From Candidatus Sericytochromatia bacterium (GTDB lineage Bacteria > Cyanobacteriota > Sericytochromatia > UBA7694), in the NCBI GenBank assembly GCA_964229355.1, contig CAXRDE010000005.1:229131-293130 (forward strand): DNA of 64,000 nucleotides, given 5' to 3'. Of this stretch, positions 1-64,000 are shown piece by piece. Under the pieces are notes generated by a model. That model had not been told where the DNA came from and ran no database searches. It saw nothing but the letters and a program-made list of their open reading frames with translations. The translations under genes and the position numbers were made by a program. The first letter of the stretch is position 1; each line of letters begins with the position of its first letter.

Positions 1-265
1 CCAGCGCGCTGGCTAAAATAACGGGAATCCCCCAGCGATGTAAGGTGCGGTTGGTGGGCTCCTGATGGGTGGCATCATAAAAACGCACCGATTCTCGCCA
101 ACGGGCCTTAAAGCCCGGCTCCAAACGCGGGTTGTTTTCACGGTAGCTTTTCTCAAGAGCATAAAAGCCGTGGGCAAAGGTCAACAGACCTTCTTTCTTA
201 CGACCAGCCAGCACAAGCCCCATGCCAGCAACCACTTCTATGACACCGATTTTTTTTGTGTTCAT
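1..265 (-). CDS. Partial CDS (5' part in window) for a hypothetical small membrane protein. The reverse-complement ORF MNTKKIGVIEVVAGMGLVLAGRKKEGLL... runs off the window edge.
   Basis: The open frame on the minus strand has no stop for about 88 codons. A GGAGG Shine-Dalgarno lies about 8 nt upstream of the ATG at 263-265. I preferred it over the overlapping +strand ORF 65..433. Confidence 0.5.
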   Translation of the reverse strand, partial: MNTKKIGVIEVVAGMGLVLAGRKKEGLLTFAHGFYALEKSYRENNPRLEPGFKARWRESVRFYDATHQEPTNRTLHRWGIPVILASAL

Positions 266-429
266 ACACCTAACCTCCACATATTTGTAAACAGTGTAGC
301 ACGGCTTAAAGATAGGGTTAGAAACGATAATCTAGAAACCTTGAATACCATAAGCAAAAAAGCACACCCAGTTAGGATAGGTGTGCTTTTGAAAATGCGA
401 GTAGGAAAAACGCTAGTTATAGCGAAAAA

Positions 430-879
430 TTAGCTGTTACCCAGTACAAAGTTTTGACCTTTGTCTTTGATGTAATCATCAGCAGCTGTTGGCTCTTTAC
501 CGAAACCATAGATATAGTAGCGGGTAGCATTTACGAAATCATAGGCAACTGCACCGTCGGTAGCAGAACCATCATCAATGAGAGAAGCCTGTGCTTTATC
601 TACAGGATTGGTAAACTCTTTCCAATAACCATCTTGCCGCGCTTGAGATTCGGCATTTGCTACGGTATCAGGGTATTGACCACCCCAATCGACTGCGTAG
701 GTTTCCAGAGCGGTCTGGAAGGTGTGCATGTTGGCTTTTACACTGGCAACTTTAGCGCGGTCTTGTGCACCGATGAAGTTAGGAAGCGCGATAGCTACGA
801 GAATACCGATAATAACGATTACAACCATTAATTCGATCAGGGTGAAACCGCCCTGTTGCTTTTTGAGAGACTTAATCAT
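430..879 (-). CDS. Type IV pilin / T2SS GspG-like major pseudopilin, with a prepilin N-terminal methylation motif.
   Basis: The N-terminus is MIKSLKKQQGG|FTLIELMVVIVIIGILVAIALP, giving G-1, F+1 and E+5. Length is 149 aa. GQYP resembles the GspG signature. Confidence 0.85.
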   Translation of the reverse strand: MIKSLKKQQGGFTLIELMVVIVIIGILVAIALPNFIGAQDRAKVASVKANMHTFQTALETYAVDWGGQYPDTVANAESQARQDGYWKEFTNPVDKAQASLIDDGSATDGAVAYDFVNATRYYIYGFGKEPTAADDYIKDKGQNFVLGNS

Positions 880-1034
880 ATTTTTTACCTCTGAATATTG
901 AGTGGGTCACTGATTCTAAAAACGGATTTTAAAAATCGTGTCCTTTTAAAATCTACTAGTATATTCCCAGAATTTTTGGGGCTTAAACGTTTTTCAAAAA
1001 ATTTTTTTAAAAAGTTTTCCAAAAAACTTCAAAA

Positions 1035-1100
1035 CCTGCATCAAATTCGTTCATCAATGTAGCACAGAAATTGAAATGCAGGTTGTGAAGTTGAATACGT
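1035..1100 (-). terminator. Candidate intrinsic terminator downstream of rpsI on the minus strand.
   Basis: There is an 8-9 bp inverted repeat ACCTGCAT...ATGCAGGT with a long loop. It is followed, in minus orientation, by a T-rich tract. Confidence 0.3.
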
Positions 1101-1103
1101 TTT

Positions 1104-1502
1104 TTAACGCTTAGAGAACTGGAAGCGCTTACGGGCTTTTTTCTGACCGTATTTTTTACGTTCTTTCATACGCGGATCGCGGGTAAGATGACCTTCAGCC
1201 TTTAAGCGCTGACGGAAACCGGGATCAACTTGCAGAAGCGCCCGGGCAATACCGTGCTTAATGGCTCCCACTTGACCGTGAATGCCGCCGCCGTTGACGT
1301 TGACGAAAACGTCGTAACTGCCTTCAAAGCCTAACAGCTTCAAAGGGGCTAACAGTTGAGCTTGCACGCGGGGGTTGCCGCCTACATAGCTTTTCCACTC
1401 ACGGTTATTGATCATAATTTTGCCTTCTCCACCAGGAAGAAGTCGAACCCGTGCCACAGCAGTTTTGCGACGGCCGGTTCCCCAGTAATATTCTTTACTC
1501 AT
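1104..1502 (-). CDS. rpsI: 30S ribosomal protein S9.
   Basis: The protein [21 protein letters not shown]...[12 protein letters not shown] has the typical S9 sequence and basic C-terminus. Confidence 0.95.
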
Positions 1503-1517
1503 ATATCCGGTTCCTTA

Positions 1518-1949
1518 TTAAATTGTTAAAGGCTGAGGCTGTTGGGCCTGATGCGGATGCTCGGCGCCCGCATAGATTTTCAGCTTCTTAATCTGTTGGT
1601 TTCCGAGACGGTTGTGCGGAAGCATACCTTTAATCGCTTTTTTAATAATACGATCGGGGTGCTTTTCTTGCATTTGTCGGAAAGTACGGGTCTTCAAGCC
1701 ACCGGGGAAGCCAGTGTGATGACGGTACAGTTTCTGGTCGCGTTTTTTACCGCTAACCTGAATTTTTTCAGCGTTGATGACGACAACAAAATCTCCGGTG
1801 TCTACATGGGGTGTAAAGGTGGGACGATGCTTGCCGCGCAGGACACTGGCTACTTTAACAGCCAATTTACCAAGGGTTTGACCCTCTGCATCAACAACAA
1901 ACCAAGCTCTTTGAGCATCTTCTTTTTTTGCAGAATATGTTGTGTTCAT
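1518..1949 (-). CDS. rplM: 50S ribosomal protein L13.
   Basis: The sequence is L13-like and lies immediately upstream of rpsI in the conserved rplM-rpsI order. Confidence 0.95.
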
Positions 1950-2181
1950 GGTATTCCATCCATTGCGTAATTATTGACCCTCCACCTGTTTTAGCAGGTG
2001 AATTCTCAGACACGACCTATGCTCACGGGAAAGCAGTTGCCGGTAACGTTAATGTCTGAAGGACCAGTCCGGCCCTATGATGAAAGATCTATTTATAGAA
2101 ACGACTCTCAAGTCAACGTGTATTGTACACTAACTTAGATCGATTCGTGGAGGTTAAAGACAGAAAAAATCGATCTTAAAT

Positions 2182-2718
2182 TTATCTCATGTAGGCTTTA
2201 GAATAAGGCTTAGCATATTGCAGAAGCTTGATGCGGTTTTCCCAGCTTAGGGGCTGATAATCAGTAAAACCAATGTGCTCCATGAGCTCAGGTGCAAAGG
2301 GTGGGGGCATCACCCCTTTTTCTAACATGGTATAAAACTCACCCGGCATCGCTTTTAAGAATTTTTCAATTTCCTGCTGACTGGTAAAACTGACGGGCAC
2401 GCCGTCTTGCATATACTGTTTCAGCTCGGCAATCTCCGCCAGAACGCGCTCCCGGGTTTCACCATCTAAAGTTTCCACGGGATGCTTTTCAAGGCGCTCA
2501 ATCACCGTACCAATCGTGTGACGATTATGGCAAGGCATACAACTTCTTGAAAGAATAGGGCTTATCTCCTCGTAAGAAACCTGTTGTGTTGTGTGGTAAG
2601 CAGAAGCCTGAGCCTTATCGTCACCAGGGGTCCCAGAGTCCTTATTTTCACAACCCACGCTTCCCAGCATAAAAGCGGCATACAAAAAATTTAAAAGGTA
2701 GCGTTTTTGCTTGAGCAC
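2182..2718 (-). CDS. Lipoprotein with a single CXXCH heme-binding motif; putative c-type cytochrome.
   Basis: A signal peptide is followed by the lipobox LGSVGC. The CMPCH motif is present. Confidence 0.5.
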   Translation of the reverse strand: MLKQKRYLLNFLYAAFMLGSVGCENKDSGTPGDDKAQASAYHTTQQVSYEEISPILSRSCMPCHNRHTIGTVIERLEKHPVETLDGETRERVLAEIAELKQYMQDGVPVSFTSQQEIEKFLKAMPGEFYTMLEKGVMPPPFAPELMEHIGFTDYQPLSWENRIKLLQYAKPYSKAYMR

Positions 2719-3007
2719 GCGCGGGCCCTCCTTGCGTTTGCCTTGAATCTAGCATGGACACCCCCATCGTTGTCAAATACTCATCGCTTTTATTAAGTTA
2801 TTTTTAAAAAATGATTTAGACCCGTCACTTCACAAGCCAACAAGCGGATAGGAAGACGTGTAAAGGCTTGTGTTTTCTTGCGTTTTTTAAATGTATATCA
2901 TAGATTATTTCAAATTTACATTCACTTTCCACTGCGCTTATGATGAATTTAAACGCAAGAAGCCGCGATACACTCGCCCGCACGATATTCAGAAGGGACC
3001 CTAATCA

Positions 3008-4996
3008 ATGAGCATACAAAAACATAAATGGCTGGTACCCGCCAGTTTAACCCTGAGCTTAATTGCCTGTACACCCACTCCTCAAGCCCCCACTCAGCCC
3101 GGAAGTTCTAGTACCCCAAACGCACAGGTAAGTTCACCACCAGCTGCAAGCCAAACCGCTAACCCAACCCCTTCGGCAGGGACACCCATTACTGACCTTG
3201 TTACCACACCGACGACAGACGCCTCGGTCGGGCCGACTATCATTGGGGGCTCTGGATGTTCACCCCTCGTGAATTTAAACGGTGCCCAACGCGTTAGTGC
3301 GGGTTCCAGCAGTAGCTTACAAACCCTGGAAAGTGACAACGAAACCAACGTGGTAAAGGGTTACCTACGCCTGACTTCTACCTTATCCTGCAGCACCGAT
3401 GTCAAAAGTGTTCAATACATGTACCGTCTGGTACCCAGCGGAGAGTATTTGCTAATCGGGGGCATACAACAACCTGACAATAGCTATGCTTTTGAACTGA
3501 ACACCCCTGCCTTATTGATCGACGGCAATTACGAGCTGGTCACCAAAGCCACGCTCAATGATGGCAATATCGTCCTCAGCAGTCCGTTACGTATCACCGT
3601 TGACAACGTTGAATCCACCAGCAGCTCTGGTGGTGGCGGCGGAGGCGGCGGTGGTAGCACTGGCGGCGGCGACACCGGAGGCGGTGATACGGGTGGTGGC
3701 AACACCGGGGGCGGCACCGGTAATGTAAACTTTGCCGTAGATACATCCTTTAGTATCCCGGCGGGCACCACCCGTTGGACCCTTGACGTCGGCAAGCAGG
3801 TTTCATCAACTCCTCTTGTGGACGAAGACGGTAACTCATTTTTTGCGGCGGACAATAAGTTTTTCATCTACGATAAAAACGGCGTCAAAACTGCTGAAAT
3901 TGCTCTGGATTCAGAAGTGACAGCACCCGCAGCCCGATACGGCGACTTCGTTTACTTTGGAAACGCCAATGGCGAATTGGTCAAGGTAAATACCGCCAAC
4001 CCGTCTGCCGGGGCTGAGAAATTTACGCTCTCCGCTACTGGCTCTAATGCGCGCCTGGAGTATAATGCACCCGCCATTGATTGTAATGGTAATGTTTATA
4101 TCCAAACCCGCGACCGTAAGCTCTACAAGTTTGATCAAGGCACCAACAGTGTTGTACAACAGCCGTTAATTACGGTGCCACAACCCAACTTCACCAATGG
4201 AGAAACCACAACGGCACGCTACGCCTCTCCCGTTGTTGATACGGTCAACAATCGGGTGTTTACCGGCTCTCAAAACGGCGTTCGCATTGCCAGCTTAGAC
4301 GGAAGCAATCCGCGTAGCTTTATTCCCACCCAAACCACCACGGCACAGTGTCAGAGTCTCTCTTCTTCTTGCACGGCCCCCAATGCCCAACCCATTGACC
4401 AGGCCATCAATTCACCGCTGGCCGTAGATGCCGAAGGCAAAGCCTATGTAGTCTCCGAAACAGGCACGCTGTTCAAATTTGACCCGGCGGCCAACCCACC
4501 CACTCAAGAATGGGGCATTTTTGTAGGAGATGGTGATGGAGCACCCGTCATTGGCTCAGATGGCACCGTTTATGTCGCCTCAGAAAACGGTATCCTCAAA
4601 GCGCTAGACCCCACCAATGGGAATACCCGCTTTGAAATTGGCCTGGGCAACGTGGTAGAGTTTTCCTCACCTGCCATCGGTAAAGGTACCAATGGAGAAG
4701 ACGTCATCTATGTGGGAACAGAGGGCGGTTTACTTTATAGTTTCAACGGCACCAATGCAACAACGCCAGGCTCACAGCGCTTTGTTAAAGATTTAGGTGC
4801 TCCGATCCGGAGCGACATTACAATTTCGCCAGACGGCACCGTTTACACCGGCACCTTAGACGGACGCATGTTTACGCTATTTGGAGACAGCGTCGGTTTA
4901 GCAAACAGTCCCTGGCCCAAAGCCCAGGGTGATCTCAATGGTACCGGACAGGTAAGAACACTCCAAAACGGAACCTACGCATCTTCCTGCTCATAA
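3008..4996 (+). CDS. Lipoprotein with a Gly-rich linker and a PQQ-like beta-propeller (BamB-like repeats).
   Basis: The lipobox is LIAC. The linker is a (GGN)n tract, SSSGGGGGGGGGSTGGGDTGGGDTGGGNTGGG. Repeated motifs such as GTVYVASENGILKALDPTNG match PQQ-like repeats. Confidence 0.7.
   Translation: MSIQKHKWLVPASLTLSLIACTPTPQAPTQPGSSSTPNAQVSSPPAASQTANPTPSAGTPITDLVTTPTTDASVGPTIIGGSGCSPLVNLNGAQRVSAGSSSSLQTLESDNETNVVKGYLRLTSTLSCSTDVKSVQYMYRLVPSGEYLLIGGIQQPDNSYAFELNTPALLIDGNYELVTKATLNDGNIVLSSPLRITVDNVESTSSSGGGGGGGGGSTGGGDTGGGDTGGGNTGGGTGNVNFAVDTSFSIPAGTTRWTLDVGKQVSSTPLVDEDGNSFFAADNKFFIYDKNGVKTAEIALDSEVTAPAARYGDFVYFGNANGELVKVNTANPSAGAEKFTLSATGSNARLEYNAPAIDCNGNVYIQTRDRKLYKFDQGTNSVVQQPLITVPQPNFTNGETTTARYASPVVDTVNNRVFTGSQNGVRIASLDGSNPRSFIPTQTTTAQCQSLSSSCTAPNAQPIDQAINSPLAVDAEGKAYVVSETGTLFKFDPAANPPTQEWGIFVGDGDGAPVIGSDGTVYVASENGILKALDPTNGNTRFEIGLGNVVEFSSPAIGKGTNGEDVIYVGTEGGLLYSFNGTNATTPGSQRFVKDLGAPIRSDITISPDGTVYTGTLDGRMFTLFGDSVGLANSPWPKAQGDLNGTGQVRTLQNGTYASSCS
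3630..3725 (+). repeat. GGN simple-sequence tract encoding poly-Gly. Its length is a multiple of 3, so it could be a slippage site.
   Basis: It consists of runs of ggc/ggt/gga codons. Confidence 0.6.
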
Positions 4997-5998
4997 GTGT
5001 TGAAACCCGTTACCTTTGATATCTTTTTTTACGAGCGCCCTTACAAGCAACCTTTGTTGCTAAAGCAAGGGCGCTTTTTTGCAAGAGAAGGCTTTATACT
5101 CAAGGGAGTCAGCGACCAGGGGATTCATTATGCAGAAGTGGCCCCTTTTCCTGGACTGCAAAGTGAAACACTTGAAGACTGTCTTGCCCAACTCAAGGCC
5201 CTTCAAGAAAAAAGAACCCCGACGCGTCTTTTTCCCGCGGTGGAGTGGGGACTGCATCAACTTACACAGAGGTTCAATGCACCTTTTCCCGGGACACCCT
5301 TACCCATCAACACCTTAATTAGCGGCATCTCTGAAACAAACACGTTTAAAGATGTCATTGCGCAACGTTATAATACGGGGTACCGATGCTTCAAGATCAA
5401 AGTGGGACTGCTTCCCTCATCCCTTGAAATCGACCGGCTTACAGAACTCCTTGCACAATATCCAGACATTAAGCTTCGACTTGATGCCAATCAAAGCTGG
5501 AATTATCAAGACTTTTACCACTTTTCACAGATGCTTCAATCTTCTCGCATTGAATACTTTGAAGAACCTTTTCGTGAACCTTCAGAATATGCTAAGTTAA
5601 CAACGCAGCAGTGGAAGCAGATCGCCCTGGACGAATCGTTGGTACATGAAAAAACCCATCATGCTCACCTCGCCTGCGCACGGGTGCTCAAACCGATGGT
5701 ATTGGGCCCTCAGGCACTGAATAAGCACTTAAAACAAGCGCGAAAGCATCAGCAAACTGTGGTCTTCAGTGCCTGTTTTGAAAGCGCATGGGGCCTGAGT
5801 ATCCTGGCGCGCGAAGCAATGCAACACGCGCCAGAAACCCCTTGTGGACTGGATACTAACCAGGCTTTTGATAGGGATATCTGGGAGCCACCCTTAGAAA
5901 TTCAGGGCGGAAAAATGCATTTCGAGCAAGGCTTTTTTACCGCCCAATCTCACCACCAGTTAAAATGGAATACAACTTATATCAGGAAAATAGACTAA
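4997..5998 (+). CDS. menC: o-Succinylbenzoate synthase, a member of the enolase superfamily.
   Basis: Two motifs are present, KIKVG and LRLDANQSW. Length and N-terminus are typical of MenC/OSBS. Confidence 0.75.
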   Translation: MLKPVTFDIFFYERPYKQPLLLKQGRFFAREGFILKGVSDQGIHYAEVAPFPGLQSETLEDCLAQLKALQEKRTPTRLFPAVEWGLHQLTQRFNAPFPGTPLPINTLISGISETNTFKDVIAQRYNTGYRCFKIKVGLLPSSLEIDRLTELLAQYPDIKLRLDANQSWNYQDFYHFSQMLQSSRIEYFEEPFREPSEYAKLTTQQWKQIALDESLVHEKTHHAHLACARVLKPMVLGPQALNKHLKQARKHQQTVVFSACFESAWGLSILAREAMQHAPETPCGLDTNQAFDRDIWEPPLEIQGGKMHFEQGFFTAQSHHQLKWNTTYIRKID

Positions 5999-6406
5999 AT
6001 GCTGAATGAAAATATTCTTTTACACTTCTTTCAAGAGCAAATTGACCTGCAAGAACTACAAGATGCTTTAGATGAAGAATTTTATCGGGACGAAGAAGAG
6101 GAAGAGAGTAGTTATCACTATACCTTTCAAGATATGGACTCCGTCCACACTTTGGAACCCACCGATTTAGTGGTTTTCTGTGATGCCGCCATTGAGGGTG
6201 AAATGCGTTCCGAGAGCCTTTCCTTAATCGCAGAATGTCTGCTGCACGCAGAAAAACTGACGTGGGATGACGAGATCATTTCTGACGTTTGCCATTATTG
6301 GCTAGAAGGCGCTGAAACCGATTACCCGCTGGACGACCCGCAAAGTTTAAAAACATTTAAGCGCTGGCTCAAAGGTGAAGAGGCCATGCCAGAAGCAATT
6401 GCTTAA
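5999..6406 (+). CDS. Acidic hypothetical protein.
   Basis: It is a 135-aa ORF whose start abuts the menC stop. I recognise no domain. Confidence 0.5.
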   Translation: MLNENILLHFFQEQIDLQELQDALDEEFYRDEEEEESSYHYTFQDMDSVHTLEPTDLVVFCDAAIEGEMRSESLSLIAECLLHAEKLTWDDEIISDVCHYWLEGAETDYPLDDPQSLKTFKRWLKGEEAMPEAIA

Positions 6407-6413
6407 AACAGCG

Positions 6414-7973
6414 CTAGAGCCGCTCAATGGCTTTGGGATTGCCCAGGCCATTGATTTGGTTTACGACCTGCCCGTTGGCATTGACCTCTAAAACGCGGTT
6501 ATGGCCTGTATCTGAAATTAAAAAGGTACCAAAAGTCGTCACAATGGTGCTGGACGGCCGCAAGAGTCCAGCAGAGGGATCGGCACCCTCGCTAACACCG
6601 CCATCAAAAAAGAGACTGACTTGCTTGTTGGGCTTCACCCGAATCACGCGGTTGTAAGCAGCATCGGTGATTAAGGTATCTCCATTGCTTAGACGCACCG
6701 CATGAGTCGGGGCCTGCATACTTAAAGCATAGTCCCACACCACCGTATTGGTAGTACGATCCACCTCAATGACACGGGCATTGCCGGTATCCGCAATCAA
6801 GACGGTGCCGGTACCCGACACATACGTGGCTGAACGGGGATTGTTCAGGCCCGGAAACTCCCAAACCCGCTGCTGATTTTCCACTTCAATAATTCGCCCA
6901 TTGCCAGAATCTGTCACCAGAAAAGACTGACCATCTCGGGCTGCGTCTACCCAGCTGGGACGATTTAAGCGGCTAAATAAGCCCGCCATATCCCAAAGCA
7001 CATCTCCCCCCAGAGAGACAATGCGCACCTGGTTGGCACCTTCGTCAGCAATCAAAGTGGTATCATCTGGCAAGCGGGTGGCCGAAGCGGCGTTGCGTGT
7101 GGGCACAAAGAAAACCCGTTCACCCGTATTCGAAAGCTGGTACACACCGGTGGGCTCTGTAATAAGCACGTGACCACGGGTTGCAGGATTTCCGGTTCCT
7201 GGAGTTTGACTGCTCGAGTCGCCCATAAACACCGTTTCCACAATATTGGGCTCACCTTGCACCACTTGAATCTGTCGCTGTGCATCAGGATAACCTGACA
7301 GGGAATACACGAGTGTATAGGCTCCGGGAGGCACTTGTTCAAAGGTAAACTGCCCTGCCTCATCACTGATCACACTTTGTCCAGCTTGTTGCACGCGGTA
7401 TACCATAGGATAAGGGTTAGGGGGATAAATATTGGGACGTCCTGCGTAAGGGGCCACACGCTGAGCGGCCAACATCCCGGCCCCATTTAAGGTAACCGTC
7501 ACGCCTGGCAAGGCCAGTTTTGTACGCACATCTTTTACAGAGCCCGCAATCAAACCCGCGCCCTGAGAAAGACTGGGCTGCATGGGAATCACGACCGTCT
7601 GGTTACTGAGCAGTTTAATACTGGGAGAAGCACCGGGAGCAAAGCCATTGACGCTGGAAGCAAAAGCTTTATAACCCGCAGATGCGGGCAGACCCGGGAA
7701 CAGAGCAAGACCATTGCCGTCGCTGGCTTGTTCTGTGCCAACCACTTCACCGTTGAGCTTTAAAGAAACGCGCGCGTTTTGGATTGGGGTTTGATCCACC
7801 GCATTCACCACGCGAATGGTTAGATCGGCGTTACCTCCGGGCTGTACACTCCCTGGGCCCCCTTTGGGACAACCCATCAACAAAAACACACCTACCCCCC
7901 AGAGGAGGAGGGTAAAAATGTGTCGTGTTTTGCGATTGTGCACGTCTTGTTTCTCCTTAAACCTATCTTCCAA
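6414..7973 (-). CDS. Lipoprotein with carboxypeptidase-regulatory-like domains and a C-terminal NHL-repeat beta-propeller.
   Basis: The lipobox is LMGC. Repeated xxDxGNxRV motifs resemble NHL repeats. Confidence 0.6.
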   Translation of the reverse strand: MEDRFKEKQDVHNRKTRHIFTLLLWGVGVFLLMGCPKGGPGSVQPGGNADLTIRVVNAVDQTPIQNARVSLKLNGEVVGTEQASDGNGLALFPGLPASAGYKAFASSVNGFAPGASPSIKLLSNQTVVIPMQPSLSQGAGLIAGSVKDVRTKLALPGVTVTLNGAGMLAAQRVAPYAGRPNIYPPNPYPMVYRVQQAGQSVISDEAGQFTFEQVPPGAYTLVYSLSGYPDAQRQIQVVQGEPNIVETVFMGDSSSQTPGTGNPATRGHVLITEPTGVYQLSNTGERVFFVPTRNAASATRLPDDTTLIADEGANQVRIVSLGGDVLWDMAGLFSRLNRPSWVDAARDGQSFLVTDSGNGRIIEVENQQRVWEFPGLNNPRSATYVSGTGTVLIADTGNARVIEVDRTTNTVVWDYALSMQAPTHAVRLSNGDTLITDAAYNRVIRVKPNKQVSLFFDGGVSEGADPSAGLLRPSSTIVTTFGTFLISDTGHNRVLEVNANGQVVNQINGLGNPKAIERL

Positions 7974-7976
7974 GGC

Positions 7977-9359
7977 TTAATAGTTTTGACGTTGTTGTTG
8001 CGGGTAGGTGTAATAACCACCTTGCTGAGGGTAGCTGCTACCGTAGCCCTGCTGCGCACCGTACTGGTTGTAAGAAGACTGTTGTGCAGGGTAGCTGGGG
8101 TAACCCGCACTGGTCTGCTGTTGAGGATAGCTATTGTACGAATTATAGCTGCTGTAGCTATTGTAGTTAGGGTAAGCGCCCTGACCGTTCACACGTTGAG
8201 CAGCGACAGCTTCCGCTTCAGGATTTTCACGGGGATCTACAGGTACTGCAGCGGGAGAGATTTGGAAGTGCCCAAAACCACCCCAGGTACGAGAGATTTG
8301 CTTGGCCGTCTGCATGTTGCCGGTATCTGTACGGATGCTGATCACTGACCAGGAGTACTTGGCACCGGGCTTCAGGTTAAAGGTAATATCAAAGGGCAGT
8401 ACACCCGCATAAGAGAGCAAATTGCCTTTGCTTTTACCGTAGGTCACCTGTTGAACGGTGCTGCGTTGAAAATTCATATAGGTGGTCCAGGCTGCCAGAG
8501 AGGTAGGAGGCAGAATGCCCTGGGTCAAACCTTCTACCGAAGGGAAAACACTGACATAGTAACCATCGGGCTGCAAACCGTCGGTGCCTTTTCTCCAGGG
8601 CAGAACAGGCTTCACAGTGTTGGTGTTCGCGGCGTCAAGCATGATGGGGGTACCCACAGAGCTCATGGCGCGACCGGTGGTCACTTTGGATTGAGACATG
8701 GGGACGCCATTGGCGTCTACGGCAACCACTTTGTAGACGTAATCGACGTTGGGACGATTGGTTACGCTTTGAAAGCCGCGCTTCAGACGCTCCCAGAGGC
8801 TACCATCTTTCAGGTTAGGCGCTGCCATACCGTCTTTGTAACCTTCAGCGCTGGTAGAACGGCCTTGCGAATCTTTCGCAGGCACGATGGCAAAAGCGCC
8901 TTCACGGGTAACCTGATTCCACTCGGGAATGTTGTTTTTATAGATCCAGTACTCTGCAGCACCGTTTACAGGCTGCCAGGTCAGGTGAATAAAGACATAT
9001 ACACCATTGAGTTGGATGTACTTGCTGAATTGAGGAACGGCAAAAGCGGTAGTGTTACCGACAGCTTTGATTTCAAAGACTTCGCCCGGTTGAGCGGGTT
9101 GCTGAGGAGCAGGGAGAGGTTCAGGGGTATCGAGAGGCTGTTCAGGAGATTGTTCGACAGGAAGCATATCGCTGTATTGATTGTTGGTGGTGGGTCCAGT
9201 GTAAGCGTTGCTACCGCCTGCACCCGCACCGTTAGCGGTACCCACAGCAGGAGCACTCACCTGGCTGGCCAGGTCTTGCTTGCCACAAGCGGTCAGAACC
9301 ATGCTGCTGGCGGTGAGCAGTAAAAGGGTTTTCGCGATTCCGTGGGTAAACATTTTCAT
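7977..9359 (-). CDS. Lipoprotein with a C-terminal Tyr/Gln/Ser-rich low-complexity tail.
   Basis: The lipobox is LTAC. The last ~70 residues are YPNYNSYSSYNSYNSYPQQQ...GGYYTYPQQQRQNY. Confidence 0.65.
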   Translation of the reverse strand: MKMFTHGIAKTLLLLTASSMVLTACGKQDLASQVSAPAVGTANGAGAGGSNAYTGPTTNNQYSDMLPVEQSPEQPLDTPEPLPAPQQPAQPGEVFEIKAVGNTTAFAVPQFSKYIQLNGVYVFIHLTWQPVNGAAEYWIYKNNIPEWNQVTREGAFAIVPAKDSQGRSTSAEGYKDGMAAPNLKDGSLWERLKRGFQSVTNRPNVDYVYKVVAVDANGVPMSQSKVTTGRAMSSVGTPIMLDAANTNTVKPVLPWRKGTDGLQPDGYYVSVFPSVEGLTQGILPPTSLAAWTTYMNFQRSTVQQVTYGKSKGNLLSYAGVLPFDITFNLKPGAKYSWSVISIRTDTGNMQTAKQISRTWGGFGHFQISPAAVPVDPRENPEAEAVAAQRVNGQGAYPNYNSYSSYNSYNSYPQQQTSAGYPSYPAQQSSYNQYGAQQGYGSSYPQQGGYYTYPQQQRQNY

Positions 9360-9467
9360 AATTTTTTCTCGGCTCTCTACTTATCTGAACTTAATCTCTC
9401 TTATAGTCTTATTATAGGATGAACTTTCTTTTTATATTTAAAGAAGAACATTAGAAGAGGTTAAGAT

Positions 9468-10139
9468 TTGTTTAATATTAAAGATATTTCACAAAAGTTG
9501 GTGGTTTCTTGTCAACCTGAAGCTCAGGAGTCCTTTTATGATACCGCATTTATTTGCGGAATGGCACAGGCAGCACTTCTGGGTGGAGCAGGAGGTCTGC
9601 GCTTAAGTGGCCCTGAAAACATTTGTGCCGTCAAAAAAGTCTGTAAATCACCGATCATTGGTATTTGGAAACAGCAGTACCCCAACTCTGAGGTGTATAT
9701 TACCCCCACCCTCAAAGAAGCCGAAGCCCTTTTGGAGGTGGGTACAGAAATCATTGCTTTAGACGCCACCCGCCGGATACGTCCTCGGGAAGATCTGGAA
9801 AGTCTGGTGCAAGCCCTGAAAGGCAAAGTCTGCCTCATGGCAGATATCTCGAATCTGGAAGAAGCCCAGTACGCCGCTGAACTTGGGTTTGACTGTATAG
9901 GCACCACATTGGCGGGCTACACCACCCCGTCACCGCATCCTCAGGGCCCCGACTTTGCCTTGCTCAGTCAATTGGTCAAAACCTTAGATCTTCCTATTAT
10001 TGCTGAAGGACGCATCTCTACCCCCCAGGAAGCTGCACAGGCCCTGCAATTGGGAGCCCATGCCGTGGTGGTCGGATCGGCGATCACCCGCCCTCAGGTC
10101 ATTACCCGAGAATTTATCGCACACATGAAGAGGCTTTGA
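9468..10139 (+). CDS. nanE: Putative N-acetylmannosamine-6-phosphate 2-epimerase.
   Basis: The N-terminus KLVVSCQPE matches the NanE ...IVSCQA... motif. Length of about 223 aa is typical of the family. Confidence 0.7.
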   Translation: MFNIKDISQKLVVSCQPEAQESFYDTAFICGMAQAALLGGAGGLRLSGPENICAVKKVCKSPIIGIWKQQYPNSEVYITPTLKEAEALLEVGTEIIALDATRRIRPREDLESLVQALKGKVCLMADISNLEEAQYAAELGFDCIGTTLAGYTTPSPHPQGPDFALLSQLVKTLDLPIIAEGRISTPQEAAQALQLGAHAVVVGSAITRPQVITREFIAHMKRL

Positions 10140-10149
10140 TCGTCCTTTT

Positions 10150-11043
10150 TTAATAATGCCAGGGGTATTCTTCGTAGGCAGGGGAGCGCTTTTCTAAAAA
10201 GGCGTCTCGCCCTTCCTGGGCTTCAGGTGTGCCATAAGCCAAACGGGTGGCTTCACCCGCAAAAAGCTGCTGTCCCACCAAACCGTCATCTAGCAAATTA
10301 AAGCCAAATTTGAGCATGCGCATGGCGGTGGGAGATTTGCCATTGATCAAGGCCCCCCATTCCAGAGCTACTTTTTCGAGATCTTCATGAGGAACCACTT
10401 TGTTCACCATGCCCATATCAAAGGCCTCCTGGGCAGAATAGTTGAGCCCCAAAAAGAAAATTTCACGGGCCCGCTTTTGACCACATTGGCGCGCTAAATA
10501 AGCAGATCCATAGCCCGAATCAAAACTGGCCACATCAGGATCCGTTTGTTTAAAGATCGCATGTTCTTCAGAGGCAATGGTCATGTCACACACCACATGC
10601 AAACTATGGCCCCCACCCACAGCCCAACCCGGCACCACCGCAATCACAACTTTGGGCATAAACCGAATCAAGCGCTGTACTTCTAAAATATGCAGACGGC
10701 CCAAACGGGCCAGATCTTTTTCTAAGGGCGCATTTTCATATTTATAGCCATCCTTGCCTCGGATACGCTGATCACCACCCGAGCAAAAGGCCCAGCCCCC
10801 ATCTTTAGGAGACGGGCCATTACCCGTGAGCAGTACACAGCCCACATCAGAGCTTTGACGGGCGTGCTCAAGGGCCTGAAAGAGCTCGTCGACGGTATGG
10901 GGGCGAAAAGCATTGCGCACTTCAGGGCGATTAAAGGCAATGCGTACCGTGCCCTGCGATTTGGCGCGGTGATAGGTGATATCGGTAAAGTTAAACCCAG
11001 GGACTTCGTTCCAGGCTTCGGCATCAAATAAAGGAGAGATCAT
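10150..11043 (-). CDS. menB: 1,4-dihydroxy-2-naphthoyl-CoA synthase (crotonase fold).
   Basis: The sequence YHRAKSQGTVRIAFNRPEVRNAF...GGWAFCSGGDQRIRGKDGYKYE has MenB-type hallmarks. Confidence 0.9.
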   Translation of the reverse strand: MISPLFDAEAWNEVPGFNFTDITYHRAKSQGTVRIAFNRPEVRNAFRPHTVDELFQALEHARQSSDVGCVLLTGNGPSPKDGGWAFCSGGDQRIRGKDGYKYENAPLEKDLARLGRLHILEVQRLIRFMPKVVIAVVPGWAVGGGHSLHVVCDMTIASEEHAIFKQTDPDVASFDSGYGSAYLARQCGQKRAREIFFLGLNYSAQEAFDMGMVNKVVPHEDLEKVALEWGALINGKSPTAMRMLKFGFNLLDDGLVGQQLFAGEATRLAYGTPEAQEGRDAFLEKRSPAYEEYPWHY

Positions 11044-11076
11044 GAAAACAACCTACATTCTAAGTTTTTTCACATC

Positions 11077-12108
11077 TTAACAGTCAATCAGACTTCTGCC
11101 ACCGTTTTCAGAGCACCCCTTTTTAAAAAAGAGCGTCTGTTTTTGCTTTTTTACCTGAATCTGAAAGGGCAATTCAATGCCCTTCCCCCCCTGAGCAGAG
11201 CTCAACAGGATCAGGGCTTCAATGTGCCTTGAGGAAAAACGCTTCCACTCGCCGTGAAAACGGATCAGCAGTCGTTTCAAAAGCCGCCGCTGCAAGGCCG
11301 GATGCAATCCTGAAAACCCCCTCACGTCCAAACACCAAACGGACGCAGACTCCGACACACAGGCAGCATAATAACGCTCGGCCTCGCTGTCGAGATAGTC
11401 TTGTTCAGATTGTAGGCGTATCAAATGCTCCGTCAACTCAGCTTCCCAGCGTACGTTTTCTTCACGAAACCAGGGCAAAATTTGATGACGCACACGGTTG
11501 CGCAAAAAATCCATGGATTGATTGGAGGCATCTTCTAAACAGAGCAATTGATGATGCGCATGATAAGCCTCCAACTCCAGGCGTGGCCGGTTTAAAAAGG
11601 GACGCAACACAGACAGCCCCTTCAAGGACTGCGTGGCGGGCCGCATTCCCACAAGCCCCATACTGCCCCGCAACCATTTCATCAGCACGGTCTCGGCCTG
11701 ATCCTGAGCATGATGAGCCGTCACCAACGCATCGTAACCTTCGGTTTGCATCAACTCTGCAAACCACCCGTAACGCGTTTGCCGGGCACGGGATTCTAAA
11801 GAACTTTCTGTGGAAGAGAGAATGGGTTCCCGCCGTGTACTCCAGGCAGGAATCTTTTGGGCGGCACAATAGTCCATTAAAGTACGGGCCTGAGCGGCTG
11901 ACTCAGGGCGCAGTCCGTGATCGAGGTGGGCCACGGCAAAGTCACAAGCATAACGGGGACCTGCAAAGCGTTGAAAGAAATGCAGCAACACCATGGAGTC
12001 AAGGCCCCCGGAAACCGCCAAAAGATAACGCTTCTGCGGCTGAATGAGATCATGTTTAGCAATAAACTGAAAGGCATCCGCGCAGAAGCGTCGATCTTTA
12101 AAGGTCAT
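11077..12108 (-). CDS. tilS: tRNA(Ile)-lysidine synthetase.
   Basis: The PP-loop SGGLDS is present. Size matches TilS. Confidence 0.8.
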   Translation of the reverse strand: MTFKDRRFCADAFQFIAKHDLIQPQKRYLLAVSGGLDSMVLLHFFQRFAGPRYACDFAVAHLDHGLRPESAAQARTLMDYCAAQKIPAWSTRREPILSSTESSLESRARQTRYGWFAELMQTEGYDALVTAHHAQDQAETVLMKWLRGSMGLVGMRPATQSLKGLSVLRPFLNRPRLELEAYHAHHQLLCLEDASNQSMDFLRNRVRHQILPWFREENVRWEAELTEHLIRLQSEQDYLDSEAERYYAACVSESASVWCLDVRGFSGLHPALQRRLLKRLLIRFHGEWKRFSSRHIEALILLSSAQGGKGIELPFQIQVKKQKQTLFFKKGCSENGGRSLIDC

Positions 12109-12118
12109 AGCAAAAGGT

Positions 12119-13186
12119 TTAGTAACCGTATTTGGAGCGGCGCACCCCTAAAATTTCATCAATTTCAGCCATGACGGAACGCAATAAACGGGTCTTTTTA
12201 TTGTGAGGCAAAAAGGCACTCTTAAAACCATTAATAATCATATTGGCCATGTCGTTGATATCAAACTCAAAGGTGTCTGCCACCAATTTCAGCTCATCGG
12301 TCACCGTGGTACCGGATACCAAACGGTTATCGGTGTTAATGGTGACCCGCAGACCCAGCTCATAGTATTTCTTAATGGGATGGGACTCCAAAGTCTCAAT
12401 GGCTTTGGTTTGCAGATTCGAAATCAGGCATACCTCTAAAGGAATGCGGTGATCATTCATATAATTCATTAAGTCGCGATCTTCAATCAAACGGGTACCG
12501 TGGCCAATGCGGTGGGCACCACAGTAATGAAGCGCTTGCGAAATACTGCGGGGGCCAAAGGCTTCACCGGCGTGAATCGTACAGTTAATATTCTGGTTCA
12601 AAATTTTATGGAAGGCTTCTTTGTGGTATTTGGCTGGGTTGTCGTATTCAGCACCGGCCAAATCAAAAGCCACGACGCCTCGATTTTTAAAGGCAATGGT
12701 GAGATCGGCGAGCTTATCAGAGCTCTCGGGAGACATATGACGGATCCCACAGATAATGACACCGGTGGTGATGTCAAATTGACGCTCGGCATCTGCCAGA
12801 CCAATGAGAACCGCTTTAACAATCTTTTCTAAAGAAAGCCCTTCATTGGTGTGCAACAGAGGACAAAAACGCACCTCCATATATTTCACATTTTCGCTGG
12901 CCGCATCCTCAGCCAATTCAAAGGCGGCCCGACGCAAAGACTCAAAATCCTGGAGCACAGAGCAGGTAATATCAAAAGCACGCAGATACTCTTCAAGGCT
13001 TTCGCAGTTTTCACTGACCTGTACATATTGGCGTAAGCCCTCAGGATCCATGCTGGGCAGCTCAACGCCTTTTTTCTTGGCAATATCAATCATGGTTTCA
13101 ATGCGCATAGAACCGTCTAAGTGCACGTGAAGATCAGTTTTGGGAAGGCGCAGAAGGACTTCCCGATCAATGGGTTGTTTTTTCAT
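12119..13186 (-). CDS. add: Adenosine deaminase.
   Basis: It carries the LPKTDLHVHLDGS metal-binding signature. Length is 355 aa. Confidence 0.9.
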   Translation of the reverse strand: MKKQPIDREVLLRLPKTDLHVHLDGSMRIETMIDIAKKKGVELPSMDPEGLRQYVQVSENCESLEEYLRAFDITCSVLQDFESLRRAAFELAEDAASENVKYMEVRFCPLLHTNEGLSLEKIVKAVLIGLADAERQFDITTGVIICGIRHMSPESSDKLADLTIAFKNRGVVAFDLAGAEYDNPAKYHKEAFHKILNQNINCTIHAGEAFGPRSISQALHYCGAHRIGHGTRLIEDRDLMNYMNDHRIPLEVCLISNLQTKAIETLESHPIKKYYELGLRVTINTDNRLVSGTTVTDELKLVADTFEFDINDMANMIINGFKSAFLPHNKKTRLLRSVMAEIDEILGVRRSKYGY

Positions 13187-13282
13187 GTTCTTTATTTCCT
13201 TTTTTCTCAGTTTAGCAGGGTCTTAAGGGTTTGCCGAGGGATTTTCCAGCACAAGGGAACGAAAAAATAAGATTTGTTTAAG

Positions 13283-13296
13283 CTTAAACTGTTGTT
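13283..13296. promoter_or_regulatory. Perfect 14-bp palindrome GTTTAAGCTTAAAC in the divergent add / rplK intergenic region; candidate operator.
   Basis: I read it directly from the sequence. Confidence 0.3.
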
Positions 13297-13325
13297 TTCT
13301 TAATAAAGTGCGGTATACTGTTTAC
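13296..13325 (+). promoter_or_regulatory. Candidate sigma70-type promoter for the rplKAJL cluster (TTGTTT, 16-bp spacer, TATACT).
   Basis: This is a hexamer match only. It would give a leader of roughly 290 nt. Confidence 0.3.
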
Positions 13326-13610
13326 TCAATAGAATTAAAGTTTGTTCACGTATCGGGTTGTGAGTCACCTACACAGGTGCTAAAATACCCAGTCCGAGCT
13401 ACAGATTTTATCTGCTGGTTTAAGTGAAAAAGCTGTACACCTACTGCTTTCAAACAAACCAGACCCCTTGTGTTCTCGTTGCTTTTGCGGCTAAATTGCT
13501 TACCTGAATGGAGCCCTTTAAAAGCAAAAAATACACACATTTAAATTTTAATTAGAGATTTAAAAGGAGGTCAGCGGCGCTTACCACTCTTTCTGCGTCG
13601 CCCGTATATT

Positions 13611-14054
13611 ATGGCCAAAGCTAAAGATAAAGAAGTCGTTGGAGTGATTAAGCTCCAGATTGAAGCGGGTAAAGCTAATCCTGCTCCTCCGATCGGTCCT
13701 GCTTTAGGACAACATGGTGTGAACATCATGGAGTTCTGCAAAGCTTACAACGAACAAACCAAAGAGCACGTTGGAATGATTATTCCCGTTGAAATCAGTG
13801 TCATGGGCGACCGCTCATTCACTTTTATCACCAAGACTCCTCCAGCGTCTGCGCTCATTAAGCGCGCTCTGAAAATTCAAAGCGGTTCTTCGACCCCTCA
13901 GGCGAAGAACGGTGGCAAAATCTCAGCACAACAAGTGCGGGAAATTGCAGAAACAAAAATGCCCGATCTTAATGCCCGTGACATTGATGCGGCCATCAAG
14001 ATGATCGAGGGCACTGCTCACAGCATGGGAATTGTTGTTGAGCAAGCCTCTTAG
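13611..14054 (+). CDS. rplK: 50S ribosomal protein L11.
   Basis: The protein [47 protein letters not shown] is L11-like. Confidence 0.95.
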
Positions 14055-14078
14055 AATCAAGTAAAGCGAGTGACAGTT

Positions 14079-14801
14079 ATGGCACGTTTAAGCAAAAGAC
14101 AAAAAGCGCTCCAGGAAAAAGTAGGAGGTCGTCGCGACTTCTCTCCTCTGGAAGCCCTGGAACTCATCAAAGAAACCGCTAACGCTAAATTTGATGAGAC
14201 CATTGAGGCAGCATTCTTCTTAGGGATTAACCCCAAGCATGCTGATCAACAGGTGCGTTCAACCGTAACGCTGCCCGAAGGCACGGGTCAAACCGTCCGC
14301 GTGGTAGCCGTTGCAAAAGGTGCAGCCGCTAACGCTGCAAAAGAAGCTGGCGCGATTGAAGCCGGAGCTGAAGAAGTTCTGGAAAAAATTCAAGGCGGCT
14401 GGTTTGAATTCGACGTCCTCGTTGCTACCGCCGATATGATGGGCCAACTTTCCCGATTGGGTAAAATCCTTGGTCCTAAGAAACTCATGCCCAACCCGAA
14501 AGCCGGTACCGTTGTTGCGCCATCTCCGGATGCGATTGCAAAAGCAGTATCTGAGTTCCAGGGCGGAAAAGTTGAGTTTCGTAACGATCGCCAGGGTAAC
14601 GTACACGTTATTGTCGGAAAGTCATCTTTTGAGAAGGAAAAGCTCGCACGCAACCTGGCCGCTATCCATGCTGCTATTATGCGTATGAAGCCTGCTTCAG
14701 CAAAAGGTCAATACATCAAAACCTTTGCTCTGTCGTCCACCATGGGCCCAGGTTTACGTCTTGACACAACAAAACTCTCAGAACTGGCTTCTGTTGAATA
14801 A
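14079..14801 (+). CDS. rplA: 50S ribosomal protein L1 (start may be 14070).
   Basis: The N-terminus MARLSKRQKALQEKV is L1-like. It follows rplK. Confidence 0.9.
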   Translation: MARLSKRQKALQEKVGGRRDFSPLEALELIKETANAKFDETIEAAFFLGINPKHADQQVRSTVTLPEGTGQTVRVVAVAKGAAANAAKEAGAIEAGAEEVLEKIQGGWFEFDVLVATADMMGQLSRLGKILGPKKLMPNPKAGTVVAPSPDAIAKAVSEFQGGKVEFRNDRQGNVHVIVGKSSFEKEKLARNLAAIHAAIMRMKPASAKGQYIKTFALSSTMGPGLRLDTTKLSELASVE

Positions 14802-14817
14802 ATAAGGAGAAACGGTT

Positions 14818-15348
14818 ATGGTTACATTAGCGCAAAAGCAAGAGCGCGTGGTAAGTTTGAGTGATCAAATTTCCCGTTCTAAAGTTGCGGTTGTCTCCGA
14901 TTACCGAGGTCTCTCCGTCAAAGAACTGACAGAGCTGCGCCGTAAGGTACAAGAAGTTGGTGGCGATGTAACAGTGGCGAAAAACACACTGATCCGTCGC
15001 GTTATCAACGATACTGAAGGTATGCCAGCAATCGATGAGATCTTAAAAGGACCTACCGCTCTGGTGGTCGGTTACGAAGATCCCGTTGCCCCTGTCAAAG
15101 CCTTGATGGATTTCCTCAAAGCAAACAAAAAAGAGCAAGAAGTTCGCGGTGGTATCCTCGACGGTAGAGTCGTGAACATCGATGAAATTAAACAAATTGC
15201 AACATTACCTTCTCGCGAAGAAATGATCGCCAAGTTAATGGGCTCTATGCAGTCACCTGCTCAAGGTGTTGCTATCACCCTTTCTGGCGTTGCGCGCAAT
15301 TTGGTATACGTCCTCGAAGCAATTCGGGCACAAAAAGAAAATTCTTAA
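14818..15348 (+). CDS. rplJ: 50S ribosomal protein L10.
   Basis: The sequence is L10-like. It is separated from rplA by only 16 bp. Confidence 0.9.
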   Translation: MVTLAQKQERVVSLSDQISRSKVAVVSDYRGLSVKELTELRRKVQEVGGDVTVAKNTLIRRVINDTEGMPAIDEILKGPTALVVGYEDPVAPVKALMDFLKANKKEQEVRGGILDGRVVNIDEIKQIATLPSREEMIAKLMGSMQSPAQGVAITLSGVARNLVYVLEAIRAQKENS

Positions 15349-15373
15349 AACTATTTAGGAGCATTGCATTAAA

Positions 15374-15751
15374 ATGTCTACTCTGACTAAAGAAGATATC
15401 GTAGAAGCTGTTGGAAGCATGAGCCTGCTGGAAGTAGCAGATCTCGTGAGCATGTTTGAAGAAAAATTCGGCGTTTCTGCTGCAGCCCCTGTTGCTGTAG
15501 CTGCTGCTGGCGGCGGAGCTGCTGCAGTTGCTGAAGAAAAAACCGACTTTGATGTTGTTCTCACCGACGCTGGTGCCAGCAAAATTAAAGTATTAAAAGT
15601 TGTTCGCGAACTGACCGGTTTAGGTCTGAAAGAAGCGAAAGAAATGGTTGATTCACTGCCTGCCAACGTTAAAGAAGGCGTTGACAAAGCTGAAGCTGAA
15701 GACATCAAAGCTAAAATTGAAGCTGAAGGCGGTAAAGTGGAAATCAAGTAA
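15374..15751 (+). CDS. rplL: 50S ribosomal protein L7/L12.
   Basis: It has an Ala-rich hinge and the C-terminal domain [24 protein letters not shown]. Confidence 0.95.
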
Positions 15752-15752
15752 G

Positions 15753-16550
15753 TTGTTACAACTTATTGATACCCACTGCCATCTCAATCTCGGTCAATAC
15801 GAGACCGATCAAGCAGAAATTATTGCAGAAGCTCTCAAGGCTGGCGTAAGCCAGATTGTAACCCCAGGGGTTACCCTTGAGAGCTTTTCCAGTGCTTTAG
15901 AACTGAGTGAAGCTTATCCTGGCAGCTTCTACACGGCTGTTGGGGTTCACCCCACAGAGGCCGCCCAGTTTAATGCGGAAAGCTATGCTTACTTTCTGGA
16001 TCAGGCCCGACAACACAAAAGTGTCGTCGCTGTGGGAGAAACAGGCTTAGATTACTACTGGGATCAGTGTCCTGAAGACCTTCAGCAAGAGGCCTTACGC
16101 CAACATATTCATCTGGCAAAAGAATGCCAATTGCCCTTAATTCTACACATTCGCGACAAAGATGGTTCCGAGCGCGCTTACCAGGATACGTTAAAAATCC
16201 TGGACGAAGAAAACGCTTCAGAGGTAGGGGGCGTTATGCATTGTTTTTCTGGCAGTTTGGCTTTTGCTCAGGCAGCCATTGCGCAAAATTTTTTTCTGGC
16301 TTATGGAGGCGTTTTGACCTTCAAAAATGCCCACACCCTTCATGAAGTGGCCGAAGCCATTGCACTGAAGCACGTGGTACTCGAAACCGACAGCCCCTGG
16401 TTAACCCCCGCACCCCACCGGGGAAAACGTAACGCCCCTGGCTACGTGCGATATGTTGCTCAAAAATTGGCAGAAATCAAAAGAGTTTCTGTAGAAGAAA
16501 TTGCCCAAATTACCACTCAGAATGCTAAGCTTTTATTTAAACTGCCTTAA
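15753..16550 (+). CDS. tatD: TatD-family metal-dependent hydrolase (DNase), with a TTG start 1 bp after the rplL stop.
   Basis: The N-terminus is LQLIDTHCHLN, which contains the HxH motif. Length is about 265 aa. Confidence 0.8.
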   Translation: MLQLIDTHCHLNLGQYETDQAEIIAEALKAGVSQIVTPGVTLESFSSALELSEAYPGSFYTAVGVHPTEAAQFNAESYAYFLDQARQHKSVVAVGETGLDYYWDQCPEDLQQEALRQHIHLAKECQLPLILHIRDKDGSERAYQDTLKILDEENASEVGGVMHCFSGSLAFAQAAIAQNFFLAYGGVLTFKNAHTLHEVAEAIALKHVVLETDSPWLTPAPHRGKRNAPGYVRYVAQKLAEIKRVSVEEIAQITTQNAKLLFKLP

Positions 16551-16615
16551 AGTTCTGTACAATACCTGAGCTGACCTTAACACCACGAGCTGACCACATA
16601 AAAGAGATTCTACCC

Positions 16616-17599
16616 ATGGACAACACCCTTACCCTCTGGATTGCCTTTAATATCTTCGTGCTATTTTTATTGGCCTTAGATCTTGGGGTTTTCAACCGTA
16701 AAAACCACGTTATCGGGGTCAAAGAAGCCCTGAGTTGGAGTGCTTTTTGGATCGCGCTGTCCCTTGTGTTTGGCGGGGGCGTCTACTATTTTCAAGGAAT
16801 GCAAGCCGGGGGCGACTTTATGACGGCCTATCTGCTTGAAAAATCCCTTAGTGTTGACAACCTCTTTGTCATCCTCCTGATTTTCAATTACTTCAAAATC
16901 CCCGGACTGTATCAGCATAAGGTCCTCTTTTGGGGCATTTTAGGCGCCCTTGTCATGCGCGGTAGCTTTATTTTGGTAGGAGCTGCTCTCATTCATCGCT
17001 TTGAGTGGATTTTATACCTATTTGGAGCCTTTTTAATTTACACCGGAATCAAAATGCTCTTTGACGATGGCGAAGCAGAAATCGACCCCGATGCCAACCC
17101 GCTGGTCAAAACCTTTAAAAAATTCATGCCAGTGACCCCCAACTTTCATGGTTCCCACTTTTTTGTGATTGAGCAAGGCAAACGCCATGCGACCCCACTT
17201 TTCATTGCACTCCTGGTGGTGGAACTCTCCGATCTGATCTTTGCGGTAGACTCCATTCCCGCGGTATTTGCAGTCACCCAGGATCCCTTTATTGTTTATA
17301 CTTCAAATGTTTTGGCCATTCTTGGCCTCCGTTCACTTTACTTTGCTCTGGCTGCCATTATTGACACTTTCCATTATCTGAAGTATGGTTTGGCTGTTGT
17401 CTTAACTCTGATTGGTCTTAAAATGTTGGCCAAAGAATTTTTGCATGATGTGCCATCCTGGGTTACCCTGAGTATGGTTTTGGGCGCTCTGGCCCTTTCT
17501 ATTCTGGCTTCGGTCATTTGGCCGCCTAAACCTGAAGAACACACTGTGGTAGAAGACGCATTTTTACACGAGAAGGAAAAGGACGAAGTTCATGGATAA
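16616..17599 (+). CDS. TerC-family integral membrane protein.
   Basis: It has multiple transmembrane segments and a DNLFVILLIF-type TerC motif. Confidence 0.8.
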   Translation: MDNTLTLWIAFNIFVLFLLALDLGVFNRKNHVIGVKEALSWSAFWIALSLVFGGGVYYFQGMQAGGDFMTAYLLEKSLSVDNLFVILLIFNYFKIPGLYQHKVLFWGILGALVMRGSFILVGAALIHRFEWILYLFGAFLIYTGIKMLFDDGEAEIDPDANPLVKTFKKFMPVTPNFHGSHFFVIEQGKRHATPLFIALLVVELSDLIFAVDSIPAVFAVTQDPFIVYTSNVLAILGLRSLYFALAAIIDTFHYLKYGLAVVLTLIGLKMLAKEFLHDVPSWVTLSMVLGALALSILASVIWPPKPEEHTVVEDAFLHEKEKDEVHG

Positions 17600-18950
17600 G
17601 CTAGTGGGTGTACTCGGGCTCTTTGCAATGTTGGGAATTGCATTTTTATTCTGTAAGCCCGAGCACCGAAAGAGCATTAACTTGCGGGTTGTCATTGGTG
17701 GAACGCTCTTACAAATCATTTTTGCAATTTTAATTCTTAAAACCCCCGTAAAAATTCTGTTTACCTATGCCAATGACGCCGTGAGTGCTTTGCTCGGCTT
17801 TACCAATAAAGGGTCAGAGTTTATCTTTGGTTCTCTGATGAGCTTTGAGAGCAACGGTTTTATTTTCGCGGTTCAAGTACTTCCCACCATTATTTTCTTC
17901 TCTTCGCTTATGACGGTCTTCTATTATCTGGGCATTATGCAGATCATTGTCAACGTCATTGCCAAACTTATGGTCAAAACCTTAAAAACCAGTGGTTCAG
18001 AAACGCTCTCGGCAGCGGCTAACATTTTTGTAGGTCAAACCGAAGCACCCCTGGTCATTAAACCTTTTGTAGAAAAAATGACCCAGTCGGAGCTCATGGC
18101 CATTATGGTAGGCGGTATGGCCACCGTAGCGGGCGGTGTTATGGCCTCTTATGTGGGCCTGCTCCAGCGCGATATCCCCACCATTGCCGGACACCTGATG
18201 GCTGCCAGCGTCATGTCAGCCCCCGCCGCCCTCGTCATGGCAAAAATCATGGTGCCTGAAACCGAAGTTTCAGAGACCGCTGGTGAAAGCGTAGAGCTGG
18301 CTACAGAACAAATAGATGCCAACGTCATTGATGCCGCCGCACGCGGTGCCGGTGAAGGCCTTACCCTGGCCTTAAACGTGGCTGCTATGTTGCTGGCCTT
18401 TATTGCCCTGATTGCCATGCTCAACGGCCTGATTGGTGTGCTTGGCGGCTGGGTTGGGGTCGAAGGCCTCTCTCTCGAAAAAATCTTTGGTTGGGTGTTT
18501 GCCCCCATGGCTTTCTTAATGGGCGTGCCCTGGGAAGACTGCACCAAAATCGGTGCGTTACTGGGTGAAAAAACCATGATCAATGAGTTTGTGGCCTATT
18601 CCCATTTGGCTGAAATGGTCAAACCGGGTTCTACAGAGGCCCTGCAAGAAAAATCAGAGATCATCGCCACCTACGCCCTGTGCGGTTTTTCAAACTTGAG
18701 TTCTATTGCCATTCAAATTGGTGGTATTGGCGGTATTGCCCCAAATCGTCGCGGCGATTTGGCCCGTCTGGGCATACGCGCTGTCATTGGGGGTTCACTG
18801 GCCTGCTTTATGACCGCTACCATTGCAGGTTTGCTCTGGAGTCCTGAAAGTGCCCCTGCAGCAGAAGTAAACCCTGCCCCTGCAGTATCTGCGCCCGCAA
18901 ACCAGGAGTCAGCACCGGCCCCTGAAGCCTCTGCAGCTGAGACCCCTTAA
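17592..18950 (+). CDS. nupC: Concentrative nucleoside transporter (NupC/CNT family).
   Basis: It is a polytopic membrane protein with CNT-like conserved segments. It overlaps the terC stop. Confidence 0.75.
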   Translation: MDKLVGVLGLFAMLGIAFLFCKPEHRKSINLRVVIGGTLLQIIFAILILKTPVKILFTYANDAVSALLGFTNKGSEFIFGSLMSFESNGFIFAVQVLPTIIFFSSLMTVFYYLGIMQIIVNVIAKLMVKTLKTSGSETLSAAANIFVGQTEAPLVIKPFVEKMTQSELMAIMVGGMATVAGGVMASYVGLLQRDIPTIAGHLMAASVMSAPAALVMAKIMVPETEVSETAGESVELATEQIDANVIDAAARGAGEGLTLALNVAAMLLAFIALIAMLNGLIGVLGGWVGVEGLSLEKIFGWVFAPMAFLMGVPWEDCTKIGALLGEKTMINEFVAYSHLAEMVKPGSTEALQEKSEIIATYALCGFSNLSSIAIQIGGIGGIAPNRRGDLARLGIRAVIGGSLACFMTATIAGLLWSPESAPAAEVNPAPAVSAPANQESAPAPEASAAETP

Positions 18951-18954
18951 TGCC

Positions 18955-21270
18955 ATGGTACCTGTAGACGTCCTCGTCATTGATGACGATAAAGATCTCA
19001 GTTTATTGGTCAAGAGCATCCTGGTAAAGGCCGGGTATCGCGTGGAGTCTCTGGATAATGGCAAACGCGCCCTGCAACTGCTACGCCAAAAGCACCTCGA
19101 AAGCCGTCTGATTCTTCTGGATATTGAAATGCCAGAGATGTCTGGTTATGAGGTGTGTGAATCTCTACAAGAAGATCCCCGTCTGGCGTTAATTCCCGTT
19201 ATTATGATGACCGCAAGCCTTCAAATGGAAAATCGCCTCCAGGCCTTTCAACTGGGAGCAGTGGGTTTTTTGAATAAACCCCTCAACCCCGACGTTTTGG
19301 TGGAGCAGGTCAAAAAAGCCCTGATGGTGGAACAGCAGTGGAAAAGTAGCTTCATCCCCCAGAGTGTGGCTCCCAAAACACCGGTGCCTGCTCTACCGCG
19401 AGAAACAGCGTCTTCACCACCGACCGAGACGTCCATAGCCCCTGTCAAGCCACCTCTCGAAACATCGGTTGTCGTTGAGGCGTCTGCCCCTCCCGTCAAG
19501 GAAACCCAACTTGTGCCCCGCAGTTCAGAGCCAATGGGTATTCCCGCCAAAGACAGGAATAACTTTGCCGCCTTCTGCCGTTATCTGGAGACCACCCTTC
19601 CCAGGGAAGTGGTTGCAGAACTAAAGCCCGATACGATTTACGATCAACTTTTATTACACGGTCTAAAGCCCAACGAAACCGCCGGCCTGGTGTCAGGCTT
19701 TACAGGACTGCCTTTTTTAAGCCAGATTCCCAAAGATCGTCTACGCCTGGGCGTTTTACCCATGCCCTTTTGTAGAAAATACCATCTGGTCCCTTTTGAC
19801 AACGACGCTGGTGTGTTAAGTTTTGCCCTGACTCACCCCTTTCAAATCGAAGTACAAGACATTTTAAGCCATCACCGCCAGGCACCCCAGTACATTGCGG
19901 TGCCCACCGTACTGCAACAACTCTTTGCACAATCGCATCAGACCGTCGGTACTTCAGACAAATCCGAAGATTTGAAGTCGAGTAAGCCAGGAAAACGTCT
20001 CAATGAGATGGAAGATCTGATGGATGAATTGCAATCGCAATACATTGCAGACAACACGCTAACAGAAGAAAGCGCACTGCAGCTCGAAGATCCCACAAGC
20101 GCGCCCATGATTCGCCTGGTCAACAAGTTGATTGAAGAAGCTTATACCCTAAAGGCTTCAGATATTCATATTGAGGCGAAAGAGGATTATGTACGGGTGC
20201 GTTATCGCATCGACGGCGAGTTACAGGACTACCATCGCCTGACGCCCCCAAAGCTGATTCATCCCCTGGCAGCACGTTTAAAGATTATGGCACAGCTCAA
20301 TATTGCGGAACGCCGCTTACCCCAGGATGGCCGCATCGTTTATAAGCAGTTCAACCGCAAAAATTTAGACTTTGATCTTCGCCTGTCTACTGCCCCCATG
20401 AACCACGGCGAAAAAGTGGTTATGCGTATCCTGGATAAGCAAAAAAGCATGTTACCCCTCGAAGCCCTGGGTTTTTCAGCTTATAACCTCACCCGCTATC
20501 GCGAACAGCTCCAAACCCCTTACGGCATGATTCTACACGTGGGGCCTACCGGATCAGGCAAATCCATGACCCTCTATTCAGCCCTGAATGAAATCAACCG
20601 AGACGGCATCAATATTCAAACCGCCGAAGACCCCATTGAATATACCCTGCCCAATATCAATCAACTGCAAGTCCAACCCGATATTGGACTGACCTTTGCC
20701 CGTGCGCTGCGCGCTTATTTGCGTCAGGATCCCGATGTCATCCTGGTGGGGGAGATTCGCGATCATGAAACGGCCCACATTGCCGTAGAGGCCGCCCTCA
20801 CCGGTCACCTGTTATTGTCTACGCTACACACCAACGATGCTGCATCCACCCTGACTCGCTTTATCGAAATGGGAATTTCTCCCTTTATGATTAGCCCTTC
20901 TGTGGTCATGGTTTGTGCGCAGCGTCTTATGCGCCGTTTATGCGAGCATTGCAAGACCGCCTATGCAGCCAGCGAGCGCGAAAAAAAGCAAGTGGGACAC
21001 CCTGTGGATCAACCCCTTAACCTCTACCGTGCAGTGGGTTGTGAGAAGTGTCGTCACACCGGGTATTCAGGCCGCATAGGCATTCATGAATTGTTGATTC
21101 CCGATGAGCGTTTACGCAACGCCATGACCCAGCCGAATATTTCTTCCGAGGCCCTCAAAAAAATGGCCATGGAAAACGGCATGATCACGCTTTATGCTGA
21201 CGCAATGGAAAAGGTAAAACAGGGCGTTAGCTCCCTTGAAGAAGCGGCTTCTAAGGTCAAGCCTGATTAG
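18955..21270 (+). CDS. GspE/PilB-family secretion or pilus-extension ATPase with an N-terminal response-regulator receiver (REC) domain.
   Basis: REC signatures are IDDD, LLDIEMPEMSGYE (the Asp acceptor), IMMTAS and FLNKP. A Pro-rich linker follows. The ATPase part has a T2SE N-terminal domain, Walker A HVGPTGSGKSM, the Asp box TAEDPIEY, Walker B DPDVILVGEIRD, the His box LSTLHTNDA and the tetracysteine CEHC...CEKC. Confidence 0.85.
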   Translation: MVPVDVLVIDDDKDLSLLVKSILVKAGYRVESLDNGKRALQLLRQKHLESRLILLDIEMPEMSGYEVCESLQEDPRLALIPVIMMTASLQMENRLQAFQLGAVGFLNKPLNPDVLVEQVKKALMVEQQWKSSFIPQSVAPKTPVPALPRETASSPPTETSIAPVKPPLETSVVVEASAPPVKETQLVPRSSEPMGIPAKDRNNFAAFCRYLETTLPREVVAELKPDTIYDQLLLHGLKPNETAGLVSGFTGLPFLSQIPKDRLRLGVLPMPFCRKYHLVPFDNDAGVLSFALTHPFQIEVQDILSHHRQAPQYIAVPTVLQQLFAQSHQTVGTSDKSEDLKSSKPGKRLNEMEDLMDELQSQYIADNTLTEESALQLEDPTSAPMIRLVNKLIEEAYTLKASDIHIEAKEDYVRVRYRIDGELQDYHRLTPPKLIHPLAARLKIMAQLNIAERRLPQDGRIVYKQFNRKNLDFDLRLSTAPMNHGEKVVMRILDKQKSMLPLEALGFSAYNLTRYREQLQTPYGMILHVGPTGSGKSMTLYSALNEINRDGINIQTAEDPIEYTLPNINQLQVQPDIGLTFARALRAYLRQDPDVILVGEIRDHETAHIAVEAALTGHLLLSTLHTNDAASTLTRFIEMGISPFMISPSVVMVCAQRLMRRLCEHCKTAYAASEREKKQVGHPVDQPLNLYRAVGCEKCRHTGYSGRIGIHELLIPDERLRNAMTQPNISSEALKKMAMENGMITLYADAMEKVKQGVSSLEEAASKVKPD

Positions 21271-21277
21271 CACATCT

Positions 21278-23197
21278 TTAGGATTGGCCCTGACAGAGAT
21301 AATAAATATCTTCCAGGTGTCGGGGGGTGGCCAGGTCCCCTTCGTGCACCATCACGGTTTTCACCACTTCATTTAAGCTGGTTAAACCACTCAGCGCTTT
21401 ATAAATACCGTCTTCTGTCATGGAGAGAAAGCGTCTGGTTTTGCGCGCGTTTTCCCGCAGGGCAGAGGCGGTATCTCCTCTGAGAATCCCCTGGCGATCC
21501 CCTTCAAAAATTTCAAAGACCTCGTGTAAAGCCGTTACCCCCAGGTAGCCAATCTGATGGCAGTGCTGACAGCCTCTGGCTTCATAGGCCTGACGCTGCT
21601 CACCGGTGGTTTTGACTGTAACACCCAGGCTTTGCAGGACGCTAATATCTAGCGGCGCAAGCTCTCGGCAGTGAGGACATAGCTTTCTCACGAGCTTTTG
21701 AGCAATAACCACCACAGGCACCGGCGAAGCCAAAAGTGCCTCTGCGCCCATGGCCTTGAGTTGATACAGGGCAGTGGTCGTATCATTCGACGCCACCGCA
21801 GAGAATACTTTTTTGCCTACCAACGCTGCACGGTTTAAACGATCTGCCACGTCCTTGTTTTTCACCTCACTCACCATCAACAGATCACTGTCGTAGTCCG
21901 TCATGGCCTCAATCATGGCTGCATAAGAATCTTTTGACTCCGGGGGGTATTGATGCTGTGTTGCGGTAGGCAGAAGCTGTTCCACTGCATCTTCAAGGGT
22001 GAGTATATTTTGTGAAGACTGGCTCAGGTACTGCAAACAGGCATAAAGCAAAGTGCTTTTGCCCTGACGCATGGGACTGACCGCTAACAATACGCCTCCT
22101 GAACGGTTTAAAAACTGCTGCACTTGCCTGAGCACAAAAGGAGAAAAGCTTAAACTGTCCAGCTCTAACAATTCGGGATGTGCATGGGCAATATGCATGA
22201 CAAGGCTTTCTCCCCACACCCCGGGGAAAAAGGAAATCGATAAGTGCACTCGCTTTTGTGACACCTGGGTGGTGATACGTTCTTCCCAGAGGCGCTCACG
22301 CTTTAAGCGAAAAGGTGTTTTTAACGCTTTAAGTAGCATAGGGGCCATGCGCTGAGGTAGATCGGTTTTATGTTGTAATTGACCGTCGATACGAAAGCGT
22401 ACCCGCAAATAGTTTTCATGGGTTTCAATGTGCAGGGCCGTGGCTCCGGCCTCTACCGCTGATCGCACCAAAAACTGGGCTACAGGCTGCATTTTTTCTT
22501 CGCTCAACTGGTTTTTATGGGTTAACTGTACCAGTTCCGGCGACATGTTAAGCGTGTTTTGCCGCGTGGATGCAGCATCAAAAAGCGCACTCAAACACGC
22601 CAAAATCTCTGAAGAAGTGGCAATAGAAGGCATAATACGACAACTGTACACATCAATAAGACGTTGAATAAGCTCTCCATTGAGAGGATCCGCCATCACC
22701 ACCACCATTTGATTTTCGTACTTGTGAATGGGCAAACACTCATGGGTCCGTAAAAAATCTTCGTCTAAGGCTTTCAACAGCTCACGATCCACCAATTCCG
22801 GGGAAGGCACAATCCGCGGCAAATCCAACTGTAAACTCAGGGCATCTACCAATTGGGTTTCAGTAATAATTTGATGCCGCACCAAAAGTTCACCAAACCT
22901 GAGTTGCGTCACGTTTTGCTGATCCAGGGTGTGCTGTAGCTGCGCCTGGGTAATCACGCCCATATTTAACAGAATTTCACCCAGGTGAATGCTTTTTTGG
23001 TGTTTGCGCAAAAAACGTTGCAAGTCCACTTTGGACAACAACTTTAAGTCTACACAGACCCGACCCAGGGGTTTATAGCTTTCTAACTCGGCCTGGTACT
23101 TCAAGGCCTTTTGTAAGGCATCGGGGGTTAATAACCCCTCTTTCACCAAAAGATCTCCCATACGATGCAGGTTTGACGGGGGTATGGCTGATGACAT
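21278..23197 (-). CDS. GspE/MshE-like protein with N-terminal MshEN-type motifs and degenerate ATPase motifs; predicted pseudo-ATPase. The ORF extends in frame to 23332, but the RBS favours the ATG at 23197.
   Basis: The MshEN motifs are RMGDLLVKEGLLTPDALQKALKYQ and HLGEILLNMGVITQAQLQHTLDQQ, with a third partial copy. Walker A is AVSPMRQGKST and Walker B is DSDLLMVSEVKN. The His box is replaced by SAVASNDT. The zinc motif CPHC...CQHC is retained. GGAGAG lies upstream of the ATG at 23197. Confidence 0.75.
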   Translation of the reverse strand: MSSAIPPSNLHRMGDLLVKEGLLTPDALQKALKYQAELESYKPLGRVCVDLKLLSKVDLQRFLRKHQKSIHLGEILLNMGVITQAQLQHTLDQQNVTQLRFGELLVRHQIITETQLVDALSLQLDLPRIVPSPELVDRELLKALDEDFLRTHECLPIHKYENQMVVVMADPLNGELIQRLIDVYSCRIMPSIATSSEILACLSALFDAASTRQNTLNMSPELVQLTHKNQLSEEKMQPVAQFLVRSAVEAGATALHIETHENYLRVRFRIDGQLQHKTDLPQRMAPMLLKALKTPFRLKRERLWEERITTQVSQKRVHLSISFFPGVWGESLVMHIAHAHPELLELDSLSFSPFVLRQVQQFLNRSGGVLLAVSPMRQGKSTLLYACLQYLSQSSQNILTLEDAVEQLLPTATQHQYPPESKDSYAAMIEAMTDYDSDLLMVSEVKNKDVADRLNRAALVGKKVFSAVASNDTTTALYQLKAMGAEALLASPVPVVVIAQKLVRKLCPHCRELAPLDISVLQSLGVTVKTTGEQRQAYEARGCQHCHQIGYLGVTALHEVFEIFEGDRQGILRGDTASALRENARKTRRFLSMTEDGIYKALSGLTSLNEVVKTVMVHEGDLATPRHLEDIYYLCQGQS

Positions 23198-23301
23198 AAA
23201 CGAATCTCTCCTCTGCGGCCTTGATTTTAACACGAAGTCTGTGGGCGCTTTGCTTATAGGTAATCTGCTATAATACCAAAAATTTTTGGGAAAGTATCTC
23301 C

Positions 23302-25467
23302 ATGAAAGCAACTGTTTATCGTTCCATGGCACTGTATTTACTCGCCAGCAGTCTTTTTCTCACCGCTTGTGGAAGCTCGAATAGCAGCTCACCCAATCCG
23401 GCTGCGGGAAACATCCCCAACCTGGCCACAAAACCCACCCCACAAGCCAGCCCTTTGAAAACCCAACGTTTTGCGGGGGACGTTATTAATGCGGTAACAC
23501 GAGCCCCCATCGACCGGGCTGAAATTTTACTGCAAGTCAAAAGCGCAAGCCCTGCCAGCTCAAGCCCATCCACAACACCGGCCCCAACTCCCATACCGAC
23601 CCCACCTCCGGCTGGAAGCGGTACAGCGCCGGTATCAGCCCCCACACCGGCTCCAAATAGCCAGGCTTCGGTAACCCCCAATGTCACTCCCGGTGTGACC
23701 CCAAGCGTCACGCCTTCTACAGGATTTTCTGTAGAGGGTGCCATTCCAAGCCTACCTGGCGGCAGCGGCACTCCCCTTCCCCCTTCTAGCAATAACACCG
23801 TTCAACCCGACAGCAGCAGCCTGAACCCTTTTCAAGAGCGTGCTATACCCGTTTCAGAACGTTATGTCATGTCCCAAAGCACCTCGGTAGATTCCGCTGG
23901 CTTCAACACCTTTGAAACCAACACCAACAATCGCGGCAAATTCTTTGTTAACGATGTGCCTGAGGGGCAATACATCCTCAGCGTATCTGCGCCGGGTTAT
24001 CGCAGCATTACCCTCACCGACGTGGATCCCAATCGCCTGGAAATTCCTTTAATTCCGTTAGAAAACATGGAAACCATGGACATTGTCGGCAGCGTGCTTT
24101 CACCCACCGAAAAACCGGTGGCCAATGCCTATGTGAGTTCTTCTTTTCCCATGGGCGACGCCATCGGTATTCCCGCAACCACCAATACCCTGGGCGAATT
24201 CAAACTTCCCGCGGTGCCCTTTGGACGGCGGAGCTTTATCGCTTTTGTCCAAAATGTAGATGGCGATATTCAACAAATGGGCCTGCTCAAGAATATTATT
24301 GTGAATAATAAAAGCATTAAGGATCAAGAGCTCGTCTTTAAAGAAAAGCCCGACACTCTACCCGGTCCCGACGGAACGCCTCGTCCCACCGCTGAGGAAC
24401 TGATCGAAAACGTCAATAAAATTCTAACCGAAGAGGTAGAACCCAGTCCCTCTCCTGAAGGTGAAGACATTTCACCCTACGCCAGTGAATCCCCTGAAGA
24501 AACCCCGGCCAGCGAAGAAAGCCCGCTGGTGGCTCCACCCATTGAGCCCTACCCTGCACCCTCAGTGGGCACCGTGGAAGAAAATCAGGAAAGCACCGAA
24601 AAAAAAGGAAGCAATTTGTTTGACACCGTCAAAAACTTTTTCACCGGTGAAGAGGCCGATGAAAGCGAAGCGGTAAAAATCTCACCGGTCATTTCCTTGC
24701 GCTCTGTGATCTCGAGCGTGAGTTTAAGTGGAGAAGTCACCTTACCCGAGGGCTATACCCTTAAATCAATGGATGTTTATCTGACCCTTGAGGGCGAAGA
24801 AAAAGAAGCCATTCCAGAAGAATTTTACCTGCTCAGCAAAACCTTTCCCAAAGCGGCGCAAGCTTCTCAAAGCCTTCTGGGTGAAACCAAACCCAATGCC
24901 AAAGCCAGCGCAAAGCCCACCCCCGCAAAACCTGCAGCCAACGCGAATGAACCTCAGCCCTTTGAGGTGCGCTTACCCACGCCAGGTCCCGGGCAAAAGT
25001 ACCACCTCCAATTTACGGCGACCCAGGCCGAAGGCGGACAAACCTATCATCACATCTATAATTTAGACGGTGAAAGCGATAGTCTAAAGGTAGATTTTTT
25101 ACCCGTCATGCAAAAAATCGAAATCCAGGGCGAAAGCGATAATACCATTCCCAGTTCACCCCGTTTGGGCTGGGAACCCGTCAGTGGAGCAGAGGCTTAC
25201 CACGTCACCCTCACCGCAGGAAATGGCACCAAGCGCCGCGTTATCTGGGAAGCTTGGACCAAGTCCACACAAATTGACTATCCCTTTAGTTCTCGCACCC
25301 AACGTCTTCAAGAACAAGAAACGTATGTGGTTTCAGTGGCAGCCTTAAAAGGCCTTAAGCCCATTGTCAACAAAAGCAAAAACACGACAGCCCATGCAGG
25401 TTATCAAGCCCTCTGGTCCGATCTGTCTCGCTTTACCCACACACCTTTTGAAGTTGTGAACCGATAA
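23302..25467 (+). CDS. Large Pro/Thr/Ser-rich lipoprotein with carboxypeptidase-regulatory-like domains.
   Basis: The lipobox is LTAC. There are PT-rich linkers. I recognise no catalytic motif. Confidence 0.6.
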   Translation: MKATVYRSMALYLLASSLFLTACGSSNSSSPNPAAGNIPNLATKPTPQASPLKTQRFAGDVINAVTRAPIDRAEILLQVKSASPASSSPSTTPAPTPIPTPPPAGSGTAPVSAPTPAPNSQASVTPNVTPGVTPSVTPSTGFSVEGAIPSLPGGSGTPLPPSSNNTVQPDSSSLNPFQERAIPVSERYVMSQSTSVDSAGFNTFETNTNNRGKFFVNDVPEGQYILSVSAPGYRSITLTDVDPNRLEIPLIPLENMETMDIVGSVLSPTEKPVANAYVSSSFPMGDAIGIPATTNTLGEFKLPAVPFGRRSFIAFVQNVDGDIQQMGLLKNIIVNNKSIKDQELVFKEKPDTLPGPDGTPRPTAEELIENVNKILTEEVEPSPSPEGEDISPYASESPEETPASEESPLVAPPIEPYPAPSVGTVEENQESTEKKGSNLFDTVKNFFTGEEADESEAVKISPVISLRSVISSVSLSGEVTLPEGYTLKSMDVYLTLEGEEKEAIPEEFYLLSKTFPKAAQASQSLLGETKPNAKASAKPTPAKPAANANEPQPFEVRLPTPGPGQKYHLQFTATQAEGGQTYHHIYNLDGESDSLKVDFLPVMQKIEIQGESDNTIPSSPRLGWEPVSGAEAYHVTLTAGNGTKRRVIWEAWTKSTQIDYPFSSRTQRLQEQETYVVSVAALKGLKPIVNKSKNTTAHAGYQALWSDLSRFTHTPFEVVNR

Positions 25468-25486
25468 AAAAGAAGGATGCGTTTCC

Positions 25487-26293
25487 ATGCCCAAATTTAT
25501 TCATCTGATGTTGAGCCTGTGTCTTCTGGGAGTGGCCCTTCCTGCGCAAAGTGCCGAACTGCCTGAAACCCGGCTCGATTTTGGCAACAGAGAATACCAG
25601 GGGCAGTTTACCCTACGCTATTGGTATGGCAACAACAGCATTGATCAAAGCTTTAAGGGCAGCGGCATCGATTCCTTTGTCAACACCAAAACCTCATTAG
25701 GACTTTTGAACATCAGCAGTGACCACTGGTTTGGTATTCTGACGCCCCAGGGCCTGGGTTTTTTGGGATCGGTCTTTGGCCTGGGTTTTTCGTTAGACTA
25801 TGCAGACCAACTGGTCCAGGACGTTCGTCTAATGACCTATATGATGGACTTTCAATTTGCCAAGCTCACGGTCTTACACGATGAGGATTTCAGCCGTACC
25901 CTGACCCTATCAGGACACTATGTGTCTTACTTCAACACGGTGTACGACAATTTACTCCTGACCACCGCAGCCCCCTTTTTTGGGGCCGGTATCGGCATCA
26001 CCGGTAAACACCCCATCTTTGACGTGGGAGAGGCCACTTTTAAATTGGTCTATGTGCCCGGCTCTCGCACCCCGAACCCCCTGCCCGATGGTCAGGGGGT
26101 CCTGAGTGAGCTCAATACCCGTTGGTTTATCAACCCTGCCCTGGCCTTTAACGTGGGTTACCGCTTTAACTTTTTTACTGCGGCCGGAGAAACCGCGGCG
26201 CAAAACTCTCAAACAGGACAATCGCTGACCTTAAATCGGACCCTACAAGACATGTTTCATGGCATTAATCTGGGATTCACGGCATACTTTTGA
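25487..26293 (+). CDS. Putative outer-membrane beta-barrel protein.
   Basis: It has a signal peptide, alternating amphipathic strands and a C-terminal aromatic residue (…FTAYF). Confidence 0.5.
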   Translation: MPKFIHLMLSLCLLGVALPAQSAELPETRLDFGNREYQGQFTLRYWYGNNSIDQSFKGSGIDSFVNTKTSLGLLNISSDHWFGILTPQGLGFLGSVFGLGFSLDYADQLVQDVRLMTYMMDFQFAKLTVLHDEDFSRTLTLSGHYVSYFNTVYDNLLLTTAAPFFGAGIGITGKHPIFDVGEATFKLVYVPGSRTPNPLPDGQGVLSELNTRWFINPALAFNVGYRFNFFTAAGETAAQNSQTGQSLTLNRTLQDMFHGINLGFTAYF

Positions 26294-26368
26294 CGCCATC
26301 TAGGCGTGGACATTCCCCCATGAATCCGGTATTATGCCTTATCAGGAAGAATTTATAAGGAGGCCTCT

Positions 26369-27358
26369 GTGGCTGAAGAAGTATTGCTGAAGGTAACAGA
26401 CCTTGCTACCCATTTTCACACCGAAGAAGGTGTCGTAAAAGCTGTTGATGGCGTAGATTTTGAAGTGCGCCGTGGAGAAGTCGTTGGCGTGGTCGGAGAG
26501 TCCGGCTGCGGAAAAAGCATGACCTCCATGTCCATTTTGCGTCTGGTACCCAAACCACAGGGAAAAATCGTGCGCGGACAGTTAATGTTTGCGGGCAAAG
26601 ACCTCTTATCCCTTTCCGAAGAAGAAATGCGTAAAATTCGCGGCAACCGCATTGCCTTAATTTCTCAGGATCCCATGACGTCTTTAAACCCCGTTTTAAC
26701 GGTGGGAGAGCAGATCATGGAAGCCATTCAGCTTCACCAGGGTCTCGACAAAAAGGCTGCCAAAGAAAAAGCGATTGTGATGCTGAAAAAGGTGGGTATT
26801 CCCTCACCTGAGAAACGGGTTGATGAGTATCCCCACCAATTCTCAGGCGGGATGCGTCAGCGGGCGATTATTGCGATGGCTTTGTCGTGCGAGCCTGAGC
26901 TGTTAATTGCCGATGAGCCCACCACAGCACTAGACGTAACCATTCAAGCACAAATTCTGGATCTCATGCGCGAGATTAAAGAGAAAGAGAACGCTGGTAT
27001 TCTCTTTATTACCCACGATTTGGGTGTTGTGGCTGAAATGTGCGATTTCGTCTGCGTTATGTATGCGGGCAAAGTCGTTGAGGCCACAGACGTGGTCAGC
27101 CTCTTTAAAAACCCAAGCCACCCTTATACCGTGGGCTTATTGAAGTCCATCCCCCGCTTAGACGACGTCAAAGATCGCTTAGACCCCATCGACGGTCAGC
27201 CGCCCAGCTTAAGCAAACTGCCCAAGGGATGTAGCTTTGCTGCCCGTTGCCCCGAAGCAGAAGAAATCTGTCGTCAACAAGAGCCCGCCTTGAAGCAAGT
27301 GGGCGTTAATCACTATGCTCGCTGCCTCAAACGCGAAGAATGGAAAGCAGACGTATAA
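26369..27358 (+). CDS. Oligopeptide/dipeptide ABC transporter ATP-binding protein (OppD/DppD-like).
   Basis: Walker A is GESGCGKS, the signature is LSGGMRQR, and it has the C-terminal oligopeptide-transporter extension. The start is GTG with AGGAGG upstream. Confidence 0.85.
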
Positions 27359-28395
27359 TGTCACAAAACAACCCTTCAGATAAAATCTTATTAGACGTTA
27401 AAGGTCTTAAAAAGCACTTCCCCATTAAAAAAGGGATCTTGTTTTCCAAACAGGTGGGTGCGGTTAAAGCCGTTGACGGTCTAGACCTTTTCGTTCGCGA
27501 AGGTGAAACCCTGGGTATGGTGGGCGAGTCCGGTTGCGGAAAATCCACCACAGGACGTCTGATTCTGCGTTTGATTGAACCCAGCGCCGGTAAAGTAATG
27601 TTTGACGGCGTGGATCTGTTGTCCCTGAACAAAGGGGACATGCGCAACATGCGCAAAAAGATTCAGATGGTGTTTCAAAACCCCTATGCCTCTCTGGATC
27701 CCCGTATGACCGTGGGAGACATTGTGGCAGAGCCGCTACGCGTGCATAACGTTTTTTCCAGCTCAAAAGAGTTAAAAAAGCGCGTGCGTGAACTGCTGGA
27801 CTGTGTGGGCTTAAACCCTTCTTACACCGAGCGCTTTCCCCACGAGTTTTCAGGCGGTCAGCGCCAACGGATCGGGATTGCCCGAGCCCTGGCTCTGAAC
27901 CCCAAACTGATTATTGCCGACGAACCCGTGTCTGCCCTGGACGTATCGGTTCAAGCCCAGGTTTTAAACCTCTTGAACGATCTGCAAGCTGAATTTGGTT
28001 TAACGTATATCTTTATTGCCCACAACCTCAGTACCGTCAACCATATTTCTGACCGTGTCGCGGTCATGTATCTGGGTAAAGTGGTAGAGCTGGCCAGCAA
28101 CAAGACCCTGTACGCCAACCCCAAACACCCCTACACCCGCGCGTTGATGTCAGCCGTGCCTGAACCCGACCCAGAGTTTATGCGCAGTCCAGAACGGGCG
28201 CAACGTATCGTCTTAGAAGGCGATATCCCAAGCCCGGTCAATCCCCCTTCAGGGTGTCGTTTTCACACCCGTTGCTGGGAAGTGATGGACGTGTGTAAGA
28301 CCCAGGAGCCGCCACTGGTAGACACTGGTGACGGTCAATACGTGGCCTGCCACCTCTTTCCGGGTGAAACCCCCTTAAAGACCACGACTGCCTAA
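27340..28395 (+). CDS. Oligopeptide/dipeptide ABC transporter ATP-binding protein (OppF/DppF-like).
   Basis: Walker A is GESGCGKST and the signature is FSGGQRQR. It overlaps the upstream ATPase gene. Confidence 0.85.
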
Positions 28396-28405
28396 GCACA
28401 ATTTC

Positions 28406-29221
28406 ATGGAACTTCATAGCGGTCCTTATACCCTTGAGGGCTATTCTCGCAGCACCATTGAAACCTATGTGCGCGTCAACGAACTGAATATTTGCTTTGA
28501 CATTGGCAAATGTCCCATGGCTTTGGTCAACGTACCCCAGGTTTTTATTTCCCACTTTCACGGAGATCACAGCCTGGGGCTGACCTATTACATTGCCCAC
28601 CGCAGCCTGGCCAAACTTCCCCCCGGTGAAATTTATATTCCTTCGTCAGCCCTTGAAGACACCCACGCCTTGATCAAGGCCCATGCGGCCATTGAACGGG
28701 CTCATCGGGATTACCACCTCATTCCGGTAGAGCCTGGCATGGAGCTACCTTTTAAACGGAACCATCGCATGCGCATGTTTGCCACCGATCACCGTATTCC
28801 CTCTGTGGGATACACGGTCATCGAAGAGCGGAACAAACTTAAAGCCGAATTTCAAGGCCTGGGACAGCAGGAAATCGTGGCCCTGAAAAAAAGCGGCGTG
28901 GAAATCACCGAAACCCATCTTTTGCCCCGCATTAGCTATGTAGGTGATTCTACCGTTAAAGTCTTTGACTGGCACCCTGAAATCTTTAAAAGTGAAGTGC
29001 TCCTGACGGAGTGCACCTTTCTGAGTGACGAGCACTTAGAAGAGGCCAGCAAGCGCAAGCATATGCACCTCAAAGAAATCATACCCTACCTCGACGACAT
29101 TGAAAGCCCACACATTGTGCTGATGCATTTTTCAATGCGGTATACACGCCGTGAGATTTACGGCTATGTCGACAAGTTGGTGCCGGCCAAACACCGAGAA
29201 CGCATTTTGGTACTTGCCTAA
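28406..29221 (+). CDS. Metallo-beta-lactamase-fold hydrolase (RNase Z-like).
   Basis: It has the HFHGDH metal-binding motif. Confidence 0.65.
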   Translation: MELHSGPYTLEGYSRSTIETYVRVNELNICFDIGKCPMALVNVPQVFISHFHGDHSLGLTYYIAHRSLAKLPPGEIYIPSSALEDTHALIKAHAAIERAHRDYHLIPVEPGMELPFKRNHRMRMFATDHRIPSVGYTVIEERNKLKAEFQGLGQQEIVALKKSGVEITETHLLPRISYVGDSTVKVFDWHPEIFKSEVLLTECTFLSDEHLEEASKRKHMHLKEIIPYLDDIESPHIVLMHFSMRYTRREIYGYVDKLVPAKHRERILVLA

Positions 29222-29222
29222 G

Positions 29223-31535
29223 CTACTCTAAGGCGCTGGTTTTACCGTACAGGTGTTGGTAAATCCAGTACGAGGTAAACACCCGTTTAACGTAACCCCG
29301 GGTTTCGGGATACGTAATAGACTCCGCCAGGGCATCTAAAGGCAAATGGCCATAGTCCTTTAACCAGCGGTTTACAGGCCCCGCACCCGCATTGTACGAG
29401 GCCACAGCCAGGAGTGAATTGCCATCAAACACCTGGTGGCGAGAGTTTAAATACCACACACCCATGGGAATATTGTCTTCAGCACGGCTGAGACTATAAT
29501 CTTTTAACCCCAGATCCTGCGCGATTTGGGCGCCTGTAGCGGGCATAATCTGCATCAGTCCGGTGGCCCCCACCCAGGATTTAATGGTGGGATTATACTG
29601 ACTTTCTTGCCAAATTAATCCGGCCGGTAAAAAGGGATTCATCTGATATTTTTTGGCTTCGGCCTCAATCTTATCAAAGAAAGCCAGCGGGAAAGCGGCG
29701 GGGAGATAGGTGTCGTCTTTTTCTGCCAGATAACGGTAGCGGGTAACCGTTTCATAGTAGCGTTGCTGTTTCTGCATGAGCAGTCCATGCAACACCTGTA
29801 CCTGAGGCTCCATATGGTACTCAGCAATTTCCATAAAAGGTGCATGTTGCCCCAGATAATAGAGCTCCATCAGGGGACTAAAGGCTTGCGCGTTGCCCGC
29901 TAAGGCATCATCAAACGCCTGCGCATAACCGGGCTGCGGCAGTGGAGAGTCTGCAGTCCCCACACTCAGACCTTCATAGGGCACGGTAGCGTAGTGATCT
30001 TCGCCGCCTTTTTTTAAGCGCTGTAAGCGCGCTTTGGCCCGATGGGTGTAATAATCCATCAGGGGATTTTTACTGAGTTGTTCGTACAAGGGTTTGGCCT
30101 GATCAAAGGCTTCGGTTTCTTCGTAAGCGCGGGCAAGCCAGTAGGTAAAGCGGCTACCCAACTCATGCTTTTGGTAATGCTGCTGGTGCTTCTCTAAGGC
30201 GGTAATGACAGAGGAATAGTCTTTATTGAGGAAATCATGCCAGATGGCATACCACAAGGCTGGCATGGCTTCTTTAAAGGTGGGGTTTAAGGCCACCAAC
30301 TGATGGTAAACTTTTGCCCGCTGCGCATCTTTATTGAGCATGTCATAAATAATGCCTTCTTCCCAGAGGGCAGCAGCTTTCACTTCTTTGTTACTATTGT
30401 AAGCAATATGTACCGCCTGCAGCTGATTGAGGGCAGCGGTATAGGCTTTGGCTCGGCGCTGATTCTGAGCCAGGTAGACACTGGCCAGGCCCGCCGCTTC
30501 AGAAGCGGGATAGCGCTGGCGAAGGGCTTCGAAATGCTCCACGGCTTGCGGATAAAATTTCGCCTCCAGGGCATACTCTCCCAGGGTTAAAAGTTCTTCA
30601 GCGGTGGTGGGCGTCTTGACAGAAAGTTCTTTGTACGCGGTTTGGTACATATAGCGCTCAAAGGCCGCTTTGGCCAAGAATACATGATCGCTTTCCGTCA
30701 GCTGGTCTTTAAAGTCCGACTGCACCTTGTAAAGAGTCGCTCGCCCGGCGGGGTGCGTGGGGTAGGCCTGCAGAAAATTACGATAATAACTGAGGGCTGC
30801 ACGGGGTTGCTTCTCGGCACTCAACTCGGCTTGCTTTAAAAGCACCACAGCCCGCAAGGGTTCCTGGGCATCCAGTTCATTTTTCCACTGCACCAAAAGA
30901 CTTTCAGCTTTCGGTTGCTCTTCATTTTTGATCAAATAATCCAAATAACGCTGGTACCACGCGGGTCTAAACACGCTGTCTTTATGTTCAAGTAATAGGG
31001 TCGCAAATTCCTCCGGGGACACCCGGGCAGACTCCCATTGCAGGAGCTGCTGTATCAAAGGGCTTTCCACTTGCTCCGCAAACCCTTCAGGAACCTCACC
31101 TTTTTTCTGTAGAAAATTCACCCACTGCGCGCGCTCTAAAAACCAGGGGTGCGGACTGTTTTCGGCGTTGAGCGTGGCTTTGCCCTGAATATGTTGATCC
31201 AATAACTCAAAGTGGGTCCGCAAACGCGCCACAATATTATCGTAATCTCCGTTATTTTCGGCTTTTAAAGCCCGTAGCGCATCTAAGGCCTCAAGGGGGC
31301 CTTCTGCATAAAACATAGCTTCTGCCCGCAGGGCTTTGGCCCGACCCTGTAAAGCAGGATCCGTCTCATCGTTGAGATATTGCATTAAAAGCGACGATGC
31401 TTCTTCGTACTTTTTTTTCTCCATCAGCGATTCGGCTTGTTTCACAGGAGGAGGAGAACAAGCGGCAAAAAAAGATAAGCTGAGGGCACACACAGCAGCA
31501 TGAAGATGTTTCATTGCACAACAGGCCTTTAACAC
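29223..31535 (-). CDS. slt: Soluble lytic murein transglycosylase (Slt70-like) with a superhelical N-domain and a C-terminal SLT domain.
   Basis: The SLT motifs are WQESQYNP, GATGLMQIMPAT and YNAGAG. A signal peptide is present. Confidence 0.85.
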   Translation of the reverse strand: MLKACCAMKHLHAAVCALSLSFFAACSPPPVKQAESLMEKKKYEEASSLLMQYLNDETDPALQGRAKALRAEAMFYAEGPLEALDALRALKAENNGDYDNIVARLRTHFELLDQHIQGKATLNAENSPHPWFLERAQWVNFLQKKGEVPEGFAEQVESPLIQQLLQWESARVSPEEFATLLLEHKDSVFRPAWYQRYLDYLIKNEEQPKAESLLVQWKNELDAQEPLRAVVLLKQAELSAEKQPRAALSYYRNFLQAYPTHPAGRATLYKVQSDFKDQLTESDHVFLAKAAFERYMYQTAYKELSVKTPTTAEELLTLGEYALEAKFYPQAVEHFEALRQRYPASEAAGLASVYLAQNQRRAKAYTAALNQLQAVHIAYNSNKEVKAAALWEEGIIYDMLNKDAQRAKVYHQLVALNPTFKEAMPALWYAIWHDFLNKDYSSVITALEKHQQHYQKHELGSRFTYWLARAYEETEAFDQAKPLYEQLSKNPLMDYYTHRAKARLQRLKKGGEDHYATVPYEGLSVGTADSPLPQPGYAQAFDDALAGNAQAFSPLMELYYLGQHAPFMEIAEYHMEPQVQVLHGLLMQKQQRYYETVTRYRYLAEKDDTYLPAAFPLAFFDKIEAEAKKYQMNPFLPAGLIWQESQYNPTIKSWVGATGLMQIMPATGAQIAQDLGLKDYSLSRAEDNIPMGVWYLNSRHQVFDGNSLLAVASYNAGAGPVNRWLKDYGHLPLDALAESITYPETRGYVKRVFTSYWIYQHLYGKTSALE

Positions 31536-31553
31536 GAAAAATTAAGGATGGAA

Positions 31554-32321
31554 CTAGTCCAGAAGCGCCACCAAAGCGGAAGTCAAAAAGTAGTTGACAC
31601 ACACGATCAGCAAAATAGAATGGACCACCGTCGTATTCGCAGCTTTGCCGACGCCCAAAGCTCCACCTCTGACATTATAGCCTTTATAACAACTGATCAA
31701 GGCCACAATCATGCCAAAGATGCACGCCTTGAACATGCCACCCCAGATGTGCGACATTTTGGTAAAACTAAACAAATTGGCCAGAAACACACCCGAGTTC
31801 AGTCCTTTCAAACCAATGGCGACCACATAGCCCCCTAAAATCCCCCCAAAACTGGCAATCGCATTAATCACGGGCACCATCACCACCAGCGCAATCAGGC
31901 GGGGCACAATCACATATTGGAAGGGGTCTACCGCCATAACCTCAAGGGCGTCAATTTCTTCGGTGACACGCATGGTCCCAATTTCTCCAGATACGGCACT
32001 ACCGGCCTGAGAAGCCACCATAATGCTCACTAAGGTGGGAGAAAGCTCTCGAAATACCGCTTCGGCAAGCAGACTACTGAGTAAGCGCTGGGCCCCGAAC
32101 ATTTCAAACACCTGTAGGCCCTGTAAAGTGGTTACCATACCGGTGGGAACCACGATGGCCAGTACCGGCAACAAACATTGAAACCCCGTGGTGTACATAC
32201 TTTTTAAGGTCTCGCGCCAGAAAAAAGGGGGACGAAACATGGCCTGAATGGTCAGAGACAGAAAAAGGCCAAAATGTCCCACCTGTTGAATAAATTGCTG
32301 AGCGGGCGCAAAAATACCCAT
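31554..32321 (-). CDS. MlaE/YrbE-family ABC transporter permease.
   Basis: It is a 255-aa polytopic protein with MlaE-like conserved segments (EIDAL...). Confidence 0.75.
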   Translation of the reverse strand: MGIFAPAQQFIQQVGHFGLFLSLTIQAMFRPPFFWRETLKSMYTTGFQCLLPVLAIVVPTGMVTTLQGLQVFEMFGAQRLLSSLLAEAVFRELSPTLVSIMVASQAGSAVSGEIGTMRVTEEIDALEVMAVDPFQYVIVPRLIALVVMVPVINAIASFGGILGGYVVAIGLKGLNSGVFLANLFSFTKMSHIWGGMFKACIFGMIVALISCYKGYNVRGGALGVGKAANTTVVHSILLIVCVNYFLTSALVALLD

Positions 32322-32996
32322 TTAAAAGAGCTGCTGTGTCGAGACGATGTCTTCACCCTCAACCCGAGGATGGTGGGTAATAATTTGCTCGGTTCCCAGA
32401 TTCTCAATACTGAGTCTACCGCGCAAAGCCACTTTCTCAACCCGGTTCATGGCTTCAGCATTCACCTCGATGAGCCAGTCATCCTGACCTGGCTGTGGCA
32501 TGGGCATAATGGCCTGCTCCTCGCGCAGCTGATCAAGAATGGTACGATCATTCAGGACATACGCAACCAAGCGCGATACAAAGGGTAAGTTACGTTGAAA
32601 GTGGTCCATACGCTTGGCTTCCATGGTGGGGAGACCACCATAGTTAATATAGTCCACTTCCCATTTTTCTTTGAGGTCCTCAAAGATTTTATCGAGCAAG
32701 CTGTAAGCGTCTAAAAAGCCCCAGTTTTCTTTGACATGAATGCCCAGCGGCGAAAACGAAGCCGGTGTAGGGCGCAGGGAATCCTTAATGGCCTCGCCCT
32801 TCCAATTGTCATATTTAACCAGCGTGAGCCATTCGCCCACATTAAAGGGTTCAAAGCCTTTAATGTCGGTCACGACCCGATCTGAACGCTGATAAACCTG
32901 ACGCTTGACGCGAATGGCTATCAGTTGGTTATTTTGGATACGGGTGGTGATCGCCAGGCGATCATCCCCCGTAATTTCCACAAAGAATACAGACAT
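32322..32996 (-). CDS. Hypothetical soluble protein. It sits where an MlaF-type ATPase would be expected but has no ATPase motifs.
   Basis: It is a 224-aa ORF abutting mlaE and lying 6 bp from pilQ. I see no Walker motifs. Confidence 0.45.
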   Translation of the reverse strand: MSVFFVEITGDDRLAITTRIQNNQLIAIRVKRQVYQRSDRVVTDIKGFEPFNVGEWLTLVKYDNWKGEAIKDSLRPTPASFSPLGIHVKENWGFLDAYSLLDKIFEDLKEKWEVDYINYGGLPTMEAKRMDHFQRNLPFVSRLVAYVLNDRTILDQLREEQAIMPMPQPGQDDWLIEVNAEAMNRVEKVALRGRLSIENLGTEQIITHHPRVEGEDIVSTQQLF

Positions 32997-33002
32997 TGAC
33001 TT

Positions 33003-34601
33003 CTATCGACCTGTTTTTAAGATACGCGGTGTAACCATAATCAAGATTTCCACATCTTCTTTACTGGTTACTGTATCAGAAAACAAAGCGCCCAGCAGCG
33101 GGATGTCACCCAGTAACGGGATTTTGTTTTTCGTCTCGGTGTCGGCCTTGCGCATCAGACCGCCGATAACCACTGACTCGCCGTCTTCGACGGTTAAAAT
33201 CGTATCGACTTTACGGTTGTTGATTTCAGGAATGGTTTGCGTCCCCGCGCTTACCAATTCACCCCGTGTGGAGATTTCAGGCACGAGCTTCATGGTAATC
33301 AAACCCTTTTCTTGATCAATAAAAGGCGTGATGGTAAGTTTTTCACCAATATTGATACTTTGCACGGTTTGGGTTGCCGCCGTGGCGGTAGCCGTTGTGC
33401 TGATAACCGGATAAGCGGTAGTGGAGTCAAAGAGGGCTTGTACCCCGTGCTGAATGGTCAATCGTGGACTTGTCAAGACCCTTGCCTGACTGTCACGAAT
33501 CAAAGCGTTTAAGCGGGCGCTAAAGTTGGGAGCCAAACGACTCAAAGTGCTAAAGCTAATCAAAGACTCACCATCGGCAGCGGGGGGGTTGGGTTGCTGT
33601 CCGGGCAGCAGCGCACTGTTATTAAAGGCTGCACTGGTAGAGCCCTGACCAATTTCATAGCTAAGTCCCAATTCCTGGCTCGCCCGCTGGGTTAATTCGA
33701 TCATTTTAACTTCTACGTTGACCTGAGGTAAAGCACGGTCCAATACGGGCACCAATTGGTCAGCAATATCAATGGCTTCCTGACTACCAATCACGATCAA
33801 GGTGGCCGTGCGCTGATCGATCAACAACTCGGGCAGGGGGTTCAAGCCTCGGCGGGTATATACGGCTTTCAATTGCTGCACAATTGGAGAGTTCATGGCG
33901 GCCATGGCTCCACCACCAGCACCACCAGCCCCTCCTGCAGCACCACCACCTGCTCCACCACCAGCACCGCCGGCGCCAGCGGTCTGTACGGCAAGGGTAG
34001 CAGCCTGATTGTAGATGGTGTAGGTTTTAATCAAGGGCGAAGCAAAACCCATTTGCCCCATCTTTTCGGGGGTGGTAATAATCAGAGAATTATACACGCG
34101 ACGACCGGTTAAACCACTCATCTGTAAGACCAGAGAGAAAGCTTCACTCAGGGGAATGTCCCGCAGCTCAAGATAGGGGATGGTGGTTTTCGCCGCTACC
34201 GTGGCAGCGACGTTACCCGAGGATGCTGCAGGCGCACTATTTCCGGCAAGGGCTTCTAGCTCCATCAAAGCAGCGTCATCGCTGCTGGCAGCAGGGGCTG
34301 CCGCACTGGCAACCACGTCAGCAGCCGCGTCATTGGCCATAAAAATCAGGTTCAGACCCGCTTTTTGGGCCAGGCCGCGTAAAATAAACTCCACGTTGGC
34401 GTTACGTTGCACAATACTAATCAGTGGATCTTTATCGAGACGAAAGGCTTTACGCAGTGTGATGGCATCGGTGGCCCCGGCGACAGGAGGATTGATCACT
34501 TGTCGGGTATCAGCCCACGCGGCCGCGGGTGTTAAGGTAGACATGAGGGTCAAAGCGGCAAGCGCTGAGGTACTTTTACGTTTAAATGTAGAAATTTTCA
34601 T
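33003..34601 (-). CDS. pilQ: Type IV pilus secretin PilQ (GspD family).
   Basis: It has the C-terminal secretin signature VIGGLMRKADTETKNKIPLLGDIPLLGALF. It also has a signal peptide and an internal Gly/Ala-rich linker. Confidence 0.9.
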   Translation of the reverse strand: MKISTFKRKSTSALAALTLMSTLTPAAAWADTRQVINPPVAGATDAITLRKAFRLDKDPLISIVQRNANVEFILRGLAQKAGLNLIFMANDAAADVVASAAAPAASSDDAALMELEALAGNSAPAASSGNVAATVAAKTTIPYLELRDIPLSEAFSLVLQMSGLTGRRVYNSLIITTPEKMGQMGFASPLIKTYTIYNQAATLAVQTAGAGGAGGGAGGGAAGGAGGAGGGAMAAMNSPIVQQLKAVYTRRGLNPLPELLIDQRTATLIVIGSQEAIDIADQLVPVLDRALPQVNVEVKMIELTQRASQELGLSYEIGQGSTSAAFNNSALLPGQQPNPPAADGESLISFSTLSRLAPNFSARLNALIRDSQARVLTSPRLTIQHGVQALFDSTTAYPVISTTATATAATQTVQSINIGEKLTITPFIDQEKGLITMKLVPEISTRGELVSAGTQTIPEINNRKVDTILTVEDGESVVIGGLMRKADTETKNKIPLLGDIPLLGALFSDTVTSKEDVEILIMVTPRILKTGR

Positions 34602-34613
34602 TTGTTTTTCCTC

Positions 34614-35345
34614 CTAAAAGTTAGGGCTATTTGGTTCGGGAAGATAAAGGGTTCCCGTGGCTTGACCGCGAGAGAGCGTTACGCGTCTTTCTTCATAGTT
34701 AATTGAAGTCACGCGAATATTATTAGGCAAGCGTTCGCCCACACGGAATAACTCTGTACGACCGTTAATTTCAATAATTGCAATCGGATCGATCCCTCCA
34801 TCCATAATACCTTTCAAGGACAATCCGTAAGTCAACGGTCTGACCGGTGGTGGCGTGGGCTCGGTTTGAATAATCAAAGGAGGACGAGAAGAGGTCGGAG
34901 GCTTAGCCGCAGAAGGCTTGTCTGTAATTCTGGGGAAAGCCGCCGGAAGGGTGAGTTGATCCGCCGTAATCACAGGCTCAAAATCAGGCAGGTCAGGGGG
35001 CTGAACGGATTTAAAGGGATCCACGCGTCCTGCGTGCACCTGGGCCTGTCTTAACACCGACTGAGGAGAGGTTGCCGCAATGCTAAAGGACATGATCGGC
35101 GTTTCACTGGGACTGGGTGTGGGCGTCGGTGTAGGTTGCGCAGACGCCTGAGGCTTGGCTGTACCCTGAGGCTCAGGCGTGCCTTCACCCGAGGGCATGA
35201 CGGAGGCTGTTACCACGGGCTCTGGCGTTGCACTGGCAATCACTGAAGGGTTGTTCGGATCATCAGGGGGTAAGCTCATCGAATACAACAACAGCGCGGT
35301 GGCTGCGGTAAACATCCCCGATAGCATTAGGGCATGTGCGAGCAT
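34614..35345 (-). CDS. pilP: PilP-like pilus assembly lipoprotein with a Pro/Thr-rich linker and a C-terminal beta-domain.
   Basis: The assignment rests on its position between pilO and pilQ and on the C-terminal region IEINGRTELFRVGERL. Confidence 0.6.
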   Translation of the reverse strand: MLAHALMLSGMFTAATALLLYSMSLPPDDPNNPSVIASATPEPVVTASVMPSGEGTPEPQGTAKPQASAQPTPTPTPSPSETPIMSFSIAATSPQSVLRQAQVHAGRVDPFKSVQPPDLPDFEPVITADQLTLPAAFPRITDKPSAAKPPTSSRPPLIIQTEPTPPPVRPLTYGLSLKGIMDGGIDPIAIIEINGRTELFRVGERLPNNIRVTSINYEERRVTLSRGQATGTLYLPEPNSPNF

Positions 35346-35998
35346 TAGCTTGCTCCTCCAATCAAAAAGGCCTTCAGGGTAAAGGATACGTTAACCGGTG
35401 TATACAAGGCCTGGGGATCATCCTGGGGCTCGATGGTTAAACCTTCAATACTCAGGGTTCGCTCATAGTTTTCTAAATCTTGCAGCATTTCAATCAGCTC
35501 AGGATAGCTCATCTTACTCATTTGCACCTGAACAGGCAATTGCTTCAATTGTTTGGCTGCCGGAGACTCAGAAGCACTCTGTAACTCCGCAGGCAGGGTA
35601 AAGTCCACAATCCCACCCGGCTTAAAAGTATTCAGTACCGCAGAGTTACCGTATAGTGCCTTATTTTCAGCAATCTCTTCGACGTCGAGTAAGAGTGGAG
35701 ATTCGTTGGCGGTGGTGGGAATTTTCCGCCGCAAGGCCACCAGGCTGGCTTGAATGGTTTTTAGCTCTGCTTTGAGCTTTTCCAAATTCTTGGCCTGCAG
35801 GGTTTTCTTTTCTATATCAGCTTCTTGTTGGACAATCTCTTCTTTAACCACCTGAAGCTCTGTCCATTTGGGGTAGGTATACTGATAAATACCGCCGACC
35901 AGAATCAGAGCAGCCACAACACCGCCGATCATCATTTTTTGAGATGTCGTAATGTTATCGGTATTAATAGAGCGGCCGAAAGCTTCGATAGTTGGCAT
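35345..35998 (-). CDS. pilO: PilO-like bitopic inner-membrane pilus assembly protein.
   Basis: It has one N-terminal transmembrane segment, a coiled-coil and its position in the pilMNOPQ order. Confidence 0.65.
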   Translation of the reverse strand: MPTIEAFGRSINTDNITTSQKMMIGGVVAALILVGGIYQYTYPKWTELQVVKEEIVQQEADIEKKTLQAKNLEKLKAELKTIQASLVALRRKIPTTANESPLLLDVEEIAENKALYGNSAVLNTFKPGGIVDFTLPAELQSASESPAAKQLKQLPVQVQMSKMSYPELIEMLQDLENYERTLSIEGLTIEPQDDPQALYTPVNVSFTLKAFLIGGAS

Positions 35999-36001
35999 AA
36001 T

Positions 36002-36562
36002 CTAGCTTCCCACTTTCAATTTACACGTAATACTAAACACAGTTGGTTCCTCTGCTGAAGGCTTTTCACTGCTTTGTAATTTGATGTCTTGCAACATCTT
36101 CGAGTTTTTCAAGTTCGCTAAAAACATCGCTACAGAGCGGTGATCTGTGGCTGAACCCTGCAAGGAGAACTCACCCTGGGGGTTGAAAGCCAGCTGATCA
36201 ATTTTAATATCTACAGGCATAAGCAGACGGACCTCTTGAAGCAAGTAGGACCAGCGATAGGTTTCGCCCGTCACGTACTTCAGAATTTTTTCTTCCATCT
36301 CTTTGTCTGCTTTTTCTTTTTCCAGATCTTTAATTTCTTTGATCTGTTTATCAAGAGCGGCAATGGTTTGTTTGTTTTCTTCTCGGGTCTCTTCGGCATT
36401 GGCTAACCAGTTACCCACCAGCGCATTCGACCCAAAGGCCAACAGCAAAGCGAGCACAATGGAAAGGCCAGCTACCAAGAGCCCTTTGTCGACGGGAAGA
36501 CCCGAACGCTGTAAGGCTTCTTTTCGATCGATACCAAGAAGGTTAATACTGATGCGTGTCAA
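36002..36562 (-). CDS. pilN: PilN-like pilus assembly protein.
   Basis: It has the N-terminal INLL motif, a single transmembrane segment and a coiled-coil. It overlaps pilM. Confidence 0.7.
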   Translation of the reverse strand: MTRISINLLGIDRKEALQRSGLPVDKGLLVAGLSIVLALLLAFGSNALVGNWLANAEETREENKQTIAALDKQIKEIKDLEKEKADKEMEEKILKYVTGETYRWSYLLQEVRLLMPVDIKIDQLAFNPQGEFSLQGSATDHRSVAMFLANLKNSKMLQDIKLQSSEKPSAEEPTVFSITCKLKVGS

Positions 36563-37719
36563 TTTTCTTCAATTCCTCTCCGTGCAAGTCCAATCGCTGT
36601 AGCAAACAGAGGCGCGTTTTCATTGAGGTAAGCAGCTGAAAACGTCTCTTCATCAAACGAGAGTGAGCGAATCGGGTTACTAATCTCCACATCCATACCG
36701 AGCTTATGGGCAAAATACTGGTCCAAGTTTTTAATCTTTGCACCACGATCTGACAAAATAAGCTGCTGAATGCGCATATATTCTTGTTGTGACTGATGAA
36801 AATAATCAATTGATTTGTTGATCTCACCGGTCAATTCTTGAAGGAGCATGCGAATTTCATCGGCGGCCTGCTCCACCATAGGATCTTCAAAGGTTTCATC
36901 TCCCACCACGGGAATCACCAGCTTATCAAACAAGGCCACGGCTTCTTGCAGCTCTAAGCCCATGCCGCTGGCAATGGTTTCGATCATGGTACTGCTTCCC
37001 AAAGGAATGCTTCGGGAGAAAAGGGGCGCACCATTTTGAACCACATTCAGGTCGGTAGTTTCACCGCGGATGAGAATCAAGACATTCAGTTGTTGCTCTT
37101 CACCCTCTTCCTGGGCCAGCTGCTCTTCAATGGAGCGCATGACCGCAAAAGAAGCCACGTCTACCGCCACCAGATTGAGATCAGCCTGGGTAAAGGTTTC
37201 GATATAGGTGTCAATTAACTGCTTCTGGGCAGTCACCAGCAACACATCATATTTGCTCATATTGTCTTCTTCCACGGTACCCGTGACCTGAAAATCAATG
37301 TAAACATCTTGAATGGGGAAAGGAATGTAGCGTTCTGCATCGTGCATCACGACTTCCTGGAGTTCTTTAATGGGAATCGCAGGAAACTTAATGCGGGGAC
37401 GAATAATGGCAGCCTGACCTGACACAGCGGTAATGACCTTGCGGGATTTGAACTGATGTTCATCTAAGAGGTTTTTGATGGCCTCTGCCACCCGAATACT
37501 GTCCACCACCTCACCGTCTCGCACGGCACCTTCAGGGGTTTCTTTAAGGGCCAGGCGCACAATTTCATATTGCCCAGGCTGGTTTTGAATTTCCGCCAGT
37601 TCCGCTGCAATAATGAACTCATTGGTGATGTCGATACCAATGGGCGGTTCTTTAGAAAAACGATTGGAAAAAGCTCGAAGGAGACCCTTCGTATTGATTT
37701 CACGACCAAATAAGTTCAT
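36559..37719 (-). CDS. pilM: PilM, an actin-like type IV pilus assembly ATPase-fold protein.
   Basis: Length is 386 aa. It has an FtsA/actin-like fold signature and sits in the PilM position. Confidence 0.8.
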   Translation of the reverse strand: MNLFGREINTKGLLRAFSNRFSKEPPIGIDITNEFIIAAELAEIQNQPGQYEIVRLALKETPEGAVRDGEVVDSIRVAEAIKNLLDEHQFKSRKVITAVSGQAAIIRPRIKFPAIPIKELQEVVMHDAERYIPFPIQDVYIDFQVTGTVEEDNMSKYDVLLVTAQKQLIDTYIETFTQADLNLVAVDVASFAVMRSIEEQLAQEEGEEQQLNVLILIRGETTDLNVVQNGAPLFSRSIPLGSSTMIETIASGMGLELQEAVALFDKLVIPVVGDETFEDPMVEQAADEIRMLLQELTGEINKSIDYFHQSQQEYMRIQQLILSDRGAKIKNLDQYFAHKLGMDVEISNPIRSLSFDEETFSAAYLNENAPLFATAIGLARRGIEEN

Positions 37720-37756
37720 TTTTTCTTCTTTAAAGCCTCTTGCTTTGCTTTATAGT

Positions 37757-38695
37757 TCATACGGGTGACAAGGCTGATTTACCAATATACCACGCCCATA
37801 GATGTTCCCCAAACGCCATGGAGAGCAACATACCCACCACCAAAAAGGGGCCAAAAGGAAATGGCTTGCTTTCACCCTGGCGCATCATGAGCACAACACC
37901 CATAATACTTCCTGTGACAAAGGCTATGGCCAGCGCCACCAATAATTGTTCAGGACCCAACCAAACACCCATAAGAACGGCCAGCTTGATATCGCCGCCG
38001 CCCATGCCCTGTTTTTTGAGAAGCAGTAAGCTTAAAAGCGAAACACCCTCAAAGAAACACCAGGCAATCAGGCCACCGATCAGTGCCCAACCCAAATTGG
38101 CTTTAGACCCATTATATAGGATCCCTAAAAAAATGCTTGGGTATGTCATCACATTGAAGACAAACTGGGTATCCAAATCGATCCAAAAGATAGCCCAAAT
38201 CAGGCTCACAAGGGGCAGCCAGAAAAGCAAGTCGCTCCATTGGGGATAGAGAAAGTAGGTGTAGACAAAAAGCAAACCCGTCAAAGCTTCAATCAAGGGA
38301 TAACGAAAACTATAAGACGCTTTACAATGCCGACAGCGCCCCCCCAGCAGAAACCAGCTCAAAATCGGTAAATTATCGTACCAGGCAATATCTTTTTGAC
38401 AGTGCCCACAACGAGACCCCGGAAAAGAAATGCCTTTCAGCACATGAAAAGCTTCTACCCAAAAATCCTTGAACGGATAGAGCAACGTATAAAGCACATC
38501 AGAAAAGAAATACTTTAAGGTAAACCATACTCTGGGCAGCAGGGCATCCGGAATTTCAGGACTTTCCGGTTCTTCATCTTCTTCGGCCCAACCTGCCAAT
38601 AAAATCACAGGGGTACGGTAAATTACCACGTTCAAGAAACTACCGATGAGGGCTCCAAAAACAAACAGAAACCACGGGTTTGCAGCGTTCAACAT
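37757..38695 (-). CDS. pilD: Prepilin peptidase / N-methyltransferase (A24 family).
   Basis: It has the tetracysteine CGHC...CRHC, polytopic transmembrane segments and the N-terminus FGALIGSFLNVVIYR. Confidence 0.85.
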   Translation of the reverse strand: MLNAANPWFLFVFGALIGSFLNVVIYRTPVILLAGWAEEDEEPESPEIPDALLPRVWFTLKYFFSDVLYTLLYPFKDFWVEAFHVLKGISFPGSRCGHCQKDIAWYDNLPILSWFLLGGRCRHCKASYSFRYPLIEALTGLLFVYTYFLYPQWSDLLFWLPLVSLIWAIFWIDLDTQFVFNVMTYPSIFLGILYNGSKANLGWALIGGLIAWCFFEGVSLLSLLLLKKQGMGGGDIKLAVLMGVWLGPEQLLVALAIAFVTGSIMGVVLMMRQGESKPFPFGPFLVVGMLLSMAFGEHLWAWYIGKSALSPV

Positions 38696-38792
38696 TTAAT
38701 CATACACAGCGCTCACTCTAAAAAATCACGGGGGACAGGGTCAGATCCTTAATAAATCTTAACAAAGTATACCACACCCGTGGAAAATGTCG

Positions 38793-40028
38793 TCAAGCTT
38801 TTTCTCCGGGATTGTGATAGGGATGACTGGCTCGCAAAAAATCCACCAATTGCCCCTGATGCTCAATCCATAAGGCTTGATAAGGCAATTGTCGTCGCTC
38901 AATCTCCTGGTAAATATCGTGGGCCCGCCACTGGGGTGGAATGACTATGTGAGCGGGTTCACGGTGTTCAAGGGTCTGGGGATCATGAATTTTGTAAGCT
39001 GTGCCCGGCACAAAGGTCCCCACTTTATCGGAGTCAGAGTCCACCACATAGAGATGAGCCTGGGTTAAGCGAAAGTGATGAATAAAGGCAGCTGCTTTAC
39101 CCGTCCCCCCCCAGACCACCACGGGAGCTCCGGCATCCAGGTCAAGAAACATACGGTGCACCTGCGCCTGGGAACACTCGGTTTGACGGGTGAAGCTGAG
39201 GGTTTCACTTACCAATTGACGGGTTTGATGATCTTCTAAGGAGACCAAACCATAAATGACTTCGTCGTTGTAGCCCAGCTCCACAAAGCGCACCTGACCC
39301 GGCAATTGGCTAAGTAAAGTACGAAATGAGTGTTGGGTAAAATGGGAGTTGTGCTCATAATACAGATCTTCAATACGACCGTAGGCCAGCACCCGGTCAA
39401 TACAAGGCACCTCAAAACAAAGGGAGCTGTGGATGCCGTGTACAGCACTGTAGAAGGCAATTTCTTGCACAAAAGCCAGCGGATTCATGAGGTGCTCTAA
39501 CACATGACGGCTCAGCACCAGATCCGGGCGCAAATCAGCCATGTGCTGTGCAGGCACAAACAGCTCGGCCCGGCGCTCAATACGATCGTACTGTGCGGCG
39601 TGATCTGGATTTTGATTGGGGTCAAAACCAATAAAACGCCCGGAAGGACAGGCCTCAGCCAGCGCTTGCAAAAAAGCGCCTTCGCCACAGCCAATTTCGA
39701 CCACCACAGGGTTTGCTGGCAGATAGGCCCGTAATTTTTGGATCAAATGCTGGGTATGCGCCTGCCACAAGGGACTTGCATTGTACATGCGATTGGGGTG
39801 ATCAATATACGGTACTTCGGCGTAGGAAAAGTCGCGGTTATAAATATGACCGCAGCGCACACAACGCACGAAGTAAAGCGAAAAACGCGCCAGGGCCAGA
39901 GAGGCTTCGGCACTCTCTGGCCAGGCCAAAGTCGCTAGCGGCTGCTGTTGCCCATCAAATGCTGGCATGGCCCATAAAAAGCCACAAGCCAGGCAGTTGT
40001 GCTGCAAGAGCGCCGGTAAGGAACTCAT
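38793..40028 (-). CDS. Class I SAM-dependent methyltransferase of the sugar C-methyltransferase type, with an N-terminal zinc-ribbon domain.
   Basis: It has the N-terminal CLACGF...CVRCGH motif and the SAM motif VVEIGCGEGAF. Size is about 410 aa. It overlaps the nuoI stop by 4 bp. Confidence 0.65.
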   Translation of the reverse strand: MSSLPALLQHNCLACGFLWAMPAFDGQQQPLATLAWPESAEASLALARFSLYFVRCVRCGHIYNRDFSYAEVPYIDHPNRMYNASPLWQAHTQHLIQKLRAYLPANPVVVEIGCGEGAFLQALAEACPSGRFIGFDPNQNPDHAAQYDRIERRAELFVPAQHMADLRPDLVLSRHVLEHLMNPLAFVQEIAFYSAVHGIHSSLCFEVPCIDRVLAYGRIEDLYYEHNSHFTQHSFRTLLSQLPGQVRFVELGYNDEVIYGLVSLEDHQTRQLVSETLSFTRQTECSQAQVHRMFLDLDAGAPVVVWGGTGKAAAFIHHFRLTQAHLYVVDSDSDKVGTFVPGTAYKIHDPQTLEHREPAHIVIPPQWRAHDIYQEIERRQLPYQALWIEHQGQLVDFLRASHPYHNPGEKA

Positions 40029-40612
40029 GAGGCCGATGAGCCACCCGGATGGTACATCTGAGGTTGCGCGCTTTCAGGCAGCGGGGGCATCCCCTGTTTG
40101 GGACGGGCTTCGCTGGGATCTTGCGGCTCAATTTGCAATAATTGCTCTTTGTTGATCACAAAGTCTTCACGCTTGGTGGCAAAAATCGTGTAAATGCCAG
40201 AATCCATACGAATCGCATCACAAGGACAGGCTTCTACGCAATACCCACAGTAGACACAGCGCAGTAAGTCAATTTCAAAGGTTTGCGGAAACTTTTCAAT
40301 GCTGTCGTTATCGTGTTCGGCGGCCTCAATATGAATACAATTGGCGGGGCACACAGTGGCACACATCATACAGGCCACACATTTGACACTGCCATCGTCG
40401 CGCTGGGTCAAGCGGTGCTTACCGCGATACCCCTTGGGCATGACCTTCTTTTTATCGGGGTACTCCACCACGGGCATTTTGGCACCGCCAATGAGGTTGG
40501 CCAATAGGTGCTTCAGGGTGATGCTCATGCCCTGGAAAATGGGCAATAAATAGGTGCGCTCCCAAAAATTGAGCGCTTCTCGCTTCACTTTTCTTACAGG
40601 TACGTCTTTCAT
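40025..40612 (-). CDS. nuoI: NADH-quinone oxidoreductase subunit I (2x[4Fe-4S]).
   Basis: The two cluster motifs are CVACMMCATVCP and CVYCGYCVEACP. Confidence 0.85.
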   Translation of the reverse strand: MKDVPVRKVKREALNFWERTYLLPIFQGMSITLKHLLANLIGGAKMPVVEYPDKKKVMPKGYRGKHRLTQRDDGSVKCVACMMCATVCPANCIHIEAAEHDNDSIEKFPQTFEIDLLRCVYCGYCVEACPCDAIRMDSGIYTIFATKREDFVINKEQLLQIEPQDPSEARPKQGMPPLPESAQPQMYHPGGSSAS

Positions 40613-41910
40613 GAGTTAAAGCCTCCGGTCAGGTAAATCATGATGCCAGTAATTAAAATATTGGCCAAAGCCACTGGCAACAAAGACTTCCACCCTAAAA
40701 ACATCAGTTGATCGTAACGGAAGCGTGGCAAGGTCCAACGCACCCAAATAAACACAATACACATCAGCATGGTTTTGACAGCAAAAGTACCCACTTGCAT
40801 CAGTGCCGCAAACAAAGGACCGCCCCAGGCCTGAGGAAAAGGAATCAGAAAGGCCAGGCCCAGGGTAAGAAAAGCCCCCAATGCAGCCAGACTCAACACC
40901 ACCGCATAGACCAGTGACTCTTTATCTCGCATGTCGCCATAATACCCATCGTTGCGTTTGAAAGCACGGTAGGCCCAGAGCGCCAGCAGGGCCAGCACGA
41001 CACCTGCTCCGCCAATGACCACTTTGCTTAAGACGGCCGCATTGGCCACCAGCGTTGCCGTATCTAAAAAGGGAATTTGCCAGCCGCCAAAGAAGAGGGT
41101 AATAATCATGGCGGAAGCCACCACCATGGCCACGTACTCCGCCATAAAAAAGGTGCCAAACAGCATGCCGCTGTACTCGGTATGAAAGCCCGCCACCAGC
41201 TCTGATTCGCCTTCGGCCAGGTCAAAGGGGGCGCGGTTGGTTTCAGCAAAGGCACAAATAATAAAAACAATGGCAGCCAGAGGTTGAATAAAAATGCCCC
41301 AGCGCGGTAAAAAGCCAAAGATTAGCTCGCCCTGTTGCTGCACAATATCGTTCAGGTGCACGGTACCAAAAGCCATAATTAAGCCAATCACCGAAAGCCC
41401 TAAAGGCAATTCATAAGAAATCAGCTGGGCGCTGGAACGCACGCCGCCCAGCAGCGAATATTTATTGTTCGAAGCCCAACCTGCCAACACCACACCGTAG
41501 ACCATCAGCGAGGTCATGGCGAAGTACCACAACAAGCCCGCATCAATGTTTAAGGCCTGCATCGAAATACTCCAGCCCGGCAAGTGAATCACATCAGCAA
41601 AGGGCACCACAGGCAGCACGATCAAAGAAACAGCGGCAATAATCACGGGCGCAGCCAAATAGTGAAACATACGCACGTTGCGCGGAATCAATTGCTCTTT
41701 GGAGAGCATTTTAAAGGTGTCGGCAAACAAATGCACCAATCCACCCAAACGAATAAAGCCAATGGCCGCACGGTTGGGACCCGGACGATCCTGAATTAAG
41801 GCGGAAACTTTACGTTCTAACCACACCAATAAAGGCACCAAAGACAGAGGGAACAAAACAAACACAAGGACCTTGACCAGGACCACCAGTACTTCAATCA
41901 ACGAGCTCAT
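40609..41910 (-). CDS. nuoH: NADH-quinone oxidoreductase subunit H.
   Basis: It has the ND1/NuoH conserved N-terminus ERKVSALIQDRPGPNR...LFADTFKMLSKE. Confidence 0.9.
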   Translation of the reverse strand: MSSLIEVLVVLVKVLVFVLFPLSLVPLLVWLERKVSALIQDRPGPNRAAIGFIRLGGLVHLFADTFKMLSKEQLIPRNVRMFHYLAAPVIIAAVSLIVLPVVPFADVIHLPGWSISMQALNIDAGLLWYFAMTSLMVYGVVLAGWASNNKYSLLGGVRSSAQLISYELPLGLSVIGLIMAFGTVHLNDIVQQQGELIFGFLPRWGIFIQPLAAIVFIICAFAETNRAPFDLAEGESELVAGFHTEYSGMLFGTFFMAEYVAMVVASAMIITLFFGGWQIPFLDTATLVANAAVLSKVVIGGAGVVLALLALWAYRAFKRNDGYYGDMRDKESLVYAVVLSLAALGAFLTLGLAFLIPFPQAWGGPLFAALMQVGTFAVKTMLMCIVFIWVRWTLPRFRYDQLMFLGWKSLLPVALANILITGIMIYLTGGFNS

Positions 41911-43505
41911 GCGTTCACCTCCACGGGCGCTTCTTCAGCCACCGGCTCGGGGGGCACCAAAGACAAGCCCGTATCTGGGATCTCATAAAAGGTTAACGCC
42001 GCCAGGCGTTCGACCTTGGTATTCATGAGACTCCAGACGTCTTCGACATCCTGGTACAAAGGCGCGGCGGTCAGCACCGGCGCAAACATGCCCGCAATCA
42101 GTTTCCAGGCAGGACGAGCTGAAGAGAGGGCAAAATAAGCCTGATTGACCTTTTGCAAGCGCTGCTCACCGTTGATATACGTGGCGTCTTGCTCGGCATG
42201 AGCCGTGATGGGCAAGGTGACATCGGCTTCTAAAGCCAGGGTGGTTTGATGCACACCCAAATGAATGACCTGCTTATTCACAAGAAGTTTGCGCAACGCT
42301 TCGCTGTCCGCGTCCAGGCTAATGACCAGTTTCACTTCATCATTCTGCAGTTCAGACTCCAGCACCGCACGGTTTCTCGAGATGTCGAGCAGTTTTAAAC
42401 CGGCGGTATTGGGGGTCTTATCGGCAGTGCGTAAAAAGTCATCCCCTTCTCCCACATGCTCATAATTATGGCTGTACACCGCTTCAGAGCCCACGCCTTG
42501 CAGCATGAGGTGTTTGAGCATAAAGTTATCTTCTAAAGAAGCCGTTGAACTGGCCACCGCCACAATGGCGTTTTTACCGTGGGTTTGCAGGGTGGACTGA
42601 ATCAGCTCTGCGGCAGCCACCACGGCGGCCTCCACGGCACATTCAGCGCCTTTTTTCATGGCAATGTCTAAGCGATTTTCGTGGAGCGCCTTGTAACTCA
42701 GGCGGCCCTCATCACACATCCACCATTCGTTGACCTCAGCATTGTAGCGAGGGCGGTAGCGATAGGTGGTGGCGTTATCAAAATCCAGATAGACATTACA
42801 CCCTTTTGAGCAGCCCGTGCACAAAGAGGTGGTGGTGGATAAAAACCATACCCGCTTTTTAAAGCGAAAGTCTTTACTGGTCAAAGCCCCCACAGGACAA
42901 ATATCGACGACGTTGGCGGAATAAGGGTTATCGAGCTCGCGACCGGGGAAGGTATCAATGCGGCTTTTTTCACCCCGTTGGGTGATCACCAGTTCGTGGG
43001 TGCCGGTCACTTCATCGCAGAAGCGCACACAGCGAGAGCAGAGAATACAGCGCTCCTGATCCAGTTTGACCAGAGGTCCTACATCCACGGCCTTGGCCTT
43101 GTGAACTTTGGGTACCGTCGAACGGTTGGTATAAAGACCGTAGTCCATATAATAGTCTTGCAGTCCGCACTCGCCAGCCTGATCACAGATCGGACAGTCA
43201 ATGGGGTGGTTCAACAGCAAGAACTCCATGACACCCTGGCGCATTTTTTTGACATTGTCATTTTCCACCAGGAACTCCATGCCGTCGCCCACCATGGTAT
43301 TACACGCAATGGTGGCCATGACACCCCGTGGACCCTTTTGTTCCACAAGGCACATACGGCAGTTCCCGGAGACGCTTAAGCCGGGGTGATAGCAATAGTG
43401 CGGAATCGTAATTCCGACACTGGCAGCGGCCTGAATAAGATTTTGGCCTGCTTCAACTTCATATTCAACATCATCTATTTTAATGGTGGGCATGGCTGAA
43501 ATCAA
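41907..43505 (-). CDS. nuoG: NADH-quinone oxidoreductase subunit G (the short 532-aa form).
   Basis: It has an N-terminal 2Fe-2S ferredoxin domain and Fe-S cysteine motifs, and couples to nuoH. Confidence 0.85.
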   Translation of the reverse strand: MISAMPTIKIDDVEYEVEAGQNLIQAAASVGITIPHYCYHPGLSVSGNCRMCLVEQKGPRGVMATIACNTMVGDGMEFLVENDNVKKMRQGVMEFLLLNHPIDCPICDQAGECGLQDYYMDYGLYTNRSTVPKVHKAKAVDVGPLVKLDQERCILCSRCVRFCDEVTGTHELVITQRGEKSRIDTFPGRELDNPYSANVVDICPVGALTSKDFRFKKRVWFLSTTTSLCTGCSKGCNVYLDFDNATTYRYRPRYNAEVNEWWMCDEGRLSYKALHENRLDIAMKKGAECAVEAAVVAAAELIQSTLQTHGKNAIVAVASSTASLEDNFMLKHLMLQGVGSEAVYSHNYEHVGEGDDFLRTADKTPNTAGLKLLDISRNRAVLESELQNDEVKLVISLDADSEALRKLLVNKQVIHLGVHQTTLALEADVTLPITAHAEQDATYINGEQRLQKVNQAYFALSSARPAWKLIAGMFAPVLTAAPLYQDVEDVWSLMNTKVERLAALTFYEIPDTGLSLVPPEPVAEEAPVEVNA

Positions 43506-43600
43506 TCTTTTCTTTAACTTCTGATTAAGTCGAACCCCATTCTAACACAGGATCAGGATCAAACTGTGTGAGAATGGGGAACAACGGCAGCATCAGGGCT

Positions 43601-45556
43601 TTAGAAACCTTTGCGGTGCTGCTTCTTATTTTTTTTACGCGGGGGTTTATCGTGGGCAAATTTTCCCCGTTTTGGCAAGGGGGGCAGCTTGCTACGGCGC
43701 GGAGGACGGCCACTCTTTTCGCGTTCTCCGCCATAGCTATTGCCACCACCACCGGTGTCACGGCGTAAGCGCAGGGGTTGACCCGACACTTCGGTTTTAG
43801 ACAGCGATTGCAAAAGCTCTTTTTCTTGTGCCTGAGGAAGATCCACCAGACTAAAGTCTGTGAAAATTTTAATGCGTCCAATACGCCGGCTGTGAATATT
43901 ACCTTCGTTGGCAATGGCCCCTACGATTTGACTGGGGTTGGCGCCATGACGGCGGCCCACTTCCACACGATAGGTCACAAGGCCTTTGTCTAAATCTTCG
44001 CGATCTTCACGGCTGGTGGCCGCTTTTTTGCGACTCTTCTTATTCAGCAGTGCTTTTTCTACGGGCTCAGACACTTCTGGCGGATCAGGAGGCAATAAAA
44101 AGCCTTTTCCACCCTGTGCCAGGTAAGCCAGTGCACCAGCCACCTCTTCGAGTTCCACGTCGTTTTCACGCACGTATTCCATGACCATGTATTTAAAGAA
44201 ATCAATGTCTTTTTCAAGGGAGCGGGTGATCTGGCTTTCAAAACGTTGAATCCGCTTCTGGTTAATGGACTCCGCATCAGGCAGCTCTAAGGTCTCAAAG
44301 GTAGACCCCGCATGACTTTGTAAGTTGCGCAGCAAGTGCATTTCACTGCGGTTCACAAAGAGAATGGCGTCACCCGTACGTCCGGCACGGCCCGTACGGC
44401 CAATCCGGTGCACATAGGACTCGCGGTCAAAGGGAATATCGTAGTTGATGACGTGGCTAATACGCTGTACATCAAGACCTCGGGCCGCCACATCGGTGGC
44501 CACCACAATGTCTAGCTTACCGCTACGCAAACGCTCCACGGTATGCTCCCGCTGGTTTTGAGGCATATCTCCATTCAACGGTGCCGAAGAGAGACCTTTG
44601 TTGGCCAGGAAGTCAGAAACCTTCACGGTATCTGATTTGGTGCGCACGAAAATCAAAACGCCGTCGGTATCTTCACCTTCCAGCAGACGGACCAGGGCCG
44701 TGCGCTTATCAAAACCACGCACCAGCCACCAGCGTTGGCGAATGGTATCTGCGGTCAACTGTTTGGATTCAATATGAATTTCCACAGGGTTTTCGAGGTA
44801 TTTACGGGCCAGGCGGTGAATAGCGCTGGGCATGGTAGCTGAAAACAAAGCCAGTTGGCGCTCATCGGGAATTTGATCCAGCACCCACTCCACGTCTTCA
44901 ATAAAGCCCATACGCAGCATTTCATCGGCTTCATCGAGCACCAGGGTTTGTAGATTATCTACATCTAAAGAGCCCTTGCGCATGTGATCCATCACGCGAC
45001 CGGGGGTACCCACAACGATCTGAGCACCCTGGCGCAGCTGACGCAGTTGGCTCTCGTAGCCCTGGCCACCGTAAAGGGTGGCCATACGTAAACCTGATAA
45101 GCCGTGGCCATAGGTGGAAAAAGCTTCAGACACCTGAATCGCCAACTCACGGGTGGGGGTGAGCACGAGAATTTGAGGGTGCTTGAGTTTGGTGTTTAAA
45201 CCCGCCAGCAAAGGCAGAGCAAAAGCGGCCGTTTTACCGGTACCTGTTTGGGCCTGTCCCAACACATCGCGACCCGACAAAACGTGGGGAATCATGGCTT
45301 CCTGAATGGGGGTGGGCTCGGTATAGCCAGAATTTTCAATGGCAGCTAAAATGGAAGCAGGTAAATCAAATTGCGCAAAACCTTTGGCTTTCTCTACAGG
45401 AGCCTCTGTAACGACGACAGACTGGGTCACGGGCTCACTGGGTTCAAAGGTGCGGGGGGCGGCCATACCCAGAGGGGTAGGCGCAGCGGCAGGTGCAGCG
45501 TTATCGGCGGCATCAGCCAGGGGGGAATGTAAAGTCATAAAAGTATCCAAAATCAT
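43601..45556 (-). CDS. deaD: DEAD-box ATP-dependent RNA helicase (DeaD/CsdA-like) with a basic C-terminal tail.
   Basis: It has the Q motif, Walker A AQTGTGKT, DEAD, SAT and HRIGRTGRAG motifs. Confidence 0.9.
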   Translation of the reverse strand: MILDTFMTLHSPLADAADNAAPAAAPTPLGMAAPRTFEPSEPVTQSVVVTEAPVEKAKGFAQFDLPASILAAIENSGYTEPTPIQEAMIPHVLSGRDVLGQAQTGTGKTAAFALPLLAGLNTKLKHPQILVLTPTRELAIQVSEAFSTYGHGLSGLRMATLYGGQGYESQLRQLRQGAQIVVGTPGRVMDHMRKGSLDVDNLQTLVLDEADEMLRMGFIEDVEWVLDQIPDERQLALFSATMPSAIHRLARKYLENPVEIHIESKQLTADTIRQRWWLVRGFDKRTALVRLLEGEDTDGVLIFVRTKSDTVKVSDFLANKGLSSAPLNGDMPQNQREHTVERLRSGKLDIVVATDVAARGLDVQRISHVINYDIPFDRESYVHRIGRTGRAGRTGDAILFVNRSEMHLLRNLQSHAGSTFETLELPDAESINQKRIQRFESQITRSLEKDIDFFKYMVMEYVRENDVELEEVAGALAYLAQGGKGFLLPPDPPEVSEPVEKALLNKKSRKKAATSREDREDLDKGLVTYRVEVGRRHGANPSQIVGAIANEGNIHSRRIGRIKIFTDFSLVDLPQAQEKELLQSLSKTEVSGQPLRLRRDTGGGGNSYGGEREKSGRPPRRSKLPPLPKRGKFAHDKPPRKKNKKQHRKGF

Positions 45557-45634
45557 ATAAAAAATACTGAAAGCGTTTGCTTAGAAATTAAAATAGGGTG
45601 AAAAAGTTCTGTGACAACAGGTTTTCAGATATAT

Positions 45635-47032
45635 TCAGCTTAACACATTGCGAGGGTGCCCGATAGCAGATACAAAGAAGCGAAAGAAACGGCGAGCCAG
45701 AAGCAAGCCGGCACTCATCAGCCCCAAAATAAAGCCGATCCATAAACCTCTGGCCCCCCAGTGCAACCCAAAGCCCAAAAAGACCCCGGCCCCCAGGCCA
45801 ATGCCCCAATAGCAGAAAAAACCGATCCACATCGGCACCCAGGTGTCTTTAAGTCCCCGCAGCCCCCCCTGGGACGTGACTTGCAGGGCATCAAACACCT
45901 GAAACAAGGCCGCCAGGCGCAACAAATGCACCCCCAGATCCAACACCGCCTGGTTTTCGGGCTTTGAAAGATCCAGATACAAACCCAAAATCGCCGTGGG
46001 AAACACCCAAAAAACCAGGCCCGCCAGCCCCATAAACACAACCCCCAACGCCATGCCAATGCCTCCCGCGCGGCGGGCTTTGGGAAGGTCTTCTGCGCCT
46101 ACAGCAGCACCCACCCGCACCGTGGTGGCATAGGAGACCCCCAGGGCGCACATAAAGGTCAGCGAAGCCACATTTAAAGCGATCTGGTGAGCAGCCACCG
46201 CCGTGGCGCTGATATAACCCATCAACAGGGTCATGCCCGCAAACAGCCCCACTTCAGAAAGCATCACCAATCCCACCGGCACGCCCGTGCGCAAAAGACG
46301 CTGCAGCACCGCCCAGGAAGCGCGCTGCCATTGCTGCACCAGCCTATAGGCCCGGAGACGTCTATCCCACACCACAAATACAGCCAGCATGGCTAGCATC
46401 CATAAAGTGGTGAGTGCGGTGGCCCAACCGGTACCGGCGACCCCCAGGGGCGTAAACCACCGGGACTCACCCCAGCCCCCAAACATTAAAGTTTGATTGG
46501 CCACAATATTAAAGGCAATGCCACTGAGCGAAATACACAAACCAGGTAAAGGCCGCGAAAGGCTGTCCAGGGTGGTTTTAAATACCCCCAGCACCAGCGC
46601 GGGAATAAGACTCCAACGCACCGCCAGCAAATAGGCTTCGGCTTTTTCTACCAGCGCCTCGGGTTGCCCCACAAGACGCAGCAGATCCGGGCTAAAGGTC
46701 AGTAACAGGGTGGCCGGGACCCCTAAAAAAACCGCCAAATACAAGCCCTGCTGAAAAAAGCTGCGGGTTTCTGAGGTGGCATCACCATGGCCTTCTGAGG
46801 CCGAAATAAAGGCCGAAATAATGCCCACAATACCCAACAGGGGAATCAAGATAGCCGCCAGCACCGCGGAGCCGAGACCCACCCCCGCAAGGGAGGTGGC
46901 GCCCAGACGGCCACACATCATATTGTCCACCACCTGCAGCGCAATCTGAGCCAGCTGGGCCCCGGCAATGGGCAAAGCCAGTGTCACAGTGGCCTTTACT
47001 TCCGTGGGCCAGAGCGAGGGTGTGGCGGTCAT
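45635..47032 (-). CDS. MATE-family multidrug efflux transporter.
   Basis: It has 12 predicted transmembrane segments and a MATE-like internal duplication. Confidence 0.7.
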   Translation of the reverse strand: MTATPSLWPTEVKATVTLALPIAGAQLAQIALQVVDNMMCGRLGATSLAGVGLGSAVLAAILIPLLGIVGIISAFISASEGHGDATSETRSFFQQGLYLAVFLGVPATLLLTFSPDLLRLVGQPEALVEKAEAYLLAVRWSLIPALVLGVFKTTLDSLSRPLPGLCISLSGIAFNIVANQTLMFGGWGESRWFTPLGVAGTGWATALTTLWMLAMLAVFVVWDRRLRAYRLVQQWQRASWAVLQRLLRTGVPVGLVMLSEVGLFAGMTLLMGYISATAVAAHQIALNVASLTFMCALGVSYATTVRVGAAVGAEDLPKARRAGGIGMALGVVFMGLAGLVFWVFPTAILGLYLDLSKPENQAVLDLGVHLLRLAALFQVFDALQVTSQGGLRGLKDTWVPMWIGFFCYWGIGLGAGVFLGFGLHWGARGLWIGFILGLMSAGLLLARRFFRFFVSAIGHPRNVLS

Positions 47033-48339
47033 GAATGAAAAAGCGCGGCCAGATCAAGGCTGACATGTCGCCCCCGCTTGACCTGCAATTGGCCCTGCAC
47101 GTAAACCGCTGCGATGGTCTCCTGTGGCACCGCCGAAAAAATCAATTGATTCAGCAAAGCCGCCCGATCCACCTGCTGGATCACCGGCAACATACTGGGA
47201 CTGTTCAGATCTACCGCCAAAAAGTCCGCGGGACGGCCGACAGCCAGTGTGCCCGTGTTTAACCCCAGGGCATGGGCCCCGTGGCGATTGGTCATGGCAA
47301 ACAGTTGCTCAGCGGCTACATGCCCCATGGACAACTGCTGGCTGCGTTGCAAATACTCGGCCATGCGGGCTTCTAAAAACAGCGAACTGTCGGTGTTGGC
47401 GTCTGTGCCCAGCGCCACGGGGGTTCCCTGAGCCAAAAGCTCTGGCAGGCGGGCAATTCCGTCTCCGAGGGCCATATTGGTAAGCGGGTTATACACCTGA
47501 CGACAACGGGCCTGGGCCATGCGATCAAGGTCCGCATCATTGAACCAAATCCCGTGCACCACGCAGGTGTCTTGATCTAAAACGCCCCAGTCTTCTAAGC
47601 AGGCCAGTGGACGCATGCCATAGCGGGTATGGGCAAAGTCCGCGTCGCCAGGCTGCTCAGACAAATGAATGTGCCAGGGCGTTCCCAGACGTTTGGCCAG
47701 GGCCGCACCCGCAATAATCAACGCGCGGCTGGCCCCATGAAGCGAATGGGGGGCAGGCAACACCCGAATCAAGGGGTCATCGGCATACTGCTGGGCCAGT
47801 GCTTCGGTTTGGGTAATGGCCTGGTCCAGGGGCTCTTGAAAGCGCCGTTGCCCGGGTTTGGACTGTTGATCGTAGAGGGTGCGGATTAAAGTCATGCGAA
47901 TGCCCACCGCTTTGGCGGCTCGAATCATGGCGCGTGCATAAACCTGTTCGCTGGAGCGGCCGTCGGGCAAGTTATTCACATAGTGGAACTCGCCCACTGT
48001 GGTGATGCCCGCGCGCAGCATTTCATGAAAAACCAGTACCGCCGAAGCAAACAAGCGATCTTCATCCAGCTCCAGCACACAGGGGTACAAAAAGCGATCC
48101 ACCCAATCTTTAAAATGTTGTGGCTGACCGGTGGTGGGCCGCAACAAAACCTGAAACGCATGGCTGTGGGCGTTCACACATCCCGGCAGCACATAGTCAT
48201 AGACCGTCTCAGGGAGGACTTCATCGGGCTCCAGCGCGCGTAACGCTGCTAACTGACCGGTAGCATCTATCTCTAGCACCTGGCCTTCAAGCAGAGCGTC
48301 ACCGGTTTCTAAATAGCGGGCGTAGACACGAGACATCAA
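47029..48339 (-). CDS. hutF: Amidohydrolase, probably formimidoylglutamate deiminase (HutF-like).
   Basis: It has the metal-binding GCVNAHSHAFQ motif. Length is 436 aa. hutI is nearby. Confidence 0.55.
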   Translation of the reverse strand: MMSRVYARYLETGDALLEGQVLEIDATGQLAALRALEPDEVLPETVYDYVLPGCVNAHSHAFQVLLRPTTGQPQHFKDWVDRFLYPCVLELDEDRLFASAVLVFHEMLRAGITTVGEFHYVNNLPDGRSSEQVYARAMIRAAKAVGIRMTLIRTLYDQQSKPGQRRFQEPLDQAITQTEALAQQYADDPLIRVLPAPHSLHGASRALIIAGAALAKRLGTPWHIHLSEQPGDADFAHTRYGMRPLACLEDWGVLDQDTCVVHGIWFNDADLDRMAQARCRQVYNPLTNMALGDGIARLPELLAQGTPVALGTDANTDSSLFLEARMAEYLQRSQQLSMGHVAAEQLFAMTNRHGAHALGLNTGTLAVGRPADFLAVDLNSPSMLPVIQQVDRAALLNQLIFSAVPQETIAAVYVQGQLQVKRGRHVSLDLAALFHS

Positions 48340-48420
48340 GGAGAACCTCCGAAAAGATTAGGATTTGCTAAACTGAACAGCACGTATTCTAGCCCAATCT
48401 CAGCTGCAAAGGAAAGCAAT

Positions 48421-48915
48421 ATGTCAGATTCTGTACAGTATCAATTTGGTTTAAAAATCGGCAACAAAGAAATCCACCTGGGGGGTGACAAAGTCTTTGT
48501 GGAAACCCAGATGGAAAAATGGTTACAACTGTTTCAACAGGAGTTACCCGCCGAACTGCAAGGCGACGGCGCAGAGAGCGGAAGTGCTCCCCAGGGTAAA
48601 TTGGCCGCCCCCCAGCGGGCCATTCCCAGTCTGGCCGAGTTTATTAAAACCAAAAGCCCCAAAGAAATCACCGATATGATTCTGGTGATAGGCCTGTATT
48701 TAGAGCGTTTTAAACAAATGAACCTGTTCAGCCGCACTGACCTGATGGACACCCAAATTTTTGAGCGCCTGGGCAAAAGCGAAACCGACGTCCAGCAAGG
48801 CTTAAACCGCCTGGTGGGCTTAAATATGTTGGGTGAAAGCGCGCCCATGGGCAGCAAAGAAATGAGCTACTCGATCACCTTTACGGGTGAGCAAGCCCTA
48901 AAAGACGGCTTTTAA
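48421..48915 (+). CDS. Hypothetical protein.
   Basis: It is a 164-aa ORF with no recognisable motif. Confidence 0.4.
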   Translation: MSDSVQYQFGLKIGNKEIHLGGDKVFVETQMEKWLQLFQQELPAELQGDGAESGSAPQGKLAAPQRAIPSLAEFIKTKSPKEITDMILVIGLYLERFKQMNLFSRTDLMDTQIFERLGKSETDVQQGLNRLVGLNMLGESAPMGSKEMSYSITFTGEQALKDGF

Positions 48916-50201
48916 GCCTTCAGCAACGCGCCGGCACTCACAAGCTTTTCGCCCCCGATGTAGACATCTTCCACCAAATTGACACCAAAATGGTAAGGCA
49001 CATAGTCCAAATTGGGGGCGTCTAGCACCACAAAATCCGCAGCGCGCCCCGGCGCCAAAACCCCTGCGCGGTCGCCACAGTCAATAGCATAGGCCGCGTT
49101 GCGGGTCACCCCCACAAAAGCCTCCACAGGCAACATCTGCATCTGGGTCACCGCCAGCACCACCATCATCAATTGCGACTCGCAATAACAGCCCCCCGGG
49201 TTTAAGTCCGTAGAAATGGCAATGGGCATATCCAGTTGATGCATGAGCGCCGTATTGGCATAGGGCAAGCCCAGATAAAAAGCGGTTCCCGGTAATACCA
49301 CAGGCAAAGTGCCTACCGCCTTCATGGCCTTAAGATCGGCCTCACTGGCAAATTGCAGGTGATCGGCAGACACCGCCCCCAGTTCAGCGGCCAATGCCGC
49401 CCCGCCCGAATGATCGAGTTCATCGGCATGAACCTTGAGCTTCATACCATGAAAACTGGCCAGCTTTAGAATTTGGCGACTGTCCTCCACCGAAAAGAAG
49501 CCCGTCTCACAAAAAACGTCACAAAACTGAGCCAATCCGCGCTCAGCCACCACGGGAATCATTTTCAACACCTGGGCCACATAGTCTTCCATGCTAACGC
49601 CCTGAGGCACCGCATGGGCCCCCAAAAAAGTGGACACCAGATGAATGGGGTGCAGGTGCTTAAGCTCTTGAACCGTCTCTAAGAGTTTAAGCTCTTGATT
49701 TAGGTTCAGGCCGTAGCCACTCTTGGCTTCCGCAGTGGTGGTGCCATGCAAGAGCATTTGATCCAAACGGCGCAAGGCCCCTTGTGCCAGTTCATCTTTG
49801 CTGGCTTCACGGGTGCACTGCACGGTATAGTTAATGCCACTGGCCATGCGCTCCCCTTTGGAGGGTTGCACATCGCGTTGTTTGGCAATGCGGGCCACCA
49901 GCTCATGCTCACGAGAACCCCCAAACACCAGATGGGTATGGGGGTCCACCAATCCCGGAATGACAGTTTTGCCCGCCAGAGAGCGCTGGGGGATATCGGC
50001 ATTTACCGGCGGCGGGTAATCGGTCATGGCTCCCAGCCCGGTGACCCGTCCTTCGCGGATCTGCAAGTAAGCGTCCCGAAGGGGCTGCAACTGACTGGCA
50101 ATCTGTGAGGGACTTAAGGGTCCTGCGGTTTCGGTGGCAAAGGAATGGAGCTCCCCAATATGAATGGCATCAAAATTCAAAGACATCTTAAAACACAGCA
50201 C
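48912..50201 (-). CDS. hutI: Imidazolonepropionase.
   Basis: The VDPHTHLVFGGSR motif matches the HutI DxHTHLVFxGxR signature. Confidence 0.8.
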   Translation of the reverse strand: MLCFKMSLNFDAIHIGELHSFATETAGPLSPSQIASQLQPLRDAYLQIREGRVTGLGAMTDYPPPVNADIPQRSLAGKTVIPGLVDPHTHLVFGGSREHELVARIAKQRDVQPSKGERMASGINYTVQCTREASKDELAQGALRRLDQMLLHGTTTAEAKSGYGLNLNQELKLLETVQELKHLHPIHLVSTFLGAHAVPQGVSMEDYVAQVLKMIPVVAERGLAQFCDVFCETGFFSVEDSRQILKLASFHGMKLKVHADELDHSGGAALAAELGAVSADHLQFASEADLKAMKAVGTLPVVLPGTAFYLGLPYANTALMHQLDMPIAISTDLNPGGCYCESQLMMVVLAVTQMQMLPVEAFVGVTRNAAYAIDCGDRAGVLAPGRAADFVVLDAPNLDYVPYHFGVNLVEDVYIGGEKLVSAGALLKA

Positions 50202-50718
50202 TCCAGGATAAAGCAGAGGCCGCCACCAACTCCTGCTGGTGAAAACTGGCGTTCAAAGCAGGGAGATCCTGAGGCGTTAAGCGTTCAGCGTCCCAACCAA
50301 AGCGTGAGCGCTCCTCAACACTTTTATTGTAAAGGTCAGCCTGGTTATAAGCGTCGCGTACGTTCCAGAGGTGGTAACCCAGCAGCACACCGGTAATCAG
50401 CACCGTGCCCAAAGTGGTACTCTCAGGCGGACGATCCGCCAGCACGCCATAGCCAATGGCACTGCCTGCAATGATTGCCGTACCACCGCCTAACACCCAG
50501 AGACTACGTTCGGGGTTATTGCCCACATAAAACTGCCCTGCACCAGGGTAAAGCAGTGACAATAAAGCCGCCCGGGCAGGGTCTCGCATTTGTTTTTGTA
50601 GGGTTACTTCGCCAGGACGGGGGGTAACGGTTGACTGGGCCTGCGCAGAAAAGGTCAGCGCACTCAGACAACACAGCGCACTGAGGCCGGGACGCCACAT
50701 ACGAGAAAAATTTGGCAT
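50188..50718 (-). CDS. Hypothetical secreted or membrane protein.
   Basis: It has a signal peptide and hydrophobic segments. Confidence 0.4.
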   Translation of the reverse strand: MPNFSRMWRPGLSALCCLSALTFSAQAQSTVTPRPGEVTLQKQMRDPARAALLSLLYPGAGQFYVGNNPERSLWVLGGGTAIIAGSAIGYGVLADRPPESTTLGTVLITGVLLGYHLWNVRDAYNQADLYNKSVEERSRFGWDAERLTPQDLPALNASFHQQELVAASALSWSAVF

Positions 50719-50719
50719 C

Positions 50720-50989
50720 TTAGCGCTCCTGGCCCGCAGGTCCAGCCAGGCCTTGAGACAAAGAAAGAGCTTTTAAGTTATTGTTCATGCTCTCAGAAGT
50801 GGCACGAATGGCAGATAACTCTTTGTTGGTCTGTTGCTGGTTTTTAATAATGGTGGCCATCGCCCCTGCGATTTTACCCAGGGCACCGTTGTCTGTGGCA
50901 GCAGCATTAATGGGTTGAATCAACATCATCGAAGCCCCCATGAGGCCTCCCAAAAAAATACCAGTCCAAAACTTGCGGTCCTTTAACAT
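50720..50989 (-). CDS. Small hypothetical membrane protein.
   Basis: It is an 89-aa ORF with one hydrophobic helix. Confidence 0.35.
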   Translation of the reverse strand: MLKDRKFWTGIFLGGLMGASMMLIQPINAAATDNGALGKIAGAMATIIKNQQQTNKELSAIRATSESMNNNLKALSLSQGLAGPAGQER

Positions 50990-51006
50990 CAGCGGGTTCC
51001 TTACTT

Positions 51007-51681
51007 CTATTGTGAAATGCTTAACGGGCCATCTTCGGGGATCGACAGCGCCGCGAGTTCAGCGAAAATATCGCGGCCTTGATCTGCAAAGTGAAGATTG
51101 CTTGCTTTAATCTTATACTTCGCTAGCACTTCTCGCAAGTTCATGGTGGTGGCATCTTGTAAAGATAAACCCAGCAAGGACAGGCCAAAAGCCACGCGAT
51201 CTTCGGTAGCAGCTTCCACTTCCAAATAAGGGGGGAGCCCCGCCCACTCGTCGATTTCAAAGAGAATGTCTTCGTAGCGAAAGCTCTGACGGAGCTTTTC
51301 GTCACTGCGCATTTGGTGGACCTCTAAGAGGCGTAAAAAAGCCCGCATCTGCTCAAAGTCGCCCACGAGGGTCTCGGTTTCTTGTGCGATTTTGTAACGG
51401 TCGCGCGAGAGCACCTGTTTAAAGGTCAAAATGACCTGTTCAGCCTGGGCGTCGTTACGGAACAAGCCGTTGGGGGTAAAACGGCGCAAACGGCGCAAAC
51501 GAATATAGCTGCCGTCTTGCTGTTCGTATAGCCGACGGTCGGCATAATCGAACATATAATTTTCTTGAAGCTCAAAACCCAGTGGCTCACAACCAGCGGC
51601 CAGAAGCCGCTCTCTCAGTAAGGGTGCATCAATGTCGAGCACCTTCACTTCAATCTCTTGCCCCATTGTGCCTTGCCCCAT
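51007..51681 (-). CDS. CYTH-domain protein (triphosphate tunnel metalloenzyme / class IV adenylyl cyclase-like).
   Basis: It has the N-terminal EIEVK (ExExK) motif. Size is about 200 aa. Confidence 0.6.
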   Translation of the reverse strand: MGQGTMGQEIEVKVLDIDAPLLRERLLAAGCEPLGFELQENYMFDYADRRLYEQQDGSYIRLRRLRRFTPNGLFRNDAQAEQVILTFKQVLSRDRYKIAQETETLVGDFEQMRAFLRLLEVHQMRSDEKLRQSFRYEDILFEIDEWAGLPPYLEVEAATEDRVAFGLSLLGLSLQDATTMNLREVLAKYKIKASNLHFADQGRDIFAELAALSIPEDGPLSISQ

Positions 51682-51687
51682 TACGCG

Positions 51688-53127
51688 CTATTGAATCGCC
51701 TGGGTTTTGGCGTTTTCAGCCACTTCTGCCGCAGAAGCCTGCAGGGCGCGGGTGGGGTTAATCAGACCATGGCCGTACAACCCGTCGACGCCAATTTCAC
51801 CGAGGTCGGTCGCGGTGTCTTCAATCCGAGCCCGCACTTCGCCGGGCTTGAGGTAGGGGTTTTGGCTCCAGATCATGGCGGCCAGGGCAGAAACCATAGG
51901 GGTTGCCATGGAAGTGCCGTTAAGGGTGGCATAATTGTTGGGCAGTCCCAGTTGGTTGGCACTGACTTCATAGGTGGGGAAGGTGGAGGTGATTTCTACA
52001 CCAGGAGCTACAATGTCGAGCTCTTCGCCACGGTTAGAAAAAGAAGCCACATATTTGTCTTCGTTCACGGCACCCACAGACATAAACTCGCTGGCAGCAG
52101 CAGGAAAGCCAATGGGTCCGCCCGCGTTGCCCGCAGCGGCAATAATCAAAGCGCCCCGTGCTTCGGCATAGCGCGACAGGTAATTGGCCAGGGTGCGCAT
52201 GGTGGAGCCACCCGAAGGAGAACCCAGACTCATATTAATGACTTTGGCACCGTTATTGGCGGCGTAAGCAATACCTTTGGCAATGTTAAACAGGCTGCCG
52301 GAACCTTTGGCATCTAAAACGCGAATGGCCAAAATTTTAACATTGGGGGCCATACCACTAATGCCTTCCTGGTTATTTAAACCGGCGGTAATAATACCGG
52401 CCACATGGGTGCCGTGGCCGTGTTCATCAAGGGGTTCAAGGTCACGGTCTATATAATCGGGGCCTTTAATAATGCGGCCGGCCAAATCAGGGTGGGTATA
52501 GTCAACACCGGTATCTAAAACCGCGACGGTCAAACCGCTTTCGCCCACACCGTAATCGGTCCACACCTGGTTCATGTTTAAAGCAGAGAGGTACCATTGT
52601 TGCTGGGTCAGGGGATCCGCGGCCTGCACTTTGACGGTCTGGTTTTGGGCCTTTGTGCCGCTGGCAGGTAGGGGTTGTGGGGTAACCACCACTTCGTCGT
52701 CATCGCTGCCAAACCACTTTTTAATGCGCTCTTTCAGGGTCATTTGCACTTTAAAATTCACGTTGGGAATGGCAAATTCCACCTGAGGATCTGCGTTGTA
52801 TTGAGAGAGGGCATCTTCGAGCTTGACACCCTGGGGCAAGCGTTGCAACTGGGTGCTGGAGTCGTTAAAAGCATCAAGAACCTGAGCGCCAGAGAGAGTG
52901 CGCTGCGCCTGGGTGGAGAACCCTGCACGGTATTTGACAATCACTTCGTCTTTGATGGTTTCAGCCACGGTGGTTTCGGCCACCGGGGTGTTGCGCTGGG
53001 GCACCAGGCTGGCAAGGGTTTGTGTAGGTTGTTGAGAGGCCACCGGAGCCAAGGCCTGACCGCTACAGGCGGTCATCAAAAGGGCAGAAACCACGGGGGT
53101 GAGGTGACGAAGAATCTGTTTTTTCAT
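51688..53127 (-). CDS. Subtilisin-like serine protease (S8) lipoprotein with an I9 propeptide.
   Basis: The catalytic-triad motifs are VLDTGVDYTHPDL (Asp), HGTHVAGI (His) and GTSMATPMV (Ser). The lipobox is LMTAC. Confidence 0.9.
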   Translation of the reverse strand: MKKQILRHLTPVVSALLMTACSGQALAPVASQQPTQTLASLVPQRNTPVAETTVAETIKDEVIVKYRAGFSTQAQRTLSGAQVLDAFNDSSTQLQRLPQGVKLEDALSQYNADPQVEFAIPNVNFKVQMTLKERIKKWFGSDDDEVVVTPQPLPASGTKAQNQTVKVQAADPLTQQQWYLSALNMNQVWTDYGVGESGLTVAVLDTGVDYTHPDLAGRIIKGPDYIDRDLEPLDEHGHGTHVAGIITAGLNNQEGISGMAPNVKILAIRVLDAKGSGSLFNIAKGIAYAANNGAKVINMSLGSPSGGSTMRTLANYLSRYAEARGALIIAAAGNAGGPIGFPAAASEFMSVGAVNEDKYVASFSNRGEELDIVAPGVEITSTFPTYEVSANQLGLPNNYATLNGTSMATPMVSALAAMIWSQNPYLKPGEVRARIEDTATDLGEIGVDGLYGHGLINPTRALQASAAEVAENAKTQAIQ

Positions 53128-53589
53128 AAGGTATGCGCTCTCTCTACTACAAACTGTATCTTAGTTATACCCCATTTTGGCTTCAAAAATCTTAAGGGCA
53201 GTTTATTATCGGCTCAATTTTTGGATAAAAAGAACAGCTTCAATGATTAAAGCCCATCGCCTTACAAAAAAGAGGTCCAAAAAAGCAGGTTTTGGAGCTT
53301 AAATTTTGGTTAAGCACACATTCAAACATCCATACCTTTGAACACTTATTACATCCACAAGAAAAACCGACAAACACTATCTTACAGCTTGTTTCTACAA
53401 TTTCACCGTGCCATAAAACACTGAAATACCGCAAGATTTTTTAATGTTTGTTTATTATTTTAAGCACAAATTAACCACAAATTTACAAAACCACATATTT
53501 TATCGTCTTTTTGGACGACAGACAAAAAAAGCAAGGGGTGTTATGGTCTCTGTAATAAGCAAAGACAACGCTTGTGTTGCTTTTTTGTA

Positions 53590-56241
53590 ATGGAAGCTTT
53601 CGCTGTGATTCGACATGTTTCAAAATTATCCTGGTTCAGTTATGTGCTCAGCGCTTTGTTATTGATCTCGTGTAGCACGACACCGACTCATCCGCCAACG
53701 CAAGCCTCAGTCATGTCTGCGCCGCCTGTTACAATACAGCAAGCCCAGAATACACCACTCCCCCCAAAAGAGAAACTCACGCTCAGTCAGCCTATGACAG
53801 GAGTAATTGGTGTACCTTTGTCTGATTTTCAGCTTCAGGGTGAAGATAAGATAGATTTTGAACTCCCTTTGAGCCTTCCTATTTCGCGCTCCGGCATCAA
53901 AGAGGGCACAGGTATGCTGTACTTAAGTGGAGGCAACGAAAATTGGAATGCAGCAGGTTTGGTAACTGCCCGGTTTTCTATTGTACCTCAGACCAATGGA
54001 ACCACACTCATGCGTTTAGAAGCAGGTAAATCGAGTGGTCCTTATACCTACTATGTCAGCGCTTCAGGCATTGTCAATGGCATCCCTGAACTCAAAGAGG
54101 GAAGCAGTATTTCAGCCCCTTTAAATTTTTCTGAATCTAAATACTCCATCAGTCACGATAATACAGGGGGCTCTAGAAACTATGTGTTTGAATCAGGTGT
54201 TATTCAAGCCAGTGTCAACGGTGAACAAATCACCGTAGGTATTTCAGGAATGACCTCCAGCAGAATGACCTGGAAGGAATGCTACTCCTGGGGAACGGGT
54301 AGCGCTTGTTATGATCGCTCCGATAGCACCAAATCACTACTGGGTGGCAACATTCAGTTTATTTCACCCATTGCTAAAAAAGAATTAAGCTTAGAACTCA
54401 AAGCTGACCAGGACGGTATTGGCAACACCTTTGCCAGCGAGTCCGGTGATCTGGCCTTACAGTCTGTTTTGGGCGTTGATACCTTTGGCTCACAAGAGCC
54501 CTGGACCCTGCGCATTAAAAAAGATGGGGCCACGGGCACAGCCACAGGTGATAACTGCTGGGATAGCTACACCTCAGGCGGTACGGGTAAAAAGGACAAT
54601 GCCTACACCTTAGATGCTTCTAAACTGGGCAATGGCACTTATACCGTTGAAGCGTATTACAGCGCCTACCCCGATGAAAAGGCAACGGTGACGGTGGAGG
54701 TCAAGAATAAAACCCAGGTCACCGTGATCGAAAACCCGAGCTTCTACCCTGTTCAGCAAAACACCAAACTCGAAGTCTGGGCTCCTGCGTGCGAAAGCGC
54801 CTGGGATTTAAAATTCACAGGCGCGGTCAATGATCCTGACAACGCCGAAGAACCTGTCCAGTGCAGCTTTTCTCGCACCGGCACTACCGCCAACCCCATG
54901 CAACCGGCCTCGGTGTTATGGGATGGGGTCTGCGAAGACAAGCTCGCCCGTGATGATTGGAATGTGGAGCTGAGCACTGAGTCAGACGGTGATGCGACTT
55001 CGGTGACGGCCCTGTGTTGTGGCAGCGTAACATTGGAAGCGGATCAAGAGGCCATTTCACCGGGCACTGTAGACGGAAACTTTGATAGCGTCAATTTTAA
55101 GGTGCGCTCTAGCACTGGTAAACCCTGGGAGCTGAGCATTCGGGGCAATACCCCTGGCCCCTTGGATGAGCGCGGCCTGCCCACCGCAGGGCCTGAATGT
55201 ACGTGGTCAGCGTCTGGCTCGGAATCAGAAAAAACCATCAACTGGAAGGGAACCTGCGATGGGGGTGCAATGGTGGATGGGCAATATACAGCCACCCTGC
55301 GCTCTGAAGATCAAGAAGACAGTGTGCCCATTATGATAGATAACACAGCACCTGTGTTTGGCGAACTCCTGGCGATTCCACGTTTTGATGGCCGCACGGA
55401 CTACTCGATTACCGTGCAGGATCCTCTGGTGAATGGTGTAGCCTCAGGCCTTAAAGACCTGGCCTCGCTACAATTGCAAGCCAGTGTAGGCGGCGAAAAC
55501 ACCCAGTTGGCTGACCTGCGTATGGATGCGGGTGACTTTTCGATTACCAGCACCGGCGGGCAAACCTATACCTTGCGATTTACCTATGCAGGGACCAATG
55601 CCCTTTTGTTACGCGGTTTGGATTTATTGGCGAATGTGGGGAGCAATGCAAAGACTCCAAAATTGCTTACAAAAAGATGTAAGAAACAAGGCATTACCCT
55701 TTTAAATGCCTATGATTACTATCGAGTGCGTCAAGGGGAAAATAGAGCGATAACTCTTTATTTCTTAGTCGACAGTCCAGGAGATGGATACAATCGTCCC
55801 TACCCTCCCCACAAACAGTTTGAACAAAGTATTAAAGCTTACTCCAGCTTATCGGGAGCAAAAAACCTTATTCCTGCTTCTAACTTTTCTTTTGAGAACT
55901 TAAAAGCAGATCGGGTAGGAATAGCAATGTGGATGTATGGTTATCCAACTGCTGGTGGTGGAGTAACACCACATCTTTTAGAAGGGGTGAGTCCAGGTAA
56001 ATTTTTAGACTCAGGCTTACCTTTTAGACAAATACGTTCTAATGGCCAGTGGGTGTCAGGACCTTATTTAGCTAAGGGGCAGTTGCTACTTATGATTTCC
56101 CCAGACCTCAATTTAGTGTCTTATACAAACCAAATGCTAACCATTGAGGTGCCCAACTCACAAAACAATAATAAAACGGTGTTTAATTTAAATTTAAAAA
56201 AAGGAGTAAGCAATACATGGTCAGAAATCACATGTCTATAA
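53590..56241 (+). CDS. Large surface lipoprotein with tandem Cys-containing Ig-like domains and an AT-rich C-terminal extension of about 200 aa; candidate polymorphic-toxin delivery protein. The ORF is open from 53572.
   Basis: It has a signal peptide and the lipobox LLISC. The Ig-like domain carrying PAC...C...W.G.CED..RD.W recurs at 57033 onwards. Codon usage and GC drop at about 55610. Confidence 0.65.
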   Translation: MEAFAVIRHVSKLSWFSYVLSALLLISCSTTPTHPPTQASVMSAPPVTIQQAQNTPLPPKEKLTLSQPMTGVIGVPLSDFQLQGEDKIDFELPLSLPISRSGIKEGTGMLYLSGGNENWNAAGLVTARFSIVPQTNGTTLMRLEAGKSSGPYTYYVSASGIVNGIPELKEGSSISAPLNFSESKYSISHDNTGGSRNYVFESGVIQASVNGEQITVGISGMTSSRMTWKECYSWGTGSACYDRSDSTKSLLGGNIQFISPIAKKELSLELKADQDGIGNTFASESGDLALQSVLGVDTFGSQEPWTLRIKKDGATGTATGDNCWDSYTSGGTGKKDNAYTLDASKLGNGTYTVEAYYSAYPDEKATVTVEVKNKTQVTVIENPSFYPVQQNTKLEVWAPACESAWDLKFTGAVNDPDNAEEPVQCSFSRTGTTANPMQPASVLWDGVCEDKLARDDWNVELSTESDGDATSVTALCCGSVTLEADQEAISPGTVDGNFDSVNFKVRSSTGKPWELSIRGNTPGPLDERGLPTAGPECTWSASGSESEKTINWKGTCDGGAMVDGQYTATLRSEDQEDSVPIMIDNTAPVFGELLAIPRFDGRTDYSITVQDPLVNGVASGLKDLASLQLQASVGGENTQLADLRMDAGDFSITSTGGQTYTLRFTYAGTNALLLRGLDLLANVGSNAKTPKLLTKRCKKQGITLLNAYDYYRVRQGENRAITLYFLVDSPGDGYNRPYPPHKQFEQSIKAYSSLSGAKNLIPASNFSFENLKADRVGIAMWMYGYPTAGGGVTPHLLEGVSPGKFLDSGLPFRQIRSNGQWVSGPYLAKGQLLLMISPDLNLVSYTNQMLTIEVPNSQNNNKTVFNLNLKKGVSNTWSEITCL
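54625..54710 (+). repeat. Copy 1 of an ~86-bp direct repeat, about 94% identical to 57033..57118.
   Basis: The segment ctgggcaatggcac(t/c)tataccgttgaagc(g/c)tattacagcgcctacccc(g/a)atgaaaa(g/a)gc(a/c)acggtgacggtggaggtcaagaa encodes LGNGTYTVEAYYSAYP(D/N)EKATVTVEVKNK. Confidence 0.85.
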
Positions 56242-57032
56242 AAATAAGTGTAAGTTGTGCTTTGGCAATGTTTTTAGTATTAACTACTGCTTTCGCAGAG
56301 AGTATCATCAATGATTCGCTCCAGTCTTGGTTTTATAGCGGAAGAGATGTTTCAATGAGCAGAGATCAGTATTTTGAATCTGTTGTTGGTGGGACTGTGG
56401 AAGCAGCTTCTCAAAAAGATTTTCATTATAGTCTAACCAATTTTCCTGTTCTTCTTGGTAACTTCAGCACCTTGGATATAGAAAAATTTATCGTTACCAG
56501 TGGCTTTCCTGAAAATTTTGAACTAGAGATAGAGTCTGACTTAAAAAGTGTGGATAACAATCTGTTTGAAGAAATTCAAATCGATGGCAAACAAGTACTC
56601 AAAGCAAGTGTACTTTACTACAAACAATCAAACTTAACCCCCCATGCTGCAGGCTATTATTTTCATACCTCAAACCAGAGCTATGCCAATTTTCTATTTC
56701 AGTTTGCGAATGTCTACCACACCAAAGACACGCCTTACTACCAGGAGATCAGACAACGGGCCAAACCCACTCATAATATCCTCCCCAATCAAAAGGGCAA
56801 TAAACCTATTATCAAGGGCGAAAACATCACCTTTTACCACCTCGACCGCAACGATGGCTACATTGAAACCTATGGCTTTCGTAAGCCCAAAGGCAACGAG
56901 CTGAAAGGCGTGGAACAAATTCTTGTGTTGCAGGCCATTTACCCGGCGGCGCAAATGGCGGAACTGGCGGGGCCGTTAACAGAGTTGTTTGTGAAAGAAG
57001 TGCAACAGCATCAGGCGGTGTGGGGCTACTAG
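56217..57032 (+). CDS. Secreted hypothetical protein, AT-rich; candidate cognate immunity protein. It overlaps the upstream gene by 25 bp.
   Basis: It has the signal peptide MSIKISVSCALAMFLVLTTAFA. Its C-terminus ...EVQQHQAVWGY* recurs as a degraded copy at about 60226. Confidence 0.5.
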   Translation: MVRNHMSIKISVSCALAMFLVLTTAFAESIINDSLQSWFYSGRDVSMSRDQYFESVVGGTVEAASQKDFHYSLTNFPVLLGNFSTLDIEKFIVTSGFPENFELEIESDLKSVDNNLFEEIQIDGKQVLKASVLYYKQSNLTPHAAGYYFHTSNQSYANFLFQFANVYHTKDTPYYQEIRQRAKPTHNILPNQKGNKPIIKGENITFYHLDRNDGYIETYGFRKPKGNELKGVEQILVLQAIYPAAQMAELAGPLTELFVKEVQQHQAVWGY

Positions 57033-57118
57033 CTGGGCAATGGCACCTATACCGTTGAAGCCTATTACAGCGCCTACCCCAATGAAAAAGCCACGGTGAC
57101 GGTGGAGGTCAAGAACAA
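57033..57118 (+). repeat. Copy 2 of the ~86-bp direct repeat. It begins on the nucleotide after the TAG stop of 56217..57032.
   Basis: See copy 1. The same reading frame is open from 57033. Confidence 0.85.
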
Positions 57119-59069
57119 AGCAGAGTTGAAAGTGATTGGCAACGCTGCGTTTACACCGCCTGGGGAAGAAGTGACCTTACAGGCGACTTTTCCGGCCTGT
57201 TCAGAAGGCCATGTAACCTTAGAAGGCGCAACGCAAAGCCTATTTGAAGAGGCTGAGCCTGAGACGTGCAGTTTACGCATCTTAGAAACACCCGGTGTAG
57301 GCGCACAGCAGACCCTTAACTTTGTTTGGAATGGCATGTGTGAAGACGTAATCAGTCGTGATCTTTGGACTGCAGATTTATGGGTGGATGAGGAGATTAA
57401 AGACTCCCAAACCTTAGATCTTTTGGGTGATTCACCATCCTGTGAAGAAACGCCTTTGACGCCCGAAGACCTCAATGAAATGCTTTCGTTGATCAATCAG
57501 CTTTCGTTGTTTTCAAACTCGGGCTTTGGTATTCAGTCTGTGGATGTGGCTTCAGGAGATGCCTTAAAAACCTTTGTACAACAAAAATCCAAAATGGAAA
57601 AGGCCTATACTCAACTGGCCGAATTGGGATACCCAGTCGCACAAATTCAAGAAACCAGCACCCAAGACGGTTTGCCTGCTGCAAGCTCTTTCCCCCAGGC
57701 CAAGTCAATAGAACGTCAACTCAATGCTTATTTTGAAGCCAAAGCTCAGCGCGATATTGCCAGGGCTCAGTACAAAAGCTTTTTAAACACTCTTGAGACT
57801 GAAATAGTAGCTTTAAAAACGTACTCTCAGTCTTTCTTTGGAATCCCGTTTGAAGATTACGCTGGTGAGCAAAGAAATCCCTCAATTTTGTTTTATAAAG
57901 ACCTGGTGGACGACGCCGTTGCAGATACACAGCTCTTTTTGTCTGAAAAAACAGTCCCCGATTTATTGCTTGCGATGCAAACCTACACCAATTTGTTGAG
58001 CATTTTTTATGAGTTGTCTCACCAGTATCTTGAGGGTGAAGTGAGTGCACTAGAGGGAGTCGATGCATACGAATATGAGAAGTTAAATCCCGAAAAGTTA
58101 AATACACCTCACCAGTTGATCAAATATGTTCAACGCACATTGCAAAACCTCAATGAAAAAATCAACAGCCGTCATCAGGCCCTAGACGAAGAGCTAGGTC
58201 AGTTATTCGCAGAAGCTGAGGAAATTTCCAATACCTTGGATCAGCTTGAGGCAGAAGCTGAAGCCATTGATCAAAGCGATGCTGAGCTCTTGGCAGAATG
58301 GGAAGCGTTTCTAAACGAAGAAGCGCAAGAAGAGAGCGATGGTGGTTTTTCGGTCCAGTCAGACATTGAGAACCCTATTCCTGATGCGGGACTACCCAAT
58401 GGGTATTACGGCCGTGGGAACACACCCGGCTCCACCACAAACTACGCACGTCAGTATTATAGTAAATCTGGTAAGCCGGTACGCCCTGAAAAAATACAGC
58501 GTGTTCAGCTGAATCAATCCCGCTCTACTAACATGGTAAATTATCGCCAGGGCGTGTTAGCAAACCAAAGAGCAAATCTCAGTCGTGTCAACACACAAAT
58601 TCGCCGGTACGAAAGAGGCATTGAACAAGCTAAAAAAACTGGAAATAGCCAGTTGCAACAGCGACTTGAGTTGGCTAAACGACGCGCTGAAGGGCAACGT
58701 AAAAAGTTTGAAGATAATGTTCGGCGCAATGAGGATCTTTTACAAAAAGCAAAAACGGAACAAGGAAGAGCTCGTAAAAGTTCCAATCAATCAGACAGAA
58801 AAATACAATGTACAAAGGTGCCAGCAGCTTATTATCGAAATGTGCCGAGACCATTGAGAGGTGAAGACGGCTATGTAAATTTGGACAAATTTACTCAAAA
58901 ACAAAACATAGGGGCAGAAACAAGATTTGTTGACCCAAAATCAGGATACTACTTGGGTAAAGATCGAGCGGGTGGAAATAGTCATAATGGAAGTAAGTGG
59001 AAGCTTAAGTCTCCTTCGGGAAAGCGCTTGGGAACACTAACTCCAGAAGGGAAATATCTTAGAGAGTAG
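57096..59069 (+). CDS. Orphan-module-like ORF (GTG at 57096 in the track; frame open from 57033 with no upstream start or signal peptide). It has an Ig-like domain, a coiled-coil and a basic C-terminal domain.
   Basis: It shares a frame with 56217..57032, separated only by a TAG. The N-terminal 33 aa are nearly identical to residues ~352-384 of the upstream lipoprotein. The C-terminus is ...GKDRAGGNSHNGSKWKLKSPSGKRLG. Confidence 0.5.
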   Translation: MTVEVKNKAELKVIGNAAFTPPGEEVTLQATFPACSEGHVTLEGATQSLFEEAEPETCSLRILETPGVGAQQTLNFVWNGMCEDVISRDLWTADLWVDEEIKDSQTLDLLGDSPSCEETPLTPEDLNEMLSLINQLSLFSNSGFGIQSVDVASGDALKTFVQQKSKMEKAYTQLAELGYPVAQIQETSTQDGLPAASSFPQAKSIERQLNAYFEAKAQRDIARAQYKSFLNTLETEIVALKTYSQSFFGIPFEDYAGEQRNPSILFYKDLVDDAVADTQLFLSEKTVPDLLLAMQTYTNLLSIFYELSHQYLEGEVSALEGVDAYEYEKLNPEKLNTPHQLIKYVQRTLQNLNEKINSRHQALDEELGQLFAEAEEISNTLDQLEAEAEAIDQSDAELLAEWEAFLNEEAQEESDGGFSVQSDIENPIPDAGLPNGYYGRGNTPGSTTNYARQYYSKSGKPVRPEKIQRVQLNQSRSTNMVNYRQGVLANQRANLSRVNTQIRRYERGIEQAKKTGNSQLQQRLELAKRRAEGQRKKFEDNVRRNEDLLQKAKTEQGRARKSSNQSDRKIQCTKVPAAYYRNVPRPLRGEDGYVNLDKFTQKQNIGAETRFVDPKSGYYLGKDRAGGNSHNGSKWKLKSPSGKRLGTLTPEGKYLRE

Positions 59070-59075
59070 TTATGT

Positions 59076-59558
59076 ATGTGGCCAGACAAACATTTTTTAG
59101 CGAGTATAACTAGTTTAGGTATTGACGATTTTTTGGAAACTTTGCAAAAGCAACGTGTTTCCCAACTGTTTTTTAGTTATCATCCAAGAATTCTTACCGA
59201 GGAGGAGTCACAAAATACCAAAATGTTTTATGGGGAGTTTTTAGGTACCTCAGAGCTATCTTTATACTATGTTTTTGAGCACAAGATGATAAAAGCACTT
59301 GGTACTTTACATTATCAATCTCCAATTTTCTGGTTTGAACAAGAACGCCTTCAGCTTGAAACTGAGAACTCGTTGAGACAACATATACAACTTGGATTAC
59401 GAGATGAGGCATTGGGGCTATTCTTTGTACCTGACAAAAAAATTTTAATGGTAACGGGCTATGACTTAACATGGATGGCATACTTTTTTTCCCCTGAAAA
59501 CAATAATTTTTTCACGGACATCCTTAAAAATAATGCTATTAACTATTGGCATGTTTAG
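59076..59558 (+). CDS. Small hypothetical cytoplasmic protein, AT-rich; candidate immunity protein.
   Basis: It is a 160-aa ORF starting 7 bp after the stop of 57096..59069. Confidence 0.45.
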   Translation: MWPDKHFLASITSLGIDDFLETLQKQRVSQLFFSYHPRILTEEESQNTKMFYGEFLGTSELSLYYVFEHKMIKALGTLHYQSPIFWFEQERLQLETENSLRQHIQLGLRDEALGLFFVPDKKILMVTGYDLTWMAYFFSPENNNFFTDILKNNAINYWHV

Positions 59559-59747
59559 GTCTTGTGAACAGAATCATTTGAGCAAATATTGAGCGACCAT
59601 TAAAAGCACCACAAAAACAATGATGGAAAATGTCTTTGGGTTTCTTTAGACTCTTAGATTTATGAAACCCGAAGAACAAACTTTTTGGGGTTCTGAATGT
59701 CGCCCAACACCGATTAACATAAATATAAAAGAGCTAAAGTAAAAACA

Positions 59748-60185
59748 ATGGATGACTTATATTCTGAAATCATTTATGAAAAAGATGAAATTGAGGTGTT
59801 CTGCGGCTATTTTTTAACGGGCAACAACTTTGACCTGAACACACTTACCAACCTTTCTGGGGTTGAACCCACATACAGTTATAAAAAAGGCGAACAAACA
59901 AAGGGAGGAGTCCGTTATCAAGAGGACTGTTGGGGAGTGAGTTCACGTGGGCAAATTACTTCAAATAAACTCAGTGATCATCTTGAGTATGTACTAAGCC
60001 GAGCATTTATCGTACAAGAGAAAGTAATGGACTATATTGAGTCAGAATCGATTACCGTCACTTTTGAGGTAATTTTTGAGGGTGATGTCTCTGGAACAGG
60101 TCCGATTATTCCCAATTTTTGGCTCTTAAAAATAGCGCAGCTAAAACACGTCGATTTATGTTTTGAAATTTATAATTACGGTTAA
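59748..60185 (+). CDS. Small hypothetical cytoplasmic protein, AT-rich.
   Basis: It is a 145-aa ORF. Confidence 0.4.
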   Translation: MDDLYSEIIYEKDEIEVFCGYFLTGNNFDLNTLTNLSGVEPTYSYKKGEQTKGGVRYQEDCWGVSSRGQITSNKLSDHLEYVLSRAFIVQEKVMDYIESESITVTFEVIFEGDVSGTGPIIPNFWLLKIAQLKHVDLCFEIYNYG

Positions 60186-60267
60186 AAGCTTTTCTCATGT
60201 TAAACGTCAATTATTTATTCAGGAGGTGCAACAGCACAAGGCACTCTGGGGATACTCGCCCCTTTGA
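60145..60267 (+). pseudogene. Remnant of the 3' end of a paralog of the 56217..57032 gene. It encodes ...LFIQEVQQHKALWGYSPL*, compared with ...LFVKEVQQHQAVWGY* in that gene.
   Basis: The open stretch is about 40 codons with no start codon. The DNA is about 80% identical to the 57001-57032 region. Confidence 0.45.
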
Positions 60268-60656
60268 TTGGGCGTGTAAAATTAGCGGTTATGTTAGAAG
60301 AAGCGGAAGCATTAATTCAATCCAGGGCTGAAATCCATAAAGGAGATAGTGCAGATTACCTTACCATAGAGTCAGCTTTGGCTGTCCTTGAACTTTTTAT
60401 CGCTGATGGTGAAATCGGCGTGCTAGGCATCGACTGTTTTTACATCACTCCAGAGAGGACACTCGCACTTTTAGATATGACGTTGGATCTTTCACGAGAT
60501 TTCCCACGGAAGAGCAAAGATTACATGGATCTAAGCAAAACGGAGTGGTTTAAACTTCTTAATCTTTCAGCACAAAACTTTTTACGTTTTCTAAAGGATA
60601 ATGATGATATTTCAAAAAAAGATTTTTATGTGGAAATAATTTTCACTGACGCCTAA
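60264..60656 (+). CDS. Small hypothetical cytoplasmic protein, AT-rich.
   Basis: It is a 130-aa ORF in the track, with a TTG start. The likely ATG lies at about 60291. Confidence 0.4.
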   Translation: MIGRVKLAVMLEEAEALIQSRAEIHKGDSADYLTIESALAVLELFIADGEIGVLGIDCFYITPERTLALLDMTLDLSRDFPRKSKDYMDLSKTEWFKLLNLSAQNFLRFLKDNDDISKKDFYVEIIFTDA

Positions 60657-60715
60657 ACCTCAATCATCGTCAAACCGCGAAACCAACGCCATACCCATAA
60701 ATTAAGGTAAATCAT

Positions 60716-61228
60716 ATGATTATTGCACTCGATTTAAAACAAGTCTCTCACCACAAGATAGAGCAAGAGTTGGATGAGAAAGGGCTTATACTTACTTATC
60801 TTGCACTGAGCCTTGGTAATGATTATTGCATTATAGACATTGTTTCATCAACGGATTATTCTGATGTATTAGAGAATTTATGGGTAGAGAGTGAGCGTGA
60901 AGGATATTCTAATGCACTCTCACGCATCCAAACTGCCTTACAATACCCGCCATCGATAGCATTGGCTTTTTGCAGGGCAGAGGTCACACCATCTTCAAAT
61001 CTAAGCTTATCTCGATTTGTACAAGCGTTTGCAAAAGATGTCACCGAGCAACTCGATAATGTAGAAAAAGATGGTTTTCATTTACGGAAAGTGATTCAGA
61101 GTGATGACTTTGAACTTCGTTTACATGAGTATTACTGGGTTAAAGTTGTGAATCATGAGAAATGTCTATGGGTATCTCTAGACTATCAACTCTATGAAAC
61201 CTCTCGACACAACTTTCTTGGACTATAG
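60716..61228 (+). CDS. Small hypothetical cytoplasmic protein, AT-rich.
   Basis: It is a 170-aa ORF. Confidence 0.4.
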   Translation: MIIALDLKQVSHHKIEQELDEKGLILTYLALSLGNDYCIIDIVSSTDYSDVLENLWVESEREGYSNALSRIQTALQYPPSIALAFCRAEVTPSSNLSLSRFVQAFAKDVTEQLDNVEKDGFHLRKVIQSDDFELRLHEYYWVKVVNHEKCLWVSLDYQLYETSRHNFLGL

Positions 61229-61301
61229 AGGCAGCAAGATGAATATGAAAGGTTTTTCCAGAGGCAAACATGTTTCTTGAACGCTTAGGAGCACGAAAAA
61301 A

Positions 61302-61676
61302 TTGACAGAAGCAGAAATTAGGCAAAAGATAGAAGCAGGGCTCATGACGGTAACTATTGAAGATTTTTATGCTTATGCAGAAGCTCTCAATGTGGATGTA
61401 AATCAGGGATTTGACAATTTGGCACTTTTGTATGCCAGTGCGTTTATGAGAGGAGAAATTTCCTATGAAGATGCAGACGACATTTTAAATACAATCTGGT
61501 GGTTTATGTGTCGTTCTAAGGCAGAAGGTTTTGCTAACCTTGCCTATTCCATCTACGAAGCTTTTGACGCAGGGGAGTTTTCTCGCAAAGAAGGTGAAGA
61601 TCCCGTCCAAACCTATACCATTCCCATGTTACAAGAGATATTTAACGCTTTGGACTTTACTCACGGATCACAATGA
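61302..61676 (+). CDS. Small hypothetical acidic protein, AT-rich.
   Basis: It is a 124-aa ORF. Confidence 0.4.
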   Translation: MTEAEIRQKIEAGLMTVTIEDFYAYAEALNVDVNQGFDNLALLYASAFMRGEISYEDADDILNTIWWFMCRSKAEGFANLAYSIYEAFDAGEFSRKEGEDPVQTYTIPMLQEIFNALDFTHGSQ

Positions 61677-62070
61677 GGATCTCTTATATATTCTGCTCTT
61701 AGTGGCTTCTCTTCTAACTTTTTCACATGTACAATGTCAGGCTCACTTTCGGTCACCACTTCAACAAAGGTCATACCTGTGATAATTCGCCATGCATAAA
61801 TGGCGTTTCCCATCCGGCTATTTCCACCTCATCTTTTTTCATACTTCTTTATCCTTCAAAAGATATACTGCGTGAAATGCAGCGGCCCATGCAATAAGGT
61901 ATACAAGAGAGACAGGTAGCCGTAAGTCGTCGGCTATGCTGTCATTTAAAATAGCTTAACATCCAAACACGATGAATCCTGAAAAAAAGATTTTGGTGCA
62001 GCATGACAGAAGAACAACTCAAAGATAAATTTTGCAATGCCCAAGGCACAAGCCGAGTTCGGAGGTAGAC

Positions 62071-62523
62071 ATGCCCCAATACGTTTACCGTCTTTATCAC
62101 TGGCGCGATGAGGACAATGATGAAACCTACAAAGAGATTGGCCATTATTCAAGCCGAGAAAAGGCCGCTCAGGTAATTGAAAAGTACAAAACCCTCCCAG
62201 GTTTTTATGCTTACCCGGATTGCTTCACGATCGATAAAGTGGAGATCGATCGTGACTTCTGGACAGAAGGGTTTAACGTTTATCTGGTACAGGTTCCTCT
62301 CAAAGGCAAAAGTGGCTATGCGACTGTGCGTGCACGGGGGGAGTTTATGATGGCTTTTCAGGAACTCTGGTATGGCTTGTTTGAGGTGATCAGCAACCAC
62401 AAAGAAGAAGACTTGCTCTATCCCCTGGACGCGGTGGTCAAAGCCACAGATACAAAACCGCTACAGGCCATTGAAATGATGTCTGAAGACTTTGAGAGCT
62501 TTTTAAACAAGTACAATCTTTAG
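62071..62523 (+). CDS. Hypothetical protein. The start was chosen at the Met that has a GGAGG Shine-Dalgarno; the ORF is open from 62032.
   Basis: The sequence reads ggaggtagacATG. It is about 150 aa. Confidence 0.45.
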   Translation: MPQYVYRLYHWRDEDNDETYKEIGHYSSREKAAQVIEKYKTLPGFYAYPDCFTIDKVEIDRDFWTEGFNVYLVQVPLKGKSGYATVRARGEFMMAFQELWYGLFEVISNHKEEDLLYPLDAVVKATDTKPLQAIEMMSEDFESFLNKYNL

Positions 62524-62586
62524 GTGCCTCTCCGCCGAGCGGCCTTAAACCGGTGCTATAATTGGCGAAAAACATGGAGCCTTGCC

Positions 62587-62934
62587 GTGAACCCTAGCCC
62601 TTCTGACATCACCCTCAAAGACGCCCAGGCGCAGGTAGATACCTGGATCAAAACCCTGGGGGTTCGCTATTTTTCGGAGTTGACCAATTTGGCCCAGCTC
62701 GTCGAAGAAGTGGGCGAACTGGCGCGGATTTTATCGCGTACCTATGGCGAACAGAGCTTTAAGGCGGGCGAAAGCGGCGAGCACCTGGCAGATGAAATGG
62801 CGGACGTGCTCTTTGTGCTGATCTGCCTGGCCAATCAGACAGGTGTGGATCTCACCGCAGCGCTCCAGGCCAATCTGGCTAAAAAAACAAAACGGGATGC
62901 CACCCGTCATCTGGAGAACCCCAAACTGCAATGA
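62587..62934 (+). CDS. MazG-like nucleotide pyrophosphohydrolase domain protein (a GTG start is proposed; the ORF is open from 62524).
   Basis: The MazG motifs are EEVGELARIL and EHLADEMADVLFVLICLAN. Confidence 0.6.
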   Translation: MNPSPSDITLKDAQAQVDTWIKTLGVRYFSELTNLAQLVEEVGELARILSRTYGEQSFKAGESGEHLADEMADVLFVLICLANQTGVDLTAALQANLAKKTKRDATRHLENPKLQ

Positions 62935-63806
62935 GCCCCTCTCTTTTTTCTTCACTGGTCTACCGTTTGAGCTTAAGCTGTCTGAGTTTAGGCTTACTTA
63001 GCGCCTGCCCCGCAAACCAAAGCGCCGACAATGAAACCACGCCGCCTAAAGCCCAACAGGCCGCGGGCGATCTGGTGGAAAGCTTCTGGAAAGCCCCTGC
63101 CGCTTATCCCACCGACGCCACCCGGGCTGAACAGGTCAAATATGGCGAGGCCCTGGTACAAAAGACCCACGCCTACCTGAGTCCTGCGGCACCGGATCCC
63201 GCCCTGCGGGTGGCGGGCAACCACCTGGCCTGCAAAAACTGCCACCTCGACAACGGCAAGGCCGCTCATGCCGTGGGTTTTATTGGTATTGATCGGCGCT
63301 ATCCCGCGTATTATGCGCCACAAGATCGTGAAGTCACCCTGGCGGAGCGGATTGAGGCCTGCTTTCAGGGCAGTCTTAATGGCCAAAAACCACTGCCCGC
63401 CAAAGAACGCGAGGCCCTGACCGCCTACCTCACCTGGCTGGGCGAAGATGTGCCCATGACTGCCCCACTGCCGCTGCCGGAGTCGGGATTACCTGAGCTG
63501 CAAACCGACAGCACCACCGGCAACGGCGACGTGGAGGCGGGCAAACCGCTGTATGAATACCACTGTGCCGCCTGCCACGGTAAAACGGGCCTGGGACTGG
63601 CCGCAGACCCCAAGGATTTATCCAAAGGCTATACCTTCCCACCGCTGTGGGGGCCTGACAGCCACAGTCAGCGTTCAAGCCTGGCCAACACGCAGACTGC
63701 CGCCCGCTACATTCACAAGAACATGCCCCTGGGTCGTGCGGTCTTGACCACTTCTCAGGCCTTAGATATTGCTGCCTATATCAACGCCCAGGAACGCCCG
63801 CAATGA
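62931..63806 (+). CDS. Diheme c-type cytochrome lipoprotein (TsdA / thiosulfate dehydrogenase-like).
   Basis: It has two CXXCH motifs, CKNCH and CAACH, and the lipobox LLSAC. Confidence 0.6.
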   Translation: MSPSLFSSLVYRLSLSCLSLGLLSACPANQSADNETTPPKAQQAAGDLVESFWKAPAAYPTDATRAEQVKYGEALVQKTHAYLSPAAPDPALRVAGNHLACKNCHLDNGKAAHAVGFIGIDRRYPAYYAPQDREVTLAERIEACFQGSLNGQKPLPAKEREALTAYLTWLGEDVPMTAPLPLPESGLPELQTDSTTGNGDVEAGKPLYEYHCAACHGKTGLGLAADPKDLSKGYTFPPLWGPDSHSQRSSLANTQTAARYIHKNMPLGRAVLTTSQALDIAAYINAQERPQ

Positions 63807-64000
63807 GCCCGGAACAGGCCAATTTTTTAGGTTTGCTGGCGGGCACCCTCACCACCATTTCTTTTGTGCCGCAGGTGTGGCACACCTGGAAAACCCGCTC
63901 CGCCAAAGACCTCTCGCTGGGCATGCTGCTGATTTTCACCCTGGGTATTGCCCTCTGGCTCATTTATGGCCTTTGGATGCAGGCCGCGCCCCTGATCGCC
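63802..64000 (+). CDS. Partial CDS for a PQ-loop / SemiSWEET-like small membrane protein (its 3' end lies outside the window).
   Basis: The sequence MSPEQANFLGLLAGTLTTISFVPQVWHTWKTRSAKDLS has the PQ motif. Its ATG overlaps the cytochrome stop (ATGA). Confidence 0.5.

Follow-up and report, generated by a model that had tools for sequence, protein, structure and literature searches.

What does the AT-rich region at positions 53572-62030 encode in the DNA analysed here (the window, a stretch of 64,000 nucleotides), where a lipoprotein gene is followed by an overlapping ORF, a second module and a row of small ORFs? The DNA comes from Candidatus Sericytochromatia, which are uncultured, non-photosynthetic relatives of cyanobacteria. 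NuoG agrees with this assignment, with 83% identity to a Sericytochromatia MAG and all of its 14 best hits within the class; a secretin gene in the window points to a diderm envelope. An earlier reading of the sequence only had proposed a polymorphic toxin-immunity locus. With a probability of roughly 0.85 we regard the region as such a locus, whose carrier is a lipoprotein not described before. Sequence comparison supports a role in bacterial warfare, with interchangeable toxin tips, a displaced spare module and stored antidote genes. The features are listed in Table 1. The sequence of window positions 54009-64000, both repeat copies included, recurs at 100% identity in an independent Logan assembly (L084).

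Table 1. Features of the locus (positions in the window)
Feature	Position	Strand	Description
Gene 1	53572..56241	+	889-aa lipoprotein, intact
Junction patch copy 1 (LGNGTYTVEAYYSAYPDEKATVTVEVKNK)	54625..54735	+	Direct repeat; best-conserved segment of the family
CT1	55678..56241	+	AT-rich C-terminal domain of gene 1, ~187 aa, GC 0.387
ORF2	56217..57032	+	271 aa; 25-nt overlap with gene 1 end
Junction patch copy 2	57033-57143	+	Start of ORF3
ORF3	57033..59069	+	Putative displaced, 5'-truncated toxin module
ORF3 tip	58812-59066	+	85-aa Ntox21-like C-terminal domain
ORF4	59076..59558	+	160-aa cytoplasmic protein
Two decayed remnants	59619..59742	+	Between ORF4 and ORF5
ORF5	59748..60185	+	DUF4279 family (FdL-Imm5)
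ORF2-like 3'-end remnant (..LFIQEVQQHKALWGY)	60197..60262	+	ORF5-ORF6 spacer
ORF6	60264..60656	+	Likely start ATG 60291
ORF7	60716..61228	+	170 aa, AT-rich, cytoplasmic
ORF8	61302..61676	+	124 aa, AT-rich, cytoplasmic
ORF9	62032..62523	+	DUF7336 protein (Pfam 1.5e-9), downstream island edge

Gene 1 carries a type II signal peptide with the lipobox LLIS-C34 (Cys34, nt 53671-53673), and comparison with its relative P0001 makes ATG 53590 or GTG 53605 the likely true start. Tandem Ig-like domains had been proposed for this lipoprotein. Ig/FN3-like domains are indeed found, between the N-terminal part and CT1, but residues ~99-267 (~53866-54372) are modelled as a beta-barrel-like domain, preceded by a linker of low model confidence (residues ~60-98, pLDDT <50); residues 35-59 were left out of the model. 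Gene 1 is adjoined, in divergent orientation, by a gene for an S8 peptidase lipoprotein with a prodomain. The carrier family, which the sequence-only reading did not recognise as a known toxin family, appears to be undescribed and is very rare, with 5 relatives among 5.8 billion proteins. Its members have in common the lipobox, the beta-barrel-like domain and the Ig/FN3-like domains, and diverge after the junction LGNGTYTVEAYYSAYPDEKATV. The lipobox is present in all four full-length relatives; P0003 as called begins 3' of the signal peptide. Gene 1 is a mosaic, closest to P0001 at residues 61-270 (80-93%) and to P0004/P0005 at residues 271-375 (83-96%), which indicates recombination within the family.

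An abrupt switch at about 55610 had been reported for gene 1. In composition it is real, windowed GC falling from 0.553 at 54736-55600 to 0.387 at 55640-56241. Values of 0.35-0.40 recur across the 5' part of ORF2 and across ORF4-ORF8, and window positions 1-53000 have a GC of 0.503, i.e. the AT-rich cassettes lie within a genome of ~50% GC. However, 55610 is a compositional break only. As judged from the alignments, the breakpoint between the conserved and variable parts of the family is at ~54711-54735 (residue ~380): sliding identity peaks at gene 1 residues 346-375 in all homologues and is <=40% beyond. The segment before this breakpoint is the one that occurs twice. The near-identical internal copy of 86 bp noted earlier is found as 87 nt at 93% identity (57033-57119 versus 54625-54711; blastn E = 3e-32), far above chance, and the repeat can be followed over 111 nt at 86% identity and, beyond that, as protein-level similarity (47% over 117 aa). 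Copy 2 begins exactly at the ORF2 stop codon, in frame. A simulated deletion between the two copies gives a 1018-aa product with 71% identity to P0002 across 904 aa.

The second module does lack an obvious start and a signal peptide, as had been stated: no stop interrupts the frame from 57033 on, directly behind the TAG of ORF2, the earliest possible start is GTG 57096, and no signal peptide is present at the N-terminus. ORF3 is open throughout its 678 codons. Behind the patch its product has a single Ig-like domain and about 450 aa of helical scaffold, and a conserved Cys (58809-58811) directly precedes the tip. ORF3 DNA shares 81% identity with the P0002 gene across 57033-58753 and 81% with that of P0003 across 57033-58447; when the ends of the scaffolds are aligned, ORF3 and these two are seen to part ways before the tip. 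The sole homologue of the tip, P0007 (67%), has Ntox21 as its only Pfam match, with E = 5e-4 and a score of 20.8 bits, below the gathering cutoff of 25. The ORF3 tip itself matches Ntox21 at a sub-threshold level (E = 0.09), and a profile search of the PDB found nothing for it. Directly 3' of an ORF3-tip homologue in locus L083 lies a gene whose product is 34% identical to full-length ORF4 (E = 2.5e-31). Tip and ORF4 recur there as a pair, and on this homology ORF4 is a candidate for the cognate immunity protein.

Among the carrier relatives, P0002 ends in Ntox33 (Pfam 4.2e-11) and P0003 in Colicin_E5 (4.9e-19), both above cutoff, while P0001 and P0005 have a 170-aa tip with no family assignment. 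P0004, which is of the same sub-type as gene 1, has no tip and is followed by a lipoprotein gene, so members of the carrier family need not be toxins. Downstream genes differ by tip: a DUF4279 gene directly 3' of P0002 (L001), a 134-aa gene directly 3' of P0003 (L002), an ankyrin-repeat gene and a 163-aa ORF4-like gene. Because the family is so rare, tip diversity can be followed in about seven loci, several of them on short metagenomic contigs. One interchangeable type emerges from their sequences: a long helical scaffold whose tip is a small toxin of nuclease type (Ntox33, Colicin E5 or Ntox21-like), with a putative cytoplasmic immunity gene of its own immediately 3' of every such toxin. Variable C-termini with tip-specific downstream genes support the polymorphic-toxin reading and run counter to the refuting outcome named with it, conserved C-termini without variable small ORFs.

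Five small cytoplasmic ORFs had been counted in the region; they correspond to ORF4-ORF8, none of which has a signal peptide. DUF4279 is a published immunity family partnered with Ntox33 (PMC9424270, PMC13304343). ORF5 belongs to it (Pfam 6.7e-12) and shares 83% identity with the gene that follows P0002 without a gap in the gene order of L001; by homology it is an orphan immunity gene cognate to Ntox33 toxins. ORF6, which shares 70% identity with the gene immediately behind P0003 in L002, is a candidate orphan immunity gene for a Colicin-E5-type tip. The window contains neither of the matching toxins. ORF7 and ORF8 have no family match; an orphan immunity role is plausible for ORF7 and possible for ORF8, whose distant relatives on plasmids are hypothetical proteins, none with a toxin in its vicinity. 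ORF9, called from 62071 in L084, has an intermediate GC of 0.463 and adjoins a MazG gene at 62524. No literature on DUF7336 was found, and it is uncertain whether ORF9 is part of the array. Searches found no link to a toxin for ORF7, ORF8 or ORF9.

A decayed gene fragment had also been described. The stretch in question, 61677-62031, has no ORF >56 aa, and decay is not demonstrable there, but gene-end remnants are found at two other sites, 59619-59742 and ~60197-60262. At ~59619-59690 there is an ORF7-like 3' end, in which translated KCLWVSLDS-stop-IYETRRTNFLGF matches the end of ORF7 (self-blast 59619-59669 versus 61151-61201, 78%). Directly upstream of ORF5, positions 59689-59742 retain the last 17 codons and the stop of an Ntox33 gene (GSECRPTPININIKELK-stop, matching the end of P0002), and 59709-60334 is 87% identical to L001 10739-11367. 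The ORF2-like 3' end in the ORF5-ORF6 spacer is also present in L001 at 11238-11285.

CT1 has conserved cysteines at both ends (KRC ... CL-stop) and an invariant SPDLN motif. Only 3 relatives were found among 1.84 billion representatives (P0006, P0008, P0009), Pfam, NCBIfam and PDB gave no match, and the AF2 model is unusable (pLDDT 46.6). In profile searches of the kind proposed earlier, DUF4279 was identified in ORF5, CT1 matched nothing and the ORF3 tip reached Ntox21 below threshold. The overlapping ORF2 is, as suggested, apparently secreted, with a Sec-type signal peptide read by eye (MSIKISVSCALAMFLVLTTAFA/ES); it has no family or PDB match. No known family matches either protein; CT1 is a candidate toxin and ORF2 its candidate periplasmic immunity or partner protein. 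In L082, likewise, the beginning of an ORF2-like gene, signal peptide included, overlaps a CT1 homologue, the two recurring jointly as a 5'-truncated module.

The absence of similarity between CT1 or ORF2 and any toxin or immunity family leaves room for a locus that is defensive only, in which gene 1 is an adhesin of the cell surface or a structural lipoprotein, CT1 a binding module, ORF2 a secreted partner and ORF3 a dead remnant, the archive alone being functional, as protection against neighbours. The terminal cysteines and beta-rich content of CT1 would fit an extracellular binding domain, the tipless P0004 with its neighbouring lipoprotein gene is of the same sub-type, and ORF3 has neither signal peptide nor obvious start. 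We nevertheless consider this unlikely, though deserving of attention. CT1 occupies the position held by toxins in relatives and has the AT-rich composition of a cassette, its overlap with ORF2 is a translationally coupled layout as in toxin-immunity pairs, and the L082 pair looks like an orphan module. The open frame of ORF3 and its intact tip and partner gene speak against long-term decay.

Much less probable is that ORF2 and ORF3 are a single Sec-secreted toxin gene split by an in-frame TAG (57030-57032) through pseudogenisation, read-through or sequencing error. The two do share a frame, parted only by this codon, and ORF2 would provide the signal peptide that ORF3 lacks; a shared frame has a one-in-three chance, however, and the independent L084 sequence is identical. 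The ..WGY-stop ending recurs in the L001 remnant with the stop directly after, and WGY also in the ORF5-ORF6 spacer, three further codons before the stop, so it is probably the native end of ORF2. Moreover, homology to gene 1 and the full-length relatives starts exactly at the base after the TAG, the mark of a recombination junction. If anything, even less can be said for the view that the AT-rich region is left over from a prophage, IS or integrative element of unrelated origin, with small ORFs unconnected to gene 1. GC is below that of the flanks, and mobility is suggested by genomic neighbourhoods that differ between the window, L001 and L082. Yet incidental inspection of the region's ORFs and Pfam results noted no integrase, transposase or phage gene, no inverted repeats were found, and ORF4, ORF5 and ORF6 each match a gene immediately 3' of a family toxin elsewhere.

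Under the polymorphic-toxin reading, sequence comparison shows an incoming cassette, made up of the patch, additional Ig domains, the AT-rich CT1 and ORF2, that separates the N-terminal region from the scaffold/toxin module, both of them resident. ORF3 and ORF4 are thereby left as a promoterless and signal-less orphan that keeps its own patch copy. Behind it lies an archive of immunity genes whose toxins were deleted (ORF5 for Ntox33, ORF6 for a ColE5-type toxin) together with gene-end remnants; ORF7-ORF9 probably also belong to it. The carrier proteins would leave the cytoplasm via Sec, receive a lipid anchor and be displayed at the outer membrane, on it or within it. Contact, membrane exchange or vesicles would then bring their tips into related cells nearby and kill recipients that lack the matching immunity gene. 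CT1 could be a new envelope-acting toxin with secreted ORF2 as its immunity protein, and the orphan genes may guard against toxins of neighbours. RecA-type recombination between the patch copies could delete CT1/ORF2 and restore a full-length, in-frame P0002-like toxin; if this is true, it is a toxin switch.

How does the locus compare with known systems? CdiA-CT/CdiI and Rhs-CT/RhsI (see also Zhang et al. 2012, PMC3482391) have a conserved motif before the variable tip (VENN, PxxxxDPxGL), and their orphan tip/immunity cassettes keep a piece of the upstream conserved sequence through which recombination can reactivate them. The junction motif, displaced orphans and orphan immunity arrays are similar here, and toxin domains are in common (Ntox21 is the family of the E. 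cloacae CdiA-CT, and Ntox33 occurs on Rhs). In contrast, no FHA/TPS, YD repeats, CdiB, T6SS or PAAR context is seen, export is predicted to be by Sec with lipidation, and the variable region starts far upstream of the toxin, 500-850 aa being exchanged. Nuclease colicins differ by the lysis gene and plasmid context that are missing here, and the surface lipoproteins with 8-stranded barrels (TbpB, NHBA, hemophilin) resemble the beta-barrel-like domain in fold or topology only (2-13% identity). The S8-PTS of Gram-positive bacteria combine a Sec signal, a BetaH domain, a toxin and an S8 peptidase (PMC9424270). Sec-dependent export, an overlapping repertoire (Ntox33 with DUF4279/FdL-Imm5; Ntox21-like), dibasic sites before the tip and the neighbouring S8 gene are shared features. 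Here, however, the host is diderm, no BetaH domain was recognised, the S8 prodomain is unlike the described dedicated peptidases, and the L001 relative has no S8 gene within 7.7 kb on its upstream side.

The SitA/SitI system of Myxococcus also uses polymorphic lipoprotein toxins, which reach recipient cells through outer membrane exchange by TraAB (PMC5562445, PMC8546572), with homologues reported only in traAB-carrying myxobacteria. This system and the locus described here both have a lipobox-containing type II signal peptide, an N-terminal region specific to the family ('escort' in SitA), exchangeable nuclease-type toxins at the C-terminus, a gene for cytoplasmic immunity directly 3' and an association with horizontally acquired DNA. 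They differ in host (Myxococcales versus Sericytochromatia), in the far larger carrier found here (beta-barrel-like domain, Ig/FN3 domains and 450-aa helical scaffold) and in its orphan modules with a duplicated junction patch. Given SitA, lipoprotein-borne polymorphic toxins are not unprecedented. Lipobox effectors, APD1/APD2, are also known in Amoebophilus. Polymorphic toxins, lipoprotein ones included, were thus already known, and what is new here is the carrier family, the lineage and the CT1/ORF2 pair.

The stretch beginning with the lipoprotein gene (gene 1, Table) combines a conserved N-terminal region, variable C-terminal domains (tips), downstream immunity-type genes that co-vary with the tip and orphan cassettes that keep a patch of homology, and these are the sequence-level features by which polymorphic toxin systems are defined in Zhang et al. 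2012. We put at about 85% the probability that the locus is a genuine polymorphic toxin-immunity system, in which a toxin module and immunity genes stand as orphans; the sequence-only reading had proposed as much. The AT-rich switch seen earlier in the C-terminal part of gene 1 is borne out by windowed composition, GC being 0.553 over 54736-55600 and 0.387 over 55640-56241. The 5' part of ORF2 and ORF4-ORF8 have GC of 0.35-0.40; outside the island GC is 0.503 (1-53000) and 0.586 (downstream of 62524). The overlapping secreted ORF, the second module lacking a signal peptide and the five small ORFs after ORF3, all leaderless, were recovered as described. So was the near-identical copy of an internal gene 1 segment (the junction patch), an 87-nt repeat of 93% identity (E = 3e-32) that stretches to 111 nt at 86% and continues as 47% protein identity across 117 residues. 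The gene arrangement is not peculiar to one assembly: over 54009-64000 a Logan assembly (run SRR28144605) shows 100% identity. Scans for promoters and terminators gave chance-level matches only.

Features of the toxin locus, its surroundings and its relatives (window positions)
Feature	Position	Description
Pilus/secretion ATPase	18955-21270	type IV pilus/T2SS ATPase (T2SSE) fused to N-terminal response-regulator receiver and MshEN domains
Secretin gene	33003-34601	
NuoG	41907-43505, minus strand	
S8 subtilase lipoprotein	51688-53127, minus strand	Fervidolysin-type prodomain and Peptidase_S8; lipobox LLMTAC; divergent neighbour of gene 1
Gene 1	53572..56241	889 aa; hydrophobic leader closing in lipobox LLIS-C34
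Patch, copy 1	54625-54711	in gene 1
CT1	55678..56241	C-terminal domain of gene 1, Cys703 to stop; candidate toxin
ORF2	56217..57032	271 aa; 25-nt overlap with gene 1; Sec-type leader, judged by eye
ORF3 frame	57033..59069	opens at the base after the ORF2 TAG; earliest possible start GTG 57096; without leader
Patch, copy 2	57033-57119	opens ORF3
ORF4	59076..59558	
ORF7-like remnant	~59619-59690	decayed 3' end
ORF5	59748..60185	DUF4279
ORF6	60264..60656	likely start 60291
ORF7	60716..61228	
ORF8	61302..61676	
ORF9	62032..62523	DUF7336
Contig L001		tip Ntox33 (P0002); next gene 145-aa DUF4279 protein
Contig L002		tip ColE5 (P0003); next gene 134-aa protein, ORF6-like
Contig L003		tip of P0005; next gene ankyrin-repeat protein
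Contig L083		Ntox21-like tip (P0007); next gene ORF4-like
Contig L082		CT1 homologue; next gene ORF2-like
CT1 relative P0006		63% identical over CT1; 74% over its full 325 aa
CT1 relative P0008		36% identical over residues 588-889
CT1 relative P0009		49-aa fragment

The carrier is an undescribed and very rare lipoprotein family in an understudied lineage. Only five homologues of gene 1 (P0001-P0005) were found among 5.8 billion clustered proteins. A pattern scan of GTDB species genomes and two JGI metagenome contig scans, with an N-terminal and a scaffold profile, added no members, so estimates of family diversity rest on that protein search. The N-terminal region of gene 1 has no match in Pfam or NCBIfam, in agreement with the earlier view that the carrier is not a described toxin family. 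A lipobox is present in all four full-length homologues (the motifs LLISC, LVASC and VMTAC occur among these and gene 1), and P0003 as called starts 3' of the signal peptide. The six proteins are alike over gene 1 residues ~60-380 and then run into at least four unrelated C-terminal regions, which is the variability anticipated for relatives. In P0002 and P0003 the shared region is followed by one Ig-like domain and a ~450-aa helical scaffold, and the tips are Ntox33 (Pfam, 4.2e-11, 43.6 bits, cutoff 28.4) and Colicin_E5 (4.9e-19, 68.8 bits, cutoff 25), respectively. In P0001 and P0005 this part is made up of a proline-rich linker, a helical region of another type and an unassigned tip of ~170 aa. 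P0004, with additional domains, stops after an Ig-like domain and lacks a tip (L004 84-3026); the gene after it encodes another lipoprotein (leader LLLASSC) that is not immunity-like.

By sliding identity, gene 1 is 80-93% identical to P0001 over residues 61-270 and 83-96% identical to P0004/P0005 over residues 271-375, and past residue 376 all comparisons fall to 40% or less. These identities mark gene 1 as a mosaic. Conservation across the whole family is highest at residues 346-375, precisely the stretch that is repeated at 57033. The Logan contig starts at window position 54009, breaking within the N-terminal domain of gene 1. P0001 (NCBI, 614,712-bp contig) is close to gene 1 in this part, and the break may stem from a paralogue within one genome. 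In an AlphaFold model of residues 60-475, built on an alignment of 6 sequences, the first 39 residues are of low confidence, residues ~99-267 form a confident all-beta domain (pLDDT 80-93), and two Ig/FN3-like domains follow, the resemblance being at topology level only. Foldseek comparison of the multi-domain N-terminal model with the PDB returned low-TM multi-Ig matches only. Two relatives carry a YoeB/YefM (PhdYeFM) pair or antitoxin gene a short way upstream of their family toxin gene (L001 6836-7352, L003 321-584), a position at which the window has none; thus the family toxin locus occupies different neighbourhoods across genomes.

The gene following the tip changes with the tip (Table), and the small genes of the window repeat several of these partners. 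ORF5 (DUF4279, 6.7e-12) shares 83% identity with the L001 gene after Ntox33, and ORF6 shares 70% with the L002 gene after ColE5; neither cognate toxin is present in the window. What is left of the former is the last 17 codons of an Ntox33 gene directly upstream of ORF5 (GSECRPTPININIKELK-stop vs GSEPQPLHINIKELK-stop in P0002), and window 59709-60334, which spans the junction of this remnant with ORF5, is 87% identical to L001. ORF5 and ORF6 look like immunity genes that have lost their toxins. DUF4279 has been described as immunity family FdL-Imm5, the partner of Ntox33 (PMC9424270), and it adjoins an Rhs-Ntox33 effector in Salmonella (PMC13304343). The gene after the Colicin_E5-type tip (L002 3077-3481; window 60291-60656) has no Pfam match at E ≤ 0.01, and genes of the ORF6 type seem to form a new family of immunity genes to ColE5-like domains. 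An ORF7-like gene end precedes ORF5, and an ORF2-like 3' end (..LFIQEVQQHKALWGY) lies between ORF5 and ORF6, in L001 as well; such gene-end scars in the array reveal that cassettes have turned over repeatedly. Less can be said of the distal genes: ORF7 has no plasmid matches, the plasmid relatives of ORF8 and ORF9 are hypothetical proteins with no toxin context in the three regions inspected, DUF7336 is absent from the literature, and sequence and profile searches of all three against the PDB gave nothing significant. ORF9 has an intermediate GC (0.463) and its end is the exact start of a MazG-type nucleotide pyrophosphohydrolase gene (62032-62934 for the two together); it may be the island's final immunity-type gene or belong to a native operon.

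ORF3 is 81% identical in DNA to the P0002 gene over 57033-58753 and to the P0003 gene over 57033-58447. The three scaffolds meet at a conserved cysteine, beyond which the 85-110-aa tips are unrelated. The ORF3 tip has a single homologue, P0007 (67% identical), which sits in L083 behind an ORF3-like scaffold (48% identity) and is followed by a 163-aa gene product 34% identical to ORF4 (E = 2.5e-31). The sole Pfam match of P0007 is Ntox21 (E = 5e-4, 20.8 bits, cutoff 25); the window tip itself scores below threshold (E = 0.09, 13.6 bits, same cutoff), and nothing was found for it in sequence and profile searches of the PDB. On these two scores we call the tip Ntox21-like, a provisional label that is not established. 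Ntox21 is the family of the Enterobacter cloacae CdiA-CT, a predicted BECR-fold RNase (PMC3482391). In L083 the Ntox21-like tip (1557-2009) is out of frame with its scaffold on a contig of 2.4x coverage, and this frameshift is either an assembly error or a true inactivation of the toxin with the immunity gene kept.

Homology between ORF3 and gene 1 begins at the first base past the ORF2 stop, and both patch copies lie on codon boundaries; the sequence-only reading had expected displaced cassettes to retain such a patch. In the simplest history, a cassette with the patch, additional Ig domains, CT1 and ORF2 would have come in and recombined via the patch, and the resident scaffold, tip and immunity gene would thereby have been pushed downstream. 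Orphan modules of CdiA-CT and Rhs-CT systems are known to show such displacement. Simulating a deletion between the patch copies yields an in-frame 1018-aa lipoprotein, 71% identical to P0002 over 904 residues, and because this product is in frame and P0002-like we infer that the orphan ORF3 module could be reactivated. A prophage or IS origin of the AT-rich region was considered and rejected. ORF2 and ORF3 share one frame, divided by a single TAG (57030-57032). Read-through between them was rejected as improbable and the shared frame is probably a coincidence, because the ORF2-type WGY ending recurs in two remnants (with a stop directly after it only in L001).

CT1 is harder to place. A search of 1.84 billion representative proteins brought up just three relatives (Table). 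The first cysteine of CT1 (KRC) is kept in all three sequences that cover the position, and all four CT1 sequences keep both its last cysteine (CL/CR-stop) and an SPDLN motif. On contig L082 the CT1 homologue is a 5'-truncated module starting just past a stop codon and overlapped at its end by an ORF2-like gene whose product has a signal peptide; the contig is short and shows no full-length carrier gene. Upstream of the module are an S41 peptidase fragment and a 169-aa protein (749-1258) with a weak pentapeptide-repeat-like match (E = 0.024). Neither CT1 nor ORF2 has a family match in Pfam or NCBIfam or a significant match in the PDB, and the quality of the AlphaFold model of CT1 (pLDDT 46.6, 2-sequence alignment) does not allow a fold search. 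The position and composition of CT1, its coupling to and co-inheritance with ORF2, and the secretion of that partner favour a toxin that acts outside the cytoplasm and is partnered by ORF2 as periplasmic immunity protein, a reading to which we give slightly under even odds. That CT1 and ORF2 form an active toxin-immunity pair is likewise tentative, at not quite an even chance. The main alternative is that CT1 is a non-toxic binding domain, and the tipless P0004 suggests that it could be. B-lectin/MMBL bacteriocins have tandem B-lectin domains with QxDxNxVxY motifs. CT1 was rejected as such a lectin-like bacteriocin: the sole match, GAFP-1, is at chance level (E = 0.53), there is a single SPDLN motif, and Q, V and Y of QxDxNxVxY are not conserved in the four CT1 sequences.

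Polymorphic toxin systems shape kin discrimination and competition among bacteria, and to our knowledge nearly everything known of them comes from Proteobacteria, Firmicutes, Bacteroidota and myxobacteria. The same evolutionary logic is now seen in Sericytochromatia, an uncultured sister class of oxygenic cyanobacteria; among the matches listed, literature joining the class with 'toxin' consists of cyanotoxin and ecology papers only. The NuoG of the window shows 83% identity to NuoG from a Candidatus Sericytochromatia MAG, and its best genome matches (14/14) are within Sericytochromatia, including Blackallbacteria. Two products of the window, a secretin and a type IV pilus ATPase, point to a diderm envelope. 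The locus offers new candidate pairs (CT1/ORF2, the Ntox21-like tip with ORF4), a new candidate immunity family for ColE5-type domains, and a very clear natural example in which a cassette has been displaced and the junction duplicated in frame.

We know of no experimentally established lipoprotein toxin route other than SitA, which relies on the exchange of outer membrane among myxobacteria. With a second lipoprotein carrier, apparently unrelated, it has to be asked how toxins exit one outer membrane and enter another cell. In the proposed layout a lipid anchor, a linker, a small beta-barrel-like domain and an Ig stalk would present exchangeable toxins. Our confidence in any specific delivery route is low. 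We consider it unlikely that all of the following hold together: lineage-specific delivery on a surface-lipoprotein-like carrier without TraAB, T5SS, T6SS or T7SS, toxin switching by patch recombination, and a new envelope-acting CT1 with ORF2 as periplasmic immunity protein.

CDI and Rhs systems are built on TPS/FHA domains with CdiB or on YD/RHS repeats, whereas gene 1, ORF3 and their relatives have none of these (Pfam, NCBIfam). The closest functional analogue is SitA/SitI, with a lipobox, an escort domain, a nuclease tip and a downstream immunity gene, likened by layout and not by sequence. SitA homologues have been reported only from traAB-bearing Myxococcales (PMC5562445, PMC8546572), and the host here belongs to Sericytochromatia. 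Polymorphic effectors led by a lipobox are also found in Amoebophilus (APD1/APD2). Gram-positive S8-PTS share with the window locus Sec export and part of the toxin/immunity repertoire (PMC9424270). The BetaH domain that comes after the signal peptide in S8-PTS is described as a seven-stranded sheet round a C-terminal helix; the N-terminal region of gene 1, as modelled, is all-beta and unlike it. An S8 peptidase is operonic in S8-PTS; the window has an adjacent S8 lipoprotein gene, whereas the L001 relative has none upstream. Dibasic sites stand ahead of both tips (KR-C in gene 1, RK..QC in ORF3), and together with the S8 gene they recall the Gram-positive toxins processed by S8 peptidases (PMC9424270).
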